Shown here: positions 1 through 34,880 of the stretch, piece by piece | How positions within the stretch are numbered: the stretch's first letter is position 1 | Layout of the letters: each line of letters begins with the position of its first letter | Origin: an uncultured Granulosicoccaceae bacterium | Lineage (GTDB): Bacteria; Pseudomonadota; Gammaproteobacteria; Granulosicoccales; Granulosicoccaceae | Length of the DNA: 34,880 bases | Reading direction: 5' to 3' | Assembly: GCA_964409445.1 (NCBI GenBank) | Contig: CAYPDN010000005.1 | Coordinates: 1-34,880, forward strand | Notes under the pieces: generated by a model | Told to the model about the DNA's origin: nothing | What the model saw: the letters and a program-made list of their open reading frames with translations, nothing else | Databases searched by the model: none | Position numbers and translations under genes: made by a program

Positions 1-918
1 CGATACATTGCCATCAACAAGATCATCAAAGGTATCCACAAAAACAACATCAAGCTTCCCTGCCCAGTTCTCCTGAAGGTCAGGAGAGAACACAACATCT
101 GTAGTGACCTGACCTGTGACATATTCGAGCTGCCAGTTTCCTCCGAGTGATTCGTGACCAGTAGTATCATCACTGGCTGCAACATCTGCATCGGTAAGCA
201 ATGCAATGTTTTCAATCAGGGAGACACCCTCTTCGGTTGCCGCGAGATTGCAACCATAAATTAGAATGTCAGCATCATCGGTTAACTCATCCGACCATTC
301 GAGAAGTTCGTCTCCGCGTTCGTTTATTACGTCGTTGTTGAGAATCACCGATCCCAACTGCACAGCACCACCGCTGCCGTGAGAAATTATATGGATTGCA
401 GCAACCGGGTCGACGCTCGCCAGAGTAGATGAAATCTTATCGATTCCATCTTCGTCTGAATCAATAATAATTAACTCAAATTCTGTGTCCGGGCGATTTG
501 CACGCAGATCATCGACCATTGCCTGATAGTCAGGGGTGCGGCTATCGATAAATACCAGTTCTTTAAAACTTTGAGGATTATCAGTACTGATCGGGTTTTC
601 GGATATTTCCGAATCAAGCTCATCCATCCCTGATGCGCTGTCCGGGTGTGGAGTATTGTCGAGTGCCACGGTTGCAGGCTCTGCAACAGCAATAGTTCGC
701 TTGAAATCAATCGATGGCGATTCTGCAACCGGCAGCACTGTTTGCTGCCCACCGTGGGGTGGCCAGTCGTGATCGCTTGTTAGCTCGTCTGCCGCTGTAG
801 GTTGGTCAATACCAAGACCAGAAAAAACATCTGCAGAATACAGAACTCTGGATTCTAGTGACTCAACACGGACGACAGGGGATTTGCGGAGGTTCGCCCT
901 GACGCGCTTAAATTTCAA
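1..918 (-). CDS. 5' part (306 codons) of a very large DUF4347-type adhesin-like / secreted repeat protein; continues beyond the left window edge
   Basis: Manual minus-strand translation is open from the TTG at 918 to position 1: (M)KFKRVRANLRKSPVVRVESLESRVLYSADVF...ELVFIDSRTPDYQAMVDDL...AIHIISHGSGGAVQLGS...ADILIYGCNLAATEEG...LTDADVAASDDTTGHESLGGNWQLEY. The LExRxLxSA N-terminal motif and the FID...HIxSHG...LYGC...GADVAAS...GGxWxLE pattern are the DUF4347 signature as I recall it. The ORF is missing from the track because it runs off the edge. Confidence 0.75.
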   Translation of the reverse strand, partial: MKFKRVRANLRKSPVVRVESLESRVLYSADVFSGLGIDQPTAADELTSDHDWPPHGGQQTVLPVAESPSIDFKRTIAVAEPATVALDNTPHPDSASGMDELDSEISENPISTDNPQSFKELVFIDSRTPDYQAMVDDLRANRPDTEFELIIIDSDEDGIDKISSTLASVDPVAAIHIISHGSGGAVQLGSVILNNDVINERGDELLEWSDELTDDADILIYGCNLAATEEGVSLIENIALLTDADVAASDDTTGHESLGGNWQLEYVTGQVTTDVVFSPDLQENWAGKLDVVFVDTFDDLVDGNVS

Positions 919-1373
919 CTCTTAATTTTTCCAGCAACTTTATTGAAGGTTCTTGTGAAACCCATCGGCGGTTCGATTATTTTCTGCAAGCAATAACCAT
1001 TGCTGGCGAAGACAATTTTCAGCAGTGGCCACAGAATTTCAAACCTTTAGAATATTGTTAAATTACAAACAGTTACATGTCTCTGCTTGCCTATACATAC
1101 TGGCAATTAGCGAGCCTAAGCAATGACAGAATCTGTACGCCTCATGGTTTTAGAACGCCTAATTAGTTAAAAACCCGAATAGTGGGAACCAGTAGAGATT
1201 TTCTTAAGCTATAACTCAGCCTGGGAAGTCAAAAAATCTATCGATTATTGCTGTTTAAAATTCGCCCGCGCTGTCTTCAATAACTCAACCTGGCACAGTT
1301 TTTTCTGTTCGCTTTTTTTCTAATTTACTAGCGAAGGGGAATTATTAAACTAGACTTGTATGTGTGACAGGGG

Positions 1374-3620
1374 ATGTCACCTGCCGACAATTGGCAATCG
1401 GGTTACGTGAGAATTTTACCCTCTATAAAAAGCCAGATGTATCCGCCGCCATTGTGTTGCCAAGGAAGTTTGATGGGCCCAGTACCTACCATTGTTATTG
1501 ACACCTTTGGTCAGCTAATCGCCGCTGACCGTCTCGCAGAAGCATTTCTTGGATTCGATGATTTTAGTGATTTAAAAATTACTGATCTCTTTGATGAATC
1601 AAGTCGCCTTGCTGAAATACAAACAGGCAATATCAACCAATGTGAAGCAACGATGATTGTTTCGGGCAGTCGAGTCTCGCTGCACAGCATTGCGATGAAT
1701 ACAGCTGCCGGACCCAACTATGTTGTGAGCCTTATTGGTGTAACGGACTCACTCCGAAAATTTGCAGACCAGAACCAACAGGGTCCTCAATCAGCACTAT
1801 CCGCTCAGACCTACACCTCTGATCGCTTTGACTTAAAGCAGACATACGCTTCTGCAAACACACTTAAGAAGACTACACCACCAATAGATCTGGCCGAATA
1901 TTCTCCTCACGGACTGGTTTTGTTATCAGATAAATTCGAGTTCGAGACTGCCAATTCAGCTTTCTTCTCAATGACTGGTCTTAGTCGCGTTGAAGCCCAT
2001 GGCAGAGGCTGGCTTGCGGCACTGCCACTGGATACCTCGCAAGAGCTGGCCAAATCAGTCGGTAGCGCAGACTGGAGCAGCACCGATGAAATAGAAAAGG
2101 AATGTTTAATAGTTAACAAGCCAGGAGAGCAACGCTGGATTCGGGTTGTCGGTCGGCGGGTCGATGATAATACGCCCTACAAGTGTGGCTATGTACTCAC
2201 CTTTCAAGATATCAATCACCGTAAAAATGCAGATGAACGAAATCAAAAACTGGCGAGCTTCGACTCGCTAACCGGGCTGCCTAACCGACGCGCCTTTGAG
2301 AGCACATTGGCGGAATGCATTGTTCAGAACTCACCAGTGCGCAGTATTCTGGCTGTATTTTTTATCGATTTAGACGGGTTCAAACAAATCAATGACAGTT
2401 ACGGTCACGAAGCTGGTGACCAGCTACTCAAAAAAATAGCGTTGACCATTAGCAAGTCCAGCGCGCGTGCAACCAAGGTAGCCAGACTGGGAGGTGATGA
2501 ATTTACAATCTTACTAACTGATGTCAAGCGCATTGAAGAAGTCAAGCACTTTGCTGCTCGACTGACTCTGATGCTGCAGGAGAGTGTTTCTATAAAAGGC
2601 GTAAAAACCGATGTTTCAGCAAGCATCGGAATCGCTATGCATCATAAGTTACTGCACGACAGGCGTAGCACTGATCGCATAGTTAACGACCTGCTGCGCC
2701 ATGCAGATGCTGCAATGTATGCCGCTAAATCTGCTGGAAAAAACTGCTACCGCTTTTACGGAGCATACGACGACGCATCCATGAACAAACGCTCGCTGCG
2801 TGACACAGACACACTAATAAAAGAGGTAAGCCGTGCGATTAGTGGTGATGACATATTTGTAGAGTACCAACCCCAGGTAGAGACCCGCACCGGGCAAATC
2901 GTATCGTGTGAAGCTTTGATTCGGTGGCATCACCCAAAAGAAGGACTAATAGGCCCCGCTTCATTTGTTCCACTGGTGGAGTCCAGTGGTGGCATGGGGG
3001 AACTGACTATTTGGCTGATTACCAAAATCTGCAGTGATTTTCGAAACTCTTTTGTAGAGTATCGACATGCAAGCAACAGTGACAAAGAACTGTCCGTGTC
3101 CGTTAACCTCTCACCGGCACAGCTTCAGGATAAAAATATTTTGTTGGCTATCGATCAGATAATTTGCAATGAGTCGTTAAAACCCGAGAACTTTATCTTC
3201 GAAATCACCGAGCGCACGCTCATAGCAGATCCAATAAGTGGTCATGACGGAGTAAATTGGCTCCACAGTCGCGGATACAAAGTAGCGCTTGATGACTTTG
3301 GTACCGGCTATTCTTCTCTGTCATATCTGCATCGATTTCCACTGGATGAAATAAAACTTGATGGCAGCTTTATTAAAGATGTAAAGGTCAGCAAGGCATC
3401 ACGCACAATCGTTAGAAGCGTAGTTGAACTGGCTCATTCCCTCGGTCTTCTGGTAACAGCCGAAGGGGTTGAACTTGAATCACAGCTCGAATTCCTGCAG
3501 GAAATCGGTTGCGATCAATGGCAGGGGTTTTTAATGAGTGCAGCAACTCGGCCGGTAGAATTTCTAAAGGTTGTCCGCTCGCACTCTGAGAATTCTAATG
3601 CCAGCCTCGCAATCGCTTAA
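1374..3620 (+). CDS. PAS-PAS-GGDEF-EAL c-di-GMP turnover protein (diguanylate cyclase/phosphodiesterase)
   Basis: 748-aa ORF. GGDEF domain: LTGLPNRRAF, FIDLDGFKQINDSYGH, RLGGDEFTILL. EAL domain: EALIRW, VSVNLS, FEITER, LDDFGTGYSSLSYL, IKLDGSF, AEGVE, QGF. No RxxD I-site is seen before GGDEF. The true start may be the ATG at 1473, preceded by AGGAAG at 1463-1468. Confidence 0.9.
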   Translation: MSPADNWQSGYVRILPSIKSQMYPPPLCCQGSLMGPVPTIVIDTFGQLIAADRLAEAFLGFDDFSDLKITDLFDESSRLAEIQTGNINQCEATMIVSGSRVSLHSIAMNTAAGPNYVVSLIGVTDSLRKFADQNQQGPQSALSAQTYTSDRFDLKQTYASANTLKKTTPPIDLAEYSPHGLVLLSDKFEFETANSAFFSMTGLSRVEAHGRGWLAALPLDTSQELAKSVGSADWSSTDEIEKECLIVNKPGEQRWIRVVGRRVDDNTPYKCGYVLTFQDINHRKNADERNQKLASFDSLTGLPNRRAFESTLAECIVQNSPVRSILAVFFIDLDGFKQINDSYGHEAGDQLLKKIALTISKSSARATKVARLGGDEFTILLTDVKRIEEVKHFAARLTLMLQESVSIKGVKTDVSASIGIAMHHKLLHDRRSTDRIVNDLLRHADAAMYAAKSAGKNCYRFYGAYDDASMNKRSLRDTDTLIKEVSRAISGDDIFVEYQPQVETRTGQIVSCEALIRWHHPKEGLIGPASFVPLVESSGGMGELTIWLITKICSDFRNSFVEYRHASNSDKELSVSVNLSPAQLQDKNILLAIDQIICNESLKPENFIFEITERTLIADPISGHDGVNWLHSRGYKVALDDFGTGYSSLSYLHRFPLDEIKLDGSFIKDVKVSKASRTIVRSVVELAHSLGLLVTAEGVELESQLEFLQEIGCDQWQGFLMSAATRPVEFLKVVRSHSENSNASLAIA

Positions 3621-3699
3621 GCACATATGGTTGCTTGGTAATTTTCCAGGCAGCGTTTATCGCGAAAATATATAATATCTTCACTGGATCCGGTCTAAA

Positions 3700-3713
3700 G
3701 TACAACGTTGTAC
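3700..3713. promoter_or_regulatory. Perfect 14-bp palindrome GTACAACGTTGTAC upstream of the cheB/cheR-fusion operon (candidate operator)
   Basis: Read directly from the sequence. It lies about 210 nt upstream of the ATG at 3921, and a TATAAT hexamer sits at 3671-3676. Function is not demonstrated. Confidence 0.3.
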
Positions 3714-3920
3714 CTAAGAGGGTTTATGCCAGCGAAAATCACAGTCGCGGCCCCACCCTCACGTAGTAGTCGTAATCCCCGCAATCCGGCAATTGCAGCC
3801 ATGTAGAAGTACGAGATGAGATAATTAATCTGACCTTTGGTACCTGCAGCTTCCATTTATTCTGCAAATACATCTCGCTTAACGGTTTTTCAATACCGGT
3901 GGTTTTTTGAGGAGGCAGTG

Positions 3921-6563
3921 ATGAATGACGATACCGGTCTGTTACCAGACCAGAAAACAGAAACATCAACAGCTAAAACCAGAATCGACCAGGCTGGTAA
4001 CCGACCAGTTGACAATGCTTCTGCTGCCAAAACCGAAAACGACCTGCCTTCTCCCAGCCATGTAGTCGGTATCGGAGCATCCGCCGGGGGGCTGACTGCT
4101 CTGCAAAACCTGTTTGACCGCATCCCGGAAAACACCGGAGCCGCTTTTGTTGTAGTGCAGCACCTGTCACCCAACTTCAACACACTGATGGACGAACTGC
4201 TGGCCAAGCATTCAAAAATGTCTGTCACCCTCGCCGAAGATGGCGAACACCTGTTACCCGATCATATCTACCTGATGCGGCCGAATCGCAACCTTATTGT
4301 GGCCGAGGGTAAATTGTTTCTCAACGAGATACACCGAACCGGACACCCCAACCTGCCCATCGATGAATTTTTCAGATCCCTCGCAGTTGATGCACAAAAC
4401 CGCTCAGTCGGTATTATTCTGTCCGGCACAGGCAGTGACGGAAGTCAGGGTGTAAAAGCCCTGCGGGAAGCAGGTGGTTTAGTGATGGCTCAACAACCCA
4501 ACGAGGCAGAGTTTGACGGTATGCCCGTCTCTGCAATCCGCACCGGATACGTTGATGCAATCGGTGATGTCGATGAGCTGGCCAGACAACTGGTTTCATA
4601 CATTCGCCATCCACTAACTGCCAGTAAAAACCGGGTGTTCAGAGAACATCTAGCCTCAAACAACGACTTGCTGGAAAAGATCTTTGTCAGACTCCGTGTC
4701 GCCACAGCTATCGACTTTTCGCTCTACAAACCGTCCACGATAGCTCGCCGAATCGAACACCGCATGGGTATCAACAATATAGAAACGCTACCCGCTTACG
4801 CCGAATTGCTTGATCGAAAGTCTGAAGAATTCGCGTTACTTAAATCAGATCTTCTGATTGGCGTTACACAATTTTTTCGCGATCCGGACGCCCACGCTGA
4901 GCTGGCAAAATCGGTACTACCTGCGATAACCAGCAACAAATCAGCTGATACACCAGTAAGAGTATGGATGGTGGGTATATCAAGTGGCGAAGAAGCCTAC
5001 TCGCTTGCCATAGCATTTAGTGAGCTGCTTGAAAGCTCAAAAACCACAATTCCGATAAAAATATTTGCAAGTGACGCTGACAGTGGCTCTATCGACTATG
5101 CGTCCGCAGGTGTTTACCCACCGTTTATTTCTAACGATGTTAGCGAAAAACGGCTGAGTAAATATTTTAAAATGGATGAAGCAGGAAACTACGTAGTAAA
5201 CAATCGGCTGCGTAACATGATTGTTTTTGCAACCCACAACGTACTCGAAGACCCACCGTTTTCAAATATGGACCTCGTGGTTTGCCGCAACATGCTGATC
5301 TACTTCCAAGCGGAGGCGCAAGAGCGAACTCTTGCACTGTTTAATTTTTCCCTGCGCGATGCAGGCTATTTGTGGCTTGGAAGTTCTGAATCACTGGGAG
5401 GGCAGGCAGATAATTTTAGTGAGCTTAGCAGCACCTCAAAAATTTGGCGTAAAACCCGATCATCACGCATTCCAATTCGCCATATCAATGCTGACCACTT
5501 GCGCAAAACATCAGCCAAAACAGCAAACAGGCCATCCCACGGGCTGACTCAACGCGGCGCTTTTGAACAGAAAAATATTTACCATAATGTTCGTGATCGA
5601 TTGCTGGATGAGTACGGTCCTGACGGAATACTACTCAACCCTGAACATCAGGCAGTACATATTTTTGGTGATTGTAAACACTATCTGGACAGACACAGCT
5701 CCGGACACGTCACCACTCACATTGACTCATTAATTGTGCCTTCTCTCGGTGTGCCTGTTTCTACCTGTCTTGCCAAAGCCACCGAGTCTGAAACCGGTAG
5801 CCATCGGTTGAACGATGTACCTATGCATCACCCCGATAAGCCGGATAAATTAATCAGCATCACCGCAAGACGTGTCACAGATGTTTCCCGCTCAAACGAA
5901 ACCTATTATCTGCTGCTGTTTTCGCAATTCAGGGACAGACCAGTTGAGCGCATCGAAGTCCCGAACATCTCTAATCAGGAGACATACCAGGCTGATACGC
6001 ACACACGAGAGCGGTTGCGCGAACTCGACTTACAGCTGAATGACTCACGTCAGGAGCTTCGCAATGCCTACGCCGAACTCGACACTACCAGTGAAGAGTT
6101 ACAGGCTACCAACGAAGAGCTAATGGCAGCCAATGAGGAACTTCAATCTACCAATGAAGAACTCCAGTCAGTTAACGAAGAACTCTACACTGTTAACACT
6201 GAGTACCAGGAAAAAATAGCTGAACTGATGGAACTGAATACAGATCTGGACAATCTGTTAAATTCGACCGGCTATGGAATAATTTTTCTCGACAGCACTC
6301 TTTCAATCAGACGCTTTACACCGCTAATGGCAAGATACATCAACCTCTTGCCTGGAGACGTTGATCGCCCGATCGGAGATTTCAAAATCAGTCTCAACTA
6401 CCCCGATTTGTTAACCGATCTGAATCAGGTGCTTAGTTCAGGTGAAACCATCGAGAAAAAATCAAGCATGAGTGGAAGCGATAATCAGCTGTCAATTAGT
6501 ATTAGTCCGTACATTTCAACGGATAAAACTATCAATGGCGTTGTTATGACAATCAGAGATTAA
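3921..6563 (+). CDS. CheB methylesterase - CheR methyltransferase fusion with heptad coiled coil and C-terminal PAS domain
   Basis: CheB-like: VVGIGASAGGLTAL, VVVQHLSP, ILSGTGSDGSQG. CheR-like: FFRD, RVWMVGISSGEEAYSLA, IFASDADSGSI, LVVCRNMLIYF. C-terminal PAS-like segment: GIIFLDSTLSIRRFTP. I chose the ATG at 3921 because GAGGAGG (3909-3915) precedes it by 5 nt. The track ORF starts at 3837 with a non-homologous extension. Confidence 0.88.
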   Translation: MNDDTGLLPDQKTETSTAKTRIDQAGNRPVDNASAAKTENDLPSPSHVVGIGASAGGLTALQNLFDRIPENTGAAFVVVQHLSPNFNTLMDELLAKHSKMSVTLAEDGEHLLPDHIYLMRPNRNLIVAEGKLFLNEIHRTGHPNLPIDEFFRSLAVDAQNRSVGIILSGTGSDGSQGVKALREAGGLVMAQQPNEAEFDGMPVSAIRTGYVDAIGDVDELARQLVSYIRHPLTASKNRVFREHLASNNDLLEKIFVRLRVATAIDFSLYKPSTIARRIEHRMGINNIETLPAYAELLDRKSEEFALLKSDLLIGVTQFFRDPDAHAELAKSVLPAITSNKSADTPVRVWMVGISSGEEAYSLAIAFSELLESSKTTIPIKIFASDADSGSIDYASAGVYPPFISNDVSEKRLSKYFKMDEAGNYVVNNRLRNMIVFATHNVLEDPPFSNMDLVVCRNMLIYFQAEAQERTLALFNFSLRDAGYLWLGSSESLGGQADNFSELSSTSKIWRKTRSSRIPIRHINADHLRKTSAKTANRPSHGLTQRGAFEQKNIYHNVRDRLLDEYGPDGILLNPEHQAVHIFGDCKHYLDRHSSGHVTTHIDSLIVPSLGVPVSTCLAKATESETGSHRLNDVPMHHPDKPDKLISITARRVTDVSRSNETYYLLLFSQFRDRPVERIEVPNISNQETYQADTHTRERLRELDLQLNDSRQELRNAYAELDTTSEELQATNEELMAANEELQSTNEELQSVNEELYTVNTEYQEKIAELMELNTDLDNLLNSTGYGIIFLDSTLSIRRFTPLMARYINLLPGDVDRPIGDFKISLNYPDLLTDLNQVLSSGETIEKKSSMSGSDNQLSISISPYISTDKTINGVVMTIRD
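6090..6215 (+). repeat. Six tandem 21-bp (7-codon) imperfect repeats encoding a heptad coiled coil inside the CheB-CheR gene
   Basis: SEELQAT/NEELMAA/NEELQST/NEELQSV/NEELYTV/NTEYQEK, in frame with the CDS. This is a coding repeat, not a CRISPR-like array. Confidence 0.85.
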
Positions 6564-6592
6564 TAATTTAGCCAACTAAACAGACTAATGTC

Positions 6593-7072
6593 GTGAAAAA
6601 TAAACCTTCCAAAAGCAAGGTTGATTCCGAGAGTACCGATCAATCTAAAGAGTCGGGTTTTTCTATACTACTGGTAGATGACGACTCTGTTCTCGTGGAG
6701 TTGTGGCAGCAATATCTGGTAAGCCAGGGTCATCAGGTTGATTGTTGCGGCACAGTAGCTGATGCCACTGTATTGTTGCACAGTAAGGTTTACGATTTAT
6801 TGATTGTCGATATCTTTTTGCGCCAGGACGGACAGATACTTGCCGAAGGTGGCGTTACATTAATCAACAGAGTCAGAATACAAGATGGCTTCAATGACGC
6901 CAGAGATGATCGCATGGCGATTCTGGCAGTCACTGGTGCCGGTACGGGTTCACACGGAAAGTTCACTGCACTGCATAGTGTAAATACACTGACCGATGGC
7001 AGCCTGCAAAAGCCAGTCAGATTAGAAACTCTCGGCCGCGAAGTTCAGCGTCTTTGCACAGTCACCGGGTAA
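6593..7072 (+). CDS. Stand-alone response-regulator receiver (CheY-like REC) protein
   Basis: ILLVDDDS (acidic pocket), DLLIVDIFL (phospho-acceptor Asp), LAVTG (Thr), QKP (Lys-Pro). GTG start. The stop TAA at 7070-7072 is 4 nt before the next gene. Confidence 0.8.
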   Translation: MKNKPSKSKVDSESTDQSKESGFSILLVDDDSVLVELWQQYLVSQGHQVDCCGTVADATVLLHSKVYDLLIVDIFLRQDGQILAEGGVTLINRVRIQDGFNDARDDRMAILAVTGAGTGSHGKFTALHSVNTLTDGSLQKPVRLETLGREVQRLCTVTG

Positions 7073-7076
7073 AACA

Positions 7077-9659
7077 TTGCACTACTCTTTACTTTATATA
7101 AGTCAATTCGCAGTCCCCGTTTCCAGCAAAACACTCGACGATATAAGAACCCAGTCTGCTCTTCTTAATCAGTCAGCCAATGTCAGCGGACTGCTACTTT
7201 CAACACCTGGCTACTTCTGCCAGTTTCTGCAAGGCAGCAGAATTGATGTTGAACAAACCATGTTGAGAATTAGCAAAGATTCCCGGCACAGAGAAATTGC
7301 TACTCTGCTAAAGACAGATTTACCGGAGACGCTGTTCCCGGGCTGGGGTATGGCAACAAGCCTTATACCAGCAGGCGATATAGCGACAGAAATCGAGCTG
7401 GCTTATCGGGATCGATTGGCCGACCTCAGTGCTGTCGACAGGCTCATGTCAATCATGCAGAGGTTTCGACCACTCGATGGTGTCGAAAACCCCGCCGTCG
7501 TCATTGACTCAGAATTTAATAAAGAGCTTGCCCTGACAAAACTCGCAACTAACAATGATGCAGTTCAGGGCTTGCTGGAACTGGGTAAAGCAATATTTAC
7601 TGATTGCGATATCGCACTGGCAATTCGTGAACCGGGTGATAATGGCTATAGCTCTCAGGCAAATACCGAAGCAGATAAAAATGCTGTTGCACTTTTGATA
7701 AACCAACTACCAAACAGGCATTTCACGCAAAACGCAAAGTTCTGCAGGCTTGATCATAACGGAAGCCTTCAATGGTCACCTGCCGCCCAACCCGAAAACC
7801 CGACTTCTGCGATTACCACCTTCCCAAATTCAGGCTACATCGCTGCAACCGGGATAGCGGTAACAGACGCTAAACAAGAAATCATTGGCACCTTGTGGAC
7901 GTTAAGTAGCGTAGCAGGAACACTGGTCAACGCAGCGGACACAAACAAACTTACGCAGTTGGCCCTATCCATAGCTGAACAAATTGAACTTCGCCGTGTA
8001 GCTCTTCTAACCGACTTACAAAAACAAACATCACAGCGCCAACAGCTCAATATCGCCGCAAATCTACGCCGACTTGAAGCGGTAGTTAATGTAGCCAGCA
8101 GCGCGATTGTCGCACTCGACCGAAAAGGCCGCATCCTCATGATCAACGATGCCGCACGCAAGCTGTTTGGTTTTCATAACGAAAAGGTACCATTCGACTG
8201 GCCGAGCCCAACCGGTTTTCTGGACCCGGGAACACTCATTCCGGTTACTGATAGCAGTTCTCCGCTGCACTATGCGATAGCCAGGGCAGATCCTGAATTC
8301 AACAATAAAATGAAGCATGCGATCAAAAATAAATTGTTTGCACGGAAATGCCATCTATCCAATGATCTGTGCTTTCTTCGAGTAACAGCCACCGAGGTCG
8401 ATGAGATCGATTCTGCAATATGGTCAGTACTTGTATTTGATGATGTTACGGCACTTGAGTCCGGCAGAGAGCGCATTAGACGCAGTGATCGTCTTGAAGC
8501 TCTGGGTCAGCTAACTGGTGGAATAGCCCACGACTTTAACAACATACTTGCAACTATTCAGAGTTCAGTGGAGCTTGCGAAGACCGAAACGGATCAGGTA
8601 CGCCAAAATCAACTTCACGATATTGCCATAACCAGTGTGGAGCGCGGTGCAGCACTCACCAATCGCCTGATTACTTTTGCACTGGCAAATCCAACCGTCG
8701 CGGAGGTACACAGCTTAACTGACGTGATGCAGTCACTGCTTGAACTCGCCGAGAGCGGTATTGCTGAAGATATTAATTTGACTATCTCACCTTTCTCGCC
8801 ATCTGTCGGAGTGAAGTGCGACGCGGGGCAATTGGAAAATGCACTTTTAAATATACTGATCAATAGTCGTGATGCGATTCGCGACAGTGGTGTCGGCGGT
8901 CAAATGTTGGTGGAAGTCAATGTGATACCACAAGACCAAAGCCAATCAGGCAACAATAGTGGTTCTGATGGAAACACACTGGTAGAAATTGTATTGTCAG
9001 ACGATGGACCAGGCATGTCAGAGGAAGTTATTCGGCGTGCAACAGATCCTTTCTTCTCGACCAAGCGCGACAAAGCAAGCAGCGGCCTGGGGCTTTCTAT
9101 GGTTTACGGTTTTGTACAACAGAGCGGTGGAGAATTGTTAATAAAAAATCTTCGCGACTCAGAAAACCCGCTATCCGGCACCCAAATTACTTTAACACTC
9201 GAGTACGCAACCAAAGAGCCACCTGCCCCACAGGCTGCAACAGACAATCACGCCAGTGACACGGCTGCAAATCATCAAACCGCGAATATATTGCTGGTCG
9301 AAGATGAACCGGAACTCGCACGAGTGCTGGAGCTCACCTTGCGGCGAAGTGGACACAATTTGCAAGTAGCTCATAACGGCCACGACGCAAGGATGATTTT
9401 ACAAAGCGATATTGAACTTGATTTACTCTTAACCGATATCGTACTGCCAGGAGCAATAGACGGGTACGCTCTGGCAAAAGATGCATCGAACTTACGGCCT
9501 GAACTGCGGGTTGTATACTTAAGTGGATACGCGCAGCAACGTTCAGACGCATCTTTACTGGGACCAGTTTTGTCTAAGCCTGTTTCGACTCGGCAACTGA
9601 TGGCTGTCGTACAAAGGGAGTTGCAAACTGCAGTTGATCTTTCAACTGTTGAATCCTAG
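7077..9659 (+). CDS. BLUF - GAF-like - PAS - HisKA/HATPase - REC hybrid sensor histidine kinase (putative blue-light sensor kinase)
   Basis: N-terminal BLUF: HYSLLYISQ (Tyr), LLNQSANVSGLL (Asn), YFCQFLQG (Gln), ISKDSRH, FPGWGMA (Trp/Met). DHp: LGQLTGGIAHDFNNIL. N/G boxes: ENALLNILINSRDAI, DDGPGM, FFSTK, GLGLSMV. REC: ILLVEDEPE, DLLLTDIVLPG, VVYLSGY, SKP. TTG start, tightly coupled to the upstream REC gene. Confidence 0.85.
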   Translation: MHYSLLYISQFAVPVSSKTLDDIRTQSALLNQSANVSGLLLSTPGYFCQFLQGSRIDVEQTMLRISKDSRHREIATLLKTDLPETLFPGWGMATSLIPAGDIATEIELAYRDRLADLSAVDRLMSIMQRFRPLDGVENPAVVIDSEFNKELALTKLATNNDAVQGLLELGKAIFTDCDIALAIREPGDNGYSSQANTEADKNAVALLINQLPNRHFTQNAKFCRLDHNGSLQWSPAAQPENPTSAITTFPNSGYIAATGIAVTDAKQEIIGTLWTLSSVAGTLVNAADTNKLTQLALSIAEQIELRRVALLTDLQKQTSQRQQLNIAANLRRLEAVVNVASSAIVALDRKGRILMINDAARKLFGFHNEKVPFDWPSPTGFLDPGTLIPVTDSSSPLHYAIARADPEFNNKMKHAIKNKLFARKCHLSNDLCFLRVTATEVDEIDSAIWSVLVFDDVTALESGRERIRRSDRLEALGQLTGGIAHDFNNILATIQSSVELAKTETDQVRQNQLHDIAITSVERGAALTNRLITFALANPTVAEVHSLTDVMQSLLELAESGIAEDINLTISPFSPSVGVKCDAGQLENALLNILINSRDAIRDSGVGGQMLVEVNVIPQDQSQSGNNSGSDGNTLVEIVLSDDGPGMSEEVIRRATDPFFSTKRDKASSGLGLSMVYGFVQQSGGELLIKNLRDSENPLSGTQITLTLEYATKEPPAPQAATDNHASDTAANHQTANILLVEDEPELARVLELTLRRSGHNLQVAHNGHDARMILQSDIELDLLLTDIVLPGAIDGYALAKDASNLRPELRVVYLSGYAQQRSDASLLGPVLSKPVSTRQLMAVVQRELQTAVDLSTVES

Positions 9660-9776
9660 AGGGTCGTCCCGAATGTTCTTTGACACCTGCTATCGTCAGG
9701 GCAAGCAAAAAACGGCTAGCGGCAGCACGGCACATTAGTCAGGGATAAGGGACAATACTCAAAGGTTCGGACTGTG

Positions 9777-9983
9777 TCAGTCCTGTACACCGATTCTCGC
9801 AACAAAGCGTCTCTGGAGTTCGATTCGCTGCCGCAAGCGGTTGATCAGCGGGTAGATACTCTGCTGCCTGCGGTTAAGCTCTTCTATGTGCTTCACCAGT
9901 GTCTGATCAGCGTTGTCGCTGCAGGGGCATGTATCAACTGAAGCTGCCAGGTTTAGATCGGCAGCGCTATTTTTCGCTTGCAT
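9777..9983 (-). CDS. Hypothetical small protein (68 aa), coding status doubtful
   Basis: This is the only ORF of any length in a 600-bp gap between convergent genes. I recognised no homology and no clear RBS. A GGACTG/CAGTCC hairpin overlaps its stop codon. Confidence 0.2.
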   Translation of the reverse strand: MQAKNSAADLNLAASVDTCPCSDNADQTLVKHIEELNRRQQSIYPLINRLRQRIELQRRFVARIGVQD

Positions 9984-10257
9984 GGTTCTGTGTTCGACTA
10001 ACTTTTTTCTTGTTATCTAAGGCGCGTAAACGAGATTTTAAGTTCCTTTTTCCTTCACGGCCTGCGTCCACGACCCACCCAAATCTCGGTCGCCTAACTG
10101 GATGAGCAAACTCCGTACCACTTACCCTGCGTGCAGTTAGTTGTTCCGAATACCACAGATTGTCGGAACATCTAAAGAGCAACGGGCCTGCCGGTTCCTC
10201 CCCATCACGGGGCTCATCATTCGCTGTGACTTCCCCCTGCCAGGCTAACTATTTCGT

Positions 10258-11361
10258 CTAACGCACAGCGATGATAAGGCCCGCAGACCGGTCAGCAACC
10301 GCTATGTGTGTATCATTCGCGGCTACCCCGACAGCTTGCTGGAGCGGCAGGCTTAAGCTGTCGACGACTGTTTCTGTAATCGGGTTTACAGTGTCCACAA
10401 TGCTGCGTTCCACACTTACCACAAACAGCTGACTACCGTCCGTCGCAACATTTGTTGGTTGATAGCCAAGGGGGATGAGAGAAAGCGCATCAGATACAGA
10501 TCTGTCAATTACCTGCAGACCATCTGCCGCAAAATGAGCAACATACAACTGCTCGTTTAAAAACTCGCTTTCCACCGGAAGATTTGCGGGTGCGAAAGGA
10601 ATATCAAAGCCGCCGGTAAACGGAGCCGGCGTGAGTACAACAACCTCAGGTATGTTTAGTATATTTCCATTGCCATCAAACTCGACGGTTTGAATACCCC
10701 AGTTGGCCACAAGCCCGAGATCCTGCGAATAGAAAGCCACCGCTCCACCATCGGTTGCTGCAACATGTACATCCGGGTTACCGGTCCGACCATCCACCTG
10801 CGGTATACCCGAAATGCTCAACGACAGAGAGCTCGCATCGTACGTATAGACCTCTGTGTTAGATCCGCCAGAACCTGCTGATACCACCAAAACTCCATTG
10901 GCAGATGAAATACCAGAAAATATTGAGAAATTAGTATTTACCGTAGTGATCACGGCAGGTTCCAACGGATTAACAAGATCGAATTGGGTCAGGGTATTTC
11001 CAGATTGTGTAAATAAAACTCCAAAGCTCGAATCGCCACTAATATCATCAGCCGGGATCGATACAAAGTTGCGTTCCAGTGAATTCAGATCAACAACTTC
11101 AATTCCAGTATCGCAGGCGCCATAGGCAAACTCATCAATTATCACGACGTTCTGACAACCGTTGCCTGCCAAACTATTAGTATCTACCACGGCAGTGGAG
11201 TCACCACTCGGCACGCCCGGCTCACCGTTTTCCTCAGCACCGAAAACCTCTTCGGCCGACTCTTGTCCAATCGATGCAATATCCTGATCATCCGAAGAAC
11301 ACGCGTTGATGAAAACAATGAACGTAAAACATACAAAAAGGCGAACGCGAATTTTAATCAT
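10258..11361 (-). CDS. Lipoprotein with beta-propeller-like (LVIVD-like) repeats
   Basis: Signal peptide plus lipobox: MIKIRVRLFVCFTFIVFINAC|SSDD. Recurring segments of the type GIEVVDLNS, DGLQVIDRS and AGLIIAVR resemble LVIVD repeats. The product call is tentative. Confidence 0.7.
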   Translation of the reverse strand: MIKIRVRLFVCFTFIVFINACSSDDQDIASIGQESAEEVFGAEENGEPGVPSGDSTAVVDTNSLAGNGCQNVVIIDEFAYGACDTGIEVVDLNSLERNFVSIPADDISGDSSFGVLFTQSGNTLTQFDLVNPLEPAVITTVNTNFSIFSGISSANGVLVVSAGSGGSNTEVYTYDASSLSLSISGIPQVDGRTGNPDVHVAATDGGAVAFYSQDLGLVANWGIQTVEFDGNGNILNIPEVVVLTPAPFTGGFDIPFAPANLPVESEFLNEQLYVAHFAADGLQVIDRSVSDALSLIPLGYQPTNVATDGSQLFVVSVERSIVDTVNPITETVVDSLSLPLQQAVGVAANDTHIAVADRSAGLIIAVR

Positions 11362-11487
11362 TGGTTTTTCTCAGCCATCAGCTCACTCATGCACAATGTA
11401 CCTAATAACTACGGAGCCACGGAATGACGAAACCTTGCAGTCAGGCTTTACTTAACTCTCTGAGTGCAAACGATCGACTAAAGTTCA

Positions 11488-13071
11488 TTAGCCGTGGGTT
11501 TCCAGTCGGTTCAATACGTGCTCAGCGAAGCCAGTCCCCGCCTTGGAGTAAACATTAACCGAAATACAGCCTAACGCTTCCAGCTCTAATTTTTCATCCT
11601 CATAATAAGACGACACGGCAAGTGTGTTCTTGAAACCGGAGAGATGGGCCAGATCAACTACAGATTTATTTTCTCTGTGATTACTTAGACTCACAAAAAT
11701 AAGATCCCGGCTGGCAAGTCCGGTACGCTCCCAGAAATCCCGGTCAGATGCGTCTCCGTGAACACAGTTAAATCCGGCGTCTCGCAGATCACCGATTCGG
11801 GTTAAGTTCTCCTCAACACCTATCACTCTACTTTTACCATCGTTAATTAGATGCTGGTAAACACCTTTTCCAACACGCCCCATTCCCAGTACAACAATAT
11901 TCGCATCACCGAGGAGTTCAATTTCTTCCTCCGCAAGTCTCGTTGGCTTCTGATAGGTATTGAACCAGTCAATGTGAGTTCGATAAAGTTTATGGGCGAC
12001 ACTGTTAACCGGAGTAGAAATAAAAAATGAGATTGCAATCGCAAGTGCCAGAGTCACTAACCATTCACTGCTTATGTGCCCGCTTGAAACAGCCGCCGAG
12101 GCGACGATCAAACCAAACTCGCTATAAGTAAACAGACCAATACCTGCAAGCCACGCCGTACGAGCACGCAAACGAAATATCGTCATTAATGTAAAGTAAA
12201 CCATTGGCCTGAGCAGAATTAGAGCACCCAACAGAAATGCCACAATCAGCATAGGAAATGACGGCGAGCCATAAAAACCAATTTGCAAGAAAAAACCGAT
12301 CAGAAAAAGATTTTTAAAGTTAGCCAGCCGATCATAAAGCACTTTTGACTGCTTGTTGTCTGATGCCCCAATCAGTGCACCCGCCAACAACGCTCCAAGA
12401 CCTCCCTTTAGATGAAGCAGCTCAAATAACTCATACACCCCCAACGCAACCAAAAATCCGAAAAGTAACTGAAGCTCACCGTGCCCGACCAGAGCCAGAA
12501 AACGTGACAGCAAGGCTTTCCACCACCTAAATGTAAGTGGAATTAAAAGGAGAAGCGCAGCATAAAACGATGGTCTTTCCGTTGACAACAGAACAAGGTA
12601 AATCACAGCCAGCACATCCTGCAGCACTAACACACCGATCGCAATCGACGCATAAAAGACCGAGCTCTCGCCGCGTTCCTCAAACATTTTTATGGCGAAT
12701 ACCGTACTTGAAAACGACAGTGCAAAAGCCAGCATCCAGGCTGACAAATCATGACTGAACGCCAGAGGTGCGTAGATGTAACCTATAAGTGATATCACTG
12801 CTGCAGTAAGCGGCACAACCGCCACCATATGCAGAATCGCCGGCCCAAAAATATAGGGCTTGGCCAACTCAGTGATACGCAATTTAAGCCCAATTGTGAA
12901 CAGCAGCATCGTCACACCGATATCAGCTATCGGGCCCAGTAAGTCAAGATTTCCAATGCCCATGGCATGCGCCGCAAACCCTGCGAGCAAATATCCCAGT
13001 AGCGGGGGCTGTCCGAACTTGCGAAATAGTAGCCCCGCACTAAAAGCAAAGAGTATCAGGAGAGCTAGCAC
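11488..13071 (-). CDS. CPA2-family cation:proton antiporter with C-terminal RCK/TrkA-N domain (Kef-like K+ efflux)
   Basis: Polytopic membrane N-terminus (FGQPPLLGYLLAGF...) followed by a Rossmann motif, IVVLGMGRVGKGV. Confidence 0.85.
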   Translation of the reverse strand: MLALLILFAFSAGLLFRKFGQPPLLGYLLAGFAAHAMGIGNLDLLGPIADIGVTMLLFTIGLKLRITELAKPYIFGPAILHMVAVVPLTAAVISLIGYIYAPLAFSHDLSAWMLAFALSFSSTVFAIKMFEERGESSVFYASIAIGVLVLQDVLAVIYLVLLSTERPSFYAALLLLIPLTFRWWKALLSRFLALVGHGELQLLFGFLVALGVYELFELLHLKGGLGALLAGALIGASDNKQSKVLYDRLANFKNLFLIGFFLQIGFYGSPSFPMLIVAFLLGALILLRPMVYFTLMTIFRLRARTAWLAGIGLFTYSEFGLIVASAAVSSGHISSEWLVTLALAIAISFFISTPVNSVAHKLYRTHIDWFNTYQKPTRLAEEEIELLGDANIVVLGMGRVGKGVYQHLINDGKSRVIGVEENLTRIGDLRDAGFNCVHGDASDRDFWERTGLASRDLIFVSLSNHRENKSVVDLAHLSGFKNTLAVSSYYEDEKLELEALGCISVNVYSKAGTGFAEHVLNRLETHG

Positions 13072-13288
13072 AATTTACCTGTCACGTTATAAAATCACCA
13101 TCGTCAGAAACTATATGATACAGATCCACCACATGGGAGTGAACCCTGAAGCGATGCACATGACTAACTGCCGACATGCCGAATAATTGATCACCCTTAA
13201 ACAACAAACTAAAGGTCCCGGCCATACATAAAGAACATAAGAAAAAAGCGCAATATAAGCAATTAACCCACTACACTTTACAGAGTCT

Positions 13289-14005
13289 GTGACTCAGCTA
13301 AGCCATGCAATGAAAAAAATCAAAATAGTAATTGCACTACTACTGCTGTCGGTACTTATTTCGTCATACTTTATTTTTGACATCGGACAGTATTTTTCAT
13401 TGGATTTCATACAGGAAAAGCATCAGGTATTTTCTGATTACGCTACAGAAAATCGCATCAAGTCGCTCACATACTTCTTTATTTTATATCTTGTTGCATC
13501 TTTGTTAGCCATACCCGGTATTTCTATTCTCTCACTGGGGGCAGGTGCCGTATTCGGATTTGCCACAGCCTGCATACTGGTATCTTTTGCCTCCACCATC
13601 GGGGCGACTCTGGCGTTTCTGTTGTCTCGATACCTGTTCAGAGATATTGTTCAGAATAATTTTCCGGCACATATGCAGCAAAAATTGAACGCCGGTATTG
13701 AAAAAGAAGGCGCTTTTTATCTTTTTACGTTGAGACTATTTCCAGTAATACCATTTTTCATAATAAATATGCTGATGGGTCTTACTCCTATCAAAACCTC
13801 TATTTTCTATCTGGTCAGCCAGGCAGGCATGTTCCCGATCTCCGCGGTAGTTACCTATTCCGGAAACCAACTGAGTCAGGTTGAATCACTCGGAGACGTA
13901 CTTTCCCCTCCGCTACTAATCGCGCTCGGTTTTTTAGGAGTTTTTCCAATCGCTGCAAAAAAACTGGTTGAGCTTTACAGACGCAGGAAATCGTCCGTTA
14001 AATAA
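13289..14005 (+). CDS. TVP38/TMEM64 (DedA-related, SNARE-associated) family membrane protein
   Basis: Multi-TM protein with the family-typical segments GAGAVFGF...GATLAFLLSRYLFRD and RLFPVIPFFIINMLMGLT. The ATG at 13310 (MKKIKIV...) is an equally plausible start. Confidence 0.75.
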   Translation: MTQLSHAMKKIKIVIALLLLSVLISSYFIFDIGQYFSLDFIQEKHQVFSDYATENRIKSLTYFFILYLVASLLAIPGISILSLGAGAVFGFATACILVSFASTIGATLAFLLSRYLFRDIVQNNFPAHMQQKLNAGIEKEGAFYLFTLRLFPVIPFFIINMLMGLTPIKTSIFYLVSQAGMFPISAVVTYSGNQLSQVESLGDVLSPPLLIALGFLGVFPIAAKKLVELYRRRKSSVK

Positions 14006-14078
14006 AGAGCCGCTGGTGATTTCGATGCCAGTGACAAACCGACTGCCGACACAAAACGTAAAGCGTTTACCTTAATGG

Positions 14079-14336
14079 CTAACGTCGGATTTTACTCTGC
14101 TTCGGTAAAACCAAAGTATCACATCCTATAACCTCCAGAATCTGAAACAAAAAGACTGCACTAAACGCCCCTCTTCTGATTTTGTTCGATAACGACTGAG
14201 TGGTTTCTTTAACCCCGTAAGCGTCTTCAAGCATACCGACAAGATCTGTTTGCTTAACACCTCTTCGAGCCAGCTCCGCTTTAAGTAGACCTCGAACATA
14301 AATCTTCCAATCATCATCAATCGTTGATTTCGGCAT
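14079..14336 (-). CDS. Small DUF6471-like protein (putative HTH-type regulator)
   Basis: 85 aa. The pattern LLKAELARRGV...LSNKIRRGAFSAVFLFQILEVIGC matches my recollection of the DUF6471 family. It lies divergent from the toxin-like gene across an AT-rich spacer. Confidence 0.55.
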   Translation of the reverse strand: MPKSTIDDDWKIYVRGLLKAELARRGVKQTDLVGMLEDAYGVKETTQSLSNKIRRGAFSAVFLFQILEVIGCDTLVLPKQSKIRR

Positions 14337-14456
14337 ATTTAATAAACATTAATCCGTATTTAATATCACATTAACGTTTATTTTATCAAATTTGCACCTT
14401 ATAGCACGACATATATCCAGCTTCCGCAAGGCTTAACTAGATTTCCAATAAATTTG

Positions 14457-14471
14457 TTGATATTATATCAA
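14457..14471. promoter_or_regulatory. 7-1-7 palindrome TTGATAT-T-ATATCAA in the divergent promoter region (candidate operator)
   Basis: Read directly. It is about 75 nt upstream of the 14547 start, and a TATAAT hexamer sits at 14474-14479. Confidence 0.35.
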
Positions 14472-14546
14472 CTTATAATTATGCATTAATCTATAAAAAT
14501 AGCTAATACACTCATATTCGGGTGACTTAAAATCAACTGAGCGGTT

Positions 14547-14840
14547 ATGAAGAAATTCGAAACTCTGCTCGATGCGTTCCGCAAGGGGGGAAACGACACT
14601 CCCTACGTAAGTCTTAAGGGTCGGCAAGCCCACATAGAGGAACAATTCGAACACTATGGGATAGACATGTGTGATGTTCTGCAACTGTTCAAACAGAGAA
14701 ACCTGCATGTCAGACCGCTCGAAGAAAGCGATGATGAACAGTATGAAATTCAGGGACAAACGGTAGACGGTGAAAACATGGCCTTGATCGTCAGCACCAA
14801 TGGTTACACGATCAAAATTATCAATGTTTGGTTAGTTTAA
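14547..14840 (+). CDS. DUF4258-like small protein, putative toxin of a type II TA-like pair
   Basis: 97 aa. GRQAHIEEQFEHYGIDMCDVLQLF...YEIQGQTVDGENMALIVSTNGYTIKIINVW resembles the DUF4258 pattern (H..eR..eRgI...dv...G.t.dGr.l.vV......i.viTvy). The following HTH gene starts 25 nt downstream. Confidence 0.55.
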   Translation: MKKFETLLDAFRKGGNDTPYVSLKGRQAHIEEQFEHYGIDMCDVLQLFKQRNLHVRPLEESDDEQYEIQGQTVDGENMALIVSTNGYTIKIINVWLV

Positions 14841-14865
14841 TGAACAATGAGCGAGGGCGACTGTA

Positions 14866-15423
14866 ATGCCATCTGAGAACAACGACAATCACGATACTTC
14901 TATTGATGAAGCTGATTTGGATGTATCTAACTATGACTATTCCAACAAGTTAGCCAGTTACACTACGTCGGAATTTGGTGTACCCATTATTCTGCATGAT
15001 ACGGCCATTTATGATGAAGACGGTGACGTGCATATCCCTCATCACGACAAACTCATGGCAGTAGCTGCGGTCTACAGATGCACACTGCCACGAAGATTGA
15101 ATGGCAAGGAAATGAAGTTTATACGCAAAGCTATGAACAAATCAGCTGTTGACTGGGCCGATCATCTCTCTACCGATAAATCTACCCTTTCAAGATGGGA
15201 ATCCAACAAACAACCCATGAGTATTAACGCAGAGAAACTGTTGCGACTTACAGCTCTGGCATTTCTTTGGTCTGATACCCCGGGCATAGAGATCGACAGT
15301 AAAAAAATATCTTTAATGAAGTACGAGGGGTTTGCTACTCCCGATACTTTCCCCGAAATGAGATTCGTTTTGTGCAAGTTTCGAAAAGATGAACACTATA
15401 CCGATATCGGTGGAGCCGCTTGA
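14866..15423 (+). CDS. MqsA-like / XRE-type HTH protein, putative antitoxin (no zinc-finger cysteines)
   Basis: LNGKEMKFIRKAMNKSAVDWADHLSTDKSTLSRWESNKQPMSINAEKLLRL matches the MqsA-type HTH pattern (L.g.e.k.iR...glsq.efa..lgv...tvsrwE.g...p......LLrl). The N-terminal half lacks CxxC pairs. Confidence 0.6.
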   Translation: MPSENNDNHDTSIDEADLDVSNYDYSNKLASYTTSEFGVPIILHDTAIYDEDGDVHIPHHDKLMAVAAVYRCTLPRRLNGKEMKFIRKAMNKSAVDWADHLSTDKSTLSRWESNKQPMSINAEKLLRLTALAFLWSDTPGIEIDSKKISLMKYEGFATPDTFPEMRFVLCKFRKDEHYTDIGGAA

Positions 15424-15486
15424 TTAGCGGCAAAAAATAGCAGTACGAATAATAGTAAAATCATCGAGTAAAGGACTAATTCAGGA

Positions 15487-15630
15487 ATGCGTTTAAAAAA
15501 TTCAGACTGGCTTATGATCGTTGTTGTCGGGGCAGCAGTTCTACTGTTTATGGCCTGGGTGATTTTACCCAACAAAGCAAACACACAATTCATTGACACT
15601 CAATCAATTCAAATAGACACGTCGAATTAA
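15487..15630 (+). CDS. Possible 47-aa single-pass membrane peptide
   Basis: Manual translation: MRLKNSDWLMIVVVGAAVLLFMAWVILPNKANTQFIDTQSIQIDTSN*. One clear TM helix. It falls below the track length cutoff, and the AGGA sits too close to the ATG for a good SD. Confidence 0.25.
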   Translation: MRLKNSDWLMIVVVGAAVLLFMAWVILPNKANTQFIDTQSIQIDTSN

Positions 15631-15979
15631 AGCGATGCCCTATCCTTTTTTAATCTGGACCTTCCTGTGATCCCCAGTCATTCTTTAATTTAAGCCTTCT
15701 TTAAACGCGATCGACCTGGCTCACCAACGTAAATTCCCACCAGTACACTTAAGCCATTCAACGGCACTTCCGTTACATCAATCGTGCACTGAATGCTGAC
15801 CAACCTTACCGACCAGAAAGCTGCTTTGTCCTAATCTGGTCATCACATATCAGTGGAAACTGGCAATACCTTCTTCGACAGCTTTGTCTCATACGCAAAA
15901 TTTCTCACCAGCCATACCATTGCGCTGTTGTTGCAAGTATTTACTCTGAAATCGATTAATTCGTCAGAGACTAAGAAAA

Positions 15980-18262
15980 TTGACAGACATCAGCTATCAT
16001 GAGGCAAGTGGCCCTGGGCATACGGCAACGTGCACGAGGCAATCTGAAAAACCGTTTTCCAGGAGTCGGTCATTGGCCAGTCTTTGGCGTTTCACACGTT
16101 ATTTAGTAGCGGTATCGATCCTCAGTCTGTCCATCGGACTGTCTGTTGGTCAGACAATGGCGCAGACCATGGACGGAGCAGAGGATATCGCTCGCCTGTC
16201 GGATGAAGAGGTACGCCGACTGCTACTGGAAAAGCTTCAAACAACGGCACCCGGAAATCGACCCGATGTTTTATTCAACCCGGCGGTCGTAGCGGTCAGG
16301 TTCCAACGCAACTTTGCAAAAGTAAAAGAAAGAGGTGGCAAGATTGTCGCCGCATTTGCAGAATTTTCATCTCTGCCCGGCCGCTGGTGGGCAAAGATGA
16401 CAGACGGGCGCGACGGGCGTGCATTTGGCTGGTTTTTCCTGGTGTTTATTATCTCTACAGCGATCGGCCTGATCGCGGCAGTACTGATCAAGCGCTGGTT
16501 GCGAAACACTGCAACCAGAAGCTTAGGGCGGCACCCATCCAACACTCTTTCACTGGCAACACAAGCGGTAGGTGGTCTCGGGGTAGAACTGGCAGCAGTG
16601 CTGGTTGCAGGTGTGACATCCACTGCAGTGTTTTTCCTTTCAGGCATCGATGATTCCCGTGACCGGACTTTCTTTTTCTTTCTGTTGGCTGCAACGTTGA
16701 TTGTTATGGCGACCGTCGGTTTAAGTCGCGTAGTGCTTTCGCCTAAGAATCAGGCGCTGCGAATTCCGATGTACACAGATAAAGAGGCCCGGCGGTTGCA
16801 CGGCTCCATCATGCTTACCATCGCGTTTGCTGCATTCGGCTTCTTTGCCTGTGCGTCATTTGGCGTACTGGGCATTCGCGGCCATGTACATGAATTATTA
16901 TTGAGTCTGGTAGGCACCGGCACTGCGGTATTATTGTCAATCACTATCTGCATCAATCGCAAAGCGATTGGCAACGACATTATGGCGGGATCCGCACAAC
17001 CCGGAGTGGTGCGCAGAATGATTGCGCAGGTCTGGCCGTATGTATTTTCCGCCGTTCCTATATTGATGTGGATAGCATTACTCGCCTGGCAGTTACTCGG
17101 TGGCGTCGCATTATATGGTGCGGCATTAGTTACCATTGTACTGCTGCTATTGTTGCCAATTACCGAATCGGCATTGAGCCGCGTTTCTACCTTGCTTGAA
17201 GCACAACGCAAACCCTCGACAGCTGTCATTGCACGTATCAGTCGACTCGGGTTGTTTGTTGTAGCGGTATTAATTCTTGCGGCTATCTGGCGTGTAGAAC
17301 TATTCTCCGCAACAGACACCGGTCTCAGCGCAATCGCTACCAAAGCACTTACTCAGATCGCCTCTATGGTATTTATTTGCTACGCGATCTGGCAGGTTGC
17401 AAAGGTGACCATCAATCGAAAAATCGCCGAGGAAGACGAAGCATACATTGCAATGCACGGTATAGATTCAATGGAGGCTGAACAGGGAGGCGAAGGTCGG
17501 AGCCGCGCCAGAACGTTGCTACCCCTGCTCCGTCGAAGCATTGCAATCGTTCTTCTGGTAATGGCTGTGCTGGGCGCACTGTCAGCACTGGGTGTGGACA
17601 CAGGACCCATTCTTGCCGGTGCCGGTGTTGTGGGGCTGGCGATAGGATTTGGCTCCCAAACACTGGTACGCGATATTGTTACCGGCTTCTTCTTTCTTAT
17701 GGAAGATGCCTTTCGCATAGGTGAATACGTCGATGTCGATGCTGCAAAAGGCACGGTAGAAGAAATATCTGTGCGCTCCATGAAGCTCAGACATCACCGT
17801 GGTGCTTTAAACACTGTGCCGTTTGGCTCGGTCAATGTGATAAAAAACTTCAGCAGAGACTGGGCGATTATGAAACTGAGGGTTCGAGTACCTTTTGAAA
17901 CAGATCTCAACATGGTGAGAAAATTACTTAAGAAAGTCGGTCAGCAAATGATGGAAGAAGAAGCAATCAAGGATGACTTCCTGCAACCGTTTAAAGCACA
18001 GGGTGCTGTGGAAGTAGATGACTACGGGTTTGTAATATCGACCAAGTTTATGTCAAAACCCGGTAAGCAGTTCTACATACGCCGTTTCGCTTTTCAGGCA
18101 ATGCAGGATGCATTTGAAGAAGCAGGAATTCCGTTTGCCAGACCTAAAGTACGTGTGGAAGTAGAAGACAATTCGTCTGACGAGAGTACTCCGGAGCTTG
18201 CAAAACATGCTGCTAGTGGCGCTGCATCAGCGGCCGCCCAGCAGCCCAAGCCGGCACGATAG
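15980..18262 (+). CDS. Large MscS-family mechanosensitive ion channel
   Basis: Multi-TM N-terminal region followed by the conserved MscS pore/beta-domain segment GAGVVGLAIGFGSQTLVRDIVTGFFFLMEDAFRIGEYVDV...GTVEEISVRSMKLRHHRGALNTVPFG. TTG start is uncertain. Confidence 0.85.
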   Translation: MTDISYHEASGPGHTATCTRQSEKPFSRSRSLASLWRFTRYLVAVSILSLSIGLSVGQTMAQTMDGAEDIARLSDEEVRRLLLEKLQTTAPGNRPDVLFNPAVVAVRFQRNFAKVKERGGKIVAAFAEFSSLPGRWWAKMTDGRDGRAFGWFFLVFIISTAIGLIAAVLIKRWLRNTATRSLGRHPSNTLSLATQAVGGLGVELAAVLVAGVTSTAVFFLSGIDDSRDRTFFFFLLAATLIVMATVGLSRVVLSPKNQALRIPMYTDKEARRLHGSIMLTIAFAAFGFFACASFGVLGIRGHVHELLLSLVGTGTAVLLSITICINRKAIGNDIMAGSAQPGVVRRMIAQVWPYVFSAVPILMWIALLAWQLLGGVALYGAALVTIVLLLLLPITESALSRVSTLLEAQRKPSTAVIARISRLGLFVVAVLILAAIWRVELFSATDTGLSAIATKALTQIASMVFICYAIWQVAKVTINRKIAEEDEAYIAMHGIDSMEAEQGGEGRSRARTLLPLLRRSIAIVLLVMAVLGALSALGVDTGPILAGAGVVGLAIGFGSQTLVRDIVTGFFFLMEDAFRIGEYVDVDAAKGTVEEISVRSMKLRHHRGALNTVPFGSVNVIKNFSRDWAIMKLRVRVPFETDLNMVRKLLKKVGQQMMEEEAIKDDFLQPFKAQGAVEVDDYGFVISTKFMSKPGKQFYIRRFAFQAMQDAFEEAGIPFARPKVRVEVEDNSSDESTPELAKHAASGAASAAAQQPKPAR

Positions 18263-18385
18263 TGCAGATTTACTCGCAGCGTAACCGGCAACAACAAAAA
18301 GTGAGTGAACCATGCTCAGACTACGGTGAGATCGCACAACACAACTTACTAAATCACGGCGCTCTCGCATACAGGTATTCCAGCA

Positions 18386-19426
18386 TTGAGCTTTAGTGCA
18401 TTATTTTATATCGAACAAAATTACGCCTACGCGATTTTACGGCCCCTGCAGACAGAAATTATTGCTCGCGGAGGAAACGTTCACTGGCTGCTTGCAGGTA
18501 ATGACATTGATGAGAGATTCCTGCATTCAGAGGAAAGCCGCGTTCTCGACACAGCAGCAGCCATTGCATTAAACCCCGCTGCCGTATTTGCACCGGGAGA
18601 CCGTGTGCCCGCATTTATCCCCGGGCTAAAGGTTCAGGTATTTCATGGCTTAAATGAAGACAAGCGCGGAAATCAGTATCCGGAGCGTGGTCTTTTTGAT
18701 TTATATTGCACCGAGGGGCCGGGACGAACCTCTATGTTGCAACCACTGGCGGAGCAACACGGGTATTTTCAGGTACACCAAACCGGATGGCTAAAACTCG
18801 ACAGCTTGTTTGCTTATCAGCCGGAGATGGATAGAGACAATATTCACCACACCCAACGTCCAACGATTCTATTTGCCTCAACCTTCACAACCAAACTCTC
18901 AGGTGCCGAGGCACTATATCCGGAGATCAAGCGCCTGAGCGAACATGGACCATGGCATTGGATAGTTACCCTACATCCCAAAATGGCGGCAGAAACCGTG
19001 GCAAAGTATCGATCATTAGAGGGATCAAATTTGACCTTTTTTGATAATGATCAAGTAATAGAAGCGCTACACACTGCAGATATAATGGTTTGTGATAATT
19101 CTTCCGTCCTGCAGGAATTTCTGTTGTTAAAAAAGCCCGTTGTGACTTTTAGAAACCGCGCACCAGCTGAATACCTGCTGGACATTGATGACCCTGCATT
19201 GCTTGAAAGTAGCATTGAACAAGCACTGAACGCCACGACTGATTTAAAGCAGGCGATTGAAGAATATGGTGCATCCATTACACCGTTTCTTGATGGACAA
19301 TCAGCTGCACGTGTCTACCTGGCAGCCAAAGCAATGATCGATTCAAATTGGCAGAACAAAAAGCCTGCAAATCTTTGGCGTAACTGGAAAATGAGATGGC
19401 AGTTAAAGTACTTTAGTATTTTCTAA
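18386..19426 (+). CDS. CDP-glycerol glycerophosphotransferase (TagB/TagF, Glyphos_transf)-like protein
   Basis: TILFASTFT, VTLHPKM and ADIMVCDNSSVLQEFLLLKKPVV resemble the PF04464 pattern (ilYAPTwR...HP...D.litDySSv.fdf). TTG start. Confidence 0.6.
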   Translation: MSFSALFYIEQNYAYAILRPLQTEIIARGGNVHWLLAGNDIDERFLHSEESRVLDTAAAIALNPAAVFAPGDRVPAFIPGLKVQVFHGLNEDKRGNQYPERGLFDLYCTEGPGRTSMLQPLAEQHGYFQVHQTGWLKLDSLFAYQPEMDRDNIHHTQRPTILFASTFTTKLSGAEALYPEIKRLSEHGPWHWIVTLHPKMAAETVAKYRSLEGSNLTFFDNDQVIEALHTADIMVCDNSSVLQEFLLLKKPVVTFRNRAPAEYLLDIDDPALLESSIEQALNATTDLKQAIEEYGASITPFLDGQSAARVYLAAKAMIDSNWQNKKPANLWRNWKMRWQLKYFSIF

Positions 19427-19491
19427 CTCGTTACTATTGTTTATACACCGTTTAATTTCCTACATCAGTACCGGATGTACTTCGCAGAATA

Positions 19492-20550
19492 ATGCACAAC
19501 CGACTCCCACTACAATCTCCGCCCAAAAAGATTTGCGTATTGCGCCTGTCGGCACTTGGTGATGTAACTCATGTCATACCGCTTATTCGGCAAATTCATC
19601 AACAATGGCCTGAGTGTGAAATCACCTGGGTATGTGGTGTATTCGAGTACAAGCTTCTCAAAATAATTCAGGGTGTTAAATTTGTCCCGTTTAATAAAAA
19701 GGAAGGATTCAAAGCTTATCTAAAGCTTCGAAAAGACCTCCAAAACGATACCTTTGATATCTTGTTACATATGCAGGTAGCAGCAAGAGCAAGCCTTGCA
19801 AGTTTATGTGTAAAGGCAGATATACGACTGGGCTGGGACCGGGGAAGATCCAGAGACCTGCAACATTTGTTTATCAATCACGCCGTGCCAACTGCTGTTA
19901 TGCAGCATCAGCAGGAAGCATTTCTTTCATTCGCAAGTACCATTGGATTGAATCCTTCTGTCCCGGTCTGGGACTTACCGGTTACCGAGAATGCAAAAAA
20001 ATATGTAGATAAATATCTCACTACCACAAAACCGGTATTACTTATATCCGCGTGCTCCAGTCACCAACGCAGAAACTGGTCTGCGGAGCGCTATGCAGCT
20101 GTTGCAGATTATGCAATTCAAGCTCACAACATGACTGTCGTACTGAGTGGCGGACCCTCAGAAATAGAACTGGAAATGTCTAACGCTATTAGCAACAAAA
20201 TGCAGCATGACGCACTAAACCTGGTCGGCAAAGACACGTTGGAGCAACTTATCGGGCTATTGAGTAAAGCGCAGATTGTTCTTTCGCCCGACTCCGGTCC
20301 AGCACATCTGGCCAACGCTGTCGGAACCACTGTGATTGGTTTGTACGCCTGTACGTGGAGTAAAAGAAGCGGGCCTTACAATTCCCTTGAGTTTTGTGTC
20401 GATAAATTTGAAGAAGCTGCCTTATCTCACAAGCATAAAACAGCATCAGAACTGTATTGGGGCACAAAAATAGAGCTGCCAGGTATAATGGATTTGATTA
20501 CTGTTGAAGAAGTATGTCGAAAAATAGATGTTGCTCTGGTAAAAAATTAG
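19492..20550 (+). CDS. Glycosyltransferase family 9 (LPS heptosyltransferase-like)
   Basis: ICVLRLSALGDVTHVIPLIRQI...ITWV at the N-terminus and SPDSGPAHLANAVGTTVIGLY near the C-terminus are GT9 hallmarks. Confidence 0.85.
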   Translation: MHNRLPLQSPPKKICVLRLSALGDVTHVIPLIRQIHQQWPECEITWVCGVFEYKLLKIIQGVKFVPFNKKEGFKAYLKLRKDLQNDTFDILLHMQVAARASLASLCVKADIRLGWDRGRSRDLQHLFINHAVPTAVMQHQQEAFLSFASTIGLNPSVPVWDLPVTENAKKYVDKYLTTTKPVLLISACSSHQRRNWSAERYAAVADYAIQAHNMTVVLSGGPSEIELEMSNAISNKMQHDALNLVGKDTLEQLIGLLSKAQIVLSPDSGPAHLANAVGTTVIGLYACTWSKRSGPYNSLEFCVDKFEEAALSHKHKTASELYWGTKIELPGIMDLITVEEVCRKIDVALVKN

Positions 20551-20591
20551 GGTACAAAAGTAAGATGTAACCCAATGCTCTGTTGCGCGAG

Positions 20592-21680
20592 TTATTTCAT
20601 TAATAATGACTGAAAATACTCAATATACTTTTGAATTGTCAATGCGGAAGAAAGCTCGTTTTTAATTTTCTCCTGACAATTTGCCGATAGTTTTTCAAGA
20701 ATATCCGGATTATCGTGCAAGTACCTTATTTTTTCAGCGATACCACTGGCATCTCTAACAGGTACAACATAGCCATTCACTCCATCTTCAATGATTTCCA
20801 TGCTGCCTTCATTAGCAGATGTGATGACAGGTGTTTTATAAGCAAGTGATTCCAGTATCACACGTGGCAGCCCTTCACGAATTGAAGGCAATACCAGTAC
20901 ATCACAAGCCGCAATAACTTCCGGAGCATCATTTCGATACCCGGTCAGGTGTATTCTGCCCTTCATACCACTTTTTTCTATTGCAGATACATAGGGCTCT
21001 GTCGAAATGTTTTTACCAACCAATAGAATATGTAGATTTTTTAGGTCCGCCAACTCTTTCGCGGCTTTGATAACATAAATCAATCCTTTATGGGGTCGAG
21101 CGTTGGCAACACAGGCAACATTGAAATTACTTTTATCGGTTTTAAACGCCGTCAAATCTGTTTCGGGATTCGTATACCAAGCCAGATCATGCCCTTTGTA
21201 TATAGTAACCACGTTGTCACTAGTGCGATTCCAAATGCGTGTTTTTACATGTTTCTCTACAGCATGTGAAACACAAACGACTCCATCTACCCGCGGATGT
21301 AGCACCGTAAGATAAGTACTGGGGTCACGACGATATAAACCACCAGTCGTGCCTCTGTAAACCACCAGCTTTACATTTTGACCAATAGCTGCAAATGCCG
21401 CATTAGGAATGTTGCGAGAATTAGTGGCGTAGACGATCTCAATATTATTTTCTCTAATGGTGCGTCGAATTAGTTTTATGGTTTTTAAACTAATTTTTTT
21501 ACCGGATGAACTGTTAACTACCTGAATACCATGCTCTACAAAGCGCGGTATATACTGGTTGTCAGTATCAGTGACTACGGTAACGTTGTGGCCAGCTTTA
21601 GCAAGGCCTACAAATATTTCAGATTCCGGTCGTGCGCTTGTGTAAGAACCACCAGACCCCGGCAGTATCAGTAGATTCAT
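20592..21680 (-). CDS. Glycosyltransferase family 4 (GT-B, Glycos_transf_1)
   Basis: C-terminal pattern LVGK...DVLVLPSIREGLPRVILESLAYKTPVITSANEGSMEIIEDGVNGY contains the EX7E-type motif. Confidence 0.85.
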   Translation of the reverse strand: MNLLILPGSGGSYTSARPESEIFVGLAKAGHNVTVVTDTDNQYIPRFVEHGIQVVNSSSGKKISLKTIKLIRRTIRENNIEIVYATNSRNIPNAAFAAIGQNVKLVVYRGTTGGLYRRDPSTYLTVLHPRVDGVVCVSHAVEKHVKTRIWNRTSDNVVTIYKGHDLAWYTNPETDLTAFKTDKSNFNVACVANARPHKGLIYVIKAAKELADLKNLHILLVGKNISTEPYVSAIEKSGMKGRIHLTGYRNDAPEVIAACDVLVLPSIREGLPRVILESLAYKTPVITSANEGSMEIIEDGVNGYVVPVRDASGIAEKIRYLHDNPDILEKLSANCQEKIKNELSSALTIQKYIEYFQSLLMK

Positions 21681-21683
21681 TGA

Positions 21684-22091
21684 TCAGCTGTAGTCCTGAT
21701 AGGACTTCTCTTCAACTATTTCCGAGTTGAGGTGCAGGTTGACGCGCTTTTTTACATCGGCGCGTTGATCGTTAGTGACATAGACACTTCTGGCAAGCTC
21801 GATAAACCTGTCACCAAATCTTTTATTGCGCTCTTCCTCCCTGATGTCATCTTCAATCACCCATAAAGACTCATTAATAGATTTTAATTCTTCACGCATG
21901 GAGACCAGCTCAGTATCACTGGCAACTGACTCGTGCCAAACTGCATTTAACAATGCCAGCTCTTTATTTACGTGCAACTTTTTTTCTACGGACTCAATAC
22001 GTTTAGATTTAATTTCGAGAATTGTGATTTTATCCAGCAATTCACCAGGAGAGATTGGAATGAGTATACTTTCTTTAGCGGATACCATCAT
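21684..22091 (-). CDS. DUF6165-like protein, co-transcribed with the GT4 gene
   Basis: PISPGELLDKITILEIKSKRI matches my recollection of DUF6165. Its stop is 3 nt from the GT4 start codon. Confidence 0.6.
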   Translation of the reverse strand: MMVSAKESILIPISPGELLDKITILEIKSKRIESVEKKLHVNKELALLNAVWHESVASDTELVSMREELKSINESLWVIEDDIREEERNKRFGDRFIELARSVYVTNDQRADVKKRVNLHLNSEIVEEKSYQDYS

Positions 22092-22313
22092 TGGTGCTTT
22101 TGCTTTGCCCGTAATAAAGTAGATTGGAGGTTAACCGGTAGCGTACAGGCATCTCAAATAGCTCATTGAGTATCACCTGCTTCGCGCAGAATCGCCAATA
22201 TACAGGAACAGTCACGGCAATAACATGAGAGGTAATCCAGAAAAACTAACGGTTCCAGGAGGGTACAAATTATCTCGCAAAACCTTGCGGTACGAAAAGT
22301 TAAAAGTATAACG

Positions 22314-22332
22314 GGAGGGTACTGAACCCTCC
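22314..22332 (-). terminator. Candidate intrinsic terminator downstream of prc
   Basis: On the minus strand: GGAGGGT-TCAGT-ACCCTCC (7-bp GC-rich stem) followed by CGTTATACTTTTAACTTTT. It lies about 100 nt after the prc stop. Confidence 0.45.
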
Positions 22333-22428
22333 GCTATTGGGAGGGGTCATTGATTGTTGTCGGAGCTGCCAAGCCCCAATAGCTAAATCAGGGAAGTGCT
22401 ACGTCAGGGAAGCAGCACGCTTCAAGTA

Positions 22429-24585
22429 TTACTGTTTAGCTGCACTATCTATTATATCGCTAAGCACATTTGCCGCTTCCTCGAGGATGATGTCGGGAAA
22501 GCCGCCATCGTCATCTCCATCGCTGCCTGATGCACCAAACGCTTTGCGGTAAAGCTCCTCACGTTCTTCTCGATCAGTTCTTCGCTCTTGAATTTCCTGC
22601 TTTCTATCAGCCTCCAGAAGCGAGACGTCTCGCTGCGCACGAGCATCACGCTGTGCCTCCAACTCTTCTATTAACAGCTTAAAAGAGTTGTTGCCACGGT
22701 AGCGCGATTCGTGTCGGAACTGTACATGGCTATAGTTTGGTTCACCCTCTGACCAGGCATCAAAGTTAGCTACAGCCACTTCGGCCCACGGCAAGGCATT
22801 GTCCAGGCTGCGCTCGCCTTGTGCATCAGAATCCATGGCGGTGGGAAACAATACGTCAGGTACAACACCGCGATGCTGAGTACCTTCGCCATTGACGCGG
22901 AAGAACTGCGCGATGGTTACTTTTAATTGTCCAAGCAAGCCTTCTTTATCCAGCGGCACAACGCTTTGCACTGTGCCTTTGCCGAAAGTTGGCTCACCGA
23001 GTACCACTCCGCGACCGTAGTCCTGTATCGCTGCCGCGAAGATTTCTGAAGCAGATGCACTGCCGCGATCAACTAGAACAGCCAGCGGGCCACCGTATAC
23101 CACTGAAGAATCGGTATCATCTTCTGTATTTACATCGCCCCTCGCATCTTTGATTTGCACGATCGGGCCACTTTCTATAAACAAACCGGTTAACTGTGTG
23201 GCTTCAAGCAGTGAACCACCACCGTTGCCACGCAGATCAATGATGACACCATCAACACCACCATCTGTACTGGCCAGTTCACCCAGCAACCGCCGCACGT
23301 CACGGGTGGTACTTCGGTAATCTGGCTGTCCCTGCGCTCTGGCCGCAGAGTCCAGATAAAAAGTCGGCAGATCAATCACTCCAACGCGACGTGCCTCGCC
23401 CGGTTTTGGCACTTCAACTATAGAGCTTTTAGCTGCCTGCTCTTCCAGTTTGATTTTGTCACGCACTAACGTGACTATCTTAGGTGGCGAACCTTCCGGT
23501 GCGTTGCCTGGCAAAATCTTTAGTCGCACTGTTGAACCTTTCGGCCCTCGAATCAGATCTACCACGTCATTCAGCGGCCAGCTGACTACATCGACAATTT
23601 CCTCTGTTTTGCCATTACCGACGCCAATAATCCGATCATCAACACCGACCTGCTCACTCAGTGCCGCCGGACCACCGGCAATAACACTACGAACTACGGT
23701 ATTTTCATTTTCGGTTTGCAGAGCTGCACCGATACCCTCCAGTGAGAGACTCATGTTTATTCGAAAATTTTCAGAGGTCCGCGGAGAAAAATACGATGTA
23801 TGCGGCTCTACTGACGCGGTATACGAGTTAATGAAAAACTGAAAAACATCATTGGCTGCCAGCTGGCTGACTCGCCGCTCCATGCGATCGTATCGTTGCT
23901 CCAGTGTCTCTACCAGATTGTCGTCAGCCTGCTCCGCCAAACGCAGGTTTAGCACATCATTCTTAACCCGCTTGCGCCACAGCTCGTCCATCTCTTGTTG
24001 CGACTGCGCCCATTGCGCGTCTTCACGGTTAAAGGTGTACTTTTCATCAATGGTAAAGTCAAAATCACGCTTTAACAGAGCGCGAGCGAATATGGCGCGC
24101 TCCTCCACTCTGGCCCGAAAGCGCTTGAAGACGTCGAATACCGGATTCAATCGCGCGTTGCGAAGTGCATCATCAAATTTGCGACGATAAGGATCGAACT
24201 CTGCCAGGTCACTGGCTAGAAAAAAGTTCTTCTGCGGATCAAGTGTCTCCAGATATCGATCAAAGATTTGTTCAGACAGCTCATCGCCAACCTGCACCCG
24301 CTTGTAGTGATAGCGCTGCATCAGCTGGACAATACCTGCAGTTGCCTGTCGATGCTCCCGCGTCGGTTCAAGCGAATCCAGTGCGACTGCCCGATTGTCT
24401 GCAGACACTGCAACGCTCACCAGCGCACTGGCAGCAAAAACCATAATCCGAGCGAACTTTCGACCGAATCGGCCAGAAATACGCCGTACGGCTAGCGTAA
24501 AATCACTCTTCAGGGGAAGCCGACTAAGCCACTCAAACCGGCGCTGTGGACCGGTACAACGGGGGTGTTGCTGCATTAGATACAA
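22429..24585 (-). CDS. prc: Tail-specific (C-terminal processing) protease, S41 family
   Basis: The length and N-terminal helical domain fit Prc. PDZ segment: GIGAAL...VIAGGPA. S41 core: [10 protein letters not shown]...[34 protein letters not shown]. The start is probably downstream: the ATG at 24444 begins the signal-like [15 protein letters not shown]. Confidence 0.9.
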   Translation of the reverse strand: [718 protein letters not shown]

Positions 24586-25107
24586 TTCCTCGAGGGCTAT
24601 ATAGAAAGACTTTGGACGTGAGGTACTTCAAAAAGGCGACCCGACGGTAAGGCAGTGAGCATTAGCGGTAAAAAGGTTGCCTGGGGCACATGGAGCAGTC
24701 CTCGATTTAGCATTAGCTTCCTTTTAGAACCACTTTTTTCTGACAAGTTCAAAAAGTCTGCCCTGTCTGGTGCCGAACAGCAAGGTGTCTATCAGTACAA
24801 GTTGCTCAACAATGAGTGAATCGAGCTCCAAACACTCAAAAGTGACCTGTAGACGCAAATTACCTAAATTGCCCCAAATCCGGTAAACCGGACCGCACCG
24901 ACAAATTGTCAGGTCAAGACACCCATAGCGGTCTGCCACAGGGCCTGGACAATGAACTACGGAGGCAGAGTAAATTATTAGCCAATATGGTGCCACTCAG
25001 CGGAAGTTACGTTGCACGCCAAAAGCTTAAGAGGGCCACCAATAGAGGAGCAGGAAACAGGCTACGAGGCGGCTATTGCGGCGTGAAAGAACTAAATATT
25101 GGCGACG

Positions 25108-26478
25108 TTAGTGAGTCAGTATTTGTGAGAGGAATCGCGAAGGCTGTTCTGTCGTTAATGGCAGAATCCATTCGCTGGACAATTGACGCCTGTTGATCGT
25201 TAGTAAATTAAGAGACGGATCAACCATCAACTGAGACGGCCGACTATTAAGCGCACAATTGGCTTTCACGGCGACACTTATTGGAACGTGTCCCTGTCGC
25301 TGCCAGTCTTCCTCAAGAAAATGTGCAAATTGAAGCAGCATATCTGGTATGCAGGACATTTTTCGGCGCTGTTTTTTGGTGAGGTAATCAATAGGATCTA
25401 CCGTCCACTCCTGAGTATCGGTTTTAACCGTGTAGATTGCACTGCCCCGTTTAGATCTGAGCTTCATGCGCCAGCTGAATCGATGACCATCTTCGTTCCA
25501 GGCGACGTTCCCGGGCAGCGCCCAGTTTCGAAAAGGAACAGCGATCTGCAGCAACAGCCAGCTGAACATCACTAACAAAACAAGCTGGTGCCTGGGGGCG
25601 AACGAATGATCAAACGGTTTAACCGACATTGAAGTCAGCGACCTGCTGGTAAATCGAGCAGCGAATTTCTTTGGCCAGTCCGGATCAAGAACCAGCGTAC
25701 TGGCGAACAAGGTAAACCACGGAAAGATACCGATGTTAAAAACAAAGTGGTTCATCACATGGAATACGAAATAAACAGCCAATACCCATAGTCGCGTACT
25801 TTTGAACAATAGCAATGGTGCCCCCACCAGATGCAACAGGACAGCGCCATAAGCGCCGAGTGCTATACCGATATCACTGGTCAGTGTGGTAAAAAACGGC
25901 GGGAACTGCGGTCTGGTTTCAACCATCCACATACGCAGTGGCTCAAGGTTGAGCCAGTCAGGATTAAGCTTTACCAGCCCCGCGTGTATCAATATTATTT
26001 CAAGCTGGACTATCAACACTATGATTGCCCAGCGCGGTATGGTTCTGGATGCGATAGATGCATCGCGGCGGGCATCCAGCGACAAATAAGCGTTTGCCGG
26101 CACAAACAGCATAACGACGCAGAACAAAATCACCATGTAGTAGTGATTCAGGTAGAGCGCTTCATCAAGCAGAAATGCGTAACTGAAACCCACCGTAAAT
26201 ATTAGTAGCGCGAGCCGGTAATGGTACCCAACCATAACCGCAATGGCCGCTATCGTAAGCACAGACCAGTGCAGATAAAGACCGATGCCCGGCCAGGGTT
26301 CCACCCATTCGAAGTACTTATACTTAAACAGCATTGACGGCTGCAAATACTTGCAGGACAGACAAAGGAAAAACTGATTGACGCTATCGAATATTAGAAG
26401 AATTCCGAAACCGATTCTGAAGATAGCAAGGGAACTCGCATCAACCTGATCAAAGAGTTTTTGGAATAATTTATACAT
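25108..26478 (-). CDS. HTTM-domain membrane protein (vitamin K-dependent gamma-carboxylase-like)
   Basis: N-terminus VDASSLAIFRIGFGILLIFD followed by a polytopic membrane region typical of HTTM proteins. Confidence 0.75.
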   Translation of the reverse strand: MYKLFQKLFDQVDASSLAIFRIGFGILLIFDSVNQFFLCLSCKYLQPSMLFKYKYFEWVEPWPGIGLYLHWSVLTIAAIAVMVGYHYRLALLIFTVGFSYAFLLDEALYLNHYYMVILFCVVMLFVPANAYLSLDARRDASIASRTIPRWAIIVLIVQLEIILIHAGLVKLNPDWLNLEPLRMWMVETRPQFPPFFTTLTSDIGIALGAYGAVLLHLVGAPLLLFKSTRLWVLAVYFVFHVMNHFVFNIGIFPWFTLFASTLVLDPDWPKKFAARFTSRSLTSMSVKPFDHSFAPRHQLVLLVMFSWLLLQIAVPFRNWALPGNVAWNEDGHRFSWRMKLRSKRGSAIYTVKTDTQEWTVDPIDYLTKKQRRKMSCIPDMLLQFAHFLEEDWQRQGHVPISVAVKANCALNSRPSQLMVDPSLNLLTINRRQLSSEWILPLTTEQPSRFLSQILTH

Positions 26479-26820
26479 GTTCAGAACATTCTACTACGGC
26501 CGGCACCAGTGCACGCTTGTAAATCACCGTGGTTCATTGCAATAGCTCTTACCGGCCCCATATAGTACTTACGTAAGAAACGGTCTCCTGCTGCAAGGTC
26601 AACCCCACCAACAAGTGGGCTGTTTTGCCGCAATATCCTACACATCTCACGGCATTACCGTGTTCCTCAGACATGGTTGCGGATACCGGTTCAGGCAGTT
26701 ACATTAGCAAGAAAACCCGAACGGAACCAGACGTCTAAGACTCAGGTCTCAATCACGAATGACTGCCCAACATACAACGTCACAACGATACTCGCCTGGC
26801 CGCAGCCAAAGGAGTAATGT

Positions 26821-27228
26821 GTGAGCCGCGAAGAGATACTGCTGGTCTACGATCGCGAATGCCCGGCGTGCAATGCCTATTGCCAGATCGTACAAATACG
26901 CAAAAGTGTTGGCGAACTGAAAATTGTAGATGCAAGAGAAAACAGTGATGTGCTGAATGAAATCACAGCGCGAGGGCTGGATATCGACCAGGGAATAGTG
27001 CTTAAAATGGGAGACCAGCTCTACTACGGTTCTGATGCAATAAATGCGCTGGCTTTAATAGGCAGCCGATCCGGAATTTTTAACCGACTAAACTACTGGA
27101 TTTTCAAATCAAAAACTATTTCAAAAATACTCTATCCGGTACTGCGATCTGGTCGGAATTTACTACTAAAAATACTGGGCAAATCAAAAATCAATAATCT
27201 GGGTATTGAAAATAATCATAATTTCTAG
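26821..27228 (+). CDS. DCC-family (DUF393) thiol-disulfide oxidoreductase-like protein
   Basis: LLVYDRECPACNAY carries the D-x-x-C-x-x-C signature of the family. GTG start, 6 nt after AAGGAG. Confidence 0.75.
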   Translation: MSREEILLVYDRECPACNAYCQIVQIRKSVGELKIVDARENSDVLNEITARGLDIDQGIVLKMGDQLYYGSDAINALALIGSRSGIFNRLNYWIFKSKTISKILYPVLRSGRNLLLKILGKSKINNLGIENNHNF

Positions 27229-27370
27229 CCGGACACCTGCGGACGTTCGAGTCGAGCCCCATACCTTGCCCAGGTCTGACGGTAGTTCGAATACTACCAG
27301 GCCATTACACTGGCCCACAGCGCCATCACCCAGTATAGCGACCCGCAATGCGGTCACCGCCTACCCCTCA

Positions 27371-28231
27371 TCAGGAATTAGTCACTTCATCTTCAACACC
27401 ATTGCGAAGCGTGCCAATACCCTCTACCTCTACTTCAATAATATCACCAGGAACAAGATACCTGGGCGGATCAAACCTGGCGCCAGCACCAGTCGGAGTT
27501 CCGGTAACGATAATATCACCAGGCTGCAGGGTCATAAATGTGGAGATATATTCAATTTCGGTTCTTATCGGAAACATCATTCGTGACAGAACATCATCCT
27601 GACGAACTTCTCCGTTAACGCGAGTTATGATGTGCGCGTCGTCAAGCTGCTTTGGATCTTTAAACGGTACAAGCCACGGACCCATAGCACCTGAACAATC
27701 CCAGTTTTTCCCCTGTGTCACGTTAAACTTGGCATGTCGTACCCAATCTCGTATGGTGCCTTCGTTGCAAAGCGTAATAGCCGCTATGTGATCATAGGCA
27801 TTGTCTTTAGAGATACGACGACCTTCCTTGCCAATAACTATGGCAACCTCGCCTTCATAATCAAGGGTGTGGTTTTCCGGAGGTCGCACCAAATTGCGTT
27901 GATGACCGGTAAAACCAGACGCAAAGCGTGGAAACAATGACATATATTTTGGCAGTTCACTGCCGTCTTTGTATTCAGCATTGCGATCAGGGAAATTAAC
28001 TCCCACGCAGAGTATGCGCTTTGCATTGGGCAATACCATTTCATACTGATAGTCTGAATGAGTTAGCGATGCACCATCAGCTGCCAGCTCAAGCTTGTCC
28101 AAAGCATTTGCCTGTATAACATCAAGCAAAGTAGGCCACTGCGGAAACCCTGGGCTAAGAGCAATCATTCCTTTGTCGGTGGCAGCACCGTAGAAGGTTT
28201 CACCATTTACAGAATAAGTTGAGTAACGCAT
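27371..28231 (-). CDS. Fumarylacetoacetate hydrolase (FAH) family enzyme, HpaG-like isomerase/decarboxylase/hydratase
   Basis: LDYEGEVAIVIGK, NEGTIRDW, FNVTQGKNWD, LQPGDIIVTGTPTGAG. It is the last gene of the hpa-like operon. Confidence 0.85.
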   Translation of the reverse strand: MRYSTYSVNGETFYGAATDKGMIALSPGFPQWPTLLDVIQANALDKLELAADGASLTHSDYQYEMVLPNAKRILCVGVNFPDRNAEYKDGSELPKYMSLFPRFASGFTGHQRNLVRPPENHTLDYEGEVAIVIGKEGRRISKDNAYDHIAAITLCNEGTIRDWVRHAKFNVTQGKNWDCSGAMGPWLVPFKDPKQLDDAHIITRVNGEVRQDDVLSRMMFPIRTEIEYISTFMTLQPGDIIVTGTPTGAGARFDPPRYLVPGDIIEVEVEGIGTLRNGVEDEVTNS

Positions 28232-28309
28232 AGTTCTCGTTCCAATTTGAATTCGGCCGGTTCGGTCACGGCCAGATTGTTCATGACCAGCTTAATCACG
28301 GTACTAAGT

Positions 28310-29293
28310 TTACGGTGCAATAATAGGGCTGGCAGCGAGCGATGAGTCCTGTGGCTCCACACCGATAAAATTAGTACCGTGTTCAAACCAGCTGCGAGGT
28401 GCTGCAGCACCCCATAGCGTCTGCCGCTGCGGATCTGTGAGATCCCATTTGATTGGTTCCATATCAGGGTCAACCGTCTGGTAGTCGCTGCAATATATCT
28501 CTATGCGGTGACCATCGGGATCAAGAATATACAAAAAGAAAGCATTTGAAATTCCGTGGCGTCCGGGACCACGCTCAATGTTATCGACATAACCCGTGGT
28601 TGCCATCAGATCAAGCAGGTCAATTATGTTTAGCGGTGTCGGCACCCAATAGGCAATATGGTGCATGCGCGGTCCATTGCCGTTAGTGAATGCCATATCG
28701 TGCACCCCGCCTTTACGGTGCATCCATGCAGCCCACAGTTTTTTGCTGTTTTCATCTTCTGTATATTCAGTAACCCGAAAACCGAAGTCGCTGTAGAACG
28801 CAACTGATGCATCGACATCAGTTGAGAAGACATTGAAATGATCTATCCGCAGTGGCTTAACACCTCGATACAGGGCATATTTTTGGTGTATCGGCTCCAG
28901 CCGATCCATCTTGTGATAAAACTCCAGCGGAATGCCAAGGTTATCTGAAGTAAGCAAAGTTCTACCCTGATGTGCCCGCTCCACCCATTCGGTCGGTCGG
29001 CCTTTGGCTTTAAAGTACTTATCTGCTTTGTCGAGATCCTGTTCGTCGAAAGTTTTAAAACCCATAGCCTCAACAGAACCTGGCTGATCTGATTTTTGCA
29101 GTACAAGACAATGATGACCACGCTCCTCCATGGCGCGCAGGTATATATGCGTATCAGTTTCATCTGTTACCTGAAGCCCAAGAATTTCGGTATAGAATTT
29201 TTTAGAAACCACGAGGTCTTTAACATTGAGATACGCGTGAGACAAACGGATCGTATTAAAGTCCGGGTAGAGATTTGGTGCAGGTACTGGCAT
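28310..29293 (-). CDS. hpaD: Type I extradiol dioxygenase, 3,4-dihydroxyphenylacetate (homoprotocatechuate) 2,3-dioxygenase-like
   Basis: Two VOC modules. RIDHFNV, MHHIAYW and GHRIEIY fit the His/His/Glu metal ligands. RGPGRHGISNAFFLYILDPDGHRIEIY is typical of HPCD/MndD-type enzymes. Confidence 0.8.
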   Translation of the reverse strand: MPVPAPNLYPDFNTIRLSHAYLNVKDLVVSKKFYTEILGLQVTDETDTHIYLRAMEERGHHCLVLQKSDQPGSVEAMGFKTFDEQDLDKADKYFKAKGRPTEWVERAHQGRTLLTSDNLGIPLEFYHKMDRLEPIHQKYALYRGVKPLRIDHFNVFSTDVDASVAFYSDFGFRVTEYTEDENSKKLWAAWMHRKGGVHDMAFTNGNGPRMHHIAYWVPTPLNIIDLLDLMATTGYVDNIERGPGRHGISNAFFLYILDPDGHRIEIYCSDYQTVDPDMEPIKWDLTDPQRQTLWGAAAPRSWFEHGTNFIGVEPQDSSLAASPIIAP

Positions 29294-29305
29294 ATTTGCA
29301 ATCTC

Positions 29306-30817
29306 CTATTGTGCGCCCAGGCGCGATATTTTGTGCTGCCCGGTTGCAAAGCCAATATGCTTTTGCTCCATGTAAAACTCGAACGACCAGTCGCCACCGT
29401 CGCGCCCGATACCACTTGCTTTTACACCACCAAAAGGCGTTGGCAGATGGCGAACATTCTCAGAGTTCACCCAGATCATGCCCGCTTCAAGTTTATCTGT
29501 AAAACGCAGCGCACGGGTTAGATCATTGGTCCAGACATAGCCGGTCAATCCATACAGTGTATCGTTCGCAATGGAGAGCGCCTCTTCTTCAGTGGAAAAC
29601 GCAATCGACGTTAAGACAGGACCGAATATCTCTTCCTGCGCAATACGCATATTGTTGTTCGCATTGGTGAATAACGTGGGCTGTACAAAATATCCTTCAT
29701 CTCCAACTGCCTCGCCACCAACCGCAATGGTTGCTTTATCTTGTTTGGCGATGTCGAAATAACCGGTGACTTTTTTAAAGTGCTCTTCACTAATTAATGG
29801 GCCAACTTCAGTAGTCGGATCAAGCGGATGCCCTGTTTTGATATTTTTCACGCGCGCTGCAAGCTTTGCTTCAAATTCTTCACGTATGGTGTCCTGAACC
29901 AACAGTCGTGATGACGATGTGCAGCGCTCGCCATTAATTGAGTAGATCATAAAAATTACCGCATCCAGCGCACGCTCAAGATCCGCGTCGTCAAACACAA
30001 TAACCGGGTTCTTGCCACCCAATTCCAAATGATTACGCTTGAGCGTGTCTGCACCCTGCTTTGTAATCAGGCTGCCTGTACGGCTTTCCCCAACAAACGC
30101 AATTGCCTTAATCAGCGGATGCTCACAAAGCGCCTTGCCTGCCTCTTCACCAAAACCGTTAACGGTATTCAACACACCCGGCGGCAAGCCCGCTTCTTCT
30201 GCGATCTCTACTAACAATCTGGCAGTTAGCGGTGAGGACTCAGCCGGTTTGTGTACCACGGTACAACCGGCTGCAAGTGCCGGCGCTATCTTCCAGGTAG
30301 ATAGCATAAACGGTGTATTCCACGGAGTGATAATCCCGACAGGTCCAATCGGCACACGGCTGGTGATGTTCAATAATGTTGGTGATTTTAAATGCTTGCC
30401 ATCACGTGCCTGCACCACCTGATCTGCAAAATATCTAAAGTTCTCTGCACCACGCAACGCCGCCTTCGACATAAAGCGTATCGCCTGGCCAGTATCCCAA
30501 CACTCACAGAAAGCGATCTCTTCTGCACGGGCTTCAATTCCTTCAGCCACATTGATAAGTATTTTGCGACGCTCTGTGGCAGGCATGTCGCGCCAGAGCG
30601 GATAATTCTCAGCAGCTGCAATCGCTGCATTATCTATGTCAGCTGCAGTGCCATGAGCCACATCGCAAATGACGCTCTTGTCAACCGGTGAGGTCGACTG
30701 GAACACACCGCCACCGCCTGCTACGTCTTTACCTGCAATGCGATTCAATATCCCTGACTTTTTAAACTGCGCTAAATACTCGCCAAGTTTATCCAGGTTT
30801 TGTTCAAGTGTGCTCAT
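29306..30817 (-). CDS. hpaE: NAD-dependent aldehyde dehydrogenase, 5-carboxymethyl-2-hydroxymuconate semialdehyde dehydrogenase-like
   Basis: LELGGKNP (catalytic Glu), INGERCTSSSR (catalytic Cys), EEIFGPV. The likely start is MSTLEQ at 30817. The track ORF extends to 30871 with a non-homologous leader. Confidence 0.85.
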   Translation of the reverse strand: MSTLEQNLDKLGEYLAQFKKSGILNRIAGKDVAGGGGVFQSTSPVDKSVICDVAHGTAADIDNAAIAAAENYPLWRDMPATERRKILINVAEGIEARAEEIAFCECWDTGQAIRFMSKAALRGAENFRYFADQVVQARDGKHLKSPTLLNITSRVPIGPVGIITPWNTPFMLSTWKIAPALAAGCTVVHKPAESSPLTARLLVEIAEEAGLPPGVLNTVNGFGEEAGKALCEHPLIKAIAFVGESRTGSLITKQGADTLKRNHLELGGKNPVIVFDDADLERALDAVIFMIYSINGERCTSSSRLLVQDTIREEFEAKLAARVKNIKTGHPLDPTTEVGPLISEEHFKKVTGYFDIAKQDKATIAVGGEAVGDEGYFVQPTLFTNANNNMRIAQEEIFGPVLTSIAFSTEEEALSIANDTLYGLTGYVWTNDLTRALRFTDKLEAGMIWVNSENVRHLPTPFGGVKASGIGRDGGDWSFEFYMEQKHIGFATGQHKISRLGAQ

Positions 30818-31064
30818 AGGAGTTGTTCCTGGTTCTACCGTGCGCAATAGTAACAATGTGGCGGTTAACAATGGGATTCATCAGGGTTTATTCCTGTGAT
30901 CTTGTCAGTACGACACCACCAGCCAGTAAGGTAACGCAGCTGCTGGATTCAGACAATATCGAATAGCTTTGATGACTCATCGGCGATAGGACCGATAGTC
31001 TCTTCACGATCCGAATAAAGACAGTTGGGATAGAGATCAACCGGGAGTTAAGCCGGCCGGGAAG

Positions 31065-31309
31065 CTAGCCCGGATTATTCATAAGGATTCGGCTTCCAGA
31101 GTCAATAACGCTAAACAGGTCACTCGATCGCCTGAGAAACGTGGCTTGCCACGTGCCGACGGGGATCGTGTGAGATGTGACGCGCTATTGGCTGCTGGAG
31201 TCGAATAGACAGACTGTCATTTAAGTCATGACACTAAAATACGATGAACCTCTACAAATACAGTACTTTGCCTAGATACTCTCGTCGCCTTATGAATAAT
31301 CCGGGCTAG
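31065..31309. repeat. 245-bp element bounded by perfect 22-bp inverted repeats (MITE-like element or long-range RNA stem)
   Basis: CTAGCCCGGATTATTCATAAGG at 31065-31086 is the exact reverse complement of 31288-31309, and 201 bp lie between them. The right arm contains the phosphatase stop codon (31306-31308). No transposase ORF is inside. Confidence 0.7.
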
Positions 31310-32031
31310 GCAGGTGGAGAAAGCGCCTCTTTACCCTTATCTGTCAATATCCAGCAACGCGCCTCCTCAAACACGGCTGCTGTGAGGTGCCGACCATAGC
31401 CCGAGCCAGTATCCAGATTGACCCGATTGCCATAATGCTGCGCTTTCTCAACTGGTGTGTGCCCATGCACAACTAAAAACGGGTGCTGGCGTTTGTCCTC
31501 CAGAAATTCGTAACGTATCCAGAGTAGTTCGTGCGGGTCTTGCTTCTCAATCGGCACACCAGGGCGAATACCGGCGTGCACAAAAAGAAGATCGTTTTCC
31601 TGATGTGAGTGTGGCAGTGAGTCCAGAAACTCGATGTGCTCGGCAGGCACCGCTGCCAGTGAGCTCATATAAACATCTTGCTTGTGATCACTATCATCCA
31701 CCTTCACACCGTAGCTCGCGAGTGTCTCTTTACCTCCCAGTCTGTCGTCCAGCCAGTGGTAGTCGACAGTCAACTGAGCCTGACAGTCTTCCATAAACAG
31801 GGAGAACATCTGATCGTGGTTTCCCTTCAGACAGACCCAGTTTTTATTTTCAGCAAGGCCATTCATTAAAAACTCAATTACACCGCGGCTTTGCAATCCA
31901 CGGTCGATATAGTCACCAAGAAAAACTACGCGCGCGTCAGAACCACCATCGTTTTCTATTTTTTTAATTGTTCCCTTGAGCATATCCAGCTCACCATGAA
32001 CATCGCCAACGGCATAAATTTTGTTCTTAAT
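31306..32031 (-). CDS. PPP-family metallophosphoesterase (PrpA/PrpB / lambda-phosphatase-like Ser/Thr phosphatase), probable ATT start
   Basis: Motifs GDVHG (upstream of the first ATG), GDYIDRG, GNHD, VHAG and HGHTP. In-frame codons upstream of ATG 31983 read IKNKIYAVGDVHGELD. GGAGA (32041-32037) lies 5 nt before ATT (32031-32029), and an in-frame TAA is at 32049-32047. Confidence 0.8.
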   Translation of the reverse strand: MKNKIYAVGDVHGELDMLKGTIKKIENDGGSDARVVFLGDYIDRGLQSRGVIEFLMNGLAENKNWVCLKGNHDQMFSLFMEDCQAQLTVDYHWLDDRLGGKETLASYGVKVDDSDHKQDVYMSSLAAVPAEHIEFLDSLPHSHQENDLLFVHAGIRPGVPIEKQDPHELLWIRYEFLEDKRQHPFLVVHGHTPVEKAQHYGNRVNLDTGSGYGRHLTAAVFEEARCWILTDKGKEALSPPA

Positions 32032-32113
32032 TCTACTCTCCTGTATTTAGAACATTTGTCTCAGGTTTTAGCCGAAAAATCGACTGTTTACAGTGTTATT
32101 TCTTCGAATTCCA

Positions 32114-34880
32114 CTATGATACACCGGCCTTGTTGTACTTGATTAAAGTTCTGGCTCTTTGGGCAAGTAAATCGGTAAAATCGTCACCTTTAAGGATAGC
32201 GCGTTTTCCACTACCAATGCCGGTGGTGTAGTCCTTAACGAAAAACGGCACACTGTCATAGCGACGCACCACATCCCCTAAGGTATAAACGTGCTGCCAA
32301 CTGGCAATAATATCTGCAGCTAACTCACGATTTTCAACGATGGATTGATTATTCTGCAGTTTTATCTGCAGCGAGTTTAGTTCTACCATCGACCGGACCT
32401 TTCCTCCATACCGCCCTGTCTTTTTTAACGCTAACTGCTGACCGGCCACAGATTTAAATTCTGCATTCACTGCTGCAATATAGGGAGCGACAGATACTTT
32501 AGTTGCAGCGTGCACATTACTCACCCGGTGGCGGTGAATACCCGCCTCCGCGTTGAGGTAACCATAAGCGTAAGGGCCATCCACCTTTATTAGCACAGGG
32601 TCACTATCATCAAGTGGTTCGCAAAGCAGTGTTACCTCACGACTCATCTCACGACACCAGGCGAGATAAATCTCATATAATTCATCCCTCCCTAAACAGG
32701 AATCACCCACAGGCTCCAATAACACCAGCGCCTCGTGATTATACTCATCGCCAAAAACCAATAGCTCCAGTTCAGATCGTTCAATGTCCTTATCCAGCAA
32801 GTGTCCGGCAGTGTCAGCATAGGCTAACTGCTCTCGCGCCGGACTGTGCTCAATAGTTCGCACCAGATCTTCAACCCGGTTGCTCAGTCTTTCGAGACGA
32901 TTGAGTGTCTCGTTGATAGACTCTGCGCGCTTTAGCATATGCATTGCATTATCACGATTTTGCCAGAACTCACCAGTGTCTCTGCTTTGATCAATCTCTG
33001 CCAACTCTCGTCGCAAAGCTTTCACATCGATCGACTGTTCCAGTGATTCAATCCGCTCAGCACGTGTTGCAAAAGCATTCTGTAACTCTGCAATTCTGAC
33101 TATGCTGGTGGCTGCTTTCTCATTTATGAATTCGGGCCTGGGTTTACTTACATCACTGTCCGAAAACGACTTAACGATTGTTCTGCCATCGACACTTGAC
33201 AGGTTAACCAATGCGCCTGCCGGAACATGGTTCTCCATCAGGAATGCACCAATTGGCAACGCTAAGCGACGCTGCACTTCGCGCTTTAACGCCCGTGCAC
33301 CATATCTGTCTGAATAGCCGTATTGCACAATCGCGTCAACCACACTGTCATCTATGTCGATAATCAGATTTCTACTAACGATACCACTGCGCTTGATAAT
33401 CTTTTTTACCTCTCCCTGAGCAATCTGACGAACATGAGATTTATCAAGTGCGTGAAAAACCAAAACATGTTGAAATCGGTTTAAAAATTCTGGTCTGAAA
33501 TAGTTCTCCAATACGTGCAGCGGAACTGTGGAAGTTTCTTCCTGCGTGAATCCGGGAGTTGGTCGCGACATTTCACTCGCTCCCGCATTGGTAGTACATA
33601 TCACAATAGTATTGCGAAAATCGATGGTCTGGCCATCAGGTTGGGTCATGCGGCCTTCATCAAGCAGCTGCAACATTAAGTCATAAATGTTGCTGTGTCC
33701 TTTTTCTATCTCATCAAACAGTATTACCTGAAAAGGTTGTGCTCGAACCGGATCAATTAACAACGCAGACGAGTTCGCGCCACCCTGTCCGATCAGCTGT
33801 TGAAATGAGTTGTAGGTGGCGTACTCCGACATATCAAATCTGAGTAAGCGTTGCGCACTTCCATACAGATACTCCGCCAGCGCTTTTGAAAGTTCAGTCT
33901 TTCCAACACCGGTCGGGCCTGTAAACAGGAATGTACCAATTGGCTGATTCGGATCACGCAGTCCTGACTTAAACAAGGTTATTGACTCAACCACCGCTTC
34001 GATCGCCTGTGCCTGACCAAAAATTCGCTGTTGAAACCACTTGCGGATTGTGCCGGCGGACACAGTCATGTTGCGTGAAAAAACAAAAGCTGGTAACCCG
34101 GTATACATTGAGAATACTTTGTCTACGAAGACAGTATCGATCGGCTCAACTCGGTTGATCGCTGCTTTTTCCTGAGCGTAGCTCTGAACTCTTTCTATTA
34201 ACGCTAAGCGAGTACCGGGACCGGGATCCGGAGGCGTAAAGTTTTCAGTCAGTTCCTTGAGGTGTGGATGAAATTCATCATCAAAAGGATGATCGATATA
34301 AATCTCGGCTTTTTCAGTGACTATTTGATCCACCTGCTGTGGTGACAACGGCTCAAGCAGTATTCGGTGAAAAAGGTCAACAAAGCCCGGCACTCGCAGC
34401 ATGCGCTTATAACCTTCCGGAGTGACTTCACCCACAAGTACAACATCACCACTCTTCATCAACGGGCGCAGTATATCCAGACTACTGTGCTTGTCGTTTG
34501 AAGACTGCCCCATTCGTGCGAGGTTTGCTACATCAACAAAGTACAACACAGCATTTCGTTTCGCAGCGCTTTCAACATAGCCCATTAGCTTGGTGGGCCA
34601 TTCACCAAGATAACGTGTTCCCACCAGAATAGAAGAGGCCGATAGCTCCAGACATTGCTGACCAGACTCTTTAAGTGCAGCAGCTATACCCAGAATGGTA
34701 CTGGTTTTACCACTTCGGGCCGGACCAACCAGCAATACCGATTTACGCTGCTGGATAGCCGCAATGCCGTCTCGAATCTCTTTGTCGCGAAACCTGGGTA
34801 CAAGCGCACTGTCCCGCTTAACCATTTTAGTGAGGTTACGGCTATCCCGGGACAGATCATCTTCAATCTTTTTTGATCCT
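32114..34880 (-). CDS. Clp/Hsp100-like double AAA+ ATPase fused to a C-terminal class-I release-factor-like (PCRF + RF-1-like) module; 5' end probably outside the window
   Basis: D1: LLVGPARSGKT, with Walker B position LYFVDV. D2: FLFTGPTGVGKT, VILFDEIEK, ICTTN, PEFLNRF, YGARALKR. C-terminal ~320 aa are collinear with RF1/RF2: EFWQNRDNA, GDEYNHEALVLLEPVGDSCLGRDELYEIYLAWCRE, GPYAYGYLNAEAGIHRHRV, SVAGQQ (at the GGQ position), VRRYDSVPFFVKDYTTG. The frame is open from 34825 to 34880 (GSKKIEDDLSRDSRNLTK-M...). Confidence 0.85.
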   Translation of the reverse strand, partial: GSKKIEDDLSRDSRNLTKMVKRDSALVPRFRDKEIRDGIAAIQQRKSVLLVGPARSGKTSTILGIAAALKESGQQCLELSASSILVGTRYLGEWPTKLMGYVESAAKRNAVLYFVDVANLARMGQSSNDKHSSLDILRPLMKSGDVVLVGEVTPEGYKRMLRVPGFVDLFHRILLEPLSPQQVDQIVTEKAEIYIDHPFDDEFHPHLKELTENFTPPDPGPGTRLALIERVQSYAQEKAAINRVEPIDTVFVDKVFSMYTGLPAFVFSRNMTVSAGTIRKWFQQRIFGQAQAIEAVVESITLFKSGLRDPNQPIGTFLFTGPTGVGKTELSKALAEYLYGSAQRLLRFDMSEYATYNSFQQLIGQGGANSSALLIDPVRAQPFQVILFDEIEKGHSNIYDLMLQLLDEGRMTQPDGQTIDFRNTIVICTTNAGASEMSRPTPGFTQEETSTVPLHVLENYFRPEFLNRFQHVLVFHALDKSHVRQIAQGEVKKIIKRSGIVSRNLIIDIDDSVVDAIVQYGYSDRYGARALKREVQRRLALPIGAFLMENHVPAGALVNLSSVDGRTIVKSFSDSDVSKPRPEFINEKAATSIVRIAELQNAFATRAERIESLEQSIDVKALRRELAEIDQSRDTGEFWQNRDNAMHMLKRAESINETLNRLERLSNRVEDLVRTIEHSPAREQLAYADTAGHLLDKDIERSELELLVFGDEYNHEALVLLEPVGDSCLGRDELYEIYLAWCREMSREVTLLCEPLDDSDPVLIKVDGPYAYGYLNAEAGIHRHRVSNVHAATKVSVAPYIAAVNAEFKSVAGQQLALKKTGRYGGKVRSMVELNSLQIKLQNNQSIVENRELAADIIASWQHVYTLGDVVRRYDSVPFFVKDYTTGIGSGKRAILKGDDFTDLLAQRARTLIKYNKAGVS

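Follow-up and report, generated by a model that had tools for sequence, protein, structure and literature searches.

Positions 7077 to 9659 of the window, that is, of the whole 34,880-nucleotide stretch of DNA that was analysed, carry a gene in which a BLUF domain is fused to a complete hybrid histidine kinase. Taken as a whole, the data are best explained by a cytoplasmic, flavin-binding hybrid sensor histidine kinase regulated by blue light, a reading that we consider likely. The gene belongs to a conserved four-gene cluster, an observation that is new here and was absent from the first-pass annotation of this DNA. The reading frame opens with a TTG codon and encodes 860 residues; the resulting N-terminus, MHYSLLYIS, is that of most family members, and the protein has no transmembrane region. 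From N- to C-terminus it comprises a BLUF domain, two capping helices, a GAF fold, a 54-residue helix, a PAS domain, the HisKA/HATPase core and a receiver:

7077 to 9659, forward strand: BLUF-GAF-PAS-HisKA-HATPase-REC hybrid histidine kinase gene (open reading frame, Pfam domains, about 20 full-length homologous clusters)
7077 to 7364, forward strand: BLUF core, residues 1-96 (PF04940, in-register alignment to solved BLUFs, predicted topology)
7365 to 7466, forward strand: BLUF capping helices a3 and a4, residues ~97-130 (helices 101-111 and 117-128 in the full-length model)
7512 to 7931, forward strand: putative divergent GAF-fold domain, residues ~146-285 (AlphaFold model and Foldseek)
7932 to 8096, forward strand: long connector helix from GAF to PAS, residues 286-340 (single helix 286-339 in the full-length model)
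8097 to 8447, forward strand: PAS domain, residues ~341-457 (PAS_8, E 8.8e-7; PAS, E 6.3e-5; predicted PAS-like sheet)
8448 to 9212, forward strand: DHp (HisKA) and catalytic ATP-binding (CA) domain, CckA-like (HisKA and HATPase_c; His485 at nucleotides 8529-8531)
9285 to 9626, forward strand: C-terminal receiver, residues 737-850 (Response_reg, E 3.5e-12; Asp787 at nucleotides 9435-9437)

The fusion of BLUF to a complete hybrid kinase in one reading frame, which the first-pass annotation had proposed, was recovered by Pfam with matches for BLUF (PF04940, residues 3-93), PAS (PAS_8, 331-377), HisKA (476-535), HATPase_c (582-710) and Response_reg (738-845). The profile check suggested for the N-terminus came out positive, PF04940 scoring 70.3 bits (cutoff 25; E 1.5e-19) over profile positions 2-92 of 92. 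The closest solved BLUF is that of OaPAC (E 3.8e-13), and the structures of bPAC, TePixD, AppA and PixD also align in register. The photocycle residues had been described as in register, and indeed Tyr7, Asn31, Gln49, Trp90 and Met92 of the kinase stand opposite Y6, N30, Q48, W90 and M92 of OaPAC (structure 5x4t). They are found in the motifs YSLLYIS (Tyr7), LLNQS (Asn31), FCQFLQG (Gln49) and GWGM (Trp90 and Met92), with Arg70 and His71 in DSRH. The predicted topology, b1-a1-b2-b3-a2-b4-b5 plus C-terminal capping helices, is ferredoxin-like (pLDDT 80-91), with strands at residues 2-11, 37-42, 46-53, 71-82 and 93-96 and helices at 17-33 and 55-67. Judged by its sequence, the kinase begins with a true BLUF domain in which no photocycle residue is missing, and we infer from this that the protein would bind flavin and be regulated by light.

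Conservation was computed over 16 family sequences of 39-75% identity. N31, Q49, R70, H71, W90 and M92 do not vary among the 16, and Tyr7 is present in every sequence except the N-truncated P0011. In distant members the BLUF core (53%) is as conserved as the CA domain (49%) and the receiver (48%), which argues for purifying selection on BLUF function; the GAF region is lowest at 19%. The capping helices show 46% mean identity in distant homologs versus 20% for the linker of residues 131-145 between BLUF and GAF, which is poorly conserved, of low model confidence and not a continuous helix.

These figures bear on the possibility that BLUF is a light-insensitive relic or a structural module, with control of the kinase left to ligands of the GAF-fold or PAS domains, or to the PAS_10 domain in the CheB-CheR partner encoded upstream. 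Two more putative sensor domains do lie between BLUF and the kinase, the BLUF-GAF connection is the low-confidence linker just described, and some BLUF proteins are known to carry degenerate effector domains, such as the inactive EAL of YcgF. In a relic, however, decay would be expected at the photocycle positions, and all of these are kept despite divergence to 39% overall and to 19% in GAF, with BLUF among the best-conserved domains of the protein. We regard a loss of light sensitivity as improbable. A similarly doubtful proposal is that the flavin of BLUF chiefly senses redox state or oxygen, or that light and redox are integrated as in the AppA system, in which case the kinase would report the redox state of the cell and not just light. 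Flavins are redox-active, AppA integrates light and redox signals, and Cys48, just before Gln49, is invariant in the family and unusual when compared to the aligned solved BLUFs (Phe in OaPAC). Against this, redox sensing by AppA resides in a separate haem-binding SCHIC domain outside its BLUF, Pfam found no SCHIC domain in the kinase, the Cys48 side chain should face away from the flavin given the strand geometry, and no result obtained here points specifically to redox sensing.

The first-pass annotation had BLUF wired directly to the kinase, but ~375 residues intervene before the phosphoacceptor helix bundle: in the model, the two capping helices, a low-confidence linker of ~15 residues, the GAF fold, the 54-residue helix and the PAS domain separate BLUF from DHp. 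The global confidence of the full-length model is low (pTM 0.33). The GAF-like region held up by fold and failed by sequence. Across the 16 family members no Pfam GAF match was obtained with E allowed up to 1, and searching the PDB by profile gave nothing with E allowed up to 10. When residues 96-330 were modelled with AlphaFold, in contrast, the model, which is of moderate confidence (pLDDT 76.3), gave 161 Foldseek matches at E up to 0.001, and the best 50 of the 161 were all GAF-containing chains. The top matches, all to GAF domains, had E values of ~2e-5 to 3e-4, with 8w26 at 2e-5. TM-scores normalised to the target were 0.56-0.58 for the single GAF domains 2vzw, 2y79, 2w3g and 5m85; the DosT and DosS GAF domains gave 0.57-0.58, with 0.57 for that of DosT (2vzw). 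On the model, region ~146-285 is best described as a GAF fold outside the Pfam GAF families. The connector helix that follows was also predicted in the truncated model (helix 191-234), and the PAS domain reported before the kinase core was matched by both PAS_8 and PAS.

The kinase core is complete, as had been claimed: HisKA and HATPase_c were both matched, and His485 lies in the IAHDFNN motif. The H-box, N, G1, F and G2 boxes are present, with H485, N592, D642/G644/G646, F659/F660 and G670/G672 invariant in the family. The C-terminal receiver was likewise confirmed by the Response_reg match, and its acidic pair residue D743, phosphoacceptor D787, S816 (the Ser/Thr position) and K834 are invariant. 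The closest solved kinase core, aligned over DHp-CA, is 5idj (E 2e-32), which we take to be a CckA structure. CckA, the cell-cycle hybrid kinase of Caulobacter and Brucella, shares with the BLUF-kinase the GGxAHDFNN H-box and the hybrid receiver. The BLUF-kinase differs by the absence of a transmembrane region and by scores far under the CckA equivalog cutoffs; the NCBIfam CckA and PRK13557 matches fell below their curated cutoffs, with 197 versus 1000 bits for the CckA equivalog. In the alignment to 5idj, the positions of CckA K518 and W523, presumably the c-di-GMP-binding residues of its CA domain, are Gln and Glu, and a Tyr is kept. A CckA-like c-di-GMP feedback on the CA domain was weakly rejected on the basis of this Lys/Trp to Gln/Glu replacement.

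The same architecture occurs in about 20 homologous clusters of 38-99% identity, all from metagenomes or MAGs. It is rare: an exhaustive profile search found the family in 8 of ~15,000 BLUF cluster representatives, and the ten longest multidomain proteins among the best 150 BLUF relatives were cyclase-type or BLUF-only, bar one family member. Three close homologs, P0002, P0003 and P0007, are recorded without BLUF. P0002 was rejected as a natural BLUF-less variant and is a gene-calling artefact, since the DNA preceding the start called for it encodes LHYSLLYISQFAVPV... in frame. The records of P0003 and P0007 are just as short at the N-terminus, and their BLUF domains were probably also lost to miscalled non-ATG starts. 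Since at least one record (P0002) lost its BLUF in this way, domain censuses undercount the architecture. The TTG start and these three records might suggest that the fusion is artefactual, produced by chimeric assembly or by a gene call that merged a short BLUF gene with a separate kinase gene. This is effectively refuted by the recurrence of the same single, uninterrupted frame on many independent contigs (ENA, JGI, NCBI, Logan), by the co-variation of the BLUF and kinase parts across the family and by the artefactual nature of the P0002 record itself. A scan of reference genomes was seeded on the generic kinase motifs GGIAHDFN and DRLEALG[HQ]L, and the matches listed were generic hybrid kinases, none aligning before query residue 264; with such seeds the scan cannot decide on the presence of the family in cultured species.

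That such an architecture exists is already acknowledged in published work. A 2019 review states that BLUF-kinases exist and are uncharacterised, and that the natural photoreceptor histidine kinases studied use LOV, phytochrome or rhodopsin sensors. In a 2014 census of ~1,705 bacterial BLUF proteins the word 'Kinase' appears 0 times in the BLUF table versus 704 times in the LOV table, and the term 'histidine kinase' is absent from a paper on a Spongiibacter BLUF photoreceptor (PMC8805636). In agreement with the first-pass annotation, no biochemically characterised BLUF-kinase was found in the literature searched.

Among known systems, the LOV histidine kinases (reviewed in PMC6798134 and PMC4844311) resemble the BLUF-kinase in placing a cytoplasmic flavin blue-light sensor N-terminal to a HisKA/HATPase core. 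The sensors differ: the BLUF-kinase would use a ferredoxin-like fold, FAD and a hydrogen-bond switch with no covalent adduct, unlike the PAS fold and FMN-cysteinyl adduct of LOV, and in the model BLUF reaches DHp via GAF and PAS and not via a single J-alpha-type helix. LOV histidine kinases include Brucella LOV-HK, Caulobacter LovK with LovR, the Pseudomonas syringae LOV-HK hybrid and Erythrobacter EL346; they are often hybrids with a C-terminal receiver and are often paired with a single-domain response regulator, as in LovK/LovR. Phytochrome kinases (Cph1/Rcp1, bacteriophytochromes) share with the BLUF-kinase a GAF fold before a long signalling helix and DHp and a single-domain receiver encoded next door, and phytochrome GAF/PHY domains are the best structural matches of the GAF-fold model. 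The BLUF-kinase, in contrast, has no bilin-binding PAS-GAF-PHY module; its chromophore domain is BLUF, and its GAF has no sequence-profile match. With OaPAC and bPAC (photoactivated adenylyl cyclases), BlrP1 and YcgF (BLUF-EAL) and AppA it has the photocycle residues and C-terminal helices in common, whereas its output is a two-component kinase and not the cyclase, phosphodiesterase or anti-repressor of these known BLUF-effector proteins.

Upstream of the kinase, and in this order, lie three genes:

1374 to 3620, forward strand: PAS-GGDEF-EAL protein, 748 residues (Pfam GGDEF, E 4e-42; EAL, E 3e-67)
3921 to 6563, forward strand: CheB-CheR-coiled coil-PAS_10 fusion (CheB_methylest, E 5e-55; CheR, E 1.3e-50; PAS_10, E 5.7e-20)
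6593 to 7072, forward strand: single-domain response regulator, 159 residues (Response_reg, 35.1 bits), its stop codon 4 nt before the kinase start

The adjacent receiver protein invoked in the first-pass annotation is the last of these. A single-domain receiver is found immediately upstream of the kinase in loci L001, L002, L003, L004, L006, L007 and L088. A sequence search of the PDB turned up no relative of the stand-alone receiver with E of 0.001 or less, and the protein is not classable as CheY-, CheB- or Rcp1-like. The second gene is listed as a frame from 3837, and the family alignment favours an ATG at 3921; its product is of the KEGG K13924 type, with CheB_methylest, CheR_N and CheR matched in Pfam. 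Ser82 in GASAGG, His109, Asp201 and the SSGEE SAM motif, which we take to be the catalytic residues of the CheB/CheR fusion, are invariant (alignment A4). The fusion has no receiver domain, and a near-invariant heptad coiled coil, EEL[QM][AS][ATV]N, runs within it. No MCP signalling domain was detected in the window proteins scanned, and the coiled coil of the fusion itself is a candidate methylation substrate. The first protein has intact GGDEF and EAL motifs (RLGGDEF, CEALIRW). As it has no receiver domain either, it was ruled out as a direct phosphoacceptor.

The four-gene synteny is kept in L001, L004 and L006, with kinase identities of 70, 41 and 39%, while the downstream genes differ. 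A homolog of 70% identity is carried by assembly GCA_964649465.1. The CheB-CheR neighbours in these loci are 89, 66 and 59% identical, the GGDEF-EAL gene is conserved in all three, and the gap between the two is ~0.1-1 kb (~300 nt in the window when the fusion is taken to start at the ATG at 3921). By comparison, a full-length CheB-CheR neighbour was found in 0 of 80 generic hybrid-kinase loci, reused as controls from the matches listed in the reference-genome scan. CheB/CheR is also linked, independently, to a flavin-photoreceptor hybrid kinase by a LOV fusion polypeptide whose CheB, CheR, PAS, flavin photosensor, kinase and receiver are the parts list of genes 3921-9659. The likeness is one of architecture: a single polypeptide there, three genes here (CheB-CheR-PAS_10, REC and BLUF-kinase), in which the sensor is BLUF. 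The link of the GGDEF-EAL protein to the kinase rests on synteny. Since the cluster persists while the kinase diverges to 39%, the outputs are likely the receiver-less CheB/CheR methylation enzyme and c-di-GMP turnover, and the kinase probably feeds methylation and c-di-GMP signalling. The HPt family had no match in the conserved cluster or in the window proteins scanned (open reading frames of at least 120 aa); an HPt partner might be encoded at another place in the genome. Rfam had no match in the window. Promoter and terminator scans over 900-10400 gave the same counts as shuffled sequence and do not define an operon.

From BLUF chemistry, light absorbed by the FAD would drive proton-coupled electron transfer between Tyr7 and Gln49 and a hydrogen-bond rearrangement, upon which strand b5 (Trp90, Met92) and the a3/a4 capping helices may shift. 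Following the predicted anatomy, the signal would pass through the GAF fold, the 54-residue helix and PAS to the DHp helices and bias the CckA-like core towards autophosphorylation at His485 or towards phosphatase activity. Phosphoryl groups might then pass to one or both of two receivers: the kinase's own, at Asp787, and the single-domain one encoded 4 nt upstream. Marine Granulosicoccaceae-like Gammaproteobacteria could thereby use light to switch lifestyle, through surface attachment, biofilm or motility.

A bolder extension, which we think rather unlikely, is that the cluster forms a chemotaxis-like light-adaptation circuit without chemoreceptors. In it, the BLUF-kinase would phosphorylate the stand-alone receiver, which would serve the receiver-less CheB-CheR fusion as a regulatory domain encoded apart from it. 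The fusion would methylate and demethylate the near-invariant EELQ[AS]T heptads of its own coiled coil, and its PAS_10 domain would tune the PAS-GGDEF-EAL protein, so that c-di-GMP output would adjust to the background light level. If so, this would be the first case of methylation-based adaptation in a photoreceptor two-component pathway; it would also give the widespread CheB/CheR fusion proteins their first function, the literature searched having yielded KEGG-number mentions and no study of function.

Photoreceptor histidine kinases are the main model of sensor-kinase signal transmission and the basis of bacterial optogenetic expression tools. A blue-light-regulated BLUF-kinase would add a chemically different switch, with no covalent adduct and typically fast dark recovery, and would show how a non-PAS, ferredoxin-fold sensor reaches the DHp bundle via GAF and PAS relays. 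The conserved CheB-CheR and GGDEF-EAL partnership offers a testable handle on the function of CheB/CheR fusions and on the coupling of light to c-di-GMP behaviour in non-phototrophic marine surface bacteria. As to the source of the DNA, the nearest named relatives of a neighbouring Prc protease are from Granulosicoccus and Granulosicoccaceae MAGs, at 72-77% identity.

The BLUF kinase is encoded by the last gene of a four-gene cluster:

1374-3620, + strand, PAS-GGDEF-EAL protein with intact GGDEF and EAL motifs and without a receiver domain
from 3837 (ORF as listed), + strand, CheB methylesterase-CheR methyltransferase-coiled coil-PAS_10 fusion, upstream of the receiver
6593-7072, + strand, single-domain receiver of 159 aa, first gene upstream of the BLUF kinase
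7077-9659, + strand, BLUF kinase, uninterrupted ORF of 860 aa with a TTG start

The TTG start of the kinase is supported by the resulting N-terminus (MHYSLLYIS), which is common to most homologs, and by its position 4 nt past the stop codon of the receiver gene, the product of which is the REC protein that the first-pass annotation had named as adjoining the kinase. For the fusion, comparison with three aligned homologs favoured the ATG at 3921 (MNDDTG...) over the TTG at 3837 from which the ORF is listed. Gaps of just 29 nt and 4 nt separate the three distal genes from one another, and the GGDEF-EAL gene lies ~300 nt upstream of the fusion as measured from this ATG. Scans for consensus promoters and terminators around the cluster gave results no better than shuffled sequence.

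Pfam returned a near-full-length BLUF match (PF04940, 70.3 bits over profile positions 2-92 of 92, cutoff 25 bits, E 1.5e-19), in agreement with the earlier assignment. Comparison of residues 1-150 with PDB sequences retrieved BLUF proteins exclusively, the best being OaPAC (5x4t, E 3.8e-13), followed by bPAC, TePixD, AppA, PixD, BlrB-type and BlrP1; judged by these E-values, the sequence match is far beyond chance. Tyr7, Asn31, Gln49, Trp90 and Met92 were paired with Tyr6, Asn30, Gln48, Trp90 and Met92 of OaPAC, and all motifs quoted previously were found in register. The HisKA/HATPase core and C-terminal receiver also claimed there were each matched by Pfam. Cys48 (7218-7220, FCQ), directly N-terminal of the photocycle glutamine, occurs in every one of the 16 family sequences, whereas its counterpart in OaPAC is Phe. 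The residue might confer redox sensitivity or pack against the capping helices.

Domain anatomy of the BLUF kinase (Pfam residues; residues in the full-length model; mean identity of the window protein to twelve distant members)
BLUF: 3-93; 2-96, canonical b1-a1-b2-b3-a2-b4-b5 topology, pLDDT 80-91; 53%
Two capping helices: no Pfam entry; 101-111 and 117-128; 46%
BLUF-GAF linker: no Pfam entry; ~131-145, low confidence; 20%
GAF fold: no Pfam entry; 146-285; 19%
Connector, a single 54-residue helix: no Pfam entry; 286-339; 36%
PAS: 331-377 (PAS_8 and PAS); 343-456; 41%
DHp: 476-535 (HisKA); two helices, 472-503 and 507-536; 62%
CA: 582-710 (HATPase_c); between DHp and receiver; 49%
Receiver: 738-845 (Response_reg); 737-850; 48%

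The region between BLUF and the kinase core had been described as GAF-like. Even with E values up to 1 allowed, residues ~100-330 had no Pfam match in any of the 16 family members, nor did a family profile of this region match the PDB sequence set. For residues 96-330, an AlphaFold model based on the 16-sequence family alignment (pLDDT 76.3) nevertheless gave 161 Foldseek matches in the PDB at E up to 0.001, and all 50 listed of these were GAF-containing chains (phytochrome GAF/PHY, DosS, DosT, cyanobacteriochrome GAF3 and the GAF of an HD-GYP protein). Isolated GAF domains reached target-normalised TM-scores of 0.56-0.58 at 8-16% sequence identity. The description is therefore correct solely at the level of fold. 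In the full-length model (pLDDT 69.5, pTM 0.33) the inter-domain geometry is unreliable. Since BLUF and DHp lie ~375 residues apart, with another two putative sensor or relay domains in between, the wording that BLUF is "wired directly" to the kinase was inaccurate.

The best-supported reading is that the protein is probably an FAD-binding hybrid kinase regulated by blue light, all functional statements resting on sequence, predicted structure and synteny. The BLUF, kinase and receiver modules are each complete and conserved. In the shallow 16-sequence alignment N31, Q49, R70, H71, W90 and M92 are invariant, as are H485, N592, the G1 and G2 glycines, D743, D787, S816 and K834; Y7 is absent from P0011 alone, a homolog truncated at its N-terminus. 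At 53% mean identity in distant members, the BLUF sequence is conserved like a catalytic domain, which argues against a decayed relic; a BLUF domain that is light-blind in the kinase is thus unlikely. That the kinase is a redox sensor seems similarly doubtful. An assembly or gene-calling artefact is highly improbable: BLUF joined to a complete hybrid kinase in one protein, as first proposed, recurs with its photocycle and phosphorelay residues in ~20 homologous clusters (P0001-P0020; 38-99% identity to the full-length protein), all from metagenomes or MAGs and with no name attached. Three close homologs (P0002, P0003, P0007) are recorded without BLUF, gene callers having taken an internal start in P0002 and probably in the other two. 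We rejected these as real variants: for P0002 (locus L088, 1476-1643) a full BLUF N-terminus, LHYSLLYISQFAVPV..., is encoded in frame 5' of the called start. Such miscalls at non-ATG starts imply that the architecture is undercounted in protein databases.

When 1.84 billion cluster representatives were searched exhaustively with a HMMER profile of residues 1-330, 15,016 that contain BLUF were retrieved at E up to 1e-3 and just 8 at E up to 1e-30, these 8 all belonging to the BLUF kinase family or its fragments. From the best 150 of the 15,016, ten long multidomain proteins were scanned; one belonged to the family, and the other nine carried a double BLUF, with or without a cyclase domain, and no kinase. 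Other independent BLUF-kinase lineages are possible elsewhere in the 15,016.

The order GGDEF-EAL, CheB-CheR-PAS_10, REC, BLUF kinase was repeated at three loci (L001, L004 and L006), and shorter contigs (L002, L003, L007, L088) carried partial versions; genes 3' of the kinase vary between lineages. At L001, L004 and L006 the fusion is better conserved (89, 66 and 59% identity) than the kinase (70, 41 and 39%). Because none of 80 generic hybrid-kinase loci fetched from reference genomes had a full-length CheB-CheR neighbour or a match to the stand-alone receiver (E up to 1e-10), the association is specific to BLUF kinases in this sample. A Rhodopirellula polypeptide (supplement S1, PMC4844311) joins CheB/CheR to a flavin-photoreceptor hybrid kinase, which suggests that this coupling recurs across phyla. 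The CheB part of the present fusion is the catalytic methylesterase domain alone, without an N-terminal receiver; the stand-alone receiver could therefore be its detached regulatory domain. Between CheR and PAS_10 lies a coiled coil (5994-6266, residues ~720-810 when numbered from the listed start at 3837) that is nearly invariant, with a single A/S and a single T/S substitution, among homologs sharing 58-68% identity over their whole length. The heptad EEL[QM][AS][ATV]N is similar to the consensus for methylation sites in chemoreceptors (Glu-Glu-x-x-Ala-Ser/Thr), and the coiled coil may be a methyl-accepting substrate of the fusion enzyme itself.

BLUF photochemistry proceeds by Tyr-Gln electron and proton transfer with hydrogen-bond switching. 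By analogy, light would drive this transfer and switch between Tyr7 and Gln49, after which b5 (Trp90, Met92) and the capping helices would shift; from the predicted anatomy, the signal would then pass through GAF, long helix and PAS to DHp. The nearest solved structure to the kinase core is the histidine-kinase DHp-CA 5idj (E 2e-32), which we take to belong to Caulobacter CckA, an enzyme with both kinase and phosphatase activity, and NCBIfam gave sub-threshold CckA matches; light may thus shift the kinase/phosphatase balance of a CckA-like core. Likely phosphoryl acceptors are its own receiver and the one encoded 4 nt upstream, an arrangement reminiscent of the LovK/LovR and Cph1/Rcp1 pairs. 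The surrounding genes yielded no HPt protein. As outputs, the CheB-CheR enzyme is suggested by synteny together with the Rhodopirellula fusion, and c-di-GMP turnover by synteny alone.

The protein would share its working principle with LOV and phytochrome histidine kinases while using a sensor of a different photoreceptor class, and a sensor swap alone would not astonish specialists. In a 2014 census 64% of BLUF proteins were short and 34% had EAL domains; the word 'Kinase' never occurs in its BLUF table (~1,705 entries). The literature searched contained neither terms such as 'BLUF-HK' or 'BLUF-histidine kinase' nor a characterised example, consistent with the annotators' view that none is known. 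A 2019 review mentions BLUF-kinases as existing but uncharacterised, so the bare idea is not new; the BLUF-GAF-PAS-HK-REC family, its rarity, habitat and conserved cluster appear undescribed. The kinase fills an acknowledged gap and has optogenetic appeal, and its CheB-CheR link opens a testable question.

A Prc protease encoded nearby shares 72-77% identity with proteins assigned to Granulosicoccus and Granulosicoccaceae MAGs; the contig therefore comes from within or close to this family of marine Gammaproteobacteria. Directly downstream of the BLUF kinase and convergent with it, a gene for a 367-aa protein (10258-11361, -) is syntenic in the closely related L001, L002, L003 and L088 but not at the distant loci L004 and L006; its product has no Pfam match and a hydrophobic, Cys-containing N-terminus, possibly a lipoprotein signal. 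A 902-aa protein (32114-34825, -) has an unusual combination of a ClpB-like AAA_2 ATPase with D2-small (residues 293-537) and a peptide chain release factor domain (PCRF, residues 604-775), with a weak STAND-like P-loop match at its N-terminus. The genes for a bacterial HTTM/vitamin-K-dependent gamma-carboxylase-like protein (25108-26478, -; HTTM E 2.6e-71, VKGC lumenal domain) and for a DCC1-like thiol-disulfide oxidoreductase (26821-27228, +) are divergently oriented.

Follow-up and report, generated by a model that had tools for sequence, protein, structure and literature searches.

What could a single bacterial protein do that joins a Clp/Hsp100-type motor to a module resembling class-I release factors? 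This question is raised by one gene in a 34,880-nt stretch of DNA from an uncultured Granulosicoccaceae bacterium (the window, in the following), the frame of which runs uninterrupted on the minus strand from the window edge at 34880 to a stop codon at 32114–32116. The single frame with two modules described in an earlier note, with 921 codons inside the window and 903 counted from the first ATG, was recovered as such, and the motifs quoted there (GPARSGKT, GPTGVGKT, ILFDEIEK, GARALKR, P-G-F, RIFGQAQAIEAVVESI and VRRYDSVPFFVKDY) were all found at verified coordinates. The first ATG, from which that description counted, is not the initiation codon: an essentially identical protein of 927 aa (P0008; 100% identity or a couple of residue differences) begins with MSGKSK at a TTG codon six codons past the window edge, and this start and its ribosome-binding site, GGGGGAGG, are visible in locus L013. 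The protein is laid out as D1, D2 and D2-small, a disordered tether of ~17 residues and a four-domain release factor 2 (RF2) fold (Table 1), and its full-length AF2 model reaches a pLDDT of 86.8. The tether is poorly conserved in sequence, yet always there across the family alignment.

That a frameshift between clpA-like and prfB sequences, a misassembly or a pseudogene produced this architecture can practically be dismissed, since more than 120 independent clusters, drawn from numerous assemblies and phyla, have it at full length; the frame is also continuous and the AF2 model confident. These clusters show 39–84% identity along their full length and are mostly 902–955 aa long. They belong to Gammaproteobacteria, Alphaproteobacteria and Myxococcota, and distant subfamilies carry N-terminal TPR or HEAT extensions (one of them in Planctomycetota). 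Among 1.84 billion proteins we obtained 75 representatives at E<=1e-30. The RF-like module never stands free in the family; the AAA+ core is always attached. Our literature search returned neither a Clp/RF2 fusion nor a characterised member, in line with what had been noted before, and a survey of the RF family lists no Clp/AAA+ fusion (PMC6514570). The fusion apparently represents a large, unnamed and unstudied Clp/Hsp100 subfamily.

Table 1. Positions in the window of the fusion gene, its modules and motifs, and the neighbouring gene.
Feature	Position	Strand	Remarks
AAA+/pseudo-RF2 fusion, full coding region	32114..34880	-	first 6 codons outside window edge
D1 AAA+ module, window residues ~20-265	34085..34822	-	PF00004 match, contiguous ClpA alignment, AF2 full-length model
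D1 Walker A GPARSGKT	34703..34726	-	family GxxGxGK[TS]
D1 pore-1 loop GTRYLGEW	34598..34621	-	Y in 109/120; cf. KYRGEFE in ClpA/B
D1 Walker B LYFVDVAN, degenerate	34523..34546	-	Asp retained, catalytic Glu replaced by Val
D2 AAA+ module and D2-small, window residues ~275-572	33164..34057	-	PF07724 1.9e-44, PF10431 3.5e-11
D2 Walker A GPTGVGKT	33896..33919	-	invariant, 120/120
D2 pore-1 loop region IGQGGANSSALL	33758..33793	-	4 residues shorter than in ClpA/B; GYVG aromatic missing
D2 Walker B ILFDEIEK	33701..33724	-	DE invariant
P-G-F tripeptide at ClpA IGL / ClpX IGF ClpP-docking position	33548..33556	-	aligned to KSIGL of 5ofo
D2 sensor-2 GARALKR	33281..33301	-	
Flexible tether D2-small/RF-like module, DSDVSKPRPEFINEKAA	33110..33160	-	pLDDT <50 at residues 574-590; variable columns
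Pseudo-RF2 domain 1, helical bundle	32753..33115	-	RF2 FW motif retained
Pseudo-RF2 domain 2, PCRF core G.YAYGYL..E.G.HR.R	32480..32734	-	SPF loop deleted, alpha5 Glu lost
Pseudo-RF2 domain 3, GGQ-domain fold without GGQ, then shortened alpha7	32297..32467	-	
TGRYGGK	32399..32419	-	T-G-R in register with GGQ; GGK 3 residues downstream
Pseudo-RF2 domain 4 / C-terminal part, VRRYD..PF.VKD..TG	32117..32287	-	most conserved stretch of the module
PPP-type metallophosphatase, possible facultative partner	31306..32031	-	about 80 nt downstream of fusion gene

The C-terminal module matches PCRF (PF03462) at 2.9e-11 (44 bits against a gathering cut-off of 24) and the prfB model TIGR00020 at 3.9e-19 over model positions 5–197, the latter with 68.9 bits and hence below its cut-off of 370. 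A profile built from 25 sequences of the module found RF2 in the PDB with E=4.9e-28 (RF2 residues 3–293) and RF1 with 8.5e-17. Structure prediction, proposed earlier as a check, points the same way: for the AF2 model of the module (pLDDT 90.9, pTM 0.85) the top 50 Foldseek matches in the PDB are all RF2 or RF1, the best being free RF2 (1gqe; TM 0.69 over 366 columns). Of the complete class-I release-factor-like module claimed in the earlier note, the fold and the four domains stand (in the same order as in RF2, matching over ~360 columns and closer to RF2 than to RF1), whereas the GGQ, the SPF loop, the alpha5 Glu and the full-length alpha7 are missing. AAA_2, ClpB_D2-small and PCRF were detected as anticipated, but RF-1/GGQ (PF00472) was not found in the fusion protein even at E<=10.

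The losses affect the whole family, GGQ and SPF being absent from all subfamilies. In register with GGQ, the window protein reads T-G-R and the family [TVIK]-G-x, the first Gly being missing family-wide; the GGK implied earlier by the GGQ-domain region lies three residues out of this register and is only partly conserved (G in 105, G in 88 and K/R in 117 of 120 members). The SPF loop is removed by a deletion of 8–10 residues, and the stop-codon-reading Glu of the alpha5 GxxE motif is replaced by non-conserved residues. In the subfamily of the window protein, alpha7 and the switch loop are in addition ~18 residues shorter than in RF2. Motifs common to RF2 and the fusion are FW, G.YAYGYL..E.GVHR, QN..S...N and [IV]R.Y......[KR]D..TG. 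Invariant residues of the module are HR, S and RR; VRRYD has a nearly invariant Tyr and Asp, and many basic residues are conserved. In VRRYD..PF.VKD..TG, both Arg residues and the VKD Asp are invariant and the Tyr nearly so in the 44-sequence alignment A2. This constraint speaks for the retention of a specific binding function of RF2, and to our knowledge the ribosomal A site is the only known binding site of the RF2 fold. Judged from its motifs, the module is a complete RF2 fold that is catalytically and decoding-dead, and not a functional release factor.

With GGQ, SPF, alpha5 Glu and switch loop, all RF2 motifs for ribosome function are lost, and the AF2 model is compact and resembles free RF2; besides, no conserved neighbouring gene is related to translation. 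These observations would also suit a Clp unfoldase with non-ribosomal clients, in which the pseudo-RF2 serves as a protein-protein or regulatory domain, e.g. as a decoy or recognition domain for RF2 binders (PrmC, RF3, ArfA-like), as an oligomerisation collar or as an autoinhibitory plug. We nevertheless consider this improbable: the four-domain fold, the FW motif and the conserved basic residues are kept in very distant subfamilies, a collar is too simple an account of an entire four-domain fold being maintained, and the fusion gene has no linked candidate partner gene.

Turning to the motor, the tandem Clp core without a middle domain proposed in the earlier note is borne out by the Pfam matches and the ClpA model. 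Two AAA+ modules (PF00004 and AAA_2, PF07724) are followed by a C-terminal ClpB_D2-small domain (PF10431), the layout of class-1 Clp/Hsp100 proteins, and structures of ClpB, ClpC and ClpA match the AAA+ part at 1e-61 to 1e-80. Profile alignments revealed neither a ClpA/B N-domain ahead of D1 nor an M-domain within it: the protein begins about 30 residues ahead of D1, which excludes an N-domain, and the ClpA model aligns contiguously over positions 168–718 of 734, which excludes an M-domain insertion, whereas the match to the ClpB model is split into two stretches. The fusion protein thus shares with ClpA and ClpC the tandem AAA+ modules, the D2-small domain, the lack of an M-domain, the D1 pore-loop Tyr and a loop at the IGL position, but it differs from them by lacking the N-domain, the D1 Walker B Glu, the Arg fingers and the D2 GYVG, and by adding the RF2-like C-terminal module of 340 residues. 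It is not a ClpA orthologue, as it scores 302 bits with the ClpA equivalog (TIGR02639 / PRK11034) against a cut-off of 993. Membership in ClpB/Hsp104 was rejected because of the missing M-domain and the G-F loop at the ClpP-docking position.

The assumption of a standard Clp motor did not hold, in that D1 appears hydrolysis-dead by motif and D2 has no aromatic pore loop. The D1 Walker B of the family reads D-[VI]-W-N, with Glu in none of the 120 members, and the Arg-finger position reads GFVDLF, Arg fingers being lost here as in all distant subfamilies; the hhhhDE Walker B and Arg fingers of a competent D1 are consequently both missing. The D1 pore loop K/R-Y-[IL]-G-E-W and the Walker B Asp without Glu are constant in all subfamilies, and D1 is predicted to bind nucleotide without hydrolysing it. 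In D2 every ATPase motif is present. Its pore-1 loop has a four-residue deletion and is not of the GYVG type; the family reads G-[DSN]-P-x-P-x-x-P-A-R-L here, and the aromatic residue is found in no distant subfamily. We know of no precedent for a ClpP-coupled unfoldase without an aromatic pore-1 loop in the ClpP-proximal ring.

The P-G-F tripeptide does occupy the position of the ClpA [IV]G[FL] loop, as had been suggested. It aligns with the ClpA loop in BAP (5ofo), an engineered ClpB into which the ClpP-binding loop of ClpA was grafted. Among solved structures BAP scores best with the AAA+ part (E=9.9e-81), and its KSIGL pairs residue for residue with PTPGF of the window protein; unlike the latter, this artificial chimera has an M-domain and a canonical GYVG loop but no RF module. 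Family-wide the tripeptide is [IVLM]-G-F, with G and F each in 120 of 120 members, and the hydrophobic motif [IVLF]-G-[FL] is retained in most distant subfamilies. The P-G-F variant occurs in the window protein and its four closest clusters (clade P0008–10, 12 and 13), and as Pro opens the docking tripeptide, the window protein itself is the member for which ClpP coupling is least certain. The G-F loop is predicted to be disordered (pLDDT <50 at residues 442–447 of the full-length AF2 model); the ClpP-docking loops of known unfoldases are disordered.

These features of D2 can be read in a second way, which we regard as rather unlikely: the protein might be a non-proteolytic ribosome remodeller that places its dead RF2 arm in the A site and works without ClpP. 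Hydrolysis in D2 would then serve to separate the ribosomal subunits, to expel a trapped factor or tRNA, or to break up ribosome assemblies, functionally resembling Pelota-ABCE1 or a ClpB-like disaggregase. Its dead-RF logic is that of Dom34, D2 lacks the aromatic pore loop of all known protease-coupled unfoldases, P-G-F replaces [IVL]-G-F in the clade of the window protein, and ClpB structures are the best sequence matches of D2. However, the complete conservation of G-F at the ClpP-docking position, with hydrophobic-G-F/L in most distant subfamilies, speaks against it, a loop for ClpP docking being missing from ClpB and Hsp104, as does the absence of the M-domain for Hsp70 coupling.

We tentatively favour, at somewhat below an even chance, a ribosome-targeted and probably ClpP-coupled remodeller in which the Pelota-like dead RF2 serves as adaptor, and we infer every functional step of it from homology. 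The delivery of an unfoldase to ribosomes, suggested in the earlier note, is thus still plausible. The C-terminal dead RF2 paralogue would replace the N-domain as the accessory, substrate-selecting domain. An ATP-bound, non-hydrolysing D1 would hold the hexamer together while D2 alone drives it, and one of the six tethered pseudo-RF2 arms would enter the ribosomal A site or factor-binding site. As it could neither read stop codons nor hydrolyse peptidyl-tRNA, such an arm would be a pure targeting adaptor, directing the motor to ribosomes whose A site is accessible, be they stalled, vacant or damaged. There the motor, probably with ClpP docked on its G-F loops, would extract and degrade a ribosome-associated polypeptide (a ribosomal protein, a factor trapped there or the nascent chain), or alternatively pry the ribosomal complex apart. 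Some subfamilies carry additional TPR or HEAT repeats on the entry face of D1, the pseudo-RF2 at the C-terminus remaining the same; this fits substrate entry at D1 and the pseudo-RF2 as the localising element. Several points count against our reading. RF2 sits in the decoding centre via the SPF loop, the alpha5 Glu and the switch loop; with these gone, the affinity for the A site may itself be lost. The pseudo-RF2 arm would exit on the D2 (ClpP-proximal) side, a long distance separates the A site from the exit tunnel of the peptide, and the pathway is supported neither by a conserved neighbouring gene nor by a sigma-32-type promoter.

By analogy, the fusion might be the bacterial equivalent, in one polypeptide, of Pelota-ABCE1 or Vms1-Cdc48, an A-site-targeted Clp protease or remodeller, which we consider possible but doubtful. 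Pelota/Dom34 is an eRF1 without NIKS or GGQ. With ABCE1/Hbs1 in archaea and eukaryotes it is alike in logic only, pairing an RF paralogue, devoid of codon reading and of the catalytic motif, in the A site of problem ribosomes with an ATPase for the mechanical work (PMC6514570); its aeRF1 fold is unrelated to the bacterial RF, the ABC ATPase is separate and there is no link to a protease. The same holds for Vms1/ANKZF1 with Cdc48/p97 in eukaryotic RQC, where an RF-family protein is linked to a protease-feeding double-ring AAA+ (PMC6514570), but Vms1 is aeRF1-like, keeps its catalytic Gln and binds Cdc48 via a VIM motif instead of being fused to it. ArfB, PrfH and the RF-PH domain of MRPS35 are likewise RF-derived and recruited outside normal termination, and in MRPS35 the domain persists without its Gln (PMC6514570); ArfB and PrfH keep GGQ and release peptides, and no ATPase is fused to any of the three. 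If true, the proposal would mean that Proteobacteria, Myxococcota and Planctomycetota have a hitherto unrecognised pathway for quality control at the ribosome or for ribosome turnover, and an unusual split between substrate grip in a hydrolysis-dead D1 and ATPase activity in a D2 without aromatic pore loop.

On the chromosome the fusion gene is found by itself among housekeeping genes, and several of these settings have a connection with translation or proteostasis, e.g. between dnaK-dnaJ-dapB and carAB-greA, between FKBP and cspA near rplU-rpmA-obg, near infA and a tRNA synthetase, or near HSP20 genes. Across 13 gene-annotated loci we found no conserved operon partner (clpP, ssrA/smpB, arfA etc.), and in 10 loci no sigma-32-type promoter upstream of the gene. 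A role in anti-phage defence or abortive infection, with the protein shutting down or monitoring translation during infection, is very unlikely, even though the PADLOC models DolB and PDC-M37B match at 1e-25 to 1e-27, HEPN_AbiU2 and HNH genes lie nearby at locus L010, and transposases and integrases surround L017: the PADLOC matches are confined to the generic AAA_2 region (residues 277–439), a DolA-type partner is not adjacent, the contexts are mostly core housekeeping genes, and 72,556 plasmids and 50,697 phage records contained no relatives of the family, genuine prfB being the only match. Membership in Dodola DolB or PDC-M37B was rejected on account of this partial match and the lack of a DolA or M37A partner.

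The conservation of the fusion together with its phosphatase neighbour, raised in the earlier note, applies to the fusion throughout the clusters, but not to the neighbour. The metallophosphatase gene is absent at the other ~23 family loci scanned, and the gap between the two genes contains no promoter or terminator consensus. It recurs in the closest clade (L018) and independently at a distant locus of the TPR subfamily (L021), and in the window it probably starts with a non-canonical ATT codon.

On the minus strand of the window, the fusion gene forms one uninterrupted frame of 921 codons, 903 of them counted from the first ATG. The earlier note had counted codons from this ATG; its continuous frame and codon counts hold, but the ATG lies within a segment that aligns to conserved ClpA sequence and thus cannot be the start. 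A protein of 927 aa from a public collection that is essentially identical (P0008; 100% identity in one comparison, a couple of residue differences in another) begins with MSGKSK at an upstream TTG, preceded on its own contig by GGGGGAGG, so that only six codons of the fusion gene are missing from the window. Granulosicoccaceae orthologues have the same start position, and a Clp N-domain is absent from the protein.

In Pfam, the fusion protein matched AAA_2 (1.9e-44) and ClpB_D2-small (3.5e-11), with a weaker AAA match for D1. The NCBIfam ClpA model aligned contiguously (model positions 168-718 of 734) and the match to ClpB models was split into two pieces; thus the protein has no M-domain, as the earlier note had read from its tandem AAA+ core. 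The ClpA score of 302 bits is far under the cut-off of 993. Judging from the motifs in an alignment of 120 full-length family members, compared with solved structures, the motor of the family is non-standard. D1 keeps its Walker A (GPARSGKT here; GxxGxGK[TS] in the family) and the pore-1 tyrosine (GTRYLGEW here; Y in 109 of 120). Its Walker B reads D-V (family D-[VI]-W-N), with Glu in none of the 120 sequences, and the Arg-finger position reads GFVDLF. D2 has Walker A and Walker B, both invariant, together with sensor-1, sensor-2 and the FRPE arginine, and the GYVG of pore-1 is replaced by a loop that is four residues shorter and contains no aromatic residue (IGQGGANSSALL; family motif G-[DSN]-P-x-P-x-x-P-A-R-L). 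Following D2 sensor-1, the ClpP-docking position is occupied by P-G-F (family [IVLM]-G-F, G and F in 120/120). This tripeptide does sit at the ClpA docking-loop position, as had been suggested: it aligns residue for residue to KSIGL, the loop that the BAP chimera (5ofo, top-scoring in the PDB for the AAA+ part) received from ClpA, and its loop is one of just two internal disordered segments in the full-length AF2 model (pLDDT 86.8). It is established for AAA+ enzymes that catalysis uses the Walker B Glu as its base, with Arg fingers contributing in trans, that substrate is gripped by Ar-phi-Gly loops and that docking into ClpP is mediated by IGF/IGL loops. From these roles and the motif pattern we infer that D1 would bind nucleotide but be inactive, that D2 would be the sole motor ring, and that the protein probably docks to ClpP. 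Such a motor would amount to a natural AAA+ experiment, in which D1 grips without hydrolysis, D2 hydrolyses without canonical grip and the ClpP-docking motif is still retained.

The C-terminal module (pseudo-RF2) was matched by PCRF with 44 bits (gathering threshold 24) and by TIGR00020 (prfB) over model positions 5-197. PF00472 (RF-1/GGQ) failed to match the final 136 residues with a cut-off as loose as E<=10; of the Pfam domains expected beforehand, AAA, AAA_2, ClpB_D2-small and PCRF were found, but RF-1 was not. A profile of 25 module sequences matched RF2 structures with E=4.9e-28 (RF2 residues 3-293), the alignment continuing through the GGQ domain, and scored RF1 lower (8.5e-17). The best 50 PDB matches of the AF2 model of the module (pLDDT 90.9, pTM 0.85) were all RF2 or RF1, over ~360 columns, with a best TM of 0.69 to free compact RF2 (1gqe), and tblastn with a single module sequence in the plasmid and phage collections reached genuine prfB genes with 80-90% of the module aligned. 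By these profile, structure and tblastn matches, the fold is that of complete RF2. The complete release-factor module of the earlier note therefore stands as a fold; its functional motifs GGQ, SPF and alpha5 Glu are gone, and the C-terminus is homologous to RF2, yet lacks every functional hallmark of a release factor. The in-register equivalent of GGQ is T-G-R here and [TVIK]-G-x in the family (x is Q in half, otherwise R, V, A or K), with the first Gly missing throughout. GGK was ruled out as the equivalent: HMMER and MAFFT both keep the RA...S anchors ungapped, so that GGQ falls on T-G-R and GGK lies three residues downstream, at a position that varies among other members (GEK, GNK, NGK, HGR, NNR). 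The SPF loop is gone through a deletion of 8-10 residues, alpha5 GxxE has lost its Glu, and this subfamily lacks ~18 residues of helix alpha7 and switch loop. Kept and strongly conserved are FW in domain 1, G.YAYGYL..E.G.HR.R, S...QN and VRRYD..PF.V[KR]D..TG. The tether between D2-small and the module (~17 residues) is poorly conserved, with pLDDT <50.

A full-length search returned >120 clusters with 39-84% identity, nearly all with 94-100% query coverage and mostly 902-955 aa long; named sources include Steroidobacter flavus, Ketobacter, Granulosicoccaceae, Alphaproteobacteria, Myxococcales and Polyangiaceae. That the fusion is an artefact is exceedingly improbable. Among 1.84 billion representatives, an exhaustive HMMER scan found 75 at E<=1e-30 and further distant subfamilies, some of 940-1000 aa (one from Pirellulales), some with N-terminal HEAT repeats (1124-1206 aa; P0231, P0245) and some with N-terminal TPR repeats (1354-1404 aa; P0224, P0225, P0240, P0260); the other distant AAA+/pseudo-RF2 members are P0204, P0206, P0208, P0228, P0239 and P0252. 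The peculiar motif set is common to all subfamilies, and GGQ and SPF are absent from all; in some distant members the alpha7/switch region is longer and more RF2-like (WGSVVRTY in P0224). In an index of 5.8 billion proteins, the C-terminal module alone missed the whole family (7 RF2-like matches), a limitation of the word index, and the full-length query recovered it; a metagenome locus scan used patterns shared with real RF2, and ~12 of its 80 loci are family members. Annotation of the clusters goes no further than 'AAA family ATPase' or ClpA/ClpC, which makes the family invisible in genome annotation; one JGI record carries the automatic name 'ClpA/protein subunit release factor A', so annotation pipelines see both halves. 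In the NCBIfam comparison no curated family was found for the fusion. The most complete published census of the RF family lists RF1, RF2, ArfB, PrfH, ICT1, C12orf65 and MRPS35 and no AAA+ fusion (PMC6514570), and neither there nor in the literature open to full-text search did we find a Clp/AAA+-RF fusion described; on this basis we regard the family as a new subfamily of Clp/Hsp100 whose accessory domain is of a new type.

Across 13 gene-annotated loci there is no conserved operon partner; the fusion gene stands alone, usually amid core genes, e.g. between dnaK-dnaJ-dapB and carAB-greA in Ketobacter, between FKBP and cspA near rplU-rpmA-obg at another locus, with infA and a tRNA synthetase in a Myxococcales MAG, and with HSP20 genes and an MnmC-like methyltransferase in Steroidobacter. 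In the plasmid and phage collections only genuine prfB was matched and no relative, which rules out an association with mobile elements. Membership in a defence system was also ruled out, the PADLOC matches being generic AAA_2, and a defence function is very unlikely. No sigma-32-like promoter (CTTGAAA-N11-17-CCCCAT, <=3 mismatches) was found within 300 nt upstream at 10 loci, ruling out heat-shock regulation; TTGAGG...CACCAT upstream of the P0008 gene is visually suggestive, yet has 4 mismatches. The same contig carries a partial 612-aa gene upstream of the fusion gene, with no Pfam match. In an alphaproteobacterial MAG (L015), a convergent gene overlaps the 3' end of the fusion gene by ~10 nt; its 497-aa product has two ABC_tran domains and may be ABC-F-like.

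Beyond the demonstrated architecture and fold, motif losses, conservation pattern, flexible tether and stand-alone chromosomal distribution, we favour, at somewhat less than an even chance, a ribosome-targeted, ClpP-recruiting, D2-driven Clp motor with a pseudo-RF2 adaptor, in view of the motif roles and of the one site to which the RF fold is known to bind. The pseudo-RF2 would be a Pelota-like A-site or factor-site adaptor, unable to decode or release, that brings the hexameric motor to ribosomes whose A site is accessible. ClpP would be recruited by the G-F loops, and a ribosome-associated polypeptide would be extracted and degraded. The TPR or HEAT repeats that other subfamilies add to the D1 face are consistent with substrate entering there and with pseudo-RF2, which stays constant, acting as an address label. 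However, the decoding-centre contacts of RF2 are lost; with the RF2 fold complete, a pseudo-RF2 acting as a non-ribosomal adaptor is rather unlikely. Also, a ring next to ClpP that has no aromatic pore loop would be unprecedented, and the docking tripeptide of the window's clade has Pro, not Ile/Val/Leu; a non-proteolytic splitter or remodeller, beside a G and F kept in every aligned member, is likewise unlikely, if slightly more probable than the non-ribosomal adaptor. Geometry relative to the exit tunnel is a further weak point of the ribosome-targeted Clp motor, and a small remainder of probability goes to something outside these readings. In its working, the protein would come closest to a machine of the ClpA/ClpC type that has its adaptor built in, although it is not an orthologue of ClpA, ClpB or ClpC and lacks two canonical Clp features, an active D1 and the D2 GYVG loop. 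Pelota-ABCE1 and Vms1-Cdc48 are parallels in concept alone, their folds being unrelated. The routes of rescue and quality control known from bacteria depend either on tagging (tmRNA, RqcH), after which free ClpXP acts, or on the GGQ-bearing release factors ArfA-RF2, ArfB and PrfH. We know of no bacterial AAA+ unfoldase or Clp protease tethered directly to the ribosomal A site, and most lineages carrying the family are not known to have RqcH. By welding a Clp motor to a dead RF2 that resembles Pelota, the conserved family would couple translation surveillance to mechanical unfolding or proteolysis in a new way, and there is a substantial chance that the family represents a new ribosome-linked pathway.

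The phosphatase gene downstream of the fusion gene is of the PPP type (ApaH/PrpE/Pnkp-phosphatase-like). Asked whether it is conserved, we found a PPP-family gene immediately downstream on the same strand in an 84%-identical relative (L018) and in the very distant 1404-aa TPR clade (L021; 25% identity, E=3e-11), but not in the other ~23 family loci scanned. The L021 occurrence is independent of that in the 927-aa clade, and in a Pirellulales locus (L019) a convergent NUDIX gene takes its place, 8 nt from the fusion gene. The phosphatase is possibly a facultative functional link or a coincidence, not a defining partner. Its start codon appears to be non-canonical: catalytic motif I (GDVHG) is in frame upstream of the first ATG, the in-frame stop is not followed by ATG, GTG or TTG, and AGGAG stands 6 nt ahead of an ATT, with AGGAG, 6 nt and ATC at the equivalent place in the L018 orthologue.

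Coordinates of the fusion gene, its neighbours and other genes
Feature	Sequence	Position	Strand
Fusion ORF, window edge to stop	window	34880 to 32114-32116	minus
Phosphatase gene	window	31306-32031	minus
Phosphatase ORF with upstream in-frame stop	window	31306-32049	minus
In-frame stop of phosphatase ORF	window	32047-32049	
ATT after AGGAG	window	32029-32031	
First ATG of phosphatase ORF	window	31983	
Putative meta-cleavage gene run	window	27371-30871	minus
Gamma-carboxylase homologue	window	25108-26478	minus
367-aa ORF	window	10258-11361	minus
Second signalling fusion	window	7077-9659	plus
First signalling fusion	window	3837-6563	plus
PPP-family gene	L018	10904-11581	
AGGAG + 6 nt + ATC	L018	~10846-10851	
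PPP-family gene	L021	12327-13469	
Two-ABC_tran gene	L015	8780-10273	

Between the fusion/phosphatase pair and HTTM and Prc genes lies a gene run that, by eye, suggests an aromatic meta-cleavage set (FAH-family hydrolase/isomerase, extradiol dioxygenase, aldehyde dehydrogenase), an ordinary metabolic context. The 367-aa ORF has no Pfam match at E<=1e-5. Two big signalling fusions lie side by side, the first joining CheB methylesterase, CheR methyltransferase and PAS in a single polypeptide, the second being a hybrid kinase of BLUF (blue-light), PAS, HisKA, HATPase and receiver domains. The window also encodes a bacterial homologue of vitamin-K-dependent gamma-carboxylase (HTTM, 2.7e-71; VKGC lumenal domain, 1.4e-39).

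Follow-up and report, generated by a model that had tools for sequence, protein, structure and literature searches.

The gene at the end of the window (34,880 nucleotides of DNA from an uncultured Granulosicoccaceae bacterium) encodes an AAA+ motor that runs on into a release-factor-like module, and raises the question of what such a module does behind such a motor, and whether it can still read stop codons or release peptides. The predicted product has 903 residues with the first ATG taken as the start; the frame is open as far as the window end, and the database twin of the protein (P0001) starts 24 codons upstream of this ATG. Databases label the family only as "AAA family ATPase" or "ClpC". 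A 2019 survey of bacterial release-factor paralogues has no AAA+ fusion among its entries (PMC6514570), and we found no description of an AAA+-RF fusion in the literature searched, which comprised open-access texts and that survey. The features discussed below are collected in Table 1.

Table 1. Features of the AAA+-RF2-like fusion gene, in window coordinates and residues of the 903-residue product.
Feature	Position	Strand	Residues	Remarks
Whole gene, AAA+ (D1+D2) fused to RF2-like module	32114..34825	-		903 aa from first ATG
AAA+ ring 1 (D1), ClpA/ClpB-like	34136..34789	-	13-230	alignments to ClpB/ClpA structures
D1 Walker A	34703..34726	-	34-41	GPARSGKT
D1 pore loop	34598..34621	-	69-76	GTRYLGEW; aligned to ClpB GAKYRGEF
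D1 Walker B remnant	34529..34546	-	94-99	LYFVDV
AAA+ ring 2 (D2)	33467..33946	-	294-453	Pfam AAA_2, E 1.8e-44
D2 Walker A	33896..33919	-		GPTGVGKT, intact
D2 pore-loop-1 region	33758..33796	-	344-356	LIGQGGANSSALL
D2 Walker B	33701..33721	-		LFDEIEK, intact
xGF loop	33548..33556	-	424-426	P424-G425-F426; aligned to ClpA IGL ClpP-docking tripeptide
D2 small domain	33212..33448	-	460-538	Pfam ClpB_D2-small, E 3.5e-11
Linker	33095..33211	-	539-577	
RF2-like module	32117..33103	-	575-903	all four RF domains
RF domain 1	32753..33094	-	578-691	helical bundle, RF2-like FW motif
Helix 5 N-terminus	32681..32713	-	705-715	PVGDSCLGRDE, replaces RF GxGGxE
Trimmed recognition hairpin	32483..32542	-	762-781	turn S769-N770 at 32516..32521
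RF domain 3 remnant	32297..32446	-	794-843	β-hairpin, third strand, short helix 7
G795-Q796-Q797	32435..32443	-	795-797	GGT CAG CAG; inside β-strand 794-803
T803-G804-R805	32411..32419	-	803-805	ACA GGG CGG; positional GGQ equivalent, domain-3 hairpin tip
RF domain 4	32117..32272	-	852-903	RF-type RRYD ... KD ... TG core

Residues 575-903 are an RF2 paralogue in which the four-domain fold is intact but the catalytic tripeptide and the stop-codon-reading elements are gone. Pfam PCRF (PF03462) matches residues 605-776 (E 3.4e-11, 43.8 bits against a cut-off of 24), TIGR00020 prfB is matched only over positions 5-197 of its 353 (E 3.8e-19, 68.9 bits against a cut-off of 370), and Pfam RF-1 (PF00472) has no match in the protein. 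When the family profile was compared with the PDB, the alignment spanned RF2 residues 6-356 and was closer to RF2 (E 8.3e-30) than to RF1 (E 2.8e-19), and HHalign aligned E. coli RF2 with a probability of 99.1 over 291 columns. The homology extends over all four domains, with a shared core that includes FW in domain 1, E-x-G-x-H-R before the recognition hairpin, Q-N-x-R-[ST]-x-x-x-N where helix 7 starts, and R-x-Y and KD..TG in domain 4; unlike RF2, the module is without GGQ, SPF and GxGGxE, and sits behind a 540-residue AAA+ motor. The AlphaFold model of the module is very confident (pLDDT 94.5, pTM 0.90), and its top 50 Foldseek matches are exclusively RF2 and RF1, the best being compact free RF2 (1gqe, TM 0.73), with open ribosome-bound forms at about 0.42-0.46. 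The module is thus predicted to adopt the compact conformation of free RF2, although this is an AlphaFold prediction that may echo the 1gqe crystal form. Helix 7 has about half its RF2 length (15 residues), and the switch loop and helix-7 end ahead of domain 4 are some 17-18 residues shorter than in RF2 in the alignments.

No GGQ occurs anywhere in the 903-residue window protein, inside the module or out of it. The sequence-only reading had held that the motif was mutated in place to GQQ at residues 795-797, within SVAGQQLALKKT (residues 792-803). The GQQ string and its codons are as described, but the register was misplaced. Profile-HMM alignment against B. subtilis and E. coli RF2, and HHalign against E. 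coli RF2, both align the 20-residue GGQ segment of RF2 without gaps to QLALKKTGRYGGKVRSMVEL, and therefore place GGQ on T803-G804-R805 and the GQQ of residues 795-797 on D-V-Y of RF2. MAFFT with 13 canonical RF2 sequences places GGQ one residue later, on G804-R805-Y806, such that all three methods put it 8-9 residues downstream of GQQ. In both AlphaFold models GQQ lies within the confidently predicted β-strand 794-803, and the hairpin tip, the expected site of the GGQ loop, is formed by G804-G808. Position 796 is hypervariable across the family, GGQ being found at 795-797 in only two of 97 members, consistent with chance, and a second GQQ occurs at residues 55-57 of the same protein. As such, the resemblance of GQQ to GGQ is coincidental. 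A catalytic motif point-mutated in place would account for the surface likeness of the string to the RF2 segment and for the moderate conservation of G795 (46/97) and of Gln or His at 797 (86/97), but given the register, the strand and the variability at 796 we regard it as very improbable. At the corrected site the window protein has Arg in the position of the catalytic Gln; across the family the equivalent of GGQ reads x-G-(Q/other), with G804 in 93 of 97 members and Gln next to it in 47. The broader proposal, that both GGQ and the decoding loop are lost, still holds in this register.

All three codon-reading elements, the SPF hairpin, the helix-5 GxGGxE and the switch loop, are degraded. 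Neither an SPF nor an RF1-type PxT recognition loop was found in the module, and the earlier description of a shortened tripeptide loop was confirmed: both HMMER and HHalign show a recognition hairpin eight residues shorter than the SPF loop of RF2, occupied by HRHRVSNVHAATKV (residues 764-777), and AlphaFold predicts a tight hairpin of strands 762-768 and 771-781 joined by a two-residue turn. The GxGGxE element of helix 5, which in release factors reads the first base of the stop codon, is replaced by PVGDSCLGRDE (Table 1).

These losses are ancient and family-wide. Neither GGQ at the homologous site nor SPF was found in any of 97 relatives or 23 divergent fusions, so that the other fusions are likewise non-GGQ; all ten canonical RF2 sequences from the same search have both motifs (SPY in one). 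The family is large, with the module present in Proteobacteria, Myxococcota, Planctomycetota, Verrucomicrobiota and Chloroflexota, and many of its carriers belong to uncultured marine and soil lineages. In a fusion from the Herpetosiphonaceae (Chloroflexi) domain 3 is deleted outright, and domains 1, 2 and 4 are kept. A GGQ near the C-terminus of this fusion was rejected as catalytic, since it aligns to the "LDG..D.F" tail of RF2, and a GGQ at residue 920 of P0178 was rejected on position only, being far downstream of the expected domain 3. Throughout the family the module comes joined to the motor. The two apparently stand-alone modules that were checked, among matches of about 330 residues, were rejected as intermediates: P0126 starts 22 nucleotides from a contig edge, and ahead of P0130, on its contig, lies a frameshifted AAA+ D2. 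In a genome scan with the single protein, matches beyond the first six loci were mostly ordinary ClpC or ClpA genes.

The module is under purifying selection, with dN/dS of about 0.13 for the module, 0.10 for domain 3 and 0.05 for the motor in comparison with an 84%-identical relative. Invariant or near-invariant residues are found in domains 2, 3 and 4, and the conserved surface motifs RALKxxG..GGKxRS, ARD and RLDRL differ from those of release factors. The loss of canonical motifs is what would be expected if the region were the decaying, functionless remnant of a gene fusion. However, selection and conservation already contradict such a remnant, as do the retention of the module across five phyla and its invariant residues and very confidently predicted fold, and we consider this explanation barely tenable.

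The tip of domain 3, with the family motif RALKxxGx[YFL]GG[KR][IV]RS, belongs to the best-conserved stretches of the protein, A799, L800, K801, G804, R811 and S812 each being kept in at least 90% of members. Such conservation is unexpected for a mere vestigial loop, and hints at a function for this sequence. One such function would be catalysis, with the tip acting as a variant hydrolytic loop similar to the GxxQ of Vms1-type proteins; the near-invariance of G804, the Gln that follows it in about half of the family, the conserved basic residues on either side, and the argument that the VLRF-1 family has no strict need of the di-glycine (PMC6514570) are consistent with this. However, Gln is missing in the other half of the family, the window protein included, G-Q and a conserved Gln are both missing from the divergent subfamilies, and domain 3 is dispensable in one lineage. 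In addition, with domains 2/4 at the decoding centre a tip carried on a half-length helix 7 could hardly reach the peptidyl-transferase centre, and the structure predicted for it is a tight β-hairpin, not a flexible loop. Retained catalysis is thus improbable.

The motor that precedes the module resembles ClpA and ClpC in having two AAA+ modules followed by a D2 small domain, a D1 pore loop of the "KYRG" type whose Tyr is kept in at least 90% of the family, intact D2 Walker motifs, and an xGF tripeptide at the position of the ClpP-docking loop (IGL in ClpA, VGF in ClpC). NCBIfam ClpA (TIGR02639) aligns residues 25-528 to model positions 204-718, but equivalog level is reached neither for ClpA (300.8 bits against a cut-off of 993) nor for ClpB (297.8 against 1232), and the best PDB match is 5ofo, a ClpB chimera with the ClpA loop. 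Both AAA+ modules also align to structures of ClpB, ClpC and ClpA. Unlike ClpA and ClpC, the fusion has no N-domain (Pfam Clp_N has no match in the protein) and no middle domain such as that of ClpB, the catalytic Glu of D1 Walker B is substituted (family motif D-[IV]-W-N), the "GYVG" tyrosine loop of ClpA/B is deleted from D2 family-wide, and a C-terminal RF-like extension of 330 residues is present. Within the xGF loop, which has low pLDDT in AlphaFold as a flexible loop, G425 and F426 are invariant (97/97), and the residue before them is I, V, L, M, P or F in the family, I/V/L/M in 79 of 97 and Pro in the window protein. Between motor and module lies the least conserved stretch of the protein, a predicted disordered linker of about 35 residues (residues 557-570 in a block of pLDDT 34) that permanently tethers the RF2-like module to the ClpA/ClpC-type motor.

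Gene neighbourhoods are not conserved, and so give no hint of function. No gene partner is shared among the six neighbourhoods examined, and a downstream phosphatase is syntenic in the 84%-identical relative only. The gene lies near rplU-rpmA-obg in one genome and near pth-ychF in another, a proximity that is probably coincidental. PADLOC returned only generic matches to the AAA+ core (PDC-M37B and DolB, residues 259-421); since these cover the core only and the neighbourhoods are variable and of housekeeping type, membership of an anti-phage defence system was rejected.

On balance, the module is probably a codon-independent, non-hydrolytic ribosome-docking handle on a ClpA/ClpC-type motor, with ribosome binding inferred from what the module retains, RF2 domain 1 and the domain 2/4 cores (GxHR, RRYD), and from the purifying selection on it and its disordered tether to the motor. 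The sequence-only reading had likewise taken the module for a non-hydrolytic, codon-independent adaptor and not a termination factor, and this part of it is strengthened by the family-wide absence of GGQ, the Arg at the Gln site, the degraded codon-reading elements, the halved helix 7, the compact model and the Herpetosiphonaceae deletion. Through domain 1 and the domain 2/4 core the module would dock in the factor/A-site region of the ribosome, independently of the codon and without hydrolysing peptidyl-tRNA. Once docked, the module would place the hexameric motor at ribosomes, probably together with ClpP, and the motor may there extract, remodel or degrade a nascent chain, a factor bound to the ribosome or the whole stalled complex. 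Several observations sit uneasily with such an adaptor. The neighbourhoods are uninformative, the conserved domain-3 tip is unexpected, and the compact conformation is only predicted. In ClpA-type rings a C-terminal adaptor is on the ClpP-proximal side, an unusual position for substrate delivery. Processive threading is uncertain with a D2 that lacks the pore-loop Tyr and a D1 whose Walker B is dead, and the window protein has Pro in place of the usual aliphatic residue before GF.

Alternatively, the RF2 fold may have been re-used off the ribosome, as a substrate-recognition, RNA/tRNA-binding, oligomerisation or auto-regulatory domain for which ribosomal ancestry is history only. This is unlikely, if a serious possibility: the motifs of ribosomal function are all gone, helix 7 and the switch loop are shortened and the fold is predicted to be locked in its compact form, the conserved surface motifs are unlike those of release factors, and the neighbourhoods are neither conserved nor translational. 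However, the best-kept parts of the module are the cores of the superdomain that binds the decoding centre (GxHR, RRYD, KD..TG) together with domain 1, the Chloroflexi variant that drops domain 3 keeps exactly domains 1, 2 and 4, and the known GGQ-less release-factor-type proteins, Pelota and Balon, still act on the ribosome.

The ribosome-docking reading has its closest functional parallels in these proteins. In Pelota/Dom34 (with Hbs1 and ABCE1) and in Balon, as in the fusion, both the stop-codon motif and the catalytic Gln or GGQ have been lost: Dom34 is without the catalytic Gln (PMC6514570), and Balon, without NIKS and GGQ, needs no mRNA to bind the A site (PMC10901736). Both sit in the A site with no codon recognition, as the fusion would, and Pelota passes the ribosome on to an ATPase that splits it (PMC6514570). 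The resemblance would be functional only: the aeRF1 fold of Pelota and Balon is unrelated to the bacterial RF fold of the module, all of whose Foldseek matches are bacterial-type release factors with no aeRF1-type (RNase-H-like) central domain, and both are separate polypeptides, delivered with EF-Tu-type GTPases and not fused to an AAA+ ATPase. Vms1-Cdc48 similarly couples a release-factor-like protein without canonical GGQ to a double-ring AAA+ unfoldase (PMC6514570). Vms1, however, has the aeRF1 fold, keeps its catalytic Gln and recruits Cdc48 non-covalently via a VIM motif, whereas the fusion joins its module covalently to a Clp-type motor and does not conserve the Gln. PrfH, ArfB/ICT1 and mitochondrial MRPS35 are other bacterial-type RF paralogues, derived from the catalytic or decoding domains and recruited to rescue or structural roles, and MRPS35 has also lost the catalytic Gln (PMC6514570). 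In contrast to the fusion, PrfH lacks domain 1 and keeps GGQ, ArfB/ICT1 consists of the GGQ domain alone, followed by a basic C-terminal tail (PMC6514570), MRPS35 is a ribosomal protein, and none is fused to an ATPase; the module, without GGQ and with domain 1 and domains 2/4, belongs to neither the PrfH nor the ArfB type.

Stalled ribosomes in bacteria are rescued by tmRNA, ArfA/RF2, ArfB, PrfH and RqcH. To our knowledge, the release-factor-type domain in such systems either hydrolyses peptidyl-tRNA or is absent, and we know of catalytically dead, codon-blind A-site binders only from the aeRF1 fold (Pelota, Balon). A conserved RF2 paralogue that occurs in several phyla, has neither GGQ nor decoding elements and is built onto a Clp-type motor would couple ribosomes to ATP-dependent remodelling or proteolysis in a new manner. 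We tentatively raise the possibility that the fusion carries out ribosome quality control by itself, with its codon-blind RF2 paralogue, which lacks GGQ, in the A/factor site and joined to a ClpP-docked AAA+ ring. The module would dock on stalled or idle ribosomes, and the covalently attached Clp-type ring, seated on ClpP via its xGF loops, would pull out and degrade either a trapped factor or the nascent chain, or force the complex apart. If so, the fusion would be a one-polypeptide bacterial counterpart of Pelota-ABCE1 or Vms1-Cdc48. The family is a directly testable candidate for the clearing of ribosome-bound proteins in some bacteria.

The C-terminal module (aa 575-903) of the fusion protein, encoded by the 3' third of the fusion ORF, is a release factor homologue throughout. 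Compared as a single sequence with RF2 structures, it matched as far as the recognition hairpin (E 7e-13). A family profile built from 33 members (alignment A1) gave E 8e-30 for RF2, with an alignment covering RF2 residues 6-356, and E 3e-19 for RF1; HHalign against E. coli RF2 returned a probability of 99.1 over 291 columns. AlphaFold supplied with A1 modelled the module at pLDDT 94.5 and pTM 0.90, and RF2 and RF1 alone made up the top 50 Foldseek matches in the PDB. This predicted model superposed best on 1gqe, which is E. coli RF2 in its free, compact form (TM 0.73, rmsd 5.2 Å), and second best on 2ihr, a crystal of T. thermophilus RF2 that is likewise compact and free (TM 0.60), with lower scores for ribosome-bound pre-accommodated RF2 (6ost, TM 0.54; 5mdw, TM 0.51) and for open, accommodated RF2 (TM ~0.42-0.46, rmsd ~15 Å). 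Pfam recognised AAA_2, the Clp-type AAA+ D2 (aa 294-453, E 1.8e-44), the D2 small domain and PCRF (aa 605-776, E 3.4e-11) in the fusion protein, with no Pfam match to the RF-1/GGQ domain. The NCBIfam ClpA model matched aa 25-528, and only positions 5-197 of the 353 in the prfB model were matched; the prfB score of 68.9 bits is below the cut-off of 370. The true start of the fusion may lie outside the window, because P0001, an identical database protein of 927 aa, has its start 24 codons before the first ATG inside the window.

The sequence-only reading had equated GGQ with a GQQ at aa 795-797. The strings and codons it quoted are real (SVAGQQLALKKT, aa 792-803; HRHRVSNVHAATKV, aa 764-777), but this register is effectively excluded by the alignments and by the position of GQQ within a predicted strand. 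In HMMER and HHalign the GGQ-bearing 20-residue stretch of RF2 aligns gap-free to QLALKKTGRYGGKVRSMVEL, so that GGQ corresponds to T803-G804-R805; MAFFT with 13 canonical RF2 sequences gives a one-residue shift, to G804-R805-Y806. GQQ 795-797 aligns to D-V-Y of RF2, within the first strand. In both AlphaFold models aa 794-803 (AGQQLALKKT) form a β-strand, aa 804-808 (GRYGG) the hairpin tip and aa 809-816 the return strand, and the modelled order strand-loop-strand-strand-helix is the topology that RF domain 3 has, where the GGQ loop forms the tip. A second GQQ lies at aa 55-57.

Features of the fusion gene and of other genes in the window, with residue frequencies among 97 full-length relatives
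Feature	Residues (aa)	Position (nt)	Strand	Remark
AAA+-RF fusion ORF		32114..34825	minus	903 aa from first ATG
Fusion frame upstream of first ATG		34826..34880	minus	open up to window edge
D1 Walker-B region		34529..34546	minus	LYFVDV
D2 pore-loop region		33758..33796	minus	no GYVG
Domain-3 hairpin motif	794-812	32390..32446	minus	among most conserved stretches of family
GQQ	795-797	32443..32435	minus	GGT CAG CAG
GGQ equivalent	803-805	32419..32411	minus	ACA GGG CGG
Aligned to first Gly of GGQ	803			mainly V/K/T/I; Gly once
Aligned to second Gly of GGQ	804			Gly 93/97
Aligned to Gln of GGQ	805			Gln 47/97; else R, A, L, V, T
Metallophosphatase		31306..32031	minus	
Plausible ATT start of metallophosphatase		32031..32029	minus	
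HTTM/gamma-carboxylase gene		25108..26478	minus	
Tail-specific protease gene		22429..24585		
CheB-CheR fusion		3837..6563	plus	
BLUF-PAS-histidine kinase-receiver hybrid		7077..9659	plus	

The loss of GGQ and SPF is borne out in homologues of the fusion. Relatives of the full-length protein number >100, counted as 90% clusters, and are 38-84% identical to it; they belong to Gamma-, Alpha- and Deltaproteobacteria/Myxococcota, and Planctomycetota have longer HEAT-repeat versions. Fusions occur in Verrucomicrobiota and Chloroflexota too, and among reference genomes a Granulosicoccaceae MAG comes closest, with 60% identity. When 1.84 billion representatives were searched with a profile, 78 clusters, defined at 50% identity, scored E ≤ 1e-30. 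GGQ stands at the corrected site in none of 97 full-length relatives, and 23 further divergent fusions (916-1404 aa) have neither SPF nor GGQ; all ten canonical RF2 from the same search carry GGQ and SPF (SPY in one). At aa 795-797 the relatives have G (46/97), a variable residue and then Q/H (86/97), with GGQ arising by chance in two. Because the motifs are absent across the family, their loss is old and general, not peculiar to the gene in the window. In the fusion of a Herpetosiphonaceae MAG (L010, 5296..8637, 1114 aa) RF domain 3 is gone, with ~17 residues in its place, and domains 1, 2 and 4 are retained; close to the C-terminus it has a GGQ, but this aligns to the C-terminal 'LDG..D.F' helix of RF2, not to the catalytic loop. 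We note that the longer fusions of ~1110-1585 aa (P0110-P0116 of Planctomycetota; L011 and L012 of Verrucomicrobiota, Akkermansia) are extended, in some cases by N-terminal HEAT-repeat regions (PF13646/PF02985), and that their RF-like tails have diverged much further. Hydrolysis is known to need all three residues of GGQ, the two glycines as well as the glutamine (Frolova 1999; Mora 2003; Shaw & Green 2007, as listed in PMC6514570). A residual catalytic role of the module is unlikely.

That the decoding loop is shortened and both motifs are lost holds under the corrected register. Both profile alignments make the recognition hairpin eight residues shorter than in RF2, and the AlphaFold hairpin (strands 762-768 and 771-781, turn S769-N770) is without SPF. 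In RF1 and RF2 the first stop-codon base is read by GxGGxE at the start of helix 5, where the family has P-[IVL]-G-x4-A-R-D. Helix 7 has 15 residues in the model, and compared with E. coli RF2 its end and the switch loop together lack ~17-18 residues. The module is an RF2 paralogue lacking the catalytic motif and predicted to be unable to read stop codons as a release factor does. Pseudogene-like decay of the module is effectively excluded by a dN/dS of 0.13 and by invariant residues. Measured against L088, the fusion locus of an 84%-identical relative, dN/dS was 0.13 for the module and 0.10 for domain 3; the motor gave 0.05 and the linker 0.17. All of these values are approximate because dS is ~1. 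E760, G762, H764, R765, A799, L800, K801, G804, R811, S812, N832, R854, R855 and Y856 are invariant or nearly so, several of them belonging to RF core motifs (E-x-G-x-H-R; R-x-Y), and the domain-3 tip, though without a GGQ loop, carries a strongly conserved, family-specific motif, RALKxxGx[YFL]GG[KR][IV]RS.

The module is under selection and flexibly tethered, and it is always fused to the motor; the two apparent stand-alone RF-like modules that were checked are artefacts, one of a contig edge and one of a frameshift. In the motor, Walker A is present in D1, and the D1 pore loop, GTRYLGEW, aligns to GAKYRGEF of ClpB; the D1 Walker-B glutamate has given way to another residue, the family motif here being D-[IV]-W-N. 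Both Walker motifs, A and B, are intact in D2, and the D2 pore-loop region has lost about five residues throughout the family. This is an unusual division of labour, D1 holding the pore-loop tyrosine without the Walker-B glutamate and D2 the ATPase motifs without GYVG. G425-F426 is invariant (97/97), preceded by I/V/L/M and, in the window protein, by Pro; ClpA has its ClpP-docking tripeptide IGL at exactly this loop position. The best PDB match is an engineered ClpB with a ClpA loop (5ofo), scoring above wild-type ClpB. The full-length AlphaFold model (pLDDT 89.2, pTM 0.58) is of low confidence at the N-terminus (aa 2-4), loop 426-429 and linker 557-570, the latter two consistent with a docking loop and a tether that are both flexible.

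Gene neighbours of the fusion vary among genomes. In the window it adjoins a homoprotocatechuate-type catabolic cluster and a metallophosphatase gene, syntenic only in the closest relative, and PADLOC gave only generic AAA+ matches for it. In two distant genomes (L004, L006) genes related to translation are found within ~5 kb of the fusion: one genome has rplU-rpmA-obg and cspA there, the other pth-ychF; this nearness is conserved nowhere else and is probably coincidental. Read from ATG 31983, the metallophosphatase misses its first metal-binding motif. Shortly upstream the same frame encodes GDVHG, before which there is no ATG, GTG or TTG; an ATT six nt after AGGAG is a plausible rare start, for a protein of ~241 aa. 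Elsewhere in the window, a gene for an HTTM domain (E 2.7e-71) with a vitamin-K-dependent gamma-carboxylase lumenal domain (E 1.4e-39) adjoins a tail-specific protease gene, and a CheB-CheR fusion with a C-terminal PAS domain precedes a BLUF hybrid kinase, a pair that may form a blue-light-linked signalling module.

A 2019 survey of bacterial release factor paralogues lists RF1, RF2, ArfB, PrfH, ICT1, C12orf65 and MRPS35 and no AAA+ fusion, a full-text search of open-access literature found no description of one, and source databases label the family 'AAA family ATPase' or 'ClpC'. A role as ribosome adaptor is suggested by the parts retained and by analogy to Pelota/Dom34 (PMC6514570) and Balon (PMC10901736), to which the proposed ribosome binding is likened; the main rival is that the fold has been re-used for a non-ribosomal role. 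The fusion appears to combine known kinds of component, a GGQ-less release factor paralogue and a Clp-type motor, and the mechanism we propose is that of an adaptor, in which the module would bind the ribosome codon-independently and deliver the motor, probably with ClpP.
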